A stretch of 60,207 nucleotides of DNA, counting the filler, from Hausera hauseri (taxonomy: Eukaryota): the NCBI GenBank assembly GCA_046269625.1. It is 12 parts of 12 records of this genome, joined end to end, with 100 filler letters (N's around TTAATTAATTAA, not from the genome) between each part and the next. Parts side by side here need not be neighbours in the genome. Positions count along the whole stretch, not along the records: positions 38,334 to 44,220 come from JBJURY010174305.1; 11 more parts are not named here. The stretch is one strand, 5' to 3'. Every line of letters starts with the position of its first letter. The first letter of the stretch is position 1. The notes under the pieces were generated by a model. That model made no database searches. It was not told the origin of the DNA and saw nothing but the letters and a program-made list of their open reading frames with translations. The position numbers were made by a program, and so were the translations under genes. This document shows positions 1 through 60,207 of the stretch, piece by piece.

Positions 1-1249
1 AACAAACGATGACCGATCGATCGAATCCGATTATATTTAATTTGGACGAAATTTTTTCCCCATTTCCATAGGGTACGCCCTTTGCCGATTTTCGATGTTT
101 CTCTTGACACTTCCGTTCCGGATGGGCCGATTTCTATTCGGACACAGTTATTGGATAGCCCGCGTCTTGTGTTTTCTGTTATCCGAGTACGGGGGTCCTT
201 ATCGTGACCTTAAATCGTACTCACATATCAAATATTAGTTGATCAATCTCTTGGTGTGTCAAATGGCTTCTTAATTACTTGCGTACATTGTGAACTTTCT
301 GAAGGGGAGTCTGGTGGTTTGATAGCAAAGCTATCCAGCGCCTATTGATACAATTCATTTCTGATTTAGATTATACATTGATTCTTACATAGAGTCCAAA
401 ACAGTAAATTTTACATTAATATTTTCTTCTGTTTTAATCCAATTATCCTCATTATACGTATCATCATTATATCATACTTATACGCTATCTACTTCTGATC
501 TAAACTACCAATATTCCAATTATAATAAAAATAAATTAATCCCCGTTAGTGTTGTACTTTTACGAAACAATTAGCAAAATAAATAATACTCAAATTCATA
601 TTAGAATAGGGTACAAACCCGTTTACAAGTGTTTTATTTACTATGATTCATTAATCTTTAACAACCACCAATTTAATCTCATTCCAACGTAAATGATACT
701 AATGTAATATTATAATATTAATCCCATCAGGGCGTTTTCCATACTTCCAGTTTAAAGTTCCAAATATTGGTAACTACTGCATCATGATAATGTCACCTTT
801 ACACATCAAATTCTCTATAATGTAATCAGATACTCCAATACAATAAGCGATTCATCTTCTGATATTCGTAACGTTATCACACGTTAAAAGTTTTATATCA
901 AATTTGCATCAAATCATGTTAACCAAGGTCTTGGGGTAAAATTTATTAACGGGTCATTAGTATAGGTTTAGGAAAATCCTTGGAAAATTAATGTATATAA
1001 TATGGCATAAAAGAGTTGGCCTACCTCTACGTCAGTCATCATTGTCTGCTTATTTCTTATTACCTACCAGTTACTTACTCGAACCATGAACTCTGAATTC
1101 ATTAGTAACTTTTGTCCTAAATCGTTTTCCTCCCTCGGAGAGAACATAGTCATAATTAACCTCAATTTGATCTAAAGGTAAATAAGCTCTCTTAGATTCT
1201 TTCATTCGTTTGCAAATCGTCAATACTTATAATTTCAGTTAGGTCAATG

Positions 1250-2830
1250 GCTTTAGTGTACTGATTATCCCTATATTTATAGTCTATATCAATCATACTC
1301 TCTGCGCAGTATTTTAGTTTACGGTCATCGTCTTCACAAATTTTTCCTTAAATGGACCATTTCCCTGAGAAATTTTAGTGATCAAAATCTCCCTATTTTA
1401 CGACAAAAAGGAACTTATTAAATTTTTGCCGGGAACATACTACAACATGTTCGCATAGTCATACTATGTATCCAAGAATCTTAATCAAACTATCGATGAT
1501 ACTAGGATTCGCCATAACAAATCGACTTCTTTCACTATCTCAAACGACAAACGCTTATGATCTTTTATTCATATATACATGACCCCATTGTACTCCCAAC
1601 TGTCACTAATCGACTTCTATGTTTCCTAGTCAGCATAATCCCAATCTCATATTACGTTGCAGATTTGACCATCAGCATTGTTCCTCTCCAGTTGATCGAT
1701 TCGGCCTTTTCTCGCAATACAAATTTAACCAACTCTGTTTTCATTACACAGTAATCGGTTCGCCATATCATTTTCGTGGCGTTGGTACGTATTCGTATAC
1801 ACATATAGTCGTCTAAACCATCTTCCGTATCCGTAATACATATTTCAATATTATGATTTTCAACCGCATTTCTCTGTCCATATAATTTCTCCAACGAACA
1901 ATATGGTCTGGTAATTAATCTAAAATCTTATCAAAACATTCCGTCTGAATAGGGGCATTTAACTCCAATATTTTCGGTTGACAATATTTATTTTAATGAA
2001 AATTATACAGATCAAAATATAAATAGACACAATCTATACTCATCATCTATACGTTATCTTACTTTCCTTCGTTGAGTCTTTAGCCCAAATACTTTATGAA
2101 GTATTTCAGTTTATTGCCACCGTCTTCACAAATTTTTCTTTAAACAGATGATTTCACTATCCTCTGAAGGTTTTAATACTCCGAATCTCCCTGTCATACA
2201 ACGGAAAAGAAATTATTAGATCCTCACTATAAGACCAATCACGACAGGTTTGTATGGAGGTAGAATATGTTCAAGAATCCCAACCAAACAAATAACGATA
2301 CTACAATTCGCATGACAAATCTACTTATTTTTATCGTACACGATAAGCATTTACAATCTTTAATTATACATAGCTTCATTATACACCCGGTTGTCACTAA
2401 TCGATTTCAGCGTATTCTGGTCTGCATACCTCCAAGCTCAGATGGCATCCCAGCTTGGGTCATCAACATTATCGCTTTCGAGTTGGCTGATTCAGCTTCT
2501 CACTCGCAAAACGAATTTAAATGATTCTGTTTTCACGTTAAGGTAACTGGTTCGCCATATCATTCTCCGTCATTTTCTTGCTTCTTCTCATGGCATTAAT
2601 ACATATATGTATAAACATATAGTCATCTGAATCATCTTCGTCATCTTTAATGCACGTTTAAAATATCAATTTTCCAGTCATATTTCTTTTCCGAGCAACT
2701 TCTTCAATAATCGATGTGACCTCGAAGTTACTCTAAAGCTTTTATTAAAAAAATATCTCTAAGACAGATTCAGATAGACGTGTTCAGCGTTAATATTTTT
2801 ATTTCATAAAATTTTATTTCAATATAAATT
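1250..2830 (-). repeat. Diverged tandem duplication (about 800-bp period) of a decayed minus-strand coding sequence of unknown function
   Basis: Matching blocks: cgtcttcacaaattttt (about 1329 and 2120), ggttcgccatatcatt (about 1757 and 2549), acatatagtc (1801 and 2615). ORF 1652-1894 is a remnant of copy 1. Confidence 0.7.
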
Positions 2831-2849
2831 ACACAGATCAAATAACAAA

Positions 2850-3100
2850 TGATGAAGACCCAAGACTACACAAAGACTTACTGACAACCATAATACGACG
2901 GAAGCTGCGACAGTCTGGGCATGCGTCAAGAACATATTTTAACGAATTGTCCAACATGACACCCTGAAACTGACGGTTTGTGGGAATGAAGAAAAACAGA
3001 CCTAGGCAGCGATGGACAGTAAAGCTCACTGGAAACATTCAGAGGATCCTCCAAGACAGACAATGGTGGGGAAATACACTGACTGGTTTCAGAGCAATTT
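2850..3100 (+). mobile_element. 5'-truncated non-LTR retrotransposon fragment (RTE-clade RT C-terminus)
   Basis: Translates to DLLTTIIRRKLRQSGHASR...GMKKNRPRQRW, resembling the RTE C-terminal pattern DLL..IK.RKL.W.GH..R...RGRP..RW. A-rich tract follows at about 3144. Confidence 0.55.
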
Positions 3101-3649
3101 GTTCTTAATTTCACGTACAAAAACCCCGGGTGTATGCGCTGGCAAAAAAAAGAAAACTTGTCGGGTGATTAGAATAAATAAATAGGAAACAAATGATAAT
3201 TTACGATCACTTTTACATGACAATAAGTATGTGTATTCATATAGTCATAGTATTCATATAGTATAACTTTGTCACTACACATTTTATTCCATACAATTAA
3301 TGTTGTCAAACCATGAAAGTTTGATGAAGAAATTATTTAACCTACCGCAACGTAAAATATGATTATCTTTATCACTGTTGCATAGTAACATAGTAAGCAA
3401 ATAAAAAGCAGCTATGTAGTAAAATAATGTGTGTATCAGAAAAATATGTGTGCAAATGTGTGTATGTAAAAAAAAGATGTGCGTGTTTTTATTTCTTGAT
3501 ATAAAATTATGTGTGCGCACGCTAATTATTATGTACTTAGAAAATATGGAGTATGTTAAAGTATATAAGGCTGTGTTTGTTATTATATTGCCATTATTTC
3601 ACAATGTCAAAAATCATTTTAACCGAAGAGCAGAAACAACAAATGATCG

Positions 3650-4460
3650 TTGTTGCACTTGAACAAAAATGACAAAATTGGAAGGGACTATGCGCCTCAA
3701 ATACCAAAAGCAGTACCATCATACAGTCCATGCTACACTCAGGAATTGGTTGAAATAGCAAGACAACTTGGTAATGTTTATTTTACATTTAATTTCATTT
3801 CAGAGAAACCACCTGTCGATTTGGATGCCGCTTCATCGGTCGATTTTGATGCTGTTTCAGCAAAGCCCAGTACGAGCAACCAATGTGAGCAACAGCCACA
3901 GAAACAGAAGCCAGCAAACTATAGTCAATTACTGCGAGACATAGCAGTGACGGATTCAGACTCCGACTTCAAACTATCGAAGCCGAAAAAGAAGAAGGTA
4001 AAACGCCTAATTGAGCCTGATAGTCATCAGGTGCGTATGACTAAAAATCGACAGGCTCAATTGCAACAGGCCTTAACAGAAGCCGACAATACGCAGGAGC
4101 GTATTGTCGTGAAGGAAAAGTTTGTCGGTCAGTGGGAAAATCAGTACAATAGACGTTGGATCAACCGCCTGAAGAAAGAAATAGGAGAAAATGAAGAATT
4201 AGAAGAAATTCAGGGGGACGCTGTTGTTGATCCAATGCTCCATCGAAACCTGGAAAAGAGGTTTATGATGAAAACGAAGAAAGAAATGGAGCAACTGAAG
4301 AAGCCGGCGGATAATATGAAGATTGATGAGCTGAAAAAGGAAATTGACGGACAGAAGATGCAGATTGAACATCTGCAAGGAATAGTGGCGAAACAAAGCC
4401 GAATAATTGTTCAACTGCGAAAGGAGTTCAGGGATAAGCCGACAGATGAATATCAAGCTG
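3650..4460 (+). CDS. Unknown K/E-rich coiled-coil protein, truncated by contig end; probable 33-nt in-frame intron at 3771-3803
   Basis: Long open frame with a basic NLS-like KPKKKKVKR and a C-terminal heptad pattern. Candidate intron GTAATG...TTTCAG. Confidence 0.5.
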
Positions 4461-4560
4461 NNNNNNNNNNNNNNNNNNNNNNNNNNNNNNNNNNNNNNNN
4501 NNNNTTAATTAATTAANNNNNNNNNNNNNNNNNNNNNNNNNNNNNNNNNNNNNNNNNNNN
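4461..4560. other. Artificial contig-joining spacer (44 N + TTAATTAATTAA + 44 N). Identical spacers at 8865-8964, 13790-13889, 17878-17977, 22239-22338, 29391-29490, 33856-33955, 38234-38333, 44221-44320, 49593-49692, 54439-54538
   Basis: The same 100-bp structure occurs 11 times. TTAATTAATTAA puts stops in all six frames, and composition changes across spacers. Confidence 0.99.
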
Positions 4561-4866
4561 ATATCGGCATAATAATTTGTAAAATCGACAATAAGATTCA
4601 GGTGAAAATTTAGTTTCGACATGAGGTTGAAATTCGGCATACTTGTAAGGTTTTTCTTTGATAGTTATTGGCGATACTCTACGTGTCTCCTAAAGTAGTA
4701 TAAGCGTGCAGCTTGACAGGAGTTTGCGCGTTATTAGCTATTCTGATTGGTACTCGGCCGGAGTGTACTTTCGTTAATACATTGCTGAGAAATATATTCG
4801 GATCTAACGTATCTGTCGGTTCAAAATATACTGGTTGATCGTCATTTTGCTGTATCTAGGCATAAA

Positions 4867-5300
4867 TTATAATTTCTGTTTTGGTGGAATGTTTTCGTCA
4901 ATTGGTATCCACACTTCTCCAAATTTTCTATCTTTAGCGATTTCCACGCCTTTGTTCGGTCTGATTTCTATTAGCCTCCCTGTTTGTAAGTCAACTGCTA
5001 TATTTGTCAGTCTTTTTAGTAAATCACATCCTAGAACTACGTCGTCGGCTAATTGCTCCATAACTGCAAACTCATGATGAAAAAATTATGCAACTAATTG
5101 AACTTCTGGGTTCCACTTAAACATTGGTTTTGAAATTTGACCAAAAGCTCCCGTACTTCCTGGGTCTTTCGCGGATGGAGGGTATAATTGTCCTTGCAGC
5201 GTTTTAGGTATTGAATGATTTTTAATGTAAGACATTTCCGATCCTGTATTGATTAAGGCATAAACTTACCAATCTTCAGTAATGATTTTGGCGAAGGGTC
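4867..5300 (-). pseudogene. Retroviral-type aspartic protease (DTG mutated to NTG), in frame with the glycoprotein
   Basis: Reading through the TAA at 5266-5268 gives GRPFAKIITEDW*VYALINTGSEMSYI...EFAVMEQLADDVVLGCDLL, which are the DTG and ILG.D motifs. Confidence 0.8.
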
Positions 5301-5999
5301 TGCCGTCTATTACTGTTCCAAAATAGTTTGATGTATCATTCGAGCGTTTTACCGCCGATATTTTGTGTCCATTGATTCGGATTTCGGGGGAGAATACTAT
5401 ATTCTCCGATAGCTGTCTTAATTCTTCGTTTGAATATAATTCGTTATTTTCTATGTGCAACTCTTCCGCTTCGTGTGTGCTAATTAATGGTTTTTGATTG
5501 TTAGTGTGTAATTCAGTATTCTGGAAAGTTTTTAACCTAGGATTATCCCAAACCATTGATCTAGTTTCTATGTTCCGAGGTTCTCTCGGAGAAGACAACA
5601 TCTTTGGACCATCTGTGGATTGTCGGTAACACATTTTCCGTAGAATCCCGTAACGTTTCGTTCCTTTATAAGGATCTTCTACACTAATTGTTGTTTTATA
5701 GATTTCCGTCTGATACGAACTCATTGATTGTTTGTCACAGTCTTCATAAGTTGGAGCGGTAGGAGGTAACATAGGCAGTGGTGCTTTAATAACGGAATAC
5801 TCCTTATATCTATTTATTCCTGAAGGTACTTCTTTTCCCTTAGGTTCGTTATCATCCGAATTATTTCTTCGTGTATTATGCTTTATAGATTTCCGTTTTC
5901 GCAAAAATATAGGTTTTCTTCTTCGTTTACGGTTATGATATCCGTCGTGACATTCTACGCCTGATTTCCACTTACTCGCTTCGTATGCCTTTAAGAATT

Positions 6000-7810
6000 T
6001 TCCAAAAGGCGTTATGAGCGCAGTCAGCATCTTGCAAGAAAATCCAGTCAATGTAAATATTTCGTATCCATTAATTACTGTTTGGATGACTGCCTTAATT
6101 ATTTGTATCAGAAAATATATCGTTAAAAATCTGGATGCGGCTTGTCCAAAAATTAGGAATCTACCACAAATTTTGTAGAGTATTTCTGTGGTTACTCGCT
6201 GATAATGATTTACGCCTAGCAAAGATTCCCATTTAGCCTGGTAACGTGTATCATCTACTGCCGATGCCATGGCTCGGTTTAGCTCGTGTGTTTGTTGTCG
6301 TGGAAAGGCAAGGAACTGTCTAAAAGCCTCAATCTCCTTCGGTCTGTATATACCTTTCGATGAGATGTCTTGAAATTTATCGTCTGTAATTCCTTTTGCG
6401 AGATTTATTCCTGTCAGTTTATTCGGAGCGGCTATAATACCTCCATTTGGCAAGCTGAACCAGTCTGTCTCACTATGTCTGAACATAAGTTCCCCTAAGC
6501 TTGCCTTACAATTTTTAAAGATGGTTGGTTGAGTAGCGTTGTCCAATAACACTATCGTCAGCTGTGTAGCTAATCTCGGAATATTTTGGTAAATAACACG
6601 AAGTTTCTGAATGAAACTTCTTTTTTTTCCACGTTGATGGGTACATCTCTCTTTTTACATTCGTAAGTTAGCAATACTTCTCCTGTTACCTGACCGAAAA
6701 TTCCTTCTCTCATGGGAATTATTGGTGAAGCCAACTCTGGATTTGCATATATCAGAGCCATTTTAGTTCTCATGATTTCTGTATCCTATTTGCAGTCATT
6801 CATTATCATTTTGATATAATTTTGTTATTCCGACTTATCCTTTATAGTAGAAGTAATCGTCTCTCTTTTTCAGGTAATCTTCAATCCAAACATCCTGCGT
6901 TCCCAATTTGTAAACTTTTGCGTTTATTTCCGTTTCGGCTACAAAGAATGCTTCATAGTTTGTGGCGAACATTACTACCTCGCAACGAGTCATCACCTCC
7001 TTTTTTATAAAGTTTAGTCCATGCGGATCTGAGATTAATATAGTAGGTGTAGGGTGTTCTGGTACATCTTTGCGTGTTCTTGAGTTAGTTTCTGATTTAT
7101 CCACATATCGTTTTCCGGTAGTTTCATTAAACTTTAGCTCCTTAATTTTGATAAAATTATAGCTTCTTCCAGAGGGAGGTTCCCATATTATAACCGAACT
7201 TCTAAAGGCAGATTCCATCTTGTAAATGACATTTTTGATTCTCAGTGTATAACTTAGTGACGCTATAGAACATTACCTTCTGTTATCGCATTTCTGATTC
7301 GGGGAAATCCACAACCACAACGTTTGACTCTAATCCTTTTCCCGTATCGTATTCTGCTCAATTACAATGTCCGCTATGCATATCCAGCCTTCCAGCTACT
7401 ACTTTGTATGCTCTGATTATTTTTCCAGGTTGCATTTCCAATTGCATGCTGTCCCATTGTATTCTTCCAGTTTCCTTAGCTTGTTTGCAGTGTTGTCGTT
7501 CTAAGTTCATTAAAATCAATGCAGTCGTTGGTTTGATTATAGTTCAATGTCCATGAACCAACCCACAGTGAAAAATACTACGTGACCGTTTCAGCATGCA
7601 CCCCATTCCGTCTAAGGATACCAATTCTTGTTGTTGATACAGGAAGTAACTCTTCTGTCTTGTTTCTAATTTGTGCGGTGTGGCATCCTCGCATACTTCT
7701 AGATCCATTAAGGAATATCTCTGTCCTAATTTAAACTTATCGCAATCGTAGGCGGTCACCGCGCTTATATGCTTTATTAGCATCATTAAGGTAAGCAAGC
7801 TGATTAGCCA
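6000..7810 (-). pseudogene. Env-like class III fusion glycoprotein (chuvirus G / herpes gB-like), with stops and frameshifts
   Basis: Hydrophobic signal WLISLLTLMMLIKHISA, then AYDC..YSLMDLEVC, IFHCG..HG, HCN, a Cys-rich ectodomain, GEVLLTYEC, and a C-terminal TM region FLIFGQAASRFLTIYFLIQIIKAVIQTVINGY...LTALITPF. ORFs 7544-8128, 6835-7218, 6570-6773, 5266-6552. Confidence 0.75.
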
Positions 7811-8209
7811 ATTCGACTCATTTTTTTGACCTCCAACGTCTGACGTCGTCAAGCTACGTAACATGTCGTCAAGTTTATTATTGTTTCTTTTGTCTTCTTC
7901 CTTGTCAAATAGTCTTGCCCAATTTACTTCGCAGGGCATTCTTCTTGCTGCTTTCCATACTAAGTTTATAGCTCTATTGATTTCATTCTCTCTATTAGGA
8001 TTTATTTTGATAGCTAAATATAGCATTACCTTCCTCAATTCTTCATTCGTGTTTTCTACCATGATATTTTCGATTACCGATTCATCAGTTAAATTGCTTT
8101 TCGATAGTTTAAAACGCGAATTTCGCATCGTCTTAGCTGCATCGAATATTATCTTTTCTTTATCATCTAATACATCACCTCAAAGGCTTGAATAATTTAC
8201 AATTCGTAT

Positions 8210-8864
8210 TCAATTTTTCATTAACTCACTTAATTCTTCATTATCTCTGCTAAGAGTTGGGACCGACATCGGTCTCAATTCTCTGATTAGCTCTCCATTA
8301 TAATCTATTTCTTCTCGCACCTTTCTAGGCCTACCTACTGGGCGTTTCCGTCTTGGACCCTTAGTGGTTGTTTTATTTAATGGTACTAAATTTATATCCT
8401 TTTGTTCCTTATCCTCGTCCGTCTGTAAATACTCAAAATACAGTGCGGCGTCTCGAACACCCATGATTTTCCCTACGTATTGTTCAGTTTTGGCTTTACG
8501 TGTAGCTTCTTCTTTTGTTTGTTCGTTAGCTATCACGACCACTATCCGATTTGTTTCGTCAGGAATAATCCCGACGTCTATCAGTTGTTTTAGGTCATCG
8601 AGTATTCTACCTCTAAAATAAAATCTGTAGTTTATCTCATTTGTTCCGCCATTATTTAATAACCATTCTCTTACGTCTTTTACGTAGGAATGTGTAGTCA
8701 ATTCACATTCTTTTTTGCCCATCCATTCGGATGACACCATTACTTTTATCATCACCTCAGGTCTAGCCCTCAAGATTTTAGCATACTTCCTTATCAAAAG
8801 TTTCGGCACCGTACTATAAATCGTGTTTTCGCTAGATAATTTAGTTAAAGTTGGAATAAGTTGT
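8210..8864 (-). pseudogene. Polyprotein segment with a ubiquitin-like domain (about 8525-8752) and an AT-hook-like motif KRPVGRPRK (about 8322-8348)
   Basis: MIKVMV...VKDVREWL...YRFYFRGRILDDLKQLIDVGI aligns by eye to ubiquitin MQIFV...IENVKAKI...[21 protein letters not shown]. The frame is open to the contig edge and is the same frame as ORF 7544-8128 across two TGA stops. Confidence 0.6.
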
Positions 8865-9698
8865 NNNNNNNNNNNNNNNNNNNNNNNNNNNNNNNNNNNN
8901 NNNNNNNNTTAATTAATTAANNNNNNNNNNNNNNNNNNNNNNNNNNNNNNNNNNNNNNNNNNNNAATTAATTTCAGAAATACGATAATAAAGAAATGCTA
9001 AAACCAAGATATAGTACAATTAATTCATTGGTACACGATGCTATATACAATAGTAATCAACTATTGTGTAATTATAATCAAAAGAATTTCGAACCGAATT
9101 ATACGTCACCACCGATCGACAATCTACCGTTTCCGGATGTGATCGTTCTCAGTTTGACAGCTATGACTAATTTCAACAAATTAACCACCGAAAGTACCGA
9201 TGACAAATCCAAATTAGCATATTTCAAATCCGCAAAAGAATCATCTGTCGCCACTGTTGATGATGCCGATAAATTTTCCAATGCATCTCTTGAATGTTTA
9301 GAATTTAAAAGACAAAAGCAGAAAGTAAATATTGCCCTATCTAATATCTAATCAACGTAACTTCATATTTCACTCATGTCAAAGGATGACTAAAAAGAAC
9401 CAAATGATCAAGTCAAGTAATATCTTGGCAATAGTCATCAGAACCAGCAATGAATACCGAGATAATGTGTAGCATACATACAAATAATAGCACATACAAT
9501 TTTGATACATTGTTCAATTCTTTTAACTTATTATGTTCTATATTTGGCTGGTAACATCTTTGTCGAATTTGGTGTCGTTCATTGAGAATAAAAGCTGTTT
9601 TGCTTTTCACTGGTAATTATGACTGAAAGTGCACATATGTCTTTTTTGCATGCTTTTTGAAAGACGCTAAATTATTTTGGCCTTCCTGATTAATGGTA

Positions 9699-10600
9699 AG
9701 TAGTGCCTCACACCCTTTCCTCGGGGGAGGGGTCGATAACTAACGACTTTCACCACAGTGGTCGTCTCCATGTGCCCGTTGTCATGCTAACGGTTTCGAT
9801 GGAACCATTGTTAAGGAGCATGTTGCCATATGACAGTGGCCAGAGCAACCGGCACCCTATGGCAGTTGCTATGGTTGCATGTCGCACAGAAACCGATTCC
9901 AGATTGAGCGGGGAAATCAATAAATTGAATTTTTCCAAGTCGATAAATCATTAGTGTACTGATCGATTTGTCGATCAGGCGAAAGTACTAATCGATAGAG
10001 TTCATGTGTGCGCATTGATCTGTGCACATAGCCCATTCGGTGCACTATTGGAAAAGGTTCACATATTCAATAATTATGTGTTTTTACCTTAAAACTCGAA
10101 AAAACTCGATGAACCATATATTATCCGAAGAATTTGACTATTTCATTGGATTCCCCTTAAATCAATGAATTAGATTTCGAATAATATCGATTCGAAATTT
10201 AGGTGAGGTCGAAGTTCCACAGCCTTTTTCGACTTGAAAAAGCAAAAATTGAAAAATTTTGGAGCGGACATAGATAGAAAACCATATATGGAGAATCCAA
10301 ATCCGGTGGTAGATATTCGAAAACAAATTCGAATACCGTGTCGAACTCTAAAACTGGAAAATTCGAAACATCTGACCACTCCATCGGATTCCCCATATAG
10401 GAAAACCTTATAGGGGGCAAAATGGGCGCCATGCGGACCATCGTTGGCCATGAACATCCGAAGTTCATGAAATTGATATACTAAAACAATTTCAAATTTT
10501 ATGGTAAAACAAGTTCATGCAATAGATGAATTAAAACAATTTGTTCTAGAATATTCGGAAATCAATAAAATTCAAATTCGAATTTTCGATCTATAAATCA
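9699..10600 (+). repeat. Putative Polinton terminal/subterminal region starting AGTAGT, rich in TCGA
   Basis: AGTAGT at 9699-9704 coincides with a composition shift. 10280-10410 is homologous to 58870-59030, upstream of the second pPolB copy. Confidence 0.4.
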
Positions 10601-10616
10601 AAAATACGTTGGAAGA

Positions 10617-13600
10617 ATGGTGAGTTTTAAATTTTGCTCTCATAAACTATATGCCTATTTTTAGAATTGCAATTTCTATACCGATTGTTTGGCGAACATT
10701 CATGATGAGCAGAATTGCCACAGTATGATGAACAGATATTTCAATCACAGTTTCAACATGTGACTATTTTGTATATCCAACATGAGGAAGTATGCAAAAC
10801 CACCTATGAAGAATTCTACAATATGGATAAACAACATTTGTGTTCCTACAAAACATCAAAAAAGATATCTTCAACAAGAATAAATTTGCCATGACTTTTA
10901 TTCCACGAATGGTGATTTTTTAATTATGTCCTAAATTAATTACCTATTTTAGAATTTCAAATGTGATTTGCTCAAGACGTGTACATCCAGTGTCCACAAT
11001 CCTCAGGGCTGTCACATGACAATGCAGCGATATTATATCTACAGATTCAACAGATTGGGCTTCTTTTCAAGATGTGAAATTGTGAGCAGATCAGACTATC
11101 AGCAATTTTATGATGACCATAAAGCTCATTTATGTGGTTTCACAGCCACGTCAAAGATGAACATTTTTGATGAGCATACGGATACAATTTTTCAAAATTT
11201 ATCCAATCCTGTAACAACATCAGTTGTTCACATAGGATTAAAACGGATCGCAAACAATACCAATGCTCCATCAAAATGTCAAAGTTCCCGAAATCCAGAG
11301 AATAACGCATTCAAAACAAAAGTGAAGAGATATGTAATAGTTTTCACAGGTCAAACATCACTCCATGACTTCCTGGATTATTCAAAGAATGAAACTGCCG
11401 GAATTCTACAAGATAACTTGATTGAGCTCAGAGCTATCAAAATCAATCTACTATTAGAGGCCACATTCACCATTGTTGAAGAAGAATCAAATAGGGCTTT
11501 CAAAACGAAAATCATGCCAATATTGGATGCCAACAATATTTCAGAGTTTCTGCTTGAGGAACATACAAAACTCATACGTGAAGCTAATGAGACCTAGGAT
11601 AAGAAGAGCGGCCGGACTCCAGCATTCATAAACCAATTGATTTTCATGTGCACAAGTATTCTCCGATGCGAGGGATATTTTATATAAAGCTTCCAGAATG
11701 GATAGCACTGAAAGAAGCATGTGTCAACATTCAAAATGACGATATGCGCTTCAAATATTCCATTTTTTCACAGTTCGCAGTCGTAAAGGATCCAAAGCAT
11801 GCTTCACATGTTTCAATATATCAAGATATTCAGCATAATAATGATTTCAGTTGCATTACATTCCCGCCTGCAATAGATGAAATCGAAAGATTTTAGCAAG
11901 TGAACCAAATGTCTATCAGTATCTTTGGGGTTCACGAAAAGGATAAATTCTATCCTTAAAAGTTTGCAAAGTTGAATTAGTGGATCATAGAGAATCTGCT
12001 CCTGCTGGATGATGGTGAAAAGAGACGTTTTATTTGGACTAAAAACTTTGAACATCTAGTGAGATCCCAAATAACAATGCATACTACGAGAATTGAGATC
12101 TACAAACGAGGCTTATCCCATTTCAGTAGCGACTTCGCTATGGAGAGGTTTGAAGAACACAAAATGTATTGCAACAGCAACCATTGCATCAGACGTGAAT
12201 TCCCCAAGGAAGACTATATTGAATTCAAAGAATGTGGGAAAATGCACAGTGTCAATTGTCGTATATTGCGATTTTGAGGCTATCCTTAGTCCAGCTCAGA
12301 CTTGTAGTCAAAATTCTTAATAAAGTAATACTACAGCATACCAACATCACGAGCTGTCATCATTTTGCAAATATGCAAGTAGAACGGAAAAAGAGCCATA
12401 TTTATTCAGGGGTCCAAATAAAGCACGTCTTTTCATGGAGCGATTAGAAGATTTGGCACAGGATTGAAAACATGAAACCTAAAAGTATGATAATATCATC
12501 AAAAGAAGAAAATGAATGGAGAAAGGCAACAACCATTTACAGTATACAACCTCAAGGTACGTGCTCATTGCCATGTAACAGGCCAGTAAAGAGGCGCAAC
12601 ATGCAATTCATGTAATTTACGCTGCAGGACTGCAACATTTGTGCCTGTCATCTTCAACAATCTCCGTAACTAGGATTCCCATTTCATAGTCAGAGAACTT
12701 GGCAATATCAAGGAGAATATTGATGTCATCCCAAACAGTGAAGAGAAATATGTCACATTTACCAAGCATGTTGGACACATAAGACTCCGATTCAATGACA
12801 GTTTCCGTTTTATGAGTTCATCTCTTGATAGCCTCGTCAAGAATCGTCCATCAGATGAACTAAAGGAAACAGAAAATTTTCCTATCAATTTTTGACTTGG
12901 TCAAAAAGAAAGGAGTTTTCCCCCATGGTTATATCACATCATGAGGATTGCTAGATGAAACATCATTGCCAGTCAAGAAGGGCTTTTATAGTCAGCTATC
13001 AGACACAGATATTAATGATGCTCAAAAGGTCTTGAATGCATTTCAATGTAAGACAGTGGGACAATAGGGTGACATTTATCTCAAAAGGGATGTGTTTTCG
13101 CTAACAGATGTCTTCAAGAGCATTAGGGAAGTGATGCTTTAGAGCCATAAGTTACATCCAGCTCATTTCTTTACTGCTCCAGAAATGAGTTTGGCAGCAA
13201 TACTGCGATATACTGGTGTCCGGCTGCAGATCCTGAAGGACTACAACATGATCTTCATGATAAAAAAGGCATTTGTGCAGGAATCTGCTAGGTCATTCAC
13301 CGATATAGTGAGGCCAACAATAGGTATATGGCAGATTATGATGCATCAAAACCATCCATGTATATAACGCACTTGGATGCCAACAACTTGTATGGATGGA
13401 CAATGAGTGCCCCATTGCCATGTGATAAATTTAAATGGGTTGAGCATCCAAAATACATCAAAAGACAAGATTTGGATCCCGATGGAGAAACGGGATACAT
13501 ATTGGAAGTAAATGGGGAGTACGATCATTCTATAACACAAGGCATGAACAGCTGCCTTTCCTTCCTGAAAGGAAACAGCCACCGAATGGTAAATTCAAAA

Positions 13601-13789
13601 AGTTGATGTGCAATCTTGATAATCGAGAGCGATATGTAGCCAATTACATTAATCTCCAGAAGGCTATGAGAAATGGACTCAGAATTACGAAGATCCATCG
13701 TGCCATACAGTTCAGTCAGTCCATGTGGTTGCAACCATACATTGTCTTTAACACATAGTTGAGGTCCAATGCCAAAAACGACTTTGATA
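10617..13789 (+). pseudogene. Polinton/Maverick/adintovirus-type protein-primed family B DNA polymerase, decayed and truncated, with N-terminal Cys/His repeats and two short introns (10620-10664, 10912-10952)
   Basis: YSPMRG..YIKLPEWI..K.ACVNIQNDD; EndoVII-like HCHVTG..RGATCNSCNL; exonuclease motifs VYCDFEA and FNNL...DSHFIV; polymerase motif A HLDANNLYGWTMSAPLP; and QFSQSMWLQPYI. Confidence 0.85.
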
Positions 13790-15375
13790 NNNNNNNNNNN
13801 NNNNNNNNNNNNNNNNNNNNNNNNNNNNNNNNNTTAATTAATTAANNNNNNNNNNNNNNNNNNNNNNNNNNNNNNNNNNNNNNNNNNNNGCTGGATCCAT
13901 AACTAAGTATGTAATCTTATGTACCTTCTTTTAGGCATGCGCGCTGAATTAATTTCAATTGGGGCTATTCACATTCAGATTACCTTGCGCTTGTGCAGAA
14001 TAAAATTGTCTGAAGCTTTTTTTAGCATAACATAGTACAGAAAATATGCAATTTTTCCATAACAAACGATCACGGCCTCTCATTGATTACGCCCGCACGC
14101 TATCTCGTGAAGCAAAGCAAAGTAAAACCTTTTGTTTACTAACAAATATAGCTGTAATTTCTACGATATCAGGCACACGATTACTTTCTGTGAAAGAATT
14201 GTTCATGCTTTTTTTCACTGAAGAAGTAGAGAGTGGAATTTGCATTCAAATAAGCGAGTATGCTGTTTTTCCTAAACACATTTTTTTTATTTGTATGGGG
14301 GGTTATCCCATATTGCACATAATTATGATGCAGCCTAGGTAATTAAAATACACATCGCACGCTGCTGATCATTACTGATATTGATAACATCAAAACAAAA
14401 TGCCGTGGAGAAAATTTAAAACAAAGTAACGACTGAAACTGTGACCGAGATACAAACTGATCGCATAAAATTAAAAACACAGGAAACGATGAAGAATATG
14501 ACGAGATGTGATCTGGAGATTGAAAAAGTAAAAAAACGAATTATCTTCTTCAAACACGAAACTTCCGGAATGAGATGCGTTGAATAAAGAAAAAAACGAC
14601 TGGAGATTGTAGAATGCTACATGCATTGTGAGAGACTAAATTTAAATGTTCACAATTTATGGAATTACAGGATAACAGCAAACAACAAATGCACATAGAA
14701 TTGTATTTTGAAGGTTTATTAATGGTGAAATTAAAACAATAAACCACGAATTAATACAAAACGCTACGAAAATTAATTTGTGAATGAGAAATATTAAGAA
14801 ATTCATTTGGATATTGCTTCGAATTATTTCAGAGTTTCCCTTGCCCCTCTATGTTCTTCACTCAGGACTTGGGACCAGACGTCGGGTCATTAACAGAAAC
14901 ATCAATTAAATGGTAGTATCATTATTTCATTACCATGACAAATACATAAAATAAAATCATTAAATGATTTCAAAAAAAAAATAATAAATTTCAAAACGTA
15001 CGTACAAGAAATAATGCACGACCAAAGTTCAAAAGATTTAAAATTCCAGAAAATATACAAGAATGGAAAGGGTGAAGTTCGAGGATCACGCATCTTTATC
15101 CTCACCGCAAAATATGCGAAACTTGACTCAGAAAACACAAAAGAAATTGGAGTACAAACTACTGTCCCAAACGATCATTTTGAAGTCTATTGCCGTTGAA
15201 GAAATTCAATTTGCGAAAGAATTTGGTTATTTGCTCCATATCATAATCAAAATAAAATCGAGATTGATATCAACGAAAAAACTATTTAAAAGGGTTACTA
15301 AATTGTTTATTGTTCCTAATTCAGATGTTATATGTTCATATTTGTGAGGTAGAATTGAGACAGCCAACAGAGAAT

Positions 15376-16000
15376 TGATGCCAAAAGAATTCCAGAAAGG
15401 TGACAAGGTGGAAACCTTTATTGGAAAATGCGAGAGATACTTCGACTTCTTAAAGATGTAGGAGATGGACCGAGAAACCGCGGTCCTGTGCCTTTTGGCA
15501 GAAGAAACACAGGAAAAATACAATCTAGTAAGCCAGAAGGTTAAAGGGTACCAATACCGGTTTAGAAGGGCCTTTATAAAACCTACAACGCTGTAAGGAG
15601 ATCTGAGGGAGGCCTTGGACTACAGAATTATGGGGGAGGGGGAACAGAACCGGACGCTTACTTCAACAAAATATCTTTAGCCAAAAATTAATACTGGAAG
15701 CTGGAACAGAGGAACTGATAATCCACTGTTGCGACAAACCGGAAATGAGAAAGGAAAGTCCACGAAGTGGCAAAAAGACGGAATAAATACAGTCAGAGAA
15801 TACACTAGAGGGTCGACGGAGTTATTGGGATGCGGCAGTTCACAAATTTGACAAACCAAGACAGGATTTCAAACTGCACAATACGCAGGCAGAGTATGAT
15901 AAAATGCTGGTCGTGCCAGAAAGACGGGCATACAAACAAGACATGCAACCTCCAATAAGCACCAAGATGTTTTGGTTGCGGGAAAGAAAGAAGAACAATA
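15376..16000 (+). pseudogene. Gag remnant with CCHC zinc knuckle(s)
   Basis: MPKEFQKGDKVETFIGKCERYF...; KCWSCQKDGHTNKTC (CX2CX4HX4C, about 15904); then a second partial knuckle RCFGCGK. Confidence 0.7.
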
Positions 16001-16369
16001 TTCGTGTATAAAAGAACTTAGATTTGGAGAAGACTTGGACACTAATTCCGACTAAGGATGTTAAATTAGAAAAATTGCGAAGATATCAGAAAATCATAAA
16101 AAATGATAGGAGCTGGATTGGGGCACAATATTAATGATGGAGGTATTTCCCCGTGGAGGAGAACCGCGACACATTGACAATATAAAATTTCACATGAAAT
16201 TTACAAATATGCAAGGTAAAATACATCATGGAACACACACCGTCTGCACATCAATTGAGCGTGTGTGTGTGTGTGAACATAATTCTATGTATATAGTTTG
16301 GCAATTAAATAATGGAATTTCAACCAAACAAAAAGACAAAGACCATCAATATAGTTCCCTAAACTACAA

Positions 16370-17546
16370 CTACAAAACCGAACAATCATACATCTTACAA
16401 CGCAATAAAATCGAACCGCCATCAATCAAATTAGAATCATCAACCAAACGCTTATAACTTATCAGATAACATTTCACCACAGACTCATCGCAATCGTTTT
16501 GGGGTCTGTCGAAATATTTCCGTGCACTCTCCGGCATTCGATCATAACTGAATTCTGTACACGCAGTCGCAATTCTCGTACGATGATTGAGAAGTTCAAT
16601 ACGTATCAATTTCCTCATGGGCCACGGCAATTCATCATCGTACTCACCTTTGTGTATCTCAAATGCTACCATTAAATCGGTGTTTTCTTTGCTACCATCG
16701 CCGACAATGTGTAATTTCAATCGTAACTTATATTCACGGAAACGACTGTAGAAATAGTCGCTTTTGATAACCACGCCCTTGTTTTGTATCAAATCCAATA
16801 TCTTTTTTGGGATATTGTGAACTAACCACCAATATTCGGTGGGTTCGGTTAGCGGATTGATGCGGACAATTGATTCGTTTTCTTTATTACTACCAACATT
16901 GATTGAATATTTCTTTTTTGACTAAAAATAATCATAAATTCCCACATGCTAACAAATCCTTACATTAAATTGAGAAAGTTTCCGTCCATTTGAATCATTA
17001 CCAGTATTGCTATCAAATCTCCCCAACGACAATGATTGAAACTGACATTCAATACTATTCCTATATTGGTTCTTTGGAAACTAAAGCAAAAATGAAAACA
17101 TTCTATCCCCAACAACTTGTTGGAATTACCAATTTCCCTTCCGTCTCTTTGGAATTAAACGAATCGGAACCTGATGAGCTTCTCCGTTTCTGTAATTTGT
17201 TTTCGCAAATTTTTATGTGTGACATAATATCGATTTTATTTGCTTGATAATGGCAATTGTCGTAAAGACATTTTAAATTGAAACTCAATGTTCGCTTTTG
17301 TGCTTGATAGTCATTTTCAATGTCCACATTGTAGTCCATTCGATATTTTTTGCAAATCTCTTTACTACCTGGGCAATATTTGTTGCCCTTTGTCAACCAT
17401 TTGGCAATGCAATATCGGCAATAGTTGCAGCCGCATTTTCCACAGGTCGGTGCTTCCAGAATGCCATCGCAAACACAACATATAATGTCATTCGGCACAT
17501 CGTCGCAAACTTCGAAATAATAACCCAAATATTTCAATTGAACCAT
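16370..17546 (-). CDS. TRAF-like protein (RING, partial TRAF zinc finger, MATH); 3 exons 17546-17130, 17080-16964, 16921-16370; 361 aa
   Basis: RING CCVC...CGCNYCRYCI..W...CP. MATH domain YWWLVHNI...SDYFYS..EYKLRL...HKGEYDDELPWPM...LIDGGSILLRC. Removing GT-AG introns of 49 and 42 nt joins both ORFs in one uninterrupted frame (checked by hand). Confidence 0.85.
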
Positions 17547-18261
17547 GGCAATACGTAAAAAGAAAACAATGGTGAACCTCACTTGTTCATTAATTTTGTT
17601 TGAATATTTAAACAATACAAAAACATTATCCCAGGTTTGAAATCCGTGAACGACAGGCTGATCAAGGATCAGAAAAAAATACAAATGGATGGGTATTTAT
17701 AAATTATATTTTTAAACTACATGACTTCATACGATTTGATTTAGACATTAGTCGTAGATATTCGTACAGTTAATCCAATATCAAGAATAGATAGTCGAAT
17801 TATAATAAAGCATTAATTTCCTGGCATTTCATGTTTAATATTTTTCTTTTGGGTCTAATTTAAAAATAATAAGTCATNNNNNNNNNNNNNNNNNNNNNNN
17901 NNNNNNNNNNNNNNNNNNNNNTTAATTAATTAANNNNNNNNNNNNNNNNNNNNNNNNNNNNNNNNNNNNNNNNNNNNATTTTCAGACACTTTTAAAAGTA
18001 GGCAAATAGTTTATTGAATAAACAAATATGGATAGGTCACTATATAGACTTGAAACAATAATAATCATGACTGATGAAACGTTAGTGTAATTCCAACGCG
18101 CAGGCTCTGTACTGTGGCGCAGGCTCTGTACTGTGGAGTAGTAAGCCGATGTCATTGATTAAATGTTGCAGATTTTAATTCCCGGAATGTCATTCTGCTT
18201 ATAATTATATTTTCTCTGGAGCTGGTTGTTAAATTATCTAGAAGAGCAGATGGTTCGATCC

Positions 18262-18462
18262 TATTGAATGTGAGCGTGCAGCTGATGTTCAAAACTTTTT
18301 TCCATCACTACAGTTTTTTCAATTAGTTTAAAATCATCCTTTACAAGAGTTTTATTCTCATCAAATGGACCAAACAATTTTCCATTAGTTATCACAACCG
18401 CTTCAACAGGTTTGCATTTTAGAACATTCTTTACAAAAAGTTCGCCTCGATATAATAATTTT
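18262..18462 (-). pseudogene. Fragment resembling UDP-glucose:glycoprotein glucosyltransferase (thioredoxin-like region)
   Basis: FVKNVLKCKPVEAVVITNGKLFGPFDENKTLVKDDFKLIEK resembles the UGGT pattern ..VL.L..G..AVISNGR.IGP......DDF.LLE. Confidence 0.6.
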
Positions 18463-18581
18463 TAGGTACGCCTAGTAGACCACCCATTTTAGTAAATAGT
18501 AAACGAGTGTAGAATGAAACAGTGTGGGCTATGTGGGAAAAGGTGAAGTTCTGCCAACAGCGAACGTTAAAAATAAAAACA

Positions 18582-19354
18582 TTAAAAAAACAATAAAAAG
18601 GGATCGCTACTGAGAAATAAATTTAAAAATTGGTTGCCGGACAAATAACAATTAATGAAAAATCCTACCTCATCATGCACTGGTCTCGCCACGGTTGGCA
18701 TTAACGTTTTGTGCTGTGGGTATGGCAGATCGACTTTTTCATGTCGTGTCGTCTTATGAGCGGTCTGAATACACAACGACTTTGTGAACGAACCCGACAG
18801 TTTGTAATATTGTGTCTGATTTTCATCGAAACTTGTCTGCTTGGCGCCATTTGACAGACGTATATAATCGAACATCTTGGTTGCAATTAAATGATTCGAC
18901 GATTCCGCGTGATGACCGAGTCGATTCTGAAACGATGAATATCTCTTAGATGGATCTAAATCGATTTTTTGGGTTTTCACACAAATATTACAGGCATAAT
19001 GAGTCTTATTTTTGAAGCTTCGTATCTGTCTACCAGCCGGTTCAATTCTATCGTTAAAAAACTGTTGGCAGTAATGTGATTGTCAGAAAATTGGTGATCA
19101 GTAAAAGGTGATTCGGGTAACCGTTCTTCGGAATACAGGGTGGTTTCTGTTTTGAGTGACGACCAATACTTTGGGATAATACGATCACTATTCATTTCAT
19201 GCACTATTTCATAAAACCGACAACGATAACTGTCTTGTTTAATGTATACCCAAGAGTATTTATTCGATATTTCTATACGTAACTCATCAATTTTAGTTTC
19301 ATTTTCTACGACACAACCATTTGAAATGTCAGCCCTTTTATCGCCACCTCTCAA
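18582..19354 (-). pseudogene. Two decayed segments resembling TTF-type / hAT N-terminal zinc-finger regions
   Basis: KYSWVYI...YRCRF..W...FTDHQFSDNH and LGHHAESSNH patterns. Confidence 0.3.
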
Positions 19355-19516
19355 TTTTTAAATCGCTCGTTGGCGTCATTTAAATCTAACTGTCGACTCT
19401 TTCGAAACGGTTTCTTCGTTGTAATTGAAACTCATTTGCCTTTTTCGTTTTAAAATGTTTTTCTCGGCATGGAATTTGACGTTAAGATCGGGTAATAACT
19501 CTTCAACAAGGCTATT

Positions 19517-19700
19517 AACAATCTGATGATTACAATACATCAATGCCAAAGCGATAAATTTTTTCCAACACAATTTATCATTGAGACGTTTGGCCACATC
19601 CAATGTTACATTTATATTACCACATTCCAGCGCTAATGCAAATCGGTTTTTTGTGTCTTTGACGAAGTGGGGGCAATTTCTGGGTAACCCTTCTTTTTCA
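19517..19700 (-). pseudogene. COPA: Coatomer alpha subunit fragment
   Basis: HFVKDTKNRFALALECGNINVTLDVAKRLNDKLCWKKF...NHQIV matches COPA HFVKDEKTRF.LALECGNIE.AL..AK.LDD..CW...GNHQIV. Confidence 0.85.
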
Positions 19701-19784
19701 GATATGGTATCAAACGCGATTCGAATGGGATTACTCAAATTACTAAATCGTTTCACTGATTCGTCAAGGTGACTCAACTGGCCT

Positions 19785-20313
19785 TCATTTGTCTGTAAAT
19801 TGAGTTTCCGTTCTTTTGACCGCTTTTTTGGCGTCACACAGCTGTTTATACTCAGTTGACCTTTCGGCAATGAAATGAATTCCGGACAATTCACATTCGA
19901 CTAATAATACACTCAAATTATGGTTAGCTCTGCCCTCTGGTGATCCCAGATGTAGCCATACAATGGAATTACCGGCCTTATCCATATTCTCGATTTCAAT
20001 CGCTACTACACGTAGGTCGCGAACCTCTTGAATATTTAAGAGCGTCATTTCCGAATTTATCTGTAGGTTCTGCTTTACCGTTTGGAAGCCGTCTCAGTGG
20101 TCGAGGACATTTAATTCCGGCACAACGTACGGTCAAAATGTTCGTCTCTTTCGGTATGTAAATTATGAGTCTGCTACCAGTGGCAACGAATTTAACAGCC
20201 CCAACGATGCGAACCTGTCGTTTTAAAAAATTAAAGAAATGTTTGGCTATTACAGGATCTCCGGATAGCTCTAGCGCGCGGTGAGTTGGCGCTTCCTTTT
20301 CTGAAAAAAACAA
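19785..20313 (-). pseudogene. SND1: Tudor-SN (staphylococcal nuclease domain protein) SN4-region fragment, frameshifted
   Basis: SGDPVIAKHFFNFLKR..GSRLIIYIPKET...AGIKCPR and IENMDKAGNSIVWLH..NLSVLLVE..LS.IHFIAERS match SND1. Confidence 0.85.
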
Positions 20314-20462
20314 CGCATTTTTACGAGGATTTTACAGCAATCTTTTGTGTCTATTGTGATGTAAAAATAATCGTTATTCGAGGGTATTTTAGTTGATTCA
20401 ATTACTAGTGAAATAGTAGATTTGAGCCTCTGTTTATTTTTTAGAAAATGTAATAGATTTGA

Positions 20463-21619
20463 TCATTTCCTTGAACAATCCAGTTCCATCGACATAAAAT
20501 ATAGTATTTCCGTATACATTGACAAATTGATAAAACTCCTTCCAAAATGACTCCTCTTCAACTTTTTCAAGTTAGCCTCCTTCAACGAGACGATAATGAA
20601 ATTTGAATTTCTTGCCATCAATAAAATAAAGTTAGTCTTTCCGGATTGTGCCTGTCCAGTGATCGGCAAACATTAAATTTCGTTTTTAAACAACAGTTTC
20701 TCCATAAAATGGTTGACTTTTTTATCAATGGATCAGGATATGAAAATGTCGTTCAGACGTGTTCGACACTCATATGGACCACAATAACCAATGAATATCC
20801 AAATAATTTCAAATGGGTTCGTATTTTCTGATCTCTTAGATTATCATATGTCTGTTGAACATTATTAGCATTGATAGATTCATTACTCAGATTTCGGTAA
20901 ACTTTCGCCATTTCCCTCGCCAATGACGATAAGCTCGCTTGACTCCAGCCTTCCGTGTAAACATTTTTGGAAAATTCTGCCAGTATTATTTTAGCATCTT
21001 CTTTGGACTGAAATGCTTCATGTCTAGAAGTGGCAAGAAAAACCGATAATCGATCATCGGGTAACTCCGGAATCGTAGCTTCGATGTGTGTTCCCATTCG
21101 ACCTTTTCTGATAATTACAACGTCTAATCTCTCTTTGAAATTAGTAGCCCCGATGACAAGAACCCGTTGGTGTTCCGTTGTCATTCCGTTCAATTTTGCC
21201 AAAAACTCGTTAACAATCGCATTTTTGCTATTCGAGCTATCGGTACACCTCAACGGTTTCTTTAAAATAATACACGGTTGACAACTTCGGGCTTGATTAA
21301 AAATGTGGGTAACATTTTCTTTACTTTCACCTTGATATTTTGACAAAATATCCGCACGTTTTACATTTATAAACGGTATGTCATGTTTCTGAGATACTAA
21401 TTTTGTTATCGTAGTTTTCCCGGTATCAGGTGGACCGTATAACAGAATACTATCAACATTTGGTTTATGGTTATCATTAACTATATCTTTGATAATTGAT
21501 TCAATCTGACTTACGATCTTCTGGTGACCACCAACATCTTGCCAGGATACTTTGCTTTCGTTTACAAACAGAGATTCATCAATGGACTTAGATATATGTT
21601 TGTGTACCATGTTCAACAA
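20463..21619 (-). pseudogene. CDC48/NSF-type tandem AAA+ ATPase, intronless and degenerate
   Basis: VSWQDVGG, ILLYGPPDTGKT, ILSKYQGES, VLVIGATN, RKGR. Walker B DE is missing (PCIILKK). A second Walker A-like GQAQSGKT lies in 20463-20669. Confidence 0.8.
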
Positions 21620-22418
21620 TTTTGCAATATATAAATATAATATTTTTATTTTTTTTGTTAATCTTTCCCTTTTCCCGTTTTTTTCATGTTTTTATTTTTA
21701 ACATGTTCGCTGTTAGCACAATTTCACCCCTTTCCCACATAGCGCACCGTTGCTGTCGGCACTTCATATTCATTTACTTAAAGTTTTCTTTTAATGTCAC
21801 CTTTCCTGTCCATTCACCTCATAAAAGTTTGCTATCTTATCATTCATTACTACAGCCGCCTATACTATGTTGCATATTACAATGCAAAAATGAGATAACA
21901 ATCACTGAATACCTTGCCAAACCTACAAAATCCGACACTGATAAATCTACAGAGATTAATATATCTGCAATGACACCACGTGGAATCAAGCATATTATAG
22001 CAAAGTCAGCCTAATTTCTTCTTATAACAGCGAGTACCTGACTAGAGTTTCTGACTGTAAATAGGATTCGTACCCTTTTAGTTATTGTCAACTTCTTTCA
22101 GCGTGAATCACTTATAAAAGCAATAGATCCATTAACCATAGCGAGTCCACAGATCGGCCATATTCTTCAAACGAAACAGCAATCCTCTTAACTTCGAATG
22201 ATCAAATTGTATGCCATACCACTCGGTTTACAGTATATNNNNNNNNNNNNNNNNNNNNNNNNNNNNNNNNNNNNNNNNNNNNTTAATTAATTAANNNNNN
22301 NNNNNNNNNNNNNNNNNNNNNNNNNNNNNNNNNNNNNNTAATCCGAAAAAGTAGCTGATGATTATGCAAATTTAAGCAAAGTTTTGTTTTTTGTTGGTGG
22401 TAACAGTTGCATGAGAGC

Positions 22419-22484
22419 ACCCAACAAAAAAAGCTCACCGGCGTAGCGCTTTTTGCCGCGTCCGTGTGAAGCATTGTGTTAGGC
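22419..22484 (-). other. attC site (66 bp)
   Basis: GCCTAAC...GTTGGGT with internal dyad symmetry, just after the ddpX stop. Confidence 0.85.
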
Positions 22485-22491
22485 TCTCGCT

Positions 22492-23148
22492 TCATTGCGC
22501 GATAGCTTCGAACGGGATATTCAGCAAGCGATATTCTGACCAGTTCTTGTAATTGTAATGCCACCATTCCTCATTCGATACTTCAAAGCCCTCAGCTTCC
22601 ATCGTTTGCCGAAGCAAATCCCGCAACCGTCTTGATTCAGACGTTCCGCCTTGATAGGTGGGATAGGCACGTTCTGAAAACTCATCAAACCCACTGGGCA
22701 TTTCAACCTCTAAAGCGGTTCTCAAATCGAAGAGGCTAAGATCGACGGCGCAGCCGCGATTATGCTTAGAACCTTCGCGCGGGTTTGCCACGAAGTTATT
22801 TTTCCTCTCAGCCTCGGTTGCCATATCCCAGAGAATCTTCGTTACTGACCAAGGGCGGTAGGCATCGAATATGAGTATCCCGTATCCTTTCGCTCTCAAA
22901 GATTGGTTGGCTCGGACTAGGGCTTCGGCAGCTGGCCGCTGCAAAAAGGCTTTGGGCTGAGTGTAAACCGGACGGCTCATGAAATTGTTAGGGGTAGCAT
23001 AGCGAATATCCAAACGAATCGTTGTATCTAACTTTGTTACGTCCACTAGATCAGGGTCTCGAAACTGACCAGACTCCTTTGGCGGGACATTCTGACACCC
23101 AGAAATGGCAATTATTAGGAGTAGCACTAACCAACATAAAGGATTCAT
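22492..23148 (-). CDS. ddpX: D-alanyl-D-alanine dipeptidase (M15D, VanX/DdpX family), predicted lipoprotein
   Basis: DIRYAT.NNF, DAYRP, SKHNRGCAVD (SxHxxGxAxD), MPSGFDEFSE, EWWHY. Signal MNPLCWLVLLLIIAISGC has a lipobox. Start moved to 23148 because the upstream extension spans an attC. Confidence 0.9.
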   Translation of the reverse strand: MNPLCWLVLLLIIAISGCQNVPPKESGQFRDPDLVDVTKLDTTIRLDIRYATPNNFMSRPVYTQPKAFLQRPAAEALVRANQSLRAKGYGILIFDAYRPWSVTKILWDMATEAERKNNFVANPREGSKHNRGCAVDLSLFDLRTALEVEMPSGFDEFSERAYPTYQGGTSESRRLRDLLRQTMEAEGFEVSNEEWWHYNYKNWSEYRLLNIPFEAIAQ

Positions 23149-23174
23149 ACCCTTGTCACGGGACTCGCGCTTTG

Positions 23175-23221
23175 GCTTAACGCCAGCGCTCATCAGCGCT
23201 GGGAGGGGCGAGTTGTTGGGC
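23175..23221 (-). other. Short or degenerate attC (47 bp)
   Basis: GCCCAAC...CCAGCGCTGATGAGCGCTGGC GTTAAGC. Confidence 0.6.
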
Positions 23222-23329
23222 AGCACGGTATTCAGTCTCATGTGATCCTCCGGTATGCGAGTTCAAACAGTGGGTGAAATCTTCTACGCGCGTCTTTTCG
23301 GGGTCGATGCTGAAGTTGGCCTCTTTCTT

Positions 23330-23590
23330 GCATGGCTTGAAGCTGCCTTATCCAAGAACGAACAACTCAGCGAAAACGCAGATTCTGGCTTTACCCAGAT
23401 ATTTTATCTCGGCCTTATAACCCAAACATCGAACCCTTGTCCACAAAAACAAGTCGTTTGTTGGTGGCCACTAAGACGCCACTTCCGTTGTTGCACGTCC
23501 TCTGAATGATTTGCTCGACAGCTCATCTTCCCAAAGAATCTTTGGCAGTTCCTTGACCTCTTTGAGGGCAAGAAAGCGGCTTGCATGGGT
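23330..23590 (-). pseudogene. Decayed cassette encoding a bacterial PH-domain (bPH_3-like) protein
   Basis: Across a frameshift: KEVKELPKILWEDE/VEQIIQRTCNNGSGVLVATNKRLVFVDKG. Confidence 0.6.
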
Positions 23591-23653
23591 TGGTTCTCTT
23601 TTTTCGTGCTTTGGTTTTTTCCCTGGCCAGATGAAGACTGAGAGTGTGAAATC

Positions 23654-23793
23654 GCCTAACGTCGAGCCTCAGCCGCTGTCAACATTTGTTAAACCGAGTA
23701 CTTGCAGGTTGTGCTGCTCACTCATCTCAAAACTACCAGGATCCTTTGGAATTACGAGATTCCGTCCCGAGGCTCAGTACTCAATAGTTATTG
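23654..23793 (-). other. attC site (left boundary ambiguous: 23793 or 23714)
   Basis: R' GTTAGGC at 23654-23660, a GAGCCTC/GAGGCTC inverted pair, and two candidate R'' sites. Confidence 0.6.
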
Positions 23794-25323
23794 CATAAAA
23801 TCAAAGGCGTTTAGCAAATCCCCCGCCCCGTCCCTCACCCCTGGTAGCGGTTCGAGCGCAAAACGGCGCGTGATGAACTTGAGAATTGATGTCGTGTCGT
23901 ACGGCGTGTGATCGACATACCCGCGCTTGGCATACGGTGAGATGATGATTGCCGGAATACGTGTACCAGGCCCCCAGCGGTCACTCTTGGGCGGCGGCAC
24001 GTGATCCCAGAAGCCGCCATTTTCATCATAGGTCATAATGATGGCGGTCTTTGACCAGAGGGGGCTGGCCTTAATCTTGGCTACGACCTCCGCAATGTGC
24101 TTGTCGCCGGATAAGATATCTGTGTAGCCCGGGTGTTGGTTGACGGCACCTGCTGGTTTGTAGAACGCCACGTGCGGTAAAGTGCCACGTTCAATCGCCG
24201 CCAGGAACTCCGCACCATCCTGCAAATGCTGGTCGCGATCAGCCGTCCCTGGCGCAAAGCGCGCGAAGTAGTTGAACGGTTGATGGTGCGGCTGGAATAT
24301 GATAGGGCTTTCGCGATTGTAGATCACCATACGCTTGGCATCAGGGGTCTGCATGCCGTCGCGCAACGCCTCATTCCACCCCCCGGCATACCATATCCAT
24401 GAGATGCCCTTGGCCGAGAGCGTGTCACCAATGGTCTTGAGGGTTTGCGGCGGCGTGGGATGCTTCGTGGTATCCGCAAAGCGTGGGTTTCCATTAGCTG
24501 CGGGGGGAATACCGCTCGGCTGATACGGGGGTTGCGACGTATCGACCACATACCCATCTGGTGTCACGGCCCCAGCGAAGAAGGTTGGTGGCCCTGAGAG
24601 CGCTGAAGCTGGGGCATCCGGCTTACGTCTGAGCCGACCCTGGTCGTCAAGCTGGGCGCGGATCGACATGGGTGCGTCCCGGTATACGGGCGTGCAGGCG
24701 CACACTAGCCACATGTGGTTGAGGTACGACCCACCAAACGCCGCCATGAAGAAGTTGTCGGCCAGCGTATATTCCTGTGCCCATTTCCACATCGCCAGTG
24801 GCGCACCGTCGTAATACCCCATGGCAAGACCGCCGGCATCCGAGATGGCCACGAACTTGTCATTTTTGCCACCGTTGATCTGTTCCTGGTTATGGTAAAA
24901 GCGATGGACAATCGCGCCCGTCGGCACTGACATCGGCCGATAGGCCGGGTTGCCATCGAGACGGAAAGGCTTGTTGGGTAGTGGTGTTGGAAAGGCAGGG
25001 TCTGGGTGGTCACCTTTCCAGATTGGCAGGTGGGGCAACGGTGTGCCGTCGTGGTCGACTTGGGTGGGATGGGTTGCCTGTGCAATGCCGTTGGCACCTG
25101 GGAACAGTCCGAACAGATGGTCGAAACTACGGTTTTCGGCGTAGATCACCACGATGTGCTCAATGGCGTCGAGTCTACGGTGTGCTTCCTGCGCCAAAGC
25201 ACTCGTGCTGTGCGCGAGCAGGACACACACGATGGCAAACAGTGGTTGCGTTAAGGCACATTGCACTCGGGTGGCTTTGGACTCTGGATGGACTCCTGTG
25301 ACTCGCTCTTCTTGTGTGTACAT
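23788..25323 (-). CDS. acpA: Acid phosphatase AcpA / phospholipase C-phosphoesterase family, secreted
   Basis: IEHIVVIYAENRSFDHLFG, HRFY, LADNFF, GGSYLNH, HHQPFNYF, TYDENGGFWDHV, GPGTRIP, YDTTSILKFI. RBS GGAGGAG lies before ATG 25323. Confidence 0.9.
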   Translation of the reverse strand: MYTQEERVTGVHPESKATRVQCALTQPLFAIVCVLLAHSTSALAQEAHRRLDAIEHIVVIYAENRSFDHLFGLFPGANGIAQATHPTQVDHDGTPLPHLPIWKGDHPDPAFPTPLPNKPFRLDGNPAYRPMSVPTGAIVHRFYHNQEQINGGKNDKFVAISDAGGLAMGYYDGAPLAMWKWAQEYTLADNFFMAAFGGSYLNHMWLVCACTPVYRDAPMSIRAQLDDQGRLRRKPDAPASALSGPPTFFAGAVTPDGYVVDTSQPPYQPSGIPPAANGNPRFADTTKHPTPPQTLKTIGDTLSAKGISWIWYAGGWNEALRDGMQTPDAKRMVIYNRESPIIFQPHHQPFNYFARFAPGTADRDQHLQDGAEFLAAIERGTLPHVAFYKPAGAVNQHPGYTDILSGDKHIAEVVAKIKASPLWSKTAIIMTYDENGGFWDHVPPPKSDRWGPGTRIPAIIISPYAKRGYVDHTPYDTTSILKFITRRFALEPLPGVRDGAGDLLNAFDFMQ

Positions 25324-25359
25324 GGTTTTCTCCTCCCATCGGTAACATTCTGTGCTCAC

Positions 25360-25422
25360 GCACAACTTTCCCCTACACTCATCGGGGCGAAAGCCCTGAT
25401 GTCTTCTGGTATTAAGTTATAT
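25360..25422 (-). other. attC site (63 bp)
   Basis: ATATAAC...CATCAGGGC TTTC GCCCCGATG...GTTGTGC. Confidence 0.75.
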
Positions 25423-25857
25423 ATTGGTTTTTTTTAGCTCAACCCGAGGAATCCAAACAGACCTCCAGCGTACTATCTTTTCACTGGCGCTTAATTCCTG
25501 AGAAGAAACAGCTACTTCTTTGCCTAGAAGCGACAAGTCTTCTAAGCACTTCGAGTTTACGGCACCAATCAGTTCAACGCCATTCTCATAGAGAACAGCC
25601 ACCAGCACACCGCAATTACTACAAAGAACAAAATCTGCGCTATTAGATCCCTGCCTGTATCTCTGAAGCATTGACGGGTTACTTACATCAATAGCCAGGC
25701 GTCCATTTGGATCAGAAACGTAAGCGGCTCCATGTTTTCGGCAGAATGTACAGTCACACGCTCTAGGATGAAAGTCTTTATGGGCGATCTCTGTTTCAAA
25801 TGTGACTTGAAGGTTTTCGCAGTGGCAGCTTCCAGTCAGCACGTTTATCTTTGCCAT
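25417..25857 (-). CDS. GFA / CENP-V family zinc protein (aldehyde-activating)
   Basis: GSCHC, RACDCTFCRKHG, FVLCSNCGV, AVN..CL motifs. Confidence 0.88.
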   Translation of the reverse strand: MAKINVLTGSCHCENLQVTFETEIAHKDFHPRACDCTFCRKHGAAYVSDPNGRLAIDVSNPSMLQRYRQGSNSADFVLCSNCGVLVAVLYENGVELIGAVNSKCLEDLSLLGKEVAVSSQELSASEKIVRWRSVWIPRVELKKTNI

Positions 25858-25870
25858 AACGTCTCCCTCC

Positions 25871-25965
25871 CGGTAACGTTTGAGTTAAGGGGCGGCACAA
25901 GGGGTGATAATAGCTGAAGGTCAACACCTCTTGTAATCCTGTTCCGCTTGAGCGAAGGGTTGTGC
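25871..25965 (-). other. attC site (95 bp)
   Basis: GCACAAC CCTTCGCTCAAG...CCCCTTAACTCAAAC GTTACCG. Confidence 0.8.
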
Positions 25966-25968
25966 CAT

Positions 25969-26499
25969 TTACTCATTGGGAATAATGGCAACTAAATCGG
26001 TAACGCCAACATCAATGCCTGATTGGAGCAGCAGGGTACTGACTTGACCACGATGATGGGTTTGATGGTTGAATAAATGCATGATTAAACTGTAAAAATT
26101 TTTGCTTGAAACCACACCCTTTATGCTTTTGTAGCTCAATACAGCGTCCAGATCTGGCTCTGTGAGAGTAGCCGCCCATTCGGAGATAGTACTATCAAGA
26201 GTTTTGCGATATTGATATAAGGACTCTATGTCTGAAAATAATTGCTGATCGAGTGATTTTGGGTTTTCGACTTCCAACTGCTTTAACGCCATGAAGTTTG
26301 CAGGATGATTGGCAAATCGTTTAAGCCAAATTGTGTCACCAACAGCAATGTGGTTTAACGTACCCAGTATTGAGCCAAAAAATGATTTTTTATCCGCTGC
26401 CAGCTCTGGTGCCGGTAACTGTCGTGCAGCAGTGTAGATGTTTTCATTCATCCATTGGTTGTATGAAGCCATAAGGCAAATGTGATTAATTCGACGCAC
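25969..26499 (-). CDS. DinB/YfiT-family protein
   Basis: YNQWMN, FFGSILGTLNHI..GD.IWL.RF, HLFNHQTHHRGQ. Confidence 0.92.
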   Translation of the reverse strand: MRRINHICLMASYNQWMNENIYTAARQLPAPELAADKKSFFGSILGTLNHIAVGDTIWLKRFANHPANFMALKQLEVENPKSLDQQLFSDIESLYQYRKTLDSTISEWAATLTEPDLDAVLSYKSIKGVVSSKNFYSLIMHLFNHQTHHRGQVSTLLLQSGIDVGVTDLVAIIPNE

Positions 26500-26511
26500 T
26501 GTTTTTCTAGG

Positions 26512-26578
26512 GCATAACGTTTGGGGTAACCGGCCTACGCGGTTTTTCGCGCAGATCCGATTGACTGCCGGGTTGGGC
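26512..26578 (-). other. attC site (67 bp)
   Basis: GCCCAAC CCGGCAGTCAA...GGTTACCCCAAAC GTTATGC. Confidence 0.85.
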
Positions 26579-26600
26579 GGAAAGTGGAACCAACGAGTTT

Positions 26601-27044
26601 TTAATCAGGTTTGACGACACGACCAACTATGAAAACGGAGACCAGACCAACGACCGTTGTACTGCCAATAACACCAGCAACAGCAGGAGAACCCATGGCC
26701 AGTGCCAACATTGAGGCACCAATAGCAGCAAGGCCGATTATGAAACCAAAGAATTGGCCTCGCTTTACTTCGGCCTCCATTGCGTGCAGGGCAGCAAATT
26801 CGATTTCTTGTTGGTGCTTCGCATCTGACTCAGCCATTATCAAGATGCGTTCAGCGGCACCTTTGACAAGACGCTCATATCCATCAAGTACTGAAGGGGG
26901 TGGCATGGGGCCAGCAAATGTAGATTGCTGGAACTGTGCAACAGACTTGCTATTGTCATTTGCGCCGGGAGCAGTAACAGAGCCATTGGCGGTGTTAACG
27001 GCGTTCTTAGGCTGTTTTGGTTTTTGTAATGGAGGTCGAGCCAT
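26601..27044 (-). CDS. DUF2335-like membrane protein (2 C-terminal TM helices)
   Basis: FAGPMPPPSVLDGYERLVKGAAERILIMAE...H...RGQ motif followed by two hydrophobic helices. Confidence 0.85.
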   Translation of the reverse strand: MARPPLQKPKQPKNAVNTANGSVTAPGANDNSKSVAQFQQSTFAGPMPPPSVLDGYERLVKGAAERILIMAESDAKHQQEIEFAALHAMEAEVKRGQFFGFIIGLAAIGASMLALAMGSPAVAGVIGSTTVVGLVSVFIVGRVVKPD

Positions 27045-27216
27045 TGTCAACGAACGATCCGCAAGCGCGGCTAACAGACTCGCCAACGTGGGTGAAATGA
27101 CTGGCCATGCGCTCAGTGCCGCTACGACGCGGTGCTAATTGACGCAGATTGCGCGCAGGAGCCAAGTCCATCACGCTTCCGGCACCACGAAGAAAATTTT
27201 TGGTTCTCGTATTCAT
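27007..27216 (-). CDS. Small hypothetical protein overlapping the DUF2335 gene
   Basis: 69 aa starting MNTRTKNFLRGAGSVMDLAP. The longer listed ORF runs into the upstream attC. Confidence 0.65.
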   Translation of the reverse strand: MNTRTKNFLRGAGSVMDLAPARNLRQLAPRRSGTERMASHFTHVGESVSRACGSFVDNGSTSITKTKTA

Positions 27217-27222
27217 GGGTGA

Positions 27223-27251
27223 ATGGTAGCCGTAAGCGGCTTTGCAATCAA
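27223..27251 (-). promoter_or_regulatory. Cassette-internal sigma70-like promoter, probably giving a leaderless mRNA
   Basis: TTGATT-17 nt-TACCAT, ending 6 nt before ATG 27216. No SD sequence is present. Confidence 0.55.
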
Positions 27252-27291
27252 GTTGTTGGCAAACGTATTTATAGCACGCGCTATCTTTGAT

Positions 27292-27369
27292 ACCCAATGA
27301 GGAGTTAAGGGGCGGGCACAAGGGGTAATAATAGCTGAAGGTCAAAACCTCTTGAGCGCTATGTTATGC
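27292..27369 (-). other. attC site (78 bp; R' degenerate ATTGGGT), related to the 25871-25965 site
   Basis: GCATAAC ATAGCGCTCAAG AGGTTTTGACCTTCAGCTATTATTACCCCTTGTGCCCGCCCCTTAACTC. Confidence 0.7.
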
Positions 27370-27373
27370 GTGA

Positions 27374-27586
27374 TTACTTGCAGCAAGCACCTTGCTGAAT
27401 TGGTGGGCATGGAACTGACCCATAAGAACAGAAAACGCAACAATCATCAGACTTTGGTTTAAGCAAAGTACCTCACCCTGCGCACTCATAAAACCACTGG
27501 CACGCATCAGTTGGCATGGTTTCTGTTTCTTTGCATCCGCAAGAAGGGCAAGTAATTGTTGACTGCAGGATTATTTGTTCGCACAT
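27374..27586 (-). CDS. GDCCVxC-type Cys-rich metal-binding protein with in-frame UGA at a Cys position (selenoprotein or nonsense mutant); absent from the ORF track
   Basis: MCEQIILQSTITCPSCGCKETETMPTDACQWFYECAG*GTLLKPKSDDCCVFCSYGSVPCPPIQQGACCK. TGA at 27473-27475; overlaps the merC stop. Confidence 0.85.
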
Positions 27587-27996
27587 GATGGATTTCCAGT
27601 TGTTTCTGGTACTTTGCAGGTTTTTGTTGGAGGAGAAATGAAGTCATAGATTGAAACGGCAAACATTACCGTCAAAGCAAAATAAAACATATAGGTGCTC
27701 CAGTCATTTGCCCAAAACAAATACAGTGTGGCAAGCACCATGGTAGGGCCGGAAATGCCAAGCAGCCCGCGAATATGCTTTTTATGTGATGCCCACATTA
27801 TGAGCGCAGAAAAAAGGGCAATGCCTGCAAACACTGGCAGCAATGTATTGATAAAAACGCCCTCAAATTGAGCGAGAAATCCAAGCCCAAGCGTTGCTCC
27901 AAGAGAACCAAGAATAGGGAAACACGCTGGACAGCTCATTGCTGAAACTATGGCACCGAGCGAACCGAATTTTTCAAAAAAGGCGGGGATTCCCAT
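27571..27996 (-). CDS. merC: Mercury transport protein MerC
   Basis: GSLGAIVSAMSCPACFP..G..LGLGFL.QFEG.FI..LLP.FA...GP...VSIYDFISP..C matches MerC. Confidence 0.9.
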   Translation of the reverse strand: MGIPAFFEKFGSLGAIVSAMSCPACFPILGSLGATLGLGFLAQFEGVFINTLLPVFAGIALFSALIMWASHKKHIRGLLGISGPTMVLATLYLFWANDWSTYMFYFALTVMFAVSIYDFISPPTKTCKVPETTGNPSCANK

Positions 27997-28011
27997 GTGA
28001 GGGCTCCTGAC

Positions 28012-28127
28012 GTATAACAGGATGCGAAATAAACGACACCAGCACGGGTATGGAGGCAGAGCTGCTGCCGATGTGCCGCAAGCGGTCGTAACCGCGTAGC
28101 GGCTTCGGCTTGAATAAATTGTTAGGT
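28012..28127 (-). other. attC site (116 bp), apparently hybrid
   Basis: ACCTAAC AATTTATTCAAGCCGAAGCCGC...GTTATAC; the two halves complement poorly. Confidence 0.65.
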
Positions 28128-28532
28128 ACCGGCCGTGTTTGCATCAGGCCTTTTTGCCGACATCCGCTCGTAGAGCAAGCCCCCGACCCAACACTGCGGA
28201 ATGGCCAACACAACCAGAGCAATGGGATACCACATTGGCGCAAGACCTTTGTTCCAAGTCACTGCCACGCCAACAAGCCCCAGTGCCGTACCAACGTAGC
28301 CCAGTGCCATGGAATGTTTCATAGGATTGCGGGGTGCAAGCTTGGCGGTGAGCCATGCGCCGGCGATACTGATAATGACTCGATAGATAGTTGCAATAAC
28401 GGCAAGGGTGTTGTCCATGGGCTCACCCATGGGTGGATAGACCTTTGCCATATGCAAAGCGATGTCCACCAAGGTCGTGACGACAATGATGAACACAACA
28501 CCAATAACGACAGCCAAGATGGATTTCTTCAC
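28122..28532 (-). CDS. Hypothetical 4-TM membrane protein (first cassette)
   Basis: Four hydrophobic segments, RBS GGAG before GTG, and the stop lies within the attC R'' site. Confidence 0.8.
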   Translation of the reverse strand: MKKSILAVVIGVVFIIVVTTLVDIALHMAKVYPPMGEPMDNTLAVIATIYRVIISIAGAWLTAKLAPRNPMKHSMALGYVGTALGLVGVAVTWNKGLAPMWYPIALVVLAIPQCWVGGLLYERMSAKRPDANTAGT

Positions 28533-28550
28533 GACTATCTCCCATTAGGT

Positions 28551-28600
28551 GCCTAGCGCTCAGTATACACCTGCACAGGTGCATACTTCGATAAAGCGCT
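28551..28600 (-). other. Candidate attI region
   Basis: GCTAGGC (GTTRRRY variant) at 28551-28557, between the first cassette and the intI start. Confidence 0.4.
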
Positions 28601-28655
28601 GGCATAAAACTGGAAAATCAATCATAACCATTTGTTTTTCCGTGAAGGAAAAATT

Positions 28656-29292
28656 ATGAAACCAAATCTGGCAGCAGTATACACCACCCAGAATTCTCCA
28701 AAACTGCTTGACCAAATGCGCGACAAACTCAGGATAAAACATTACAGCCCCCGAATAGAAAAGCAATACCTCCAGTAGGCAAGACATTACATTCTATTCA
28801 CGGCAAGCGTCATCCACGTGATATGGGGGAGCAAGAGGTTGGCCATTCCTGACGCATCTTGCTGTGGAAGGCAATATAGCGTCGCAAACTGTTGGATCAA
28901 GACAGTCGGCAAGGAGTCAACAGCGTCTGGTTGTTCTATGTGCTGGGACGCAAATATCCGGAAGCTGCCCGGGGATGGGGTTGGCAATATGTTTTTCCGG
29001 CACACGGGCTATCACGTGTGCACGGTGAGTGGCGTGTTCCGGCGGCACCATCTGGATGAAAAAGGATTGCAGCGCGCCATGAAAAAGCGGTACGGATTTT
29101 CAGCATAGTCAAGCCGGACACTCCGCACACCTTGCGGCATTCTTTTGCTACGCATCTGCTGCAAGGCGGCTATGATATACGTACTGTGCAGGAGTTTCTG
29201 GGGCATAAGGATGTACAAACCACCATGGTCTACACGCATGTGTGCTGAACGAGGGTGGTCGGGGTGTTACCAGACCTCTGGATGTTGTTTAA
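28656..29292 (+). pseudogene. intI: Integron integrase, frameshifted with a large internal deletion
   Basis: PKLLDQMRDKLRIKHYS; QYVFPA; [15 protein letters not shown]; [41 protein letters not shown]. Only about 640 bp. Confidence 0.92.
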
Positions 29293-32023
29293 ATAGTTTG
29301 CCGGTTGCTCGTGATTAAGGACACGCTGATTTATTCGGAGATCGGCCGGTCATGATGATTGATGATATGCGAGAATCAGCACATGGATGGNNNNNNNNNN
29401 NNNNNNNNNNNNNNNNNNNNNNNNNNNNNNNNNNTTAATTAATTAANNNNNNNNNNNNNNNNNNNNNNNNNNNNNNNNNNNNNNNNNNNNATAAATGAAA
29501 TGATTAAAACATATCAAAATACAAAAAATGGTGTTAATGATTATTAATGGATACGAACGTCAGGTAATCACATGTTCCCGTTTATCGATGATCGGCTGTG
29601 TCACGTATCGATTTTTATAAAATATTTGCACATGTCGTACTTGAATTTGCGTCATCAGAAACATGGGCGATGATTTGAATCTCACATTAACATTGTGAGT
29701 AAGATATCGTGAATCGAATTGCAATGACTGTTGACGAATGTTTTCAGTGAGTTGATATCATTTCGTATAATGTTCAGTAATGTGTTCGTATTTATTGATA
29801 TTCGGGTGCAAGATATGTGTGGTAAACATAATTTCAAAAAACTCTTCGATGTTTGGGGTTCGCTTTATGTCGATGCCGCTATTAAGATTGACTGAATAAA
29901 ACTCATGGTTCGGAACAGTCACCCTTAAAGAAACAATTTTATGGGGCGACGAATTACATAGTCGGACTACCTGGGCTTTTAGTCCGTCGTATACTATCCG
30001 ATGGATGTTTCGTGTTATGCAAACTTAGATGGTTACAACTCAACTGTGAGACAGATTTAAATAACTTTAAACACGTTGTTTGGAGAATATGGGAATTTGA
30101 TTTGATTTTACTATTATCTGCGTTGTCTTTTACCAAGAATTTTCATAAATGAATACACAATTCCTCCTTTCTGTCTAATCTCCGTAATGACGATATTCGT
30201 ATTCTATCAAACGTTAATACGTGCTGATCATTTTCTACTACATATCGTAAAGTTGAACTACTAAGTCATTGGAGAATATCGGGTAATTTATCCAATTTCT
30301 CCAAAATGTATATAAGAAATTGAATTTGTCCATTACTGAGAATCGCATCTGACTTAAGAAATTCTGTTAGCGTTGGTCACATTTGTTGGCGTTTCGCTTA
30401 AAATAACTTGCGTCCGATCTTTGGAAATGAAATAATGATTGATATTTCCAGGCGGAAGATCGGGCCCGACGCGGCGGCAACGGACGCCCGGCCGTGTCAA
30501 ACCAAGTAAGCCAAAGGACACCGGTCGCTGTGGGCACCACAGTGATCTTTACACCGTGTGGTTGCATACTCTTTTCTAAATTCTTAACTTTCACTTTATC
30601 TTCAGTTTCCTGGATCGGTTTTTCCTTTTTTGAAGTGTCCGGAAATATCAATTTCACATTTTTTGAAGGACCGAATCTATTCAGTCATTCTGGGTATCAG
30701 TAACAGACGGATCAGAAATATGCCTGTGTCGGATTATTTTGAGGGTTTCGGACGTGTTGAAAGTCTTTCGTTGGAATAAACTTTTTCTGTTCATGTTGAT
30801 CATGTTCACAATAAGACTAATCGGTTGAGCCATCGAAAGAAAGTTCGCTTTGTATCATTTTTGAAAAATATAAGAAACGAATTAAAATTTAAATTTGAGT
30901 TTTTAATTTATTTGCTTTTGTAACTATGTAGGTTTACTACACGTATAGTAAATAGTAGACATTATCGTAATGATTCATGTGGTTCAGTACATAAACAAAG
31001 CTAAGATTATGCAGTATGAGCTTCTAAATATTGTCATTTCGCACTTCTTCTATTCCCTCCATACGTGCAGCAGAATTTTGAAATTTCATAAAGTTTTCGT
31101 TTCTTTTTTTCAAGTAATATTTTGATGTAACATCTAGAATCCTACATTGCATAACTTTTAGCTTTGTTTGAAAAAACTCATTATTAATAATCATAAAATT
31201 TAGTACTTGAAGAACCTGTGAAACTTAAAACTCTGATTAGCAGTAAGGTACTGTTCATTGTTAGTTGCTTCAAATGTGTTTAATCACCTTCATTTAGATC
31301 CTTTGACTATAGATTTATTATGTGTCGGCACGTAAGGATCCAAGGGTAGTATTACACGGGATTAATAATTGTAAAAGATTTCAATAATCAGTTTTTCGTT
31401 TCTTTTAATAGATTCATTGTATATAAAATCAACAATGATCTAAAAACACTTCAATCAAATGATTCAAGTTGATTAGAAAATGCGAGCGATTGGATGTTGA
31501 ATTTATACCATGTAATTTACTACGTGAGAATTATTAAATGTTGCACGAAAGACAACTGTGTGTATGCGTGTGTGTGTGTCATAAAGTACTTTAATAAATA
31601 CTCGTAGAGCGATTTATAGCTTTTCATATCTTAAATTATATATTTTTGATATCTGTAATTTTTATAGTAAATTTAAAATACTAATTAATGCGATTATTTT
31701 TTTTAATTTGGACATTTTGTCATTGTAACCGAATATATTCCATTAGAAAGTAAGAAAAAAAACATTTTACTGTGTATAATTGCATAAGAACTAAAATTAA
31801 GGTCTCTAACTTTATTGCAAACAAACCATATTCCAAATAAGCAAGGAGCAGTCAAATTATATCATATTCCATAAAAACAAAGACAGTAGATCAAAGTCAT
31901 TCTTATGAGAAACTCTAAACAGGTTCATGTACGCGCAATTGGATTTAGTCTGACGCATTAATCTTTCGTTTCTTTTCGATTTCAATTTTGCCATGAATCA
32001 ATAAATACACCTTTGATACATCT

Positions 32024-32311
32024 TCAGAGACCTGGTATCGTAATCGTTCTCTTTGATTTTTCAACAGACTTTTCCGGCTTTTTAGATACCGATATGTTCG
32101 TATTTGTTACTTCTTGAAGTGATATAATTGACTTAGCGTTTCGTCCGATTATTGGTCCAATATAATCGTCATCAATCTGACACAATAAGAAATTTAGTTT
32201 ATGAATAAACTGACTGTTAAATCTTTTAATAGTCGTTAGACCACTCGAAGTACCAGTGTTGGGGACAAAAAAGGAAACATACTTGCCAAACCGGGACGCT
32301 AGTTCAATCAA
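32024..32311 (-). pseudogene. KH-domain fragment (degenerate GxxG loop)
   Basis: IDDDYIGPIIGRNAKSIISLQEVTNTNISVSK...RTITI. Confidence 0.6.
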
Positions 32312-32496
32312 ACGGAACTAGCATAGTCGTAATCAACTTCCAACCGTAAAAATATTCATGTACGTAGATAATATCATCAAAATTTCATATATAATGTCAG
32401 GAAAGACGTTAATTCAATAATGAAGTAAGAAAGTTGTCAGAAATGTTTAACGGATTCTCTGTGATGCAATCAGAATTTTATTTTATTTGGGATGTA

Positions 32497-33763
32497 CATG
32501 GTGTATTCAGTAAGTATCGGACCTGAGGCAGAAAGCAATTTCAGAAACACGTAATTTTTATTACACAAAGAGACAAACATATAGCTATCACTTCTCAACA
32601 TAAGTCCCATTTCTCTACACACACTTCTGCCAACGAGCCACCAACTCGTCAAACGCTCGTTCGAAGAAGTCCGGAGGGCAGTCATCAAAGAAAGTCTCCA
32701 CAGCGATCCTCAAGTCGTCGTTGGACCGAAAGTTTTTCTCTGGCAAATGCTTCTTAAGATGTCTAAAGAGCCAAAAGTCGGTCGATGCCAAATCTGGACT
32801 GTATGACGAGTGGTCCACAAACGTCAGTCCTGCAGCTTCAATTGTAACCCGAGAAACGCCTGCCGTATGCACTGGCGCATTGTCATGCAGGAACCATAGT
32901 GGCATGTGCCTTTGCTTTCTTCTTTCATGCCTGGTGGTTGCAACGAGCTGACGCCGTTATCCACAGTCGTGTGGATGATGCCCTTTTGGTCCCAGAACAC
33001 GGAAAGCATCATCGTCTGTCTGTGGCTTGTCCCTGTCGGCACCTTCAAAGATGGCTTCTCTCCAGGCAATTTCAACTCCGCCGACTCACTTTAGGTTTCA
33101 GGGAAGTATATGCTAAGTGAGGTTTCATCCGCCGTAATTAAATTTGCCGGTAAAGTCTCCACATGTTCATAAAGAGCCAAGTTGTTTTGACAGCTTTCCA
33201 TTCGGGTTTGCATCATCTCACCAGTCCAGAAGCGTGGAACAAATCTGGAACATACCTTTTCTGATGCCCAATGCATTCAATTTTGCAAAGACCATACGGA
33301 GGCTAATGTTCAGTCGGGTTGCCAGCAATCTCGTGGTGATTCGACGCTCTTCTTGTATGATTTTCGGCAATTTTTCATCCACGAAGCTAAAAATTTCTCT
33401 CGGACGGCCTTCTCTTTCTTCATCAAATACTGAGGTGCGTCCACCTTTAAACTCTCTCACACAATATTTCACAGTTGTTAACGATGGAGCATCGTCCAAA
33501 TATATCGACTGCAGAAGCTCAAAGTTTTCGCTGCATGTTTTCTTCTGTAATACGAAAAACTTGATTACACTGCGGTATTCGACCTCTGAAATCATGACTA
33601 AGACGAAAATTTAAATTTCAATGAGATATTTTTGCTACAGACTGATAAAGTAAAACAAAACCAATATTGTAAACCTAGACAGATATAGGTGTTCTTGAAA
33701 TAAATGTCAGGTCCTTAGCCACTTTTTTCCTTGTTAGGTCGGGTACTTATTGTACGCATCATG
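32497..33763 (-). mobile_element. Full-length (1267 bp) mariner (DD34D) transposon with frameshifted transposase (about 32615-33595), imperfect TIRs of about 29 bp and TA TSD
   Basis: YRSVIKFF, DEEREGRP, RFVPR, ITADET, FLHDNAPVH, YSPDLAS.DFWLF. Ends TA-CATGGTGTATTCAGTAAGTATCGGACCT and AGGTCGGGTACTTATTGTACGCATCATG-TA. Confidence 0.93.
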
Positions 33764-33807
33764 TATGTGGTTAAATATGATATGGACACACACGCCATTT
33801 TGTAATA

Positions 33808-33855
33808 TTGGGTTGGCAAAAAAGTAATTTCGTTTTCACAAATAGAAAAAGTTTT
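33808..33855. mobile_element. Probable terminus of a second mariner-like element, cut by contig end
   Basis: TA + TTGGGTTGGCAAAAAAGTAATTTCG resembles mellifera-subfamily TIRs. Confidence 0.45.
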
Positions 33856-35504
33856 NNNNNNNNNNNNNNNNNNNNNNNNNNNNNNNNNNNNNNNNNNNNT
33901 TAATTAATTAANNNNNNNNNNNNNNNNNNNNNNNNNNNNNNNNNNNNNNNNNNNNGACATTGTTATGAAACTGGATACCAATGAAAGAAAAGACTAACAA
34001 TCATCTTTGTGTTTTTATTAATAAACTGTATTTATTAAGAAAACTGTAGTTTAATAAATTTTTATGTGTTTTGTGTTCTTAGTTTTTATCATATAAAAAA
34101 TAATAAGTTAATGAATACAAGATTTATTATACAAACAAGTCACTCAATACATTCATTGTCTATTAAATTCAACAATCGCGTTCTTTAGTTCTTTCTGACT
34201 GTTTTCTAATTCTTCTGCCATTCTGATTATTTTTTCAATCATCCGACTAACAATAATCAATCTGCTTCATATTACTCCAACAGAATTTCCGGTGCTACAT
34301 AAGCAAAATCATCTGTCATAGTAAACAAAGCCCGAAATTTATGTAATCCTCCCCGAATATCTCCTTGTTTCAACTTAATCACTGCTGCATAAACTGTCAC
34401 TTTCGATTTAAATGATGACAAGATATTTGGTTGAAACATTTTTATAAGTGACACTGACACAGCGGTATTCATAGAAATTTAAACAAAGTGGGGTGGGAAT
34501 AGTGAAACCCAGTCTGTGACAGATAATGCTTTGTTCACTGACAAAATTTAAACATACCGACCAATCACATTAAACCAAAATGAAAAGAAAAAAAATTTTA
34601 GCACAAAATTCAAATTTTTTAAACCACTTTGAATCCATACAGCACGCCTGCTTGTGTGTATCAGTTTCATAAATGTGTGCCTCCTATCTCCCCCTATTAA
34701 TCGTGTACGTGTATGGCTTTTTCTACCCCATGACTTATCCCGAACCACATCTTTTCCTGCCTTCTCTAGGGGGGGTTGGCGCAGTGCTCTCCCCTTTTAT
34801 CTGCTTAGAACTGTGGGCTCTAGCCCACTTTCCCGAAAATGCTTAGATCGACCTCGGACCTAGTTTGCCCCACCTGTCTCGCAATTCTGAGCATTTTATG
34901 TCTCGAGGTCGGAGACCCCCCTTCCAGGGAAAGAAGAAGGTCGAGCAATGGACTTTGAACCAAGACCAATCGGTCGAGCCGGGAAAGGCAAACAAAAGTT
35001 AACCGCGCCGCGAAGCCAAAAAATGAAACCCGGCGGCACAGTAGGCGGAAGAAGAAAAACGGGCAATGTGCAACTGGCAACACAACACATGTTGCTGGTA
35101 TACCGAAATTTTGTACATAGGTAAAATTGATGTTGGCAAGTCGAATTGACACGGTTTTTTCGTCGTTCGACCAAGGGAACATGGGGAAAACCGGTTGGGA
35201 AAATTTCCGTCGGGTAAAATTTCCCCATTTTCAAGTCTGCCAGTAATAGCAATGGGTCTCATACATTGCCCATAAGTTGGGGAAAATTTCATATTATAAC
35301 CGCCTCACAATCAGACCAACGGATCCGGGTGAAAAATGCAATAGAAAAACGCATTGTTAAAAGTCATCGTTGTAAATGCGTTCCTTTTTTGTAGAAAAAT
35401 CGTAAATTTTATTTTGTACGACGACGACGCTTAAAACCGGTCGCACAAATTACCACAATCATATTCGGACTCACCGCAATGAGATGAGTCGGGAAAAATT
35501 TTAC

Positions 35505-35946
35505 CTTTATACACATGTCATTTTGAGGACAATAATGTTGCAGAATTTGTTTAACGTTCTGTATGTAACGTTCTAATATTTCGATCTTATTAAGATCTTC
35601 GTCAGAGAAGATCGGTCGGACAGATATTTCGACACGAACTAAACAATGTCTACTCATCTTTTGAATCTAGCACACGCAATATGTTGCATTATAAGTTATT
35701 TGATTTTGTCAAAAACGTCTTTATTTGTGAGATTACCTTTCTATTCATAGTTGGGTATCTACATTTACTTATAGTGCGACATATTGTGTTCGAGATTCAA
35801 AAAGATGAGTAGATATTGTTTAGTTTGTGTCGAAATATCTGCCCGACCGATGTTCTCTGACGAAGATCGAAATATTAAAACGTTAAATAAAGAATGTTAA
35901 ACAAATTCTGCAACATTATTATCCTCAAAAAGACATGTATATAAAG
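35505..35946. repeat. Long imperfect inverted repeat (arms 35505-35696 and 35767-35946, 70-bp spacer)
   Basis: cagatatttcgacacgaactaaacaatgtctactcatcttttgaatct is the reverse complement (few mismatches) of agattcaaaagatgagtagatattgtttagtttgtgtcgaaatatctg. Confidence 0.9.
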
Positions 35947-38333
35947 TGTATAACTTAATGTGTTGCTCCAAAAGAATCCTATTGTTATTTTATAAAAGTA
36001 AATTTGCATGGTAACTAAATTGTTAGTAATCAGTTACTAACTGTGCAATAATTGCTATTTTTATGCCTTGATTGTAATAATTTGGCCGCCTCTGTAAGGC
36101 AATGGGTGGGAAAAAAATTATACACAGTAAACTAATTAATTTTGTTTTAATGAATTATTTTTGTAGTAGTTGAAGTAGAGTCTATTTGTAAGATTCTTTA
36201 TGGTAATGGAGCTTTACATCCATAACGGTTAGAATGAGCTTAAACTATGGTAGAAAGCCGTGGATAAACAAACAAGCCCGAGGTTTGTATGGAGAATAAG
36301 AAGCAGTCATCGTATACAAATGTTTAACAAGTAAAACATATTCACAAGTACATAAAAGAATCTAAAAAAATCTTATCTCCGTTTTGTATATTTTGCACAA
36401 TTAATTTAAAACTTCTCGTTTTGGTTTGTAATTTCCATAATCTGGAGCCGCAGTTAGGATTTATTGTCATTTTGTTCAATCGATTTTGTACCAACCAAAC
36501 AACACTTGATTAAACATAACGAGATATTTTAAGAAAGTCACCGGCACATTGTTTATTGCCCGACACATTCTGTTGCAGTAGGCAATCAACGAAACACTTG
36601 AGATTGTGTCAACTTTCGTAATTAAAAACGGTAGAAGAACCCAATATATAGTTGACTAACACGACCAATAATTGTGTAAAATGTACATAAAATATTATGG
36701 TTTTATTGGTTTCATTTAACTCACCCAACCAGCCAGATGGAACTAATCAAATATTCTATTCGTTGTTTATAATTGGCTTAAATACCCGCACCGTATGTAT
36801 GTCTTAGTATTGAATGGTGGTTGATTGTGACGAATGTATGGGTGGATACTGATATGGAAGGTGTATTAATGTAAAAACAGAATGATGGTCATAAAATGTC
36901 GTATAATACAATAAATTGATTAAGCAAATTAAAATGAAATCGACACATTTCTTCTTCTTGACTACCACAGACTAATACTAAAATATTTCAGGAGCTAGTA
37001 CTAAAATATTTGCTATAAGTTTCTATCAAATAGAGGACAATTCTCTCCTTGCGATTTGAGTATAGTCATACTCCAATCTCGGGTTACCCAATGTCCAATT
37101 GCAGTCCGCGATTTAGTTTCTATAACCCTAACATTATCTCTCACTGCCATGGTTCCATTCCCAAAGTTCTGTTTGACTGATGTTCTTCTTTTGCCACCCA
37201 ATCGGTGTAAGATATCCTTATCTAACGTCAATATTGTTGATCCTCTCATCCCCAATATCGAATATTGTAATCCTCCTCACCACAACTCAAAAATAAAGCC
37301 TTGCATTCAAAGGTGAAACTTCTCCATTATTAGAACGAACTACTCATTCCGTCACGTACTTTACCACCGATTTAAAGCAGACTAAAATCCTGGGTCTCAC
37401 ATACACCTCTACCCGGTTTACCACTCCAAGAAATACGGTCTCTGAGGCTAGAATCTTGCACACATAGACTAACTCCATCACACATAACTTTGCAGTACAG
37501 ATAACCATACAAGAATACTGTCCATCAGCCGGGTTTATTTTTCTCCCTCTCTACCGACAATGTCACATAGAACATCACTTCTCAAACTTCAGCTACATAT
37601 CACTCCATCCCCACCTCTGATTTTACCCAAACACAGAACACCTTTGTTTTTATCAACCGTAGCATAAAAATTTTCTCCATTTAGACTGAAACTCGTCATC
37701 TCCTTAGATTCCTCTATAGTCTGATCATTTTTTCCAACTAAATATCGACTTCTTTTAGCCTCTATTTTGTGAATCATTCCCTCGTCATTGATGTTTCGCA
37801 TCAAGTAATCGTTAAACTTTTAACCTGATATTGTTAACATCTACCTCCGTCGTTCGATATCCACACATTATAACCATCACCTCATGTCGATCGTAATTCC
37901 ATATATTGAATATCTGAATTATCTTTCTTCATCAACACACATTTAGATATCTCTTCCAATACCATCAGACAGATTTCTAAACTTAGCTCGCTAATCTCGC
38001 CTATGGTAACCCCTTTTGATTTTGCCATTTCGTTTTGAAACTTTGGATTTATTTCAATAGATCTCTTCACTTTCAATTTTGTTGATTAGATATTGTCTTT
38101 TACTTGCAACAGGACAAACTCAGAATTCGACTTATTTTACTTGTCATCTTTTCTGTCAATTCGTCACTGTTTATACGATGATTTACAGTTCTATGAATCT
38201 CCTGGTTTTACCGTTTCTCTCATCACAATGACTNNNNNNNNNNNNNNNNNNNNNNNNNNNNNNNNNNNNNNNNNNNNTTAATTAATTAANNNNNNNNNNN
38301 NNNNNNNNNNNNNNNNNNNNNNNNNNNNNNNNN

Positions 38334-40500
38334 ACCGGACCAGCTATTTTTACAAGAATGATGAATAAGATGCTAATGGGATTAGACCATGCTTTTGCGT
38401 ATTTAGATGACGTAATGATAGCATCGAAAACGGAAGAGGAACACACTAATAAGGATATTGGATTGAAATTAAACCCCAAGAAATGTAAATGAGCTCAAAA
38501 CGCAGTATCCTACCTTGGCCATATAGTTGGATAAGGAGGATCAAAACCAGATAAGTCGTTATTGAATAAAATATCAGACTTCAGGGAGCTACAAAGTCAA
38601 AAAGAGTTAGGTGGATATTACGCCACTTATGTACCGGACAACTCGAGAATAAATGCACCCTTATATAGACTACTAAAGAAGAGAATTAAGTGGAAATGGA
38701 TAGACGTCGAACAGAAAGCGTTCGACGAAATTAAAAGGATATTAACGAGTGAACCAGTTTTACGATACCTCGACTTTAATTTACTCTTCATAATCAAGAC
38801 AGACGCCAGTAAGAAAGGTATTGGTTACGAATTAGCACAGAAAAGAGAAGATGAAGAATTAGAACACCCAATTGTTTACGGAGGACGTTCCTTGAAGAAA
38901 GCCGAAAAAAATTACTCCGTCACCGAACTAGAAACACTAGCCGTAAAAGAAGCGCTTCAAGATTTTAACGTTTATGTGTACGGGCAGAAAATCATAATCG
39001 TTACTGATTAGAAAGCCGTTACTACCTTAAATGGACGAGTGAATAACCCAATATGCAAACTCAACAGGTGGATTGAGGAGATCTCGAGGTACAATATTGA
39101 ACTTCAGTACAAGCCGGGAAATAAGCATGTAGATGCCGACGCACTATCGAGGTTAAAATCCAAAACAAGTGCAATCACTGTAATAAAGAAGAGTCAGATC
39201 GAAGAGATAATAGATCGCCAACGTGCTCTAACGATAGATAAAGCATTTAAAATTTCAACCGGACAAAGAAAGGATAAAATCATCCAGCAGATTATAGAAT
39301 TCGTCAAGAAGGACGTAATACCAAAAGAACGCCAGTTAAAGAATTATTTACACAGACATGGACACCAGTATTACATTATGAATAACGAGGATCCTGAAAA
39401 CCTCCTATATTACGAGCGAAAAGGAAGGAAATTGATAATTATTCCAAAAAGCTTACGGATTGAGGTTTTGACGTCGGAACATGATTCGTATTTAACAGGA
39501 CACATGTACTGGAAGAAAACATTAGAAAGAATATTAAATAAATACTTTTGGCCCAGTATCTATATCGATGTAAAGAATTGGGTGGATGTCTGTGAAGTAT
39601 GTGCGACTAAACAAAAGAAGACAAAGAATTACAGGGCTGAATTAAAGCCGATTAATGTGCCTGATAGACCTATGCAAGCCACGTCAATGGATATCATAGG
39701 ACCGCTCCCTACAACCCATAAAAACAATAAATATATCTTAACTTGTATTGATCGACTAACTCATTTTGTCGAGCTGATTGCGCTGATTGACCAAAAAGCA
39801 GAAACACTGGCTGAAGCTGTAGTTAGGAAGGTCATCTGTTGATATGGACCGCCCGATCAGATACTGACAGATCGAGGAAGAAATTTCACGAATGAATTTT
39901 TCCAAAAAAATTACCATATCATCACCAGTGCAATGGGATAGTCGAATGGATGAATGCTACCGTCATACGCATACTATCTACAGTAGTAGCGAAAGAACAG
40001 AAAGATTGGAACGAATTCCTAGAAGGCACTCAATTCTCTATCAGTACTACGCCACATCCGGCGACAGGATTTACACCATTCTTCATGATGTACGGGCATG
40101 AGGCAGTACTGCCCACAGATCTAGGAATGATACCATATACAGGTAGCACAGAGGATCTAGAACACAACTTCGCAGAGGTACTACGGACACGTCTACAAAA
40201 GTGCTGGGAAATCGCCAAAGAAATATCCGAGGGATATCAAGAACAATGTAAGAAGCAATATGATAAAAAAGCGAAACTGCACGATTTAGAGTGTGGAAAT
40301 TGGGTCTATGTACATTATCCAGTAGCCAAGAAAGGTACATCATTAAAACTGACATGTACAGTTAGAGGGCCGTACGAAATTACTAGGACCACACCAACCA
40401 AGGTGTACATTAACAAAAACGGAAAATAAGAAGTCGTGTCAGTACAAAGAGTTGTTAAAACAGAAATACGGCCTAACAGACGTTATAATTTACGTCGACA
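38334..40500 (+). pseudogene. Ty3/gypsy pol (RT C-terminus, RNase H, integrase), decayed; same family as 49693-52000
   Basis: AYLDDVMI; TDASKKGIG; YSVTELETLA; HDSYLTGH...CEVC; MDIIGP; TDRG; RGPYEI; RRYNLR. Confidence 0.95.
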
Positions 40501-40529
40501 CGAAATAAAAACTTCTTCAATAATCGCCA

Positions 40530-41590
40530 GACCAATATCGTACATTCAAATAGTTTTAACAGTATCGCTAATTGCTTCTTATCTTCCGAGAACACAGGCC
40601 CAATGGTGGGATGACGAATCTACACTAGGAGACATATACGGAATACGGAAAAGCGGAATAAGGACGAAAAATAACACAGAAAAAAAGAATTAACCCCTGA
40701 GGAGATCCAAAGACAAGAAGACATTAAATTATTACAAACAATAGCAATTCATTATTTCTCGCCAAATTCCGTATGTGTTGGATTCAAGGCTTGGAGGCTA
40801 CACCACAATTTCGGAAGATTTCAAATTGTCTTACATGATATAACAACGAAAGAAGCGAAAAATTGTGACTTTGAACCTGGAGATTATACGCAGTGTTGCG
40901 ACATAGATATTGGACGCATTTATAATCTTACCTATCGCCTGTACCTACCGGAATCCTTAGAAATATATATTGAAATAAAACCGCAACTTCAATTAGTTGT
41001 TCCTGCATGGAACAGACATCATGGAATAAAGCTCAATGAAATACAACCGTCCACTGACTTAAGTTTAAGACTATTGGCTGACACCTAAAAGAGAAGTGTG
41101 GCGAATCCCTGTCAAGTTTTCGGTACATCGTTACAAAATCGTGTTTTATGTGGAAGAGAAACTAAACTGCGATATACACATAAGCTGCAGAACTACGTAT
41201 AACGATCAAACCATGATGATACCTAAAAGCACTTACCAAACAGAATGCGATCTGCTCCAACCAGACTCCGATTACTTAGTACAAATATATGCAAGGAATA
41301 AGCAAACTCACACAACTGCATTACGCACACTAAACTAAATTCATATAGCATCGCACATCTATGAAAATATAGACAATGAACTTACAATTCCGGCCACTGT
41401 ACAAACACCATTTGGATTAACTACATTACCAGTTATAGCAATCGTTGTATTGTCAGTATTTGTTCTCGGTGCTCTAGTTGCGGTTTCTAGGTTGATTACC
41501 AAAAAGTGTCTGTCTAGGCGCCCCAAAATTACAGAATGGGAGTTAATAGAATTGGGAAAGCCTGTCGACCCTTATGATGAAATAACCTGA
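40530..41590 (+). pseudogene. Type I membrane protein in frame after integrase: signal peptide, two FN3-like domains, TM, short tail ending YDEIT
   Basis: Signal IQIVLTVSLIASYLPRTQA; FSPNSVCVGF..GRIYNLTY; STDLSLRL/WLTP..YKIVFY..LQPDSDYLVQIYARN; TM LPVIAIVVLSVFVLGALVAVSRLI. Two frameshifts and one stop. Confidence 0.65.
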
Positions 41591-41710
41591 CAATTACAGA
41601 TCGGGTTATTCCGTCATCAAACCAAGGGCTGGTTCTATTCTAACATCGCAATTTGTTTAAAGATCAATCTTTACATTTTAGTTTTCAAATTAGTAAGTAA
41701 ACCAACCGAC

Positions 41711-44214
41711 ATGGAGGAAAGCCGACGTAGCATCGACGAATTCTTACAAAGATATGCAACAGTGTTAATTCCCAAATCAAAATCTATATTCAGGCAGATA
41801 AATAATGAATTTCAAGAACGGACCTTCATCGAATATAAAACGACAAATGAAATTCCGAATAACCTCAAAGGAACCAATGAAGAAAATAGAACTGTCCGCT
41901 TGTATGCAATGAGACAGAATGAAGATGCGAAAGCCTATGCATTACTTCCATAGGCTCAATATAGTACAAACCGTCGTCAGAGCATATATGTACACTTAGC
42001 TGATGGAGAAATTTATTACCTGTTAAAGGATCAAAATTGAGACTCCGCAAAAGGGCGACAGAATCGATTTAGCACATTTTTAATCAATAGTAGAGACTTC
42101 CAGTTTTATAACTGGGAACTGGAATTTCGCGTAGCTGCTTTGCCTGTAAAGCTAATGTTTGAAGTGACAAAAGAGGAGACACAATATTCAACATTACCGC
42201 CTTTGGAATTCAGACAGAACCCCACTGAAGAAGATCAGGACGAACACTCATATTCTCTCAGATTGGTATCGGACGCACGGAACGTCCGAATCATTGCGGT
42301 GAACTATGGAGAAGGGGATCATGAAAATTATATTCCAATCGAGGTATCCGTACGAGAAGCGAATGGTATCGAAATCTATTCGAAAATAATCAGTCCAAGA
42401 AAAGGGCGAGAGAGATTTATACAGAGGTAACGGGGGTCCGAAAAGAACAAATAACTCAAGGAAAGAATATAGAAGTAATCCGAGAGGAACTAAGACATTG
42501 TTTGTACGGATGTATCCTAGTCGGATATTAGCTGGAAATGATTATGGAGAAATTAAAACTCCCAACCAAATACATCTCAGGAATAAGAGAAATAGAAACG
42601 CACCCTAAAATAATGGAGCAAATGGAACGAAACCTAACAGCAAGAAAAGAGTATCTACCACCGACCGTTGAGGGTCGATTTAAGTTGATGATTGAAGTAA
42701 TGAGCGGAACGCATGTTAGAATAAGTCGACTATTAGCAGCCAGCCAGAGATCTCAATACTAACGAGACATAAGTGCAGGGCTGAAATGGGATCACGAATG
42801 GATTCCAGACAATCCGAATCAAAATTTAAGAAGTTCCACTAATCCAGAAAATTTAAGCAACAGGCATAGACGATATTTTCGTCCCTATTCTTCCCCTAGA
42901 AACGTCGAAAACATAGAAAGATCCAATTACCGAATAACTATGCAAAAACGTAATTCAAGAAAAACTAATGAAGAACCAAAGATGGACAAGAATAGACCTA
43001 GTACAAGTTATAGTTCTGAGACAAGATCCATGAAATCACAGGAAGTATTCAAAATACCGAAGATTGCAAGAAAATATCAGGAAAAAGATAAAATCCAAAG
43101 ACAGTAAAACGAAAACACCGTAGTCGTTGGTAAAAGAAAAATATCCCTTTACGACTAGTTATTTAAGAAAAAGAACAAGACTACGAAAACAGACAAGCAA
43201 ACGAACCTCGATCACGGACAAGGAAACCAAACTGTCGGAGCCATCATAGAACATTTGGAAAAGGAAACTCCACCGAAATCCGCAATAACGCAAAACATTG
43301 GGAGAAATAAAAACTTTATGAAGGAGCCGAAACAGTCAATAACCAAAATAAATATATTAAAGAAAGAGAGCTCTCCTAACAACATATCCCCCAATGCGAC
43401 GGAGAATTACCCTAAAATGTTAGTGAACATCGAGTATTACAGCCATCAAAGGATTAAGGAAGCCATGTTCTTTGTCAAAATGGTACCAGCATGAGAAGTC
43501 TATGAGAATACTTACGTTTGGGAAAATCCGAAGATTGGAAAATATATAGCACCCATATTCCAGTCAAAAAGAAATGGTATACTAATAGTCCCAGTAGGCA
43601 AATCCGTAAAGACGTATCTTAAGAAACAATACCAAAAATACCAATCAGTTGGTGAGGTTCCTGACTTAGATCGAGATACCATTAGTGATTGGACGTTAGT
43701 GCCAGTTGGTTGTGACCCCAAGAAAAGCTCTATAAACACCAAACAGAAAAGAATATACGAGTACTTATATTACGATAGTTATGGACTAGTTTTCGAACCC
43801 ATTGAACTCACGATACGAGTTGATCTAGATGACGAAAACTGGGAGATGGAAGAAAATGAGTGTCCGGTATGTGAAGCGAACCTCAAACAAGAATATGTGA
43901 TATTAAATAACCCCGATTGCAGACACAAATATTGTCGGGACTACTTAGAAAAGTGGACGCTAAACAGTGGAAAGACTACATGCCCGGTGTGCAGAGCCAA
44001 GGCAACAGATCTGAAATATTTCTCAAATGGCAGCTATACTCGAGTAGTACGAATTAAACCGCATCATTGTTACGAATTGGAAAGAAACCCCAGAGAAAAT
44101 TCAACGAGAATAGAACCAGAAACGAGTCTGAGACGACGAATGGACTTACTAAGACAAAATTGTTATGGCGTCACCTCTCCTGACGCAATAGGCACATCCG
44201 AGGATGCCGCTTAG
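41711..44214 (+). pseudogene. Long decayed accessory ORF (about 830 codons) ending in a C3HC4 RING finger (43861-43992)
   Basis: Collinear ORF pieces at 41711, 42140, 42538, 43255, 43699. CPVC...CRHKYCRDYLEKW...CPVCR (one Cys to Tyr). Confidence 0.7.
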
Positions 44215-44220
44215 GGAGGA
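44213..44220 (+). other. Candidate polypurine tract before a 3' LTR (contig ends here)
   Basis: AGGGAGGA overlapping the RING ORF stop codon. Confidence 0.4.
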
Positions 44221-44479
44221 NNNNNNNNNNNNNNNNNNNNNNNNNNNNNNNNNNNNNNNNNNNNTTAATTAATTAANNNNNNNNNNNNNNNNNNNNNNNN
44301 NNNNNNNNNNNNNNNNNNNNTTTATAAACACAAGGCCCTAGTAACAAGATATACAAAATTTTATCCAAATAAAATAGCAAAATCTAGTAAATACATCAAC
44401 GTTAATCAAAATCTGTTTTGTTAATTTAATAAGTACAAGTTTAAAGAGCAAGGGATAGAACTAAGGGATAACCGCAACT

Positions 44480-44720
44480 ATGAATATACATAATCACTGA
44501 AGACCGCAATTATTTTCGAAAATAACAATTACTTTCATTATTGCGAATACGACCAATGCCATTTGCACTAAAGAAGGCTGTTAAAGACTACATTAACAGA
44601 TTAATTGATTTAGCTGTTCTAGAACCATTTGAAACAGCCCAATTGTTGTTGTGGTAACAAATTTGAATAACAACTTTTGAGTTTGTGGTGATTTCAATGT
44701 TACTTTAAATCTACTGCTAA
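44480..44720 (+). pseudogene. Short gypsy RT N-terminal remnant of a different family
   Basis: RPMPFALKKAVKDYINRLIDLAVLEP..IVVV...VCGDFNVTLN. Confidence 0.7.
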
Positions 44721-45954
44721 TACAGTTCGAAATTTGGAAAAATTATGTGCCAGAGGTGCACAATTACGTGTTGTTTGAACTTGGTAATTCGACACCTAAT
44801 TTGAAATATTTTTATCGACTTTTTAGTATAAAATATTTCACAAATGTTCTTTTAAAAGATTGCATTTATAGTAAAATCTTCGTTCTAGAGTTCGCATAAA
44901 ATGAATTATAGAAGATCAATAGTGACATAAATTGAAAAACAGCAGTGTTTTGCCGAACTCTCTTCTTTAAAATAACTCTAAAGTAGCTCAGAGCTTTACC
45001 ACTGAAGACATCAGCGACTCTGTTAACTTCTGTGGCGGTTGAGTGACATTTCATGACAAACTGATAGATTTCTTCCCATTTCTGCTGTTCGTTGCTGTGG
45101 TGCCCACCTTTTGCACGCCCCGCGGCCGGATGGCCGAGCGACGTCGGGCGCCTGTTGTCGCTTTAATGGCGTTTCAGGCTTCGAACCGTGTCGATCTCTT
45201 GCGCCCGGTCCCGCTGCTGCGCGACGAAAAATGCCGGTTTCATCGCAGGTCAATGACTCTATATCAAAAGGATCGAGGAGAGCAATGATATTGCACTCGC
45301 CGAGAACAAAGGCTAAACATACCCTCAGTCGTCCCTATTGAAACCACATTCGGGTGGACATTTTTGTTCTTTTTAATCATGTAAAAGCTATATACACAAT
45401 TATTGGTTGCAATCATCATTTTGAATTCTAGTTTTGCATTTTACTTTTTGTAATTTTTAGTAATTTCAATTCCAATCAATTTACAATTTGGTCGTGATTT
45501 AATCTCTATTCAGTGTTTGATCATTTTTTGTCAGTATGGAAACTTTTCAGATACTGTAGATTTCAATTTTTCATACATTGCGTTTATTCAAATTTTGATT
45601 TATTCAATCGGTCTCAGCTAAATTTTTATTCTAATCAACAGTGGACAATTTTTACGGGTCTACTCTCGTATACTATCAGACATTTTGAATGTAGCCAATT
45701 CAAAAATCTTTTTGGACATTCAGTTGTGGTGATTTATTCTGAAAGTTTTTGACCTGTCAATTTTCAATCTTTTGATTTTGTGTCATCTCATTTATTGTCA
45801 GTTTTGTGTTTCAAACCGATTTTCTTCATTTGTTGGTTGGTTCGTTCGGTGCGGTGTGGACAGTCTAAAAATACATTTTGTTGAACATATTGAATTGATT
45901 ATTGTTGTTATTTTGAAAATATAACTAGGATTTTATCAATCAAATTGGTGTCAG

Positions 45955-46311
45955 ATGTCATCCAGTCCATCGGGAGCACATTTGTATAATCAAAGTTTTG
46001 CGTTTCACCAATTCATTTCTTCAGAAGCGAAGTCAAAACTTTCTGGCATTTTTGATAAAGAAATTGGAAATTTCAGTCCGTTTGTGAAACGTAAATATCA
46101 TTGTCGGTTTTGTGGTGGAATTATTTGTGAATCTTGTTCGCATATGATTCTTTCGTCGGAAGCATCAAGAATTTTATCATCTATGAATGCAAAGTCAAAT
46201 GCCAGATCAGTCAGTAATAACTACTATAACATTTTATGCAAGACAGCCAAAGTTATGAACATAAGTGCTTGGACAATACCAGTGACGATTCCCAAATATT
46301 TAGCGATTTGA
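45955..46311 (+). pseudogene. Partial FYVE-domain fragment
   Basis: FSPFVKRKYHCRFCGGIICESCS resembles R(R/K)HHCRxCG..C..CS. The first and last Cys pairs are missing. Confidence 0.6.
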
Positions 46312-46480
46312 ACAAAATTACTAATACTTACACGCAATATTATAACGAAAAGGAAAACTTATTCCCACTTGCAGAAAAATCTCTGTCAACTGAACGAAAC
46401 CTATAGAGTTCATTTTAATGCAAGGTACACATTTTGTAATTATTGTTCTGCTGGTATATTTTTATATATAACATTCTTAC

Positions 46481-49400
46481 ATGGAGGTACCAATAACATT
46501 TTCACGAAACATTACGGGCGTTACCGCCAATTTCCGCCGTAACAAAGACCCACCTCCTAGCTCGTCAACTGTCGGCGAATTAATCCAAGTTGTTCTCGAC
46601 GACATCCTTATTCATAATAATACTTTTTACCGCAGAAACCGTCGAGCAGTTGCCGGACCTGGTTATGGAGGTTCGGCCGCCCAGAGATCGCCGCATCGGC
46701 GCAGTGGTGCCACGCGTCGGGCTGTCCGAGCACCGGGCGTGCTTGCGTCGTGCACCGCACTGCCCATCCGTCGCTCATACCCCCTATCTTTCTCTTCATT
46801 TTTTAACCAACAACAAAAACATATACACACACATGGAAGGACACACTACACGCAACACACCTACCACCACCTTGCTAACCTTCTAGGCACTTCTAGCTTT
46901 TTCTTATCCTACAACGGTCTCATCATCCACAACTTTTATTATCTTCTCCTTTTCAGACAGACTTCCTTTCTTATTCAAATCAATTTCAAAATCCTTGGCG
47001 GCGTGAACTCTTCATCTTCGATTGACATCACGGAAAAGCCAAAATCTATTCCGATATTACGCTGCGCCGGTATAGTAACACCTCCTTGCCTCCCTTTCGT
47101 CCACCACTGTACCCAATTCTTCATCGACAGTCAAACTCAAGCCAAACCTGGCTTCAATTTCATCAGCTCTGGCTGCAATCTGCAAACATCACCGAATCTC
47201 TTCCAAAGGCCCATAGTCTCTTCTACTATCTACCAAATTCGATTAAAACTCGAATACCCAAACTTTTACAACTCTTCAAACATCCTGATTCTTACAAGCA
47301 GCTATACAACGCTGTTCTTATGCTTACAAAATCTTCTTTGGATTCTATTATTCAATGCTACTTCAATGAGAACACCCTAGGCAATCAAAAGCCCTCCGAA
47401 TTCTTACAAATAGCTCTAAATAACTTGAAAGCACTCGGAATAACACATAAACACAACTCAAATCTTTGAAGACGTTATTTTCTCTACGCTTTACCCTTAC
47501 AAATTAGGGGTCCGTTAACCGTGGTTGAAGAATCATTAGATCTTAACAAACTAACCGAGTTAGCCGATAAATCATACGAATTATTGCAAATGCACACTAC
47601 CCCACTTATCTCTACTACCATCACATCAAACGATATACAACAAAACGCATTTCAACAACAAATAACTCAATTAGAGGCTGACAACAAGGCGCTGCTAGAA
47701 ACCATTAACAGTATAAACAATAAGTTGAGCCAACTGACTTTCTCCAGAGTGAATTTTCCGAGTGCCACACATTTCGATAGACCCCCACTGCACAACAGAC
47801 GATCACCATTGCCCGAACGATCGTCTATTTGTTATTATCACCATAATTTTGGCAACAATGCACACAAATGTTGCATTGGGTGAAAATTGTTTGCACGTAA
47901 ATTTAAGTCCGGCAACAACATCTGCATCTACCATTCTAAATTCAACACTAAGATTATATAATGTTTACCAGGATGCAATTTCAACTCACATGAGAATAGG
48001 CAACCCTCAACTAACAAACAAAATCAAACAGGTAAAAAACTAATAACGCCGCTAGAGTCATCGGCCACCTCTAGCAAAGGCTCCACTTTACAAAATTACA
48101 GCTGAAATACAACATTTGCAGCTTTTAAGTTGGAGGCAACTGTCGTTACTCCAATAAAACATAACATTAATTTCCTCATAGACACTGAAGCAGATGTCTC
48201 TCTGCTTCCTCCATAATATGAGGTACATAACAAAACACATTTACACAAAAAATTATTCGCTGCAGCAGGGGCAGAACTAAACATATTCGGCACTACTAAT
48301 ATCACTTTTACATTACCACATAACAAAAGCACATACAATTGGACATTTACAGTTGCCAATGTCCAAACACCTATATTGGGATCAGATTTCCTGTCCCATT
48401 ACCAACTACTGATGGATTGCAGAGGCTGTTGCTTGATTAACTCAAACCAATTTGAACAACCTAATTCTGTGAATATCATTTCGGTGATCGAGCAGACGAT
48501 CACTGGTCGTAAACCTGCTCTTAAAACATCATATATTAATTTAAAGTATTATTATAATCATCCCTTATTTAGAGACTACTATAGTACAGTTGACAAATAT
48601 GATAATGCCAACTCTTTGACGCCTTTTGCTAACGAAACCGCTCGCAACACCATTTTTAATTCCACAATATTGCACCAAATTCCACCCAGTCTTGATAACA
48701 CAACTTTTTCCCTAACTGACGCTAAGCAAATTGAAACATCAGCATCACCGTCAACCATTTTATCATCACTTCCACTGGAGTTGCAATCCTATGTATCTTC
48801 TTCTTTCATTTCTTTGTTGCAGAAAGACAAAGCTTTTAAACCAGCCACGCACACTTTTCATCATATTGTCACAGAACACGAGAGACCCATACGACAAAAA
48901 GTACGACCATTATCCCCATGTCGCAGACACGCAGTCGAAGCCGAATTTTCAGAACCACAACGCTTAGGCATAATCAGCTGATCAAAATCTCCATGGGCTT
49001 CGCCATTACATGTTGTCCCAAAAAAGGACGGATCTTTTTGCCCATGCGGTGACTACAGGCAATTGAATCAGATCACAAGCATGGACGCCTACCCTTTGCC
49101 TCTAATTAATGCCATCCTATATAGACTTCACGGCTCCACCATTTTCTCAAACATCGATCTCCATAAGGCATACCACCAAATTTCTATAGCACCAGCAGAC
49201 ATTCCAAAAACGGCAGTAACAACTCCTTTCGGACTTTTTGAATATTTGTACATGTTATTTGGCTTACGCAGTGCATTCCAAACCTTTCAGAGGCATATAG
49301 ACAACATCCTCGCAGACTTAGACTTCGCATATCCTTACATCGACGACATTTTAATTGACTTCTCATCCTCTGAACAGCATACTGAGCACCTACGCATTGT

Positions 49401-49592
49401 TCTCAAACGACTCCGACAAAACAATCTCTAAATAAACTTCGCAAAATGCTCCTTCTTTAAACAAAAAATTAATTTCCTTTGACACATAATTATTCCAACC
49501 GGACACGCTCCACAGCGAGACCGCATCACTCAACTGAAAAACATTCAATTACCACGCACAAATTCAGAAATGCGTTCCTTCCTCGGTACTTT
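46481..49592 (+). mobile_element. Decayed Ty3/gypsy element: upstream ORF with UBL-GG (about 46786-47002), gag, protease, RT
   Basis: Gag LGNQKPSEFL, LTELADK, ICYYHHNFGNNAHKC; PR FLIDTEADVSLLP, ILGSDFL; RT SPWASPLHVVPKKDG, CGDYR, KTAVTTPFGLFEY, YIDD. Confidence 0.92.
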
Positions 49593-49692
49593 NNNNNNNN
49601 NNNNNNNNNNNNNNNNNNNNNNNNNNNNNNNNNNNNTTAATTAATTAANNNNNNNNNNNNNNNNNNNNNNNNNNNNNNNNNNNNNNNNNNNN

Positions 49693-52600
49693 ACATCATA
49701 AAAATGGCGTAAATCCTTTTGCTGGATGCGGTGTGGTATTAATTGCAAATTGAGTTCCTTGTAAAAATTCGTCCCAATCCTTTTGGTTTTTAGCTACTAC
49801 GGTTTATAGTATGCTTATGACAGTTGCATTCATTCCTTCAACGATTCCATTACACCGAGGATGATATGAAGTTGTGGTTAATCTTTCGATTTCAAATATT
49901 TTGCTTATCTTCTCTAATAGTTCAGTGGTAAAATTTTTTCCTCGATCTGTCAATATTTGGTCTGGCGGTCCATATCGGCAAATGATTCTTCTAACTACAG
50001 CTTCGGCCAAGGTTTCTGCCTTATGAATAATTAACGCTATTAATTCGACAAAATGAGTTAGTCGATCAATACAAATCAATATATATTTATAGTTCTTGTG
50101 TGTCGTAGGTAGCGGTCTTACGTTATCCATTGACATGGCCTGCATGGGTCTGTCCGGTACGTCGATTGATTTCAGTTCTGCCATGTACTTTTTTGTCTTC
50201 TTTTGTTTGGTCGCACATACTTCACAAGCATTCACCCAATTCTTTACATCAATATAGATACTCGGCCAAAAGTACTTATTCAATATTCTTTCCAGCGTCT
50301 TTTTCCATGACATGTGTCCTGCTAAATATGAATCATGTTCTGCCATTAAAACTTCGGTTCGTAAACCCTTATGAATGACTATCAGTTTTCTTCCTTTCCG
50401 TTCGTAATATAAGATATCTTTATTGCTTTTGTCATATAAGACTCAGTATTTATGTCCGTGCCTGTGTAAATGTTTCTTTATTTGCCGTCCTTTTGGTACG
50501 ATGTCTTTTTTAACAAATTGTATAATTTTCTAAATAACTTTATCCTTCCTTTGTTCTGTTGAAATTGTAATTGCTTTATCCAACGTTAGAGCACGTTGGC
50601 GCTCTTTTATTTCTTCGAGTTGACTTTTCTTCATAACGGTAATTGCACTCGTTTTAGTTTTCAGTCTCGATAATACATCGGCATCTACATGTTTATTTAC
50701 TGGTTTATATTGGAATTCGATATTCTATCTACAGCTTTCTTCGATCCGTCTACTAAATCTGCATGTCGGGTTATTTGCTCGGCCTTTTAAAGTCGTAACG
50801 GCTTTGTGGTCAGTGATAATTATAATTTTCTGCCCTTACACATAAACGTTGAAGTGTCTAAGCGCTTTTTTTACGGCTAGAGTTTCTAAATCAATAACAG
50901 AATAATTTTTCTCGGCCTTCTTCAAGGAACGTCCTCCATAAGCATTGGGTGTTCTAATTCTTCATCTTCTCTTTTCTGCGCTAATTCATATTCAATACCT
51001 TCTTCACTGGCATCTGTTTTGATTATAAAGGGTATGTTGAAGTCTGAGTATCGTAGAACTGGTTCACTTGTTAATATTTTCTTCATTTCGTCGAAGGCTT
51101 TTTGTTTGACGTCCGTCTATTTCCATTTAATTCCCTTCTTGAGTAGTTAATACAAGGGTGCATTAATTTTCGAGTTGTCCGGCACGTAGGTGGCATAATA
51201 TCCACAAAGACCTAGCCAGTGTCTTAGCTCTTTCTGATATTGAGGTTCCATACAATCTGATATTTTGTTCAATAATGATTTGTCTGGTATTGTTCCTCCT
51301 TCTCCAACTATATGGCCAAGGTAAGATGCTGCGTTCTGGGCCCATTTACATTTCGTTGGGTTTAATTTCAGTCCGGCCTGTTCTAGGTGCATTAGCGTGT
51401 GTTCAGTATCCTTCAGATGTTCCTCTTCCGTTCTTGACGCTATCATCACGTCATCAAAATACGCAAAAGCATGATCTAGCCTCAGTAACATTTTATTCAT
51501 CATCGTCGTAAATATGGCCGGTCCGTTAGTAATGCCAAACGGCATGACGTTGAATTCATAAACACTATCGTGTGTTTTGAATTCTGTTTTATACCGATCT
51601 CCGTCCTCGATTTCTACTTGTCAATACTCGGATTGTAAGTCCAGAGTGGTAAACAACTTTGCTCCTGAGAGTCTGTCTAGAGCCTCTTTTACTGATGTCA
51701 GTGCAAAAGAATCTTGATTATATTATTATTATCATAAGATTATTCAATGCTGTGTAGTCAATACAGAATCTATGTTTCGTAGTACCCTTCTTTCTAACTA
51801 TGAGGATTTGTGAGTGCCAAGGTCTATAACTGGGCTTAATTATATCGGCCTTAATCATTCGCTCGACTTCTTTTGTTATCTCGGGCCTTAGTGAATGTGG
51901 CGGAGGATACTATTTCGGTACCCTTTTATTCGAACCAGGTTTTTTGTCAAGCGGAATAGTCAACTTTAATGCCTTTGTCCTACCAATATCTTCGTCGTCT
52001 TTAGCAATAATCGACTTATAGCGGCATAATAACTCGTAGAATCGACAATAAGATTCGTGGAAAACTTAGTTTCAACATGCAGTGGGAATTCGGCATACTT
52101 GTAAGGCTTTTCTTCAATAGTTATAGACCACACCCTATACGTATCTCCTAAAGTTGTATAGACATGCAGCTTTACGGGGGTCGGTGAATTATTTGCTATT
52201 CTGATAGGTACACGACCGGAGTGTATTCTTGTCAGTATGTTACTAAGTATTATATTCGGATTTAATGTTTCTCTTGGTTCGAAATATACCGGTTGATTAT
52301 TATCTTGTTGAATTTGCGCGTAAATTATTATCTATGTTGTAGGTGGAATATTTTCATCTACTGGTATCCACACTTCCAAAAGGCGTTATAATTGCAGTCA
52401 GTATTTTACATGAAAATCCGGTCAAGGTAAATATTTCATACCCATTTATTACTGCTTGGATGACTGCCTTAACCATTTGTATTAGGAAATGTATTGCTAA
52501 GAATCCGGATGCAGCCTATCCAAAAATTAAAATCTTCCAAAAATTTTGTAGTATTTCTGTGGTTACCCGCTGGTAATGATTTACGCTAAACAGCGATTCC

Positions 52601-54010
52601 CATTTAGCTTGGTACCGAGTATCATCCGCTATGGAGGCCATGTCTCAATTTAATTCATGCGTCCGCTGTCGTGGAAAGGCAAGAAACTGTCTATAGGCTT
52701 CAATCTCTTTAGGCCTATATATGCCTTTTTGTGAGTTATCCTGGAACTTGTCGTCAGTAATTCCTTTTGCAAGATTCGTGCCAGTTAGCTTCCTTGGGGT
52801 CTCTGCAATGCCTCCATTAGGTAAACTGACCCAATTTGTTTTGCTACGTCTAAACATGAGCTCGCCTAAACCTGCCTTGCAATCCTTAATGATTGTTGGC
52901 TCAATCGCGTTATCTAACAGCACTCTAGTAAGTGGCATAGTTAACCGCGGAACATTTTGGTACATCACGGGGAGTTCCTGTATACATCGTTTCTCTTCGA
53001 CATTGATTGATACGTTCCGTTTTTCTCACTCATATGTCAATAAAACTTCACCGGTAACTCGAACAAAGATTCCTTCCCTCATGGGAATTATTCCAGCTTT
53101 TAGTTCCGGGTTAGCATAACTGAAGGATAATTTTGTCCTCATGATTTCCGTGTCCAACTTACAATCATTCGTTATCATTTCGTTGTACAGTTTGGCTATT
53201 CGTACTTGACCTTTGTAGTAAAAATAATCGTATCGATTTTTTAGATAATCCTCAATTTGAATATCTTGCGTTTTTAACTTGTAAATTCTTACATCTATTT
53301 CTGTTTCTGCGACGAAAAACGCTTTATAGTTAATAGCGAACATCACTACTTCACAACGAGAAATCATGTCTTTTTTATAAATTTTATTCCATGTTGGTCA
53401 GAGATTAATACAGTATGTGTGGAATGTTCTGATACGTCTTCGCGCATCCTTGAATTAGTATCAGATTTATCCACATATTGTTTTCCGATAGTTTCATTAA
53501 ATTTTAATTTTTTAATTTTGGTAAAATTACAGCTCCTTCGAGAGGGAGGTTCCCATATTATCACAGAACGTTTAAAAGCACAAGTTCCGTCTTGTAAGTG
53601 GCACTTTTGATTCTCGGTATATTGTTTGGTCACATTATGGAACATTACTCTCTGGGCTGGCATCTCCGATTCATAGAAATCCACGACCACTATGTTTGCT
53701 TGTAATCCTTTTTCAGTGTCATATTCTTCTCCGTTACAATGTCCGTTATGCTTGTCTAACCTTCCGACCACTACCTTGTATGCCCTAATTATCTTTCCTG
53801 GTTACATCTCCAATTCTATACTATCCCACTGTACTCTTCCAGTCTCTTTAGTCTGTTTACAATGATACTGTTCCAAATTCATTGGGATTGAAAGGGTTGT
53901 TGGTTTGATTATTGAGGAATGTCCATACATTAATTCACAGTGAAAAATGCTACGAAATCGTCTCAACATACATTGCATTCTATTAGTCCTTTTGTAAATG
54001 GTACGTGTAT
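49693..54010 (-). mobile_element. Second copy of the env-first gypsy family: glycoprotein (about 53980-52375), deletion junction, spacer, RT, RNase H, integrase
   Basis: ORFs 53364-53771, 53026-53367 and 52645-52968 are close paralogs of 5266-7560. RT FCIDY, MPFGITNGPAIF, YFDD. Integrase 49804-50346 is near-identical in protein to 39039-40429. Confidence 0.92.
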
Positions 54011-54011
54011 A

Positions 54012-54428
54012 ATCAAAACCTTGTTTTCGATATTCACGCTTTATTATAATAATTGTCTTTTTATAAACTACGTTGCCTTTCGGATTGAATACGTGCGGAT
54101 ACAGACACAAATTGATCAAATCACTTCCATGATATATCGTTGTTTTCGGCATGTCGACTTTCCTTTTCAAAATTTGACATTTGAGCGTGTTATAATTAAA
54201 CATTTCTAACAATTGATCAACAGAAACTTCTAATTGTTCAAAATTTTGCTTATCTTTAACCGCATTTTTACATTTGTCTTCAAGACCTTTGAAATCGTCA
54301 GGTTTTAACTGCTTGTCTTCTATATAAGGGTAGTAGTAAAAACCTTTGTCAACGGGAGGTTCGCAGCAAAGATGGCCGGAATATTGCAGCTTCATTGCCT
54401 TTCCTAAAATATGGACCAATGAATGCAA
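54012..54428 (-). pseudogene. TARS: Eukaryotic threonyl-tRNA synthetase fragment (editing domain plus start of catalytic domain), fused in frame to the env-like gene
   Basis: HS..HILG.AM...Y.G.LC..PP...GFYY...K.Q.FE.LEV....LLEMF.YN..KC.IL...DL..LC..PHV and PKG..Y......REYRK.GF. Confidence 0.88.
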
Positions 54429-54538
54429 AAAAATATAANNNNNNNNNNNNNNNNNNNNNNNNNNNNNNNNNNNNNNNNNNNNTTAATTAATTAANNNNNN
54501 NNNNNNNNNNNNNNNNNNNNNNNNNNNNNNNNNNNNNN

Positions 54539-56651
54539 GTATGGTGACGTTGTTCAACATTCTGTAGTCACCACAAGGCCGGTATGAACCGTCCTTCTTT
54601 GGGACCATGTGCAATAATGATGCCCACGGTGATGTGGAGCGGCGTATGATGCCAGCTTCTTCAAGATGTTGAAATTCGGCTTCCGCGGCTGCCCTCTTGA
54701 CAGGGTCAAGCTCCCTCCGGGGTTGCCAAATCGGTCGATCACATGATGTGACGAGAAAGTGTGATGCTTTCACATCTTTCTGTGTTGGTTGTGCTGAGCG
54801 CTTCAATAGGTTAGGGTATTGCGCTTGCAGCAATGGTGCAATGTCAATGGGATTTGCGATTTTTATACCCTTTACTGCGTTTATGGTTAGAGTGAATGCA
54901 GGTGGAGGTAATGGGTTGCTCCCGCTGGTAAGTTGTTGATTACGTCAATCAAATGTGAGATCGTAGTGATCTAGGAAGTTAGAACCAAGGATTGGTTGCA
55001 TGACATCGGCCAATATGAATGACCAAGAGTATTATCGGCCTTGTAGGTAAAATTGTAGGTACAGTGTACCTATGGTTGATATTCGCGTGCCATTGGCAGC
55101 TTTGAGCGATGCGTGCGACACCAGCGTAGGTCTAGCGTATGCGCTAGGTATCAGCGATAAAGCTGCACCAGTGTCGATTAAAAAATCGAGTTGTTTTAAA
55201 ATTTCGGAGTGTAGTGGCTCCGCCTCGAGGGTGAAAATAGCGCAACAATGTGTTCGCTATTTGTATACGGTAGTTGTGGTGATTGGATTTCCAATCGACG
55301 TGCAATGGGTCGTCGGGGCCCATTTAGTTTTTTGATGGCTTGTGAAATTTGCAGGCGGATCGACAGACTTTTGCATCTGGACCGAAATGGTTGTGATAAA
55401 TGCAAGTGTCTTTCATTTTTATGTTTGCTGATGGCTTGTCGAATTGACAACCATGGTAAAATTTGTTGGCGGATTCGCCAAATCGAGTGTGAAAATGGCC
55501 TATTTTGGAAAATTTGCCTTTCTTTTGCTTGGGAGATTGGCGCCGAAATTGCGGTTTGTCTCTGGCTGGCGGATTCTTGTGCGTTTTATGTGCCTGCAAT
55601 GCGGCAATGATAGTGTCCAGCTGATATTGCTGGGTCCTTGTGACGGAATGGATATTTTCCGTCAGTGCGGATTCTACGGTGCCTTTAGTGCACTCGTATA
55701 TTTTGTCGGCTTTTGATACCATATCGTCTAAAGTGGTATCGGGCGGTAATAGCACCAATGCCGCTTGAATTTTATTGGGCAAACTACTTAGGAAGTAGCG
55801 CCGTAGTATGTGCTGGTTGGTATAGGGTCCTACTCAGCATTGCTCAAATCTGAGCGTAACTTGTGAAGCAGAGCAGACTGTTTCATATTCCATGTCTGTC
55901 GCATGGTGAAGACTAAGTTCAACTGGTCCTGTTGGGATGACAGATGTGCTTTGCATATAGCTGCTTTGATTTTGTCGAACGGTTTTTCATCTGACAGTAG
56001 TGTGTCCAGATCCGTTATGACTGCAAGCTTTGTTGGCTGCAGGTATTGAATGAGTGTTAAGGCGTTGTTTAGTTGGCCGGTGATGCTGCATTAAGTATTC
56101 CTTGTTTCAAACACATGGAACCACTTCAATGGCGTTCCGTCCTAACCTATGAAGAAGGTTGGACATGCTAATTTGGGTGGTTTGGCCTGTGTTGCTGAAG
56201 CAGTTTCTAATTTTTTGTCAGGCGTGAGGTCGTCAACGCCTCCTTTTAGTTTCGGAGTCGCCAGTATGGCGGTATTGTCAACCAAAATTCTATTGATTGC
56301 ACAATTATTCTTGCGTAATAAATTTCCATTATAGGAAAATGTATGCTTGGGATACTGTTGGTTTAAAACGTCCAGCATTCCCGACATAGTTAGGGTCGAT
56401 GGGAAGCGATGAGCTTTTGTCTGACGCCAGTTTTGTACAATGAGTTGTATTTCGTTTGGCGTACAATTGGTCGATGTTGTTTCACCATGGTAAATTTTGT
56501 TGTGAATTTTAATCGACTGACGATTAGGTGAATTGCTAAGTAGCGAATTTTCGCTTGGTGTGTGTACTATTTTGGCACGGTTCGTATAATCGGGTTTGTA
56601 TTCCGATTTGACGGTGTTGACGCGTGTGTTAGTGCTAGAATATATTGGCAC
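54539..56651 (-). mobile_element. Decayed Ty3/gypsy element: UBL-GG (about 56238-56453), gag, protease, RT start
   Basis: CPTFF..TPLKWFHVFE; MVSKADKIYE; duplicated knuckle-like FHTRFG..C and CIYHNHFGPDAKVC; FLIDTGAALSLIP; ILGSNFL; [30 protein letters not shown]. Confidence 0.92.
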
Positions 56652-57111
56652 TTGTTCGATATCACGCGTTGTAATTTTCTGGTTTCAATTGCTTTTGGTG
56701 ATGCAACTGTCAGTGGGTATTACGTGATCATGTTTGTTGATGCACGAATGTGTGACCGGATTAATTTCGACGGCACTTGTGTGAATTTGAGCTTGATTGC
56801 TATCAGTGGCTGTGTGAAGTGTTTGAGCCGGATTTATTTCAACGGCTGCGTTTGTGTTATAGGGCGTGAATGCGGTAACCGCTGCCACCATTTTAGAAGT
56901 TTTTACTTTATTAGAATCCCGAACTCTATCCAAAAACACAGTAATAAAAAAACAACAACAAAAAATGAATGTGAGAAAACGATAAAACAAGACCGCATGA
57001 GTCACAACGTTTATTTGTACGACAATTACCGCCCGCCGAGGCGTACGATTCGTCCGTACTGGATAGGGACGGTTCCACTCTAAGACGTCGACGAGGTGGA
57101 ACCGGCTGGTC

Positions 57112-57753
57112 TTAAGAGCCGGAGCTGTACGCCCTTACCCGCCGTGATTCGGAGATTCTTTGGTTCGGAATCAGCTGACTCTCGGAAGGAACCAGTGACT
57201 CGAACATCCAATCTGCCGCCGCCATCAGTCTTATAAAGACTGGTACGAAGACGGAGGAGTCGAACAGCCGTCGGCTGTCTCCGTCGACGTAGAATCTTCG
57301 GAGATGTCGGTGAGGGAGGCAATACGGATCGCCGTCGTACAACCCGGTGAGGTGCCGTACAAAGCGGCTTCGTTGCAAGAGCTCTCGCATCATCATATAA
57401 TCGGAATATGAACAGCACGGAGCTTGGCGGCTTCTCTGACGATTGGCTTGCTGTGACGTGTGGCTCCGATCTTCGGAACGGGCTTGTTTCGTCGAGGCGA
57501 CGCGGCGGTCGTTGATATTTCCTCGTTCGTCGAGTGTTGGTTGGGGTATCTTTGGGATACGATACCCCGGAGTCGGAGATGCCGTCATTCCGCCAAGGGT
57601 GGTGTTTGCTTGATTCGTTGCATCTGCCGGGATGGCCTCGGAATCTTTCCTGGCGATCGGTTCGCCTGGTTTGGCTACCCTGCATGTTGATATTTGTTCC
57701 TTGCCGATTTGTTTGGTTGATTCTGTCATGTTTTTAGTCGTCGTTCTGTTCAT
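57112..57753 (-). CDS. Unknown GC-rich ORF upstream of the UBL-gag frame (possible extra 5' ORF of the element)
   Basis: 213-aa open frame on the same strand as the element, with an overlapping 201-aa alternative frame; no recognised domain. Confidence 0.35.
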   Translation of the reverse strand: MNRTTTKNMTESTKQIGKEQISTCRVAKPGEPIARKDSEAIPADATNQANTTLGGMTASPTPGYRIPKIPQPTLDERGNINDRRVASTKQARSEDRSHTSQQANRQRSRQAPCCSYSDYMMMRELLQRSRFVRHLTGLYDGDPYCLPHRHLRRFYVDGDSRRLFDSSVFVPVFIRLMAAADWMFESLVPSESQLIPNQRISESRRVRAYSSGS

Positions 57754-58199
57754 TTCCTTTTTTGAATGCTTGTCTTTTTCTTTTTGAATAATCTGTGCAA
57801 TCCTTAATCTGTGGATTTAAACAAACGGATTAAATCCACAGATCTTGATTGTTAATTTTTTATTTCTATAAGTGCTGGTTACTTCGGCACTTGTGATCCT
57901 AGTTTTTAGGTGGATGAATCCGTGATTTATTTTGATTTTATTATTTTTTCTTTTTTTAGCCAGAAATTTAAATTGTTATTTGAAATAAAATTTCACGGAA
58001 ATAATTTTTATTTCGTGGTTTTTGTATTTTTAATTTAGTATTTTTTTGCACGGTGGAATCTTACATCGAATTTCCGGTATTTCCAATATGGTTGATTAGC
58101 GCTCGGGACAGGGTGCATTCGAATACAAACACCGTGTAGTATATCAATGTGCAGTTAGAATTTAAATTTATTGATTAGTTATTGATTAATATCAATCGG

Positions 58200-59260
58200 A
58201 AATGCAAATTGGCTATATATTTAACATGTTTTTCAAGTATCAAGGAAGAAAAATTCGATTCATCATTGACCGGGGACAGATAGGAAATCGACTATGTCGA
58301 ACTCGAATATGTACTCGAAAATTCTACATTCGAATATTTTCGAGTTCGAATATTGAAGTTCGAACTATTCTAAAAGTCTAACAGCGGAAATCGATTCCTC
58401 GTATTCTAAAACCCTCATGTACATAAAATTATTCCATGAAAATTTATTATATAGGCATAAAATCAATATTTCGAATTAAGCAAAATGTGCACTTGAAGCG
58501 CAGTGAAGCGGAAATCGATAAATCTAATAGCGGAGCTGGATAGGAAGTCATGTATGTCAAATCGGAATATGGCATCAGGTATAGGAAATCGAGCTTACAA
58601 ATCGATTACTTGGCTATTCGAACTCGAAAACTCGGTCAAGCATGCATTATTCGAAGAATCTAATGACGGCATTCGATTTCCCATAGTCGAAAACTTATAT
58701 AACAATCAAGAAAAGTGCGGTGCAGTGCTGTGCAGTGTATAAAAACAAGGTTTTTCAAATATGCTAAAAGTTCTTGTTAAATGCAAAGTCATTTTTATAT
58801 TGTTTAAGCAATAGAGGTTATTTTGAAGGTGAAGCACACTGAAATCGGCAAATCTTTAAGCATACGTGGATAGGAAAGCATATGTGGAGAATCCGAATCT
58901 GGTGTCAGATGATCGAAAACATTTTTCGAACTCGAAGAAATATCGAATTGAACTCGAATATTCGGTGAAGCGTGCATTATTCGAAAAACCAGGTAGCTTT
59001 AGTCGATTTCCCATAGTCTAAAACCGAATATGGTGCCGCCATATATTTAAGTCATTTGATGCATTAAAACAAGCGCATGATGTTAATATGAAATGGCATA
59101 ATTACGTGTCAAGTTTATGCATTTGATGCATTAAAACAAGTGTACATTATGTTGACAATATGCCCAATTTACCCCACCATTAAAATTATTTCCTTACATG
59201 TGTTTTGTTTTACTGCATCAAAATTATTTTCCATACATGGGTTTTTGTTTTGCTGCATCA
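58200..59260 (+). repeat. TCGA-rich region with internal direct duplications upstream of the second pPolB copy
   Basis: About 58490-58700 duplicated at about 58830-59030; catttgatgcattaaaacaag twice; aaaattattt..tacatg..ttttg.ttt..ctgcatc twice; homologous to 10280-10410. Confidence 0.65.
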
Positions 59261-59328
59261 ATTATCAAAATTAGGCAGTGCACGCTGACATAGCCATATT
59301 TTTCATTATTTCCAATTCACTTCCGCGA

Positions 59329-60207
59329 ATGGTAAGTTTTTCTCCTATTTGTGTTCATCAAATAATTGCTTTGTTTTACATGTGTCAACTTTACAAAGAA
59401 TGCTTCGCTCCAATCCATTTCCGGAAACCTGCCATAGTACTATGATTAAATACTATGGCCACATGTTCAACAGAATCCAATATTATATATGCCATACATG
59501 TGAGGTAGTGTGTAGGACAGTTTACGAGGAATTCTACAATGTGCATAAACAGCACTTGATTTCCTTCGTCAAATCGAAAAAACAAATATTCTATAACAAG
59601 ATGCCAGCAACGTCTATTGTGTCAAAAGAAAACCAGAGGTGCAGTTCATATATGTATTGCACATGTGCAATACATAGCCCCGAGAATTGTCACAATACCA
59701 TCAGGAGCTATTATGGCCACAAATACAATAGGATCCTCTATTATATTTGCCCAGGATGAGACTGTATCCGATGGACAATACATACAGTTCTATGAAGATC
59801 ACAAGCATCATCTGACTGACTTTGCATCAAAGTCCAAGAAGATCATATTTAATGAGCATAGACCATTTGCACAGTCCGCAGTACAGTCAGCAGTACAGCC
59901 CGCAGTACAGCCCGCAAGAGTAAAACGCCCATCAGGTCCATCTGCTGCCTCAGACTCAACAGGTGTAGCAGCTCCATCAAAAAGCCAAAGACATCGGCTA
60001 GTTGATGCTGCTGCATTAAAGAAAGAAGTCCGCAAATATCATTGATGCAGCTGGGCAAAGAAACATCAAGGAGTTCCTGGAATATGCAAAGGAAGAAACA
60101 GAGGGGATCCTCCAGGACAATATGACTGAACTCAAGGCCCTTAAGGTTAATATGAAACTTGAGGCCACATACGTCAATGTCGATGCTGAAGAATCAAATA
60201 GGGCCTT
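59329..60207 (+). pseudogene. N-terminus of a second Polinton-type pPolB gene (paralog of 10617-11600), truncated by window end
   Basis: FYEDHKHHL vs FYDDHKAHL; ETEGILQDNMTELKALKVNMKLEATY..EESNRA vs ETAGILQDNLIELRAIKINLLLEATF..EESNRA. ATG followed by GTAAGT donor at 59329-59337. Confidence 0.8.

Follow-up and report, generated by a model that had tools for sequence, protein, structure and literature searches.

An FN3-transmembrane protein gene in frame behind the integrase of a likely Burro-like retroelement from Hausera hauseri, with a candidate leaky stop before a RING frame

Organization of the locus

The window, that is, the whole stretch of 60,207 nucleotides from the Hausera hauseri assembly GCA_046269625.1 analysed here, is made up of 12 contigs joined by identical N44-12mer-N44 spacers (at 4461-4560 and 10 more sites). 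Since these contigs are unrelated, neighbourhood across the spacers carries no meaning. The gene under study, encoding an FN3 protein with a transmembrane (TM) helix, is located on the 5.9 kb contig at 38334-44220, whose 5' end falls inside an RT and whose 3' end lies 6 bases past a RING frame.

On the plus strand, this contig opens with the RT tail and RNase H of a decayed gypsy pol (38334-39008; Pfam RT_RNaseH_2, E=4e-32), followed by an integrase comprising H2C2, core and C-terminal parts up to the motif RRYNLR (39012-40495; Integrase_H2C2 E=1e-17, rve E=4e-4). The Ty3/gypsy order RT, RNase H, integrase is therefore present, and the contig is the 3' half of a decayed gypsy element copy. Its integrase is broken by stops at 39840 and 40427 and by a frame change near 39895; in translation, the stop at 40427 falls within the integrase C-terminus. 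At the opposite end of the contig, 3' of the RING finger, summed contig depth reaches 19,000 (44047-44220), possibly nearing a 3' LTR.

Elsewhere in the window, the segment at 22339-29390 looks bacterial among animal contigs (GC 46-59%, compact genes), which points to a mixed sample; by eye, its ORFs include a D-Ala-D-Ala dipeptidase-like, a phosphoesterase-like and a mercury-transport-like one. The minus strand carries pieces of a RING and then a MATH/TRAF domain at 16373-17696, representing a TRAF-like gene or Burro-type accessory cargo, as well as a decayed AAA ATPase lacking introns at 20753-21691 (AAA domains are reported for Burro-like elements) and a decayed mariner-type transposase at 32615-33610 (DDE_3, HTH_48). 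Two decayed copies of a different gypsy family, with gag-protease-RT order and an RVT_1 match, lie at 47026-49431 (plus) and 54539-57816 (minus), while the ORFs at 10783-11597 and 59289-60045 are related to each other, carry short repeats rich in His and Cys, and have no Pfam match.

The FN3-TM protein and its homologues

A search of 1.84 billion proteins with the FN3-TM protein returned three matches, none of them a cellular receptor. Two (P0002 and P0003) are true homologues, and the third, P0004, which consists of PKD repeats, was discarded as a generic beta-repeat match. P0003 (479 aa) combines a signal peptide with three beta domains, a linker rich in Thr and a TM helix, and it ends in YDRIT; P0002 is a C-terminal piece ending in YGRIT. 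As the preliminary description had proposed, the H. hauseri copy encodes a TM helix (41432-41488, plus strand; hydropathy 2.95 over 19 residues), also found in both homologues, and a YxxI tail, which ends PYDEIT; the terminal Y-x-x-I-T motif occupies 41573-41587, and P0002 and P0003 end alike. At 27-64% identity, the homologues retain the layout of the FN3-TM protein, and the preservation of signal peptide, TM helix and YxxIT end among natural proteins that have diverged this far implies long selection.

Two FN3-like repeats had also been described, and they differ in standing. The membrane-proximal domain (41087-41335, plus strand), which is followed by a stop at 41336, gives a Pfam fn3 match below the curated cut-off (E=0.0043), and its fold is supported by structure comparison. 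Folding a three-sequence alignment produced a model with pLDDT 88 and 7 strands; Foldseek gave at least 500 matches, 45 of them at E<=0.001, and the model matches FN3 structures. The best VIA match has Z 9.7 and rmsd 2.8 over 82 aligned residues, and the 50 VIA matches listed are all FN3 domains or FN3-containing proteins. As modelled, the membrane-proximal domain is a seven-strand beta sandwich of FN3 topology.

The first domain (about 40717-41004, plus strand) has the pattern C-x29-C-x9-CC and shares 27% identity with P0003 (pairwise E=7e-16), and no Pfam match was obtained for it. Its comparison with domains 1 and 2 of P0003 was equalled in score by 0 of 2000 shuffles in each case, and that with the confirmed FN3 domain was weak (30 of 2000). 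Matches for it in the ESM Atlas are unnamed and all below 0.8. For the low-confidence model of P0003 (pLDDT 46), most of the matches contain FN3, and none reaches E<=0.001. From this repeat homology, we infer that domain 1 is FN3-like. When alignment A3 was searched against the sequences of solved structures, a TM-level match alone emerged (E=1.2). Among viral matches, 0 reached E<=0.001, which leaves the FN3 domain with no close viral source. The likeness to cytokine receptors drawn earlier holds for the FN3-TM architecture and fails for the class I signatures: WSxWS, a Box1-like PxP and RGD are missing in all four sequences examined, and the absence of the first two indicates that the protein falls outside the class I cytokine receptors.

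Copies of the gene and their breaks

In run X1, 2028 of 15.5 million contigs fall on 40250-41900, and 1664 of these are below 95% identity; the run comes from a single study, possibly of the source sample of this genome. No further copies were found by locus scans of JGI metagenomes or viral contigs. A segment unique to this copy would have been a flanking host gene, but its presence across the X1 contigs and in diverged homologues is at odds with that origin, and by sequence the FN3-TM gene is family-wide cargo of the element. A functionless passenger, whether a captured fragment of a host receptor or a flanking host gene, is accordingly very improbable: FN3-TM receptors are common in animals and the copy at 38334-44220 is broken, but the segment is multi-copy and joined to integrase, introns are absent, the layout persists in the diverged homologues, and no cellular receptor is among the protein matches.

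The breaks that had been noted in this copy, near 40680, near 41070 and at the stop 41336, are all present in the sequence, but they are of different kinds. The first, a frame change within seven consecutive A (40680-40693, plus strand), is common to at least one other copy, since an 89%-identical X1 contig crosses this A run with 0 gaps over 40572-40933. An indel near 40680 occurs in 3 X1 contigs, amounting to about 22 of a covering depth of 98-108, a count possibly skewed by contigs that end close to the A run; most of the depth keeps the frame change. Many copies would consequently not make the FN3 protein, and this common frame change weighs against an essential FN3 role in every copy. A programmed -1 frameshift at 40680 was rejected: a slippery heptamer stands in phase, but no RNA structure lies downstream (z +2.29 and +1.27) and P0003 is unshifted.

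The second break, at 41069-41087 (plus strand), exists but fits the loss of a middle domain better than a plain frameshift, as about 129 residues of P0003, covering its middle domain and Thr-rich linker, are missing there; no indel near 41070 is listed in run X1. At the stops 40427 and 41336, most of the covering X1 depth differs (85 and 3 contigs, respectively), and both stops look private to the copy at 38334-44220.

The junction of integrase and signal peptide

Read in translation, the frame does run on past RRYNLR (40478-40495), stop-free, into a signal-peptide-like segment, in agreement with the preliminary description. This putative internal signal peptide (40523-40600, plus strand) lies in the integrase frame, has a top 12-residue hydropathy of 2.25 and ends TQA/QW, with a signal-peptidase site predicted between A and Q by the -3/-1 rule. 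In the copy at 38334-44220, no in-frame ATG occurs between the integrase end and the signal peptide. At least three X1 contigs among those listed span both integrase and signal peptide. Among the best 40 of 572 X1 differences, no indel of at least 2% share falls between 40250 and 40677, and at the 4 high-share positions within 40430-40600 no single change yields a stop or an ATG. Taken together with the translation, these observations make it somewhat more likely than not that the integrase-FN3 frame fusion is genuine in the FN3-carrying subfamily.

Over 47 aa at the signal peptide, identity to the P0003 N-terminus is 64%. The signal peptide is thus the best-kept part in comparison with P0003 (the domains show 27-39%), which is odd for a signal peptide, and a second constraint may exist. 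P0003 carries its own Met immediately ahead of this segment, and separate expression of the FN3 gene may therefore occur in at least one relative. Word-seeded protein searches, a weak form of evidence, found no fused pol-FN3 protein (0 of 400 candidates in one; 1 of 146 in another, unrelated), and in a third, equally weak, P0003 was the sole relative among 5218.

The own Met of P0003 lends itself to an alternative in which the cargo consists of independent accessory genes: the FN3-TM protein, translated from its own start or from a spliced RNA, would serve as a decoy receptor or in superinfection exclusion, its stop would be a true stop, and the RING protein would begin at an ATG of its own. 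An AG at 40529 with 10 of 15 pyrimidines upstream fits this arrangement. So do rotifer LTR elements, in which extra ORFs follow pol; as here, their ORF3 holds non-env cargo after pol, such as TM proteins and DEDDy exonucleases (PMC5408684, in the available text of which FN3, RING and readthrough have 0 occurrences). Set against this is the present copy, which offers no in-frame ATG ahead of the signal peptide. With the features of the stop described below also weighed, such independent genes are considered unlikely.

A candidate leaky stop and the frame behind it

The FN3-TM frame closes at a TGA (41588-41590) followed by CAA TTA CAG, which together form a type I (TMV) readthrough context (41588-41599, plus strand) and hence a candidate leaky stop. 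In TMV, the leaky stop precedes CAA UUA CAG AUU, and the type I motif is defined in PMC13517186; according to the available text of that source, type I readthrough in TMV resembles the present case in combining a stop, CAA UUA CAG and a downstream gene in frame. Here the stop is followed by CAA TTA CAG ATC, so that 11 of the 12 bases after it are those of TMV. Of the 6280 stop triplets in the window, 18 have the motif CARYYA directly 3'; in the non-bacterial contigs, 3 of 5619, the stop at 41588 among them, have both the motif and 40 open codons; because the motif was spotted after the fact, these rates overstate the case somewhat. The joint rarity of motif and open frame also speaks against independent genes separated by a true stop.

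In X1, summed depth rises to 24,000-28,000 within 41538-41649, compared with 32-47 in neighbouring bins, and 41557-41612 is free of differences among the best 40 of 572. One linker indel, 3 bases long, is listed. This indirect sign that the motif may be kept across copies comes from one run, possibly the source sample. In addition, 19 X1 contigs bear different sequence 5' of 41573, and a hairpin spans the stop (41576-41618, with CAAUUAC in the loop; z -2.17, 5 of 200 shuffles, the best of 5 folded windows). Either the hairpin or a separate repeat may be the cause of the high depth. Downstream of the candidate leaky stop, no RNA structure was detected (z -0.32). Type I readthrough works without downstream structure.

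No instance of CARYYA in a retrotransposon, or of readthrough in a flatworm element, was found in the open-access literature. The stop of the LTR element SIRE1 uses CARYYA. It is an in-frame pol/env stop in the 3' part of that element and is suppressed, which provides a precedent (available text of PMC2194720).

Past the stop, the FN3 frame continues as a decayed coding frame (41591-42430, plus strand) with 2 stops in 279 codons versus 16 and 20 in the other frames, and 40 open codons separate the stop from the first in-frame ATG at 41711; that ATG could start a RING gene alone, as the independent-gene alternative would have it. After one frame change, a further decayed coding frame extends over 42424-44214 (plus strand; 5 stops in 596 codons versus 54 and 38 in the other frames) and contains a RING finger at about 43855-43995, for which the zf-RING_2 match exceeds the cut-off (E=8e-8). 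The stretch at 42250-42600, for which no profile or structure match was obtained, may be DEDDh exonuclease-like. A moderate hydrophobic stretch (1.67) 3' of the stop could complicate topology. Overall, the candidate leaky stop appears to join the FN3 gene to the downstream RING frame, and, judging from its sequence context, it is likely that the stop at 41588-41590 is read through.

A fusogen on sister contigs and a likely Burro-type layout

A fusogen had been placed upstream on the same stretch as the FN3 gene. This placement is not upheld, as the window consists of joined contigs and no single one carries both genes; the fusogen is present on sister contigs alone. One of these (49693-54438, minus strand) holds pieces of a fusion glycoprotein (PF24664 matches) upstream of RT-RNase H-integrase and ends within the integrase; its pol shares 76% nucleotide identity with that of 38334-44220 over 1839 columns. 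The other (4561-8864, minus strand) encodes, as read from PF24664 and translation, a weak ubiquitin-like domain, an internal signal peptide, the fusion glycoprotein, a TM helix and an aspartic protease, and the two sister contigs have 72-84% repeats in common. The order is thus fusogen and then protease, followed by RT on 49693-54438. On 4561-8864, the fusogen, like the FN3 protein, starts with an internal in-frame signal peptide, a parallel that favours the integrase-FN3 fusion. It belongs to a class III-type family. Ubiquitin matches on the sister contigs are weak (E=0.08 and E=0.22), and profile searches detected neither BCL2-like nor dUTPase-like domains. From the related pol, we infer that the fusogen and the FN3 gene belong to the same element.

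Some flatworm genomes are dominated by Burro-like elements. In Burro, env stands in frame between gag and pol (PMC6431247). According to the available text of the same source, the giant planarian gypsy-like LTR elements Burro and GYPSM1 share with the present contigs a mononegavirus-related fusogen in this position, the order protease-RT-RNase H-integrase, ubiquitination-related cargo and an upstream ubiquitin-like domain (weak here). Typical of the Burro set are ubiquitin-like and BCL2-like domains before env, a dUTPase-like domain after the protease, and a single ORF of about 5000 aa within an element of more than 30 kb in a planarian host; the contigs available here are short and show neither LTRs nor gag. 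The available Burro text describes no FN3-TM domain ('fibronectin' 0 times), post-integrase fused cargo or leaky stop (PMC6431247). GAG-ENV-POL errantiviruses of Platyhelminthes, Nematoda and Bryozoa likewise place an HSV/gB-type env before pol, as do the sister contigs, and the available text on them describes no second surface protein after pol ('fibronectin' 0 times; PMC13524379). FN3 cargo in a gypsy element was not found in open-access text; figures, supplements or Repbase may show such cargo. The FN3-carrying multi-copy gypsy retroelement is likely Burro-like, and the gene order makes a flatworm the likely host.

With a fusogen in the same element, the FN3-TM protein could be its attachment partner in a two-component entry system, both being made from one polyprotein and sorted to budding sites. 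Herpesvirus gB requires partners, and the dependence of a gB-type fusogen on a partner would suit this reading; YxxI tails such as that of the FN3-TM protein are typical of viral surface proteins. In addition, a single polyprotein would produce the two in a 1:1 ratio, and one sister contig has the fusogen upstream of the related pol. Nevertheless, fusogen and FN3 gene never share a window contig, the break near 40680 is common to many copies, and the available text of PMC13524379 attributes to gB-type errantiviruses no genes beyond gag, pol and env. Two-component entry would also leave the readthrough context and the RING frame unexplained, and its probability is put low, at about one chance in four.

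A proposed model and its implications

The preferred reading is of a polyprotein in which two membrane cassettes alternate with cytosolic parts. A cytosolic gag region would be followed by a signal peptide, a luminal fusogen and a TM helix, and then by cytosolic protease-RT-RNase H-integrase; after the integrase, a second signal peptide would lead into luminal FN3 domains, a TM helix and the short YxxI tail. Host signal peptidase would free the FN3-TM part as a surface protein. Polyprotein translation of this kind, with one signal-peptide/TM cassette before the protease and another after the integrase so that the enzymes are kept cytosolic, is somewhat better than an even prospect.

At the YxxIT stop, most ribosomes would end and a few percent would continue, adding the putative exonuclease-like region and the RING. 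The short form would then be a binder of a host surface protein or ligand that cycles via YxxI, and the long form a membrane-anchored RING ligase that ubiquitinates the bound partner for removal. Given polyprotein translation or readthrough, this division of labour between a binding, cycling short form and a ubiquitinating long form is put forward tentatively, at somewhat under even chances. RNF43/ZNRF3 and the herpesviral K3/K5 combine an ectodomain or TM with a cytoplasmic RING and remove surface proteins. They serve as a working analogy for the readthrough product, with no homology claimed; in contrast to such membrane-anchored RING ligases, about 750 decayed codons lie between tail and RING here.

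The whole chain, in which a polyprotein-derived FN3 surface protein and its readthrough RING form act as a receptor-like host modulator and not as a second envelope, is a possible reading that falls a little short of an even chance. Its extension to a family of giant enveloped retroelements is doubtful; these would make from one polyprotein with internal signal peptides both a fusogen, encoded ahead of pol, and an FN3 receptor, encoded behind it, and would turn that receptor into a membrane-anchored RING ligase by way of a TMV-type leaky stop, a kind of signal hitherto reported from plant viruses alone.

A second, receptor-shaped surface protein would provide a handle on the tropism of Burro-like elements or on their immune interference. 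If an animal retroelement does use a type I leaky stop, this would lie outside the distribution given in a 2026 review. Furthermore, if the readthrough form exists, the element would have built a receptor-ligase of the sort with which large DNA viruses counter surface proteins of the host.

What the first reader, a model, noticed from the sequence alone, without database searches (positions are those of the whole stretch)
56142..56651. Ubiquitin-like domain ending in LKGG fused directly in front of Gag
Seen: EIQLIVQNW...TMSGMLDVL...FSYNGNLLRKNN...ILVDNTAILATPKLKGG|VDD is about 72 aa. It is followed about 20 aa later, in frame, by the Gag N-terminal motif (CPTFF..PLKWFHVFE). Known: ubiquitin ends LIFAGKQL...LHLVLRLRGG, and host deubiquitinases cleave after GG in ubiquitin-ribosomal fusions, SDE2 and pestivirus ubiquitin insertions. 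Inference: the retrotransposon may use host DUBs to release Gag with a defined N-terminus (Val), or produce a free or conjugatable UBL.
Basis: partly seen in the sequence, partly recalled or inferred. Interest (0 to 1): 0.85.

Follow-up and report, generated by a model that had tools for sequence, protein, structure and literature searches.

The report
Ubiquitin-like domain inside a retrotransposon Gag
A dead copy of a Ty3/gypsy-type jumping gene carries, inside its capsid (gag) gene, a 72-residue stretch that is predicted to fold like ubiquitin and ends in a ubiquitin-style KLKGG tail. I found no description of such an arrangement in retrotransposons, and it suggests, without proof, that host ubiquitin-tail proteases cut the Gag precursor there.

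Summary
On the minus strand, 56238-56453 encodes a 72-aa stretch ending in LKGG. The Gag core motif CPTFF starts 24 aa further on, in the same frame.

The stretch is not a separate gene placed before Gag. It lies inside gag, which starts at the ATG at 56891, behind a polar leader of about 146 aa that shows no predicted structure.

The element is Ty3/gypsy-type: the start of its RT matches Ty3 RT best. This copy is dead, with three in-frame stops and one frameshift in gag and three more stops in pol.

Among 1.8 billion representative proteins there is one true relative, P0001, an intact Gag that is 64% identical.

Evidence for a ubiquitin-like fold:
- AlphaFold2 on the domain (pLDDT 67) gives the ubiquitin order of strands and helices.
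- All top 50 Foldseek hits and all top 50 VIA hits are ubiquitin, UBL, SUMO or PB1 folds.
- The two glycines fall on ubiquitin G75-G76.
- Weak Pfam hits (ThiS, Sde2 UBL) and language-model neighbours point the same way.

The tail ATPKLKGG is identical in both copies (8 of 8). Only 1 of the next 7 residues is identical.

The beta-grasp fold is probable (about 0.8). Cleavage after GG by a host protease is inference (about 0.4). The evidence rests on only two sequences.

The parts
55324..56891 (-). Degenerate gag gene of a Ty3/gypsy-type LTR retrotransposon. It runs from the ATG at 56891 to the gag stop at 55324-55326. It is interrupted by in-frame stops at 56685-56687, 56142-56144 and 56091-56093 and by a frameshift near 55833.
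   Evidence: The stop-free pieces align colinearly with residues 129-648 of the intact relative P0001. P0001 ends at the same place as the window's gag stop.
56454..56891 (-). N-terminal leader of Gag, about 146 aa. It is Ala/Thr/Asn-rich with 12-aa AVEINPA-type repeats, followed by a polar stretch. The part that was modelled shows no predicted structure.
   Evidence: alignment to P0001 129-271, 61% identical over the 77 residues just before the domain. The model covers 56454-56684 and has pLDDT 30-40 and almost no secondary structure there. The first 68 residues were not modelled.
56238..56453 (-). Ubiquitin-like (beta-grasp) domain, 72 aa.
   Evidence: AF2 model m121d1068cbf5: pLDDT 67, pTM 0.55, with the elements in the order strand, strand, helix, strand, strand, helix, strand. 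Foldseek against PDB: top 50 are all ubiquitin, UBL, SUMO or ISG15, TM 0.58-0.68. VIA-align against 48,161 chains: top 50 are all beta-grasp, Z 6.5-8.0. Pfam ThiS at E = 0.14 and Sde2_N_Ubi at E = 8.7. ESM Atlas neighbours carry PF00240 or Rad60-SLD at scores of 0.87-0.90.
56238..56252 (-). K-L-K-G-G tail, which follows the ubiquitin pattern basic-Leu-basic-Gly-Gly. It is the proposed cleavage site, after the second Gly (codon 56238-56240).
   Evidence: Codons are listed. ATPKLKGG is 8/8 identical to P0001, while the next 7 residues are 1/7 identical. Model residues 77-78 map onto ubiquitin G75-G76 and SUMO1 G96-G97 by the alignment ranges.
56166..56237 (-). 24-aa linker between GG and the Gag core. 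The first 7 residues vary; the rest is conserved.
55833..56165 (-). Gag core of the DUF7041 type, starting at CPTFF...PLKWFHVFE. It holds the stops at 56142-56144 and 56091-56093.
   Evidence: Pfam DUF7041: E = 1.1e-4 in P0001 residues 380-451 and E = 0.048 in the window piece. Both are below the gathering score. Identity to P0001 is higher here than in the domain.
55327..55833 (-). C-terminal part of Gag, with a basic stretch and two Cys/His-rich motifs. In this copy it lies in another frame.
   Evidence: aligned to P0001 485-648.
55035..55256 (-). Retropepsin-type aspartic protease, with DTGA at 55164-55175. Stops flank it at 55257-55259 and 55032-55034.
   Evidence: Pfam gag-asp_proteas at E = 0.0019, below the cut-off. 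The motif is read directly.
54540..54944 (-). Link between protease and RT plus the first 45 aa or so of reverse transcriptase. It is cut off by the edge of the piece.
   Evidence: The best solved-structure hit is Ty3 RT 4ol8, E = 6.7e-5, followed by Ty3 Gag-Pol 7q5b.

Best explanation
The stretch is a real ubiquitin-like beta-grasp domain built into the gag gene of a rare Ty3/gypsy-type LTR retrotransposon family. The precursor reads: polar leader with no predicted structure (about 146 aa), UBL (72 aa) ending in KLKGG, 24-aa linker, DUF7041-type Gag core, Cys/His-rich tail.

Shown or strongly indicated: the coding status, the position within gag, the predicted fold, and a ubiquitin-type tail at the structurally correct place that is conserved in the one relative.

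Inferred: in active copies a host ubiquitin/UBL C-terminal hydrolase cuts after the second Gly, as it does in ubiquitin-ribosomal protein fusions, SDE2 and pestivirus ubiquitin inserts. That cut would separate a leader-UBL fragment from a Gag core starting with Val or Thr, without help from the element's own protease.

The copy in this window is dead and makes nothing. My odds are about 0.8 for the fold and about 0.4 for cleavage at GG. The figure given here is for the whole statement.
For: - Real, in-frame part of gag: 64% identity over 180 aa to the intact Gag P0001, E = 3e-59. Colinear alignment of all gag pieces, starting exactly at the shared Met.
- Fold: the AF2 domain model has pLDDT 67 and pTM 0.55 and shows the ubiquitin order of secondary-structure elements.
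- All 50 listed Foldseek PDB hits are ubiquitin, UBL, SUMO or ISG15, aligned over 71-83 columns.
- An independent all-against-all VIA search gives only beta-grasp domains in its top 50, Z 6.5-8.0.
- BFVD hits are viral ubiquitins, including BVDV inserts.
- The only Pfam hits on the domain are two members of the ubiquitin clan, ThiS and Sde2_N_Ubi. ESM features find ubiquitin and Rad60-SLD clusters.
- Tail: the VIA ranges put model residues 8..77 on ubiquitin 1..75 and 7..78 on SUMO1 21..97, so GG corresponds to the modifier's terminal GG.
- K-L-K-G-G mirrors ubiquitin's R-L-R-G-G. ATPKLKGG is 8/8 conserved and then conservation collapses to 1/7.
- The residue after GG is Val or Thr, not Pro.
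- Precedent for a host USP cutting behind a divergent UBL: SDE2 (PMC13572447, PMC5131917, PMC6486553).
Against: - No sequence match reaches a curated threshold. PF00240 is not hit at all, ThiS scores 13 bits against a cut-off of 22.5, and no ubiquitin chain appears in the PDB sequence searches.
- The fold rests on one moderately confident model made from a two-row alignment.
- The 180-aa single-sequence model (pLDDT 40) gave no significant match, only scattered UBL and PB1 rows.
- VIA Z values of 7-8 are in the range its own notes call common.
- Only two sequences exist, about 62% identical in the domain, so conservation of GG alone is weak evidence.
- By eye, the position matching ubiquitin Ile44 is Ser, so the usual recognition patch is not kept.
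- There is no experimental or expression evidence, and the window copy is broken.
Confidence: 0.42

Rival explanations
1. It is a beta-grasp domain that stays part of Gag. It would work as an interaction module: either a docking site for the proteasome or ubiquitin receptors, like the UBLs of ubiquilin, Rad23 or Ddi1, or a PB1-like head-to-tail multimerisation module that helps Gag assembly. On this reading the GG is an inherited relic.
For: - The best VIA matches are PB1 domains (Z 8.0, 7.7, 7.7, rmsd 2.3 A), tied within 1 Z unit with the UBLs of ubiquilin, BAG6 and Rad23.
- The top Foldseek hits are ubiquilin and BAG6 UBLs, which are not cleaved.
- The domain is internal, not N-terminal.
- The position matching Ile44 is not hydrophobic.
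- Ty3/gypsy-derived Gag proteins (PEG10, RTL8) are known partners of the UBL protein UBQLN2 (PMC12772957, PMC7873701).
Against: - Uncleaved UBLs and PB1 domains do not normally end in basic-Leu-basic-Gly-Gly at the place of the modifier terminus.
- The sharp change from 8/8 to 1/7 identity exactly at GG fits a functional end of the domain.
- No acidic OPCA-type cluster and no strand-1 lysine of canonical PB1 domains is visible, and Pfam PB1 is not hit.
Confidence: 0.3
2. There is no true ubiquitin-like domain. The stretch is a fast-evolving, lineage-specific N-terminal extension of Gag whose strand and helix propensities make AlphaFold settle on the commonest small alpha/beta fold, and the GG is chance.
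For: - No significant sequence match to any UBL family.
- pLDDT is only 67, from a two-row alignment.
- The longer single-sequence model is unconfident and finds nothing significant.
- This region is less conserved (about 62%) than the Gag core.
Against: - Four different kinds of evidence converge on the same superfamily: the AF2 model searched with Foldseek, the same model searched with VIA without Foldseek, Pfam HMM hits limited to ubiquitin-clan families, and language-model neighbours.
- The YNG[NK][LI]L motif and the [KR]L[KR]GG tail fall where ubiquitin has FAGKQL and RLRGG.
Confidence: 0.13
3. The leader-UBL part is separated from the Gag core by the element's own aspartic protease, as in ordinary Gag maturation. 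The GG plays no role in cleavage.
For: - The element encodes a retropepsin with DTGA.
- LTR-element Gag precursors are normally cut by their own protease (established knowledge).
- A variable 7-aa stretch follows the domain.
Against: - Nothing at the site resembles a known retropepsin site, although such sites are poorly defined.
- This reading does not explain the conserved ubiquitin-type tail.
Confidence: 0.1

Closest known systems
SDE2 (UBL-GG followed by the functional C-terminal protein, cut by host USPs; PMC13572447, PMC5131917, PMC6486553)
   Same: It has a strongly diverged ubiquitin-like domain ending in GG, placed in front of the working part of the protein. A host deubiquitinase releases that part with a defined new N-terminus. 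Pfam's yeast Sde2 UBL model is one of only two families that touch the domain.
   Different: SDE2 is a cellular gene and its UBL is at the very N-terminus. Here the domain lies behind a leader of about 146 aa in a retrotransposon Gag. The Pfam score is far below threshold (E = 8.7), so no membership is claimed. The new N-terminus would be Val or Thr (stabilising residues), not Lys.
Ubiquitin-ribosomal protein fusions and polyubiquitin precursors
   Same: They share the beta-grasp fold, the basic-Leu-basic-Gly-Gly tail, and a downstream protein in the same frame that is released by DUBs.
   Different: Identity to ubiquitin is about 10-13% in the structural alignments. PF00240 is not matched. 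There is an N-terminal leader. The host is a mobile element.
Ubiquitin insertions in cytopathogenic pestiviruses (BVDV, CSFV; PMC8310069, PMC13517609)
   Same: A virus-like polyprotein carries an internal ubiquitin-fold unit whose C-terminus is cut by host hydrolases, freeing the downstream protein. BVDV polyprotein fragments are among the best BFVD matches.
   Different: The pestivirus inserts are recent captures of host ubiquitin mRNA and are nearly identical to host ubiquitin. This domain is highly diverged and appears to be a standing part of the family's gag, since it is present in two copies that are 64% identical.
Ddi1/Ddi2 (UBL, helical domain, retropepsin-like protease)
   Same: The order UBL, helical domain, retropepsin resembles the order UBL, Gag core, protease in this element.
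   Different: Ddi1 is a cellular shuttle protein and its UBL is not cleaved. No sequence link was found here. The resemblance concerns architecture only and comes from my own knowledge.
Ubiquilin, BAG6 and Rad23 UBL domains, and PB1 domains
   Same: These are the best structural matches.
   Different: They are not processed at a GG. The defining sequence motifs of PB1 are not seen.

Membership tests
Ubiquitin-like beta-grasp superfamily (Pfam clan Ubiquitin) | Beta-grasp fold: strand, strand, helix, strand, strand, short helix, strand, with a mixed sheet around the helix | tested here: met
   The AF2 model has that order of elements, pLDDT 67. Foldseek top 50 and VIA top 50 are all members of the superfamily. 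This is a predicted structure, not a solved one.
Ubiquitin-like beta-grasp superfamily (Pfam clan Ubiquitin) | A sequence match to a family of the clan at or above its curated score | tested here: not met
   ThiS scores 13.2 bits against a cut-off of 22.5. Sde2_N_Ubi_yeast scores 7.3 against 26.4. PF00240 is not reported.
Processed (type I) ubiquitin-like modifiers and ubiquitin-fusion precursors | Gly-Gly three to four residues after the last strand, at the position of the modifier's C-terminus | tested here: met
   Strand 5 is at model residues 68-73 and GG at 77-78. The VIA ranges map these onto ubiquitin 75-76 and SUMO1 96-97.
Processed (type I) ubiquitin-like modifiers and ubiquitin-fusion precursors | GG conserved among relatives, and the next residue is not Pro | tested here: inconclusive
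   It is kept in the one relative, P0001. The tail is 8/8 identical, and the next residue is Val in one copy and Thr in the other. With two sequences the test has little power.
Processed (type I) ubiquitin-like modifiers and ubiquitin-fusion precursors | Actual cleavage after GG by a DUB or ULP | not testable with these tools
   This needs expression and protein analysis.
Processed (type I) ubiquitin-like modifiers and ubiquitin-fusion precursors | Ubiquitin recognition surface (Ile44 patch) | tested here: inconclusive
   By motif alignment (FSYNGNLL against ubiquitin's IFAGKQL) the Ile44 position is Ser. No residue-level structural alignment was available.
Ty3/gypsy (Metaviridae-type) LTR retrotransposons | Ty3-type reverse transcriptase following a retropepsin, after gag | tested here: met
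   The RT start matches Ty3 RT 4ol8 best (E = 6.7e-5) and then Ty3 Gag-Pol 7q5b. A DTGA protease lies upstream. Only about 45 aa of RT lie inside the piece.
Ty3/gypsy (Metaviridae-type) LTR retrotransposons | Long terminal repeats, primer binding site, RNase H and integrase | not testable with these tools
   The piece ends inside RT. No LTR pair is present. No tRNA-like feature was found.
PB1 domain | Acidic OPCA motif (type A) or conserved lysine on strand 1 (type B), and a Pfam PB1 match | tested here: not met
   The fold match is good (Z 7.7-8.0), but neither motif is visible in the sequence and there is no Pfam PB1 hit.

The most novel reading that the evidence does not exclude
A Ty3/gypsy retrotransposon lineage has made a ubiquitin-type domain with a working RLRGG-like tail a permanent part of gag, and uses host deubiquitinases as its first processing protease. 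This would yield a Gag core with a set N-terminus and, in equal amount, a leader-UBL protein with a free GG end that might act on its own, for example by docking to ubiquitin receptors or even by being conjugated. It would be the first retroelement known to use the ubiquitin-fusion route, and a possible living analogue of the UBL-helical-retropepsin layout of Ddi1.
Probability: 0.3. Interest if true: 0.8.

Novelty: new variant of a known kind. Interest (0 to 1): 0.6.

Why it matters
Gag precursors of LTR elements and retroviruses are thought to be cut only by the element's own aspartic protease. Ubiquitin meets Gag as a host-added modification, not as an encoded domain. An encoded ubiquitin-fold domain with a ubiquitin-type GG tail inside gag would add a new way for a retroelement to use the host ubiquitin system.

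It is also easy to test: tag the natural intact gag at both ends and compare GG with AA. It bears on how viruses and mobile elements capture and keep ubiquitin-like modules, and on where UBL-plus-retropepsin proteins such as Ddi1 came from.

The limits are real. The family is known from two sequences, one of them dead, and the cleavage step is inference.

Tried and rejected
- BEL/Pao classification. This was my first guess, from memory. I rejected it because the RT start matches Ty3 RT best and the protease hits gag-asp_proteas rather than a Pao peptidase model.
- P0002, a 6460-aa protein with E = 6.5e-24 in the representative search. I rejected it as a false relative. It is an AHNAK-like repeat protein in which 25 repeats each score -2 to 6 bits against residues 115-179.
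- More relatives. Three homologous-protein searches found nothing beyond P0001: the P0001 leader plus UBL, the P0001 Gag core, and the 180-aa window piece. Two metagenome scans and one viral-contig scan found nothing.
- Sequence searches of the PDB with the piece, the domain and the two-row profile gave no ubiquitin-like chain, only chance hits to lectin repeats, a proteasome subunit and BilD E1.
- NCBIfam gave nothing relevant.
- ESM Atlas on the whole 180-aa piece gave no usable hit.
- Foldseek on the low-confidence 180-aa model gave nothing significant.
- Rfam, tRNA and tandem-repeat scans of the piece gave nothing that bears on the finding.
- Literature. Seven full-text searches for a ubiquitin-like domain in a retrotransposon gag found no prior description. 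This covers the open-access library only.
As a result there is no genomic context for P0001, no other genomic copies, no host identification and no expression data. Read laying could not be used without run ids.
Full report
WHAT IS IN THE PIECE

Only 54539-60207 is real sequence. On the minus strand it holds the 5' part of an LTR-type retroelement. The order is: a gag gene, a retropepsin with DTGA (55164-55175), and the first 45 aa or so of reverse transcriptase, which is cut off by the edge of the piece.

I first took the element for BEL/Pao. That was wrong. The RT start finds Ty3 reverse transcriptase as its best solved relative (4ol8, E = 6.7e-5, then Ty3 Gag-Pol 7q5b). The protease touches gag-asp_proteas, not a Pao peptidase model. 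The element is therefore Ty3/gypsy-type, and its finer lineage cannot be set from this fragment.

The Gag core weakly matches Pfam DUF7041 (E = 0.048 here, 1.1e-4 in the intact relative).

THE COPY IS DEAD

- gag has in-frame stops at 56685-56687, 56142-56144 and 56091-56093, and a frameshift near 55833.
- The visible part of pol has stops at 55257-55259, 55032-55034 and 54945-54947.
- I only describe these breaks. No mended or consensus version was made.

THE OBSERVATION

Residues 78-149 of the stop-free piece 56145-56684 (nt 56238-56453) are 72 aa and end in LKGG (56238-56249). CPTFF starts 24 aa later in the same frame.

THE ONE RELATIVE

A full HMMER pass over 1.84 billion representative proteins found two hits.

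- P0002 is spurious. It is an AHNAK-like giant repeat protein whose 25 repeats each add a few bits.
- P0001 is a true relative: 648 aa, from an ENA assembly, 64% identical over all 180 residues, E = 3e-59.

P0001 holds an intact Gag. All gag pieces of the window align colinearly to its residues 129-648, and it ends where the window's gag stop lies.

Similarity begins exactly at a shared Met, which is the window ATG at 56891 (MVAA...). The 128 residues that the gene caller placed upstream in P0001 have no counterpart in the window's upstream frame. So gag starts there.

The domain lies about 146 residues inside Gag, behind a leader that carries AVEINPA-type 12-aa repeats. In the part of the leader that was modelled (56454-56684) there is almost no predicted structure (pLDDT 30-40). 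'Fused directly in front of Gag' should therefore read 'embedded in gag, in front of the Gag core'.

No further relative could be found in three word-indexed protein searches, two metagenome scans and one viral-contig scan.

IS IT A UBIQUITIN FOLD?

Sequence methods alone say no. PF00240 is not hit and no ubiquitin-like chain appears in the PDB sequence searches.

The weak signals, however, all point one way.
- The only Pfam family that touches the window domain is ThiS (E = 0.14).
- In P0001 the two families that fall on the domain are ThiS (E = 0.26) and the yeast Sde2 ubiquitin domain (E = 8.7). To my knowledge both belong to the ubiquitin clan.
- ESM Atlas features of P0001 268-346 have neighbours with PF00240 and Rad60-SLD at 0.87-0.90. 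These score below the level at which the tool says to trust a hit.

Structure prediction gave the following.
- Folding the whole 180-aa piece alone gave a poor model (pLDDT 40), though already with the elements in the order strand, strand, helix, strand, strand, strand.
- Folding the 79-aa domain (56235-56471) with P0001 as a second row gave pLDDT 67 and pTM 0.55.
- Its elements are E8-13, E18-23, H29-39, E43-47, a bridge at 50-51, H57-64 and E68-73. That is ubiquitin's order.

Structure searches with the domain model gave the following.
- Foldseek against the PDB: 50 of 50 listed hits are ubiquitin, ubiquilin, BAG6, SUMO, ISG15 or tagged fusions of these. TM is 0.58-0.68 and E is 9e-4 to 9e-3.
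- VIA-align, run without Foldseek against 48,161 representative chains: only beta-grasp domains in its top 50 (PB1, UBL, UBX, SUMO, FAT10, Hub1, ubiquitin), with Z 6.5-8.0 over about 70 of 79 residues.
- BFVD: viral ubiquitins (BVDV inserts, giant-virus ubiquitins, baculovirus v-ubi) and no retroelement protein.

Caveats:
- There is one model of moderate confidence, built from two rows.
- Z values of 7-8 are, by the tool's own note, not rare.
- The poor 180-aa model finds nothing significant.

I put the fold at about 0.8.

THE TAIL

In the model the last strand ends at residue 73 and GG is at 77-78. The VIA ranges align model 8..77 with ubiquitin 1..75, and model 7..78 with SUMO1 21..97. The two glycines therefore sit where the mature modifiers end.

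The five tail residues K-L-K-G-G repeat ubiquitin's R-L-R-G-G pattern (basic-Leu-basic-Gly-Gly). They do not match the SUMO (TGG) or Atg8 type of tail.

Further up, YNG[N/K][L/I]L sits where ubiquitin has FAGKQL.

Conservation between the two copies:
- The domain is 62% identical.
- The last eight residues, ATPKLKGG, are 8/8 identical.
- The seven residues after GG are 1/7 identical.
- After that, conservation returns in the linker and the Gag core.

This sharp edge at GG is what a functional domain end or cleavage site would give. It is a post-hoc reading of two sequences.

The residue after GG is Val in the window and Thr in P0001. Neither is Pro, and both are stabilising N-terminal residues (established N-degron rules).

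Against ubiquitin-type recognition, the position matching Ile44 appears to be Ser.

HOW IT MOST LIKELY WORKS

Shown: the domain is a real, in-frame, conserved part of gag.

Strongly indicated: a beta-grasp fold with a ubiquitin-type tail.

Inferred: in active copies a host ubiquitin/UBL C-terminal hydrolase cuts after GG. That splits the precursor into a leader-UBL fragment of about 218 aa and a Gag core with a defined N-terminus, and it does not need the element's own protease.

Precedents:
- Ubiquitin-ribosomal fusions.
- SDE2, whose very diverged UBL is removed by USP5 in human cells (PMC13572447; also PMC5131917, PMC6486553).
- Ubiquitin inserts in cytopathogenic pestiviruses (PMC8310069, PMC13517609).

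Rivals:
- An uncleaved interaction module, of the ubiquilin or Ddi1 docking type or a PB1-like self-association module (0.3).
- No true UBL at all (0.13).
- Cleavage by the element's own protease (0.1).

COMPARISON AND NOVELTY

The domain works like the UBL of SDE2 or a ubiquitin-fusion precursor. Membership in any named sequence family was tested and not met, so I file it only under the structural superfamily.

Seven full-text searches found no report of a ubiquitin-like domain encoded in a retrotransposon gag. That library is incomplete.

I rate the finding a new variant of a known kind: a known trick (a ubiquitin-fold unit with a GG tail inside a polyprotein) in a new host, an LTR retrotransposon Gag. 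The domain is old and diverged, not a fresh capture.

WHAT COULD NOT BE DONE

- The host organism, the rest of P0001's contig, other genomic copies and expression therefore stay unknown.
- No ubiquitin family alignment was available from a tool, so no profile-profile comparison was run.

Noticed in passing
window 55327-55412 (-): The gag stop at 55324-55326 coincides with the end of the intact relative. The protease frame is already open from 55412, so it overlaps the last 29 gag codons or so. In this copy it lies +1 relative to the C-terminal part of gag. That would fit Ty3-like +1 frameshifting, but the copy also has an indel near 55833, so the original frame relation is uncertain.
   Followed up: partly
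window 57083-57798 (-): Upstream of the gag ATG lies a GC-richer block (0.50, against 0.33 further out) with two long overlapping open frames of 217 and 228 codons. One is an ATG-started ORF of 213 aa (57112-57753). There is no Pfam match and no similarity to the upstream part of P0001. It may be LTR and leader sequence, or an extra upstream ORF.
   Followed up: partly
window 57806-57845: A near-perfect palindrome (an ATCTGTGGATTTAA arm, a 10-nt centre, then the TTAAATCCACAGAT arm) sits exactly at the change from the GC-richer block to AT-rich DNA. It may mark the outer edge of the element or of its LTR.
   Followed up: no
window 56700-56870 (-): The Gag leader holds two to three copies of a 12-aa AVEINPA(Q/T)TL.T motif, in both the window copy and P0001. 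It is a short tandem repeat within coding sequence, of unknown role.
   Followed up: no
window 59289-60042 (+): Two tandem Cys/His/Tyr-rich units of about 95 aa (YYGH.[FY]NRI.YYIC ... HK.HL..F..KSKK.IF) are spread over two frames. They are followed by a 12-nt tandem repeat at 59871-59916, and an open frame runs off the end of the piece (60020-60205). There is no Pfam match. This may be a decayed gene or another mobile element.
   Followed up: partly
window 58190-59030: An AT-rich stretch holds several inverted and direct repeats built around TTCGAACTCGAA and ATAGGAAATCGA motifs (repeat pairs I2, I5 and I15). It looks like a MITE or satellite-like repeat.
   Followed up: no
P0002 (protein): A 6460-aa AHNAK-like repeat protein reached E = 6.5e-24 against the query only because 25 near-identical repeats each added a few bits. 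This is a reminder that whole-sequence E-values on giant repeat proteins mislead.
   Followed up: yes
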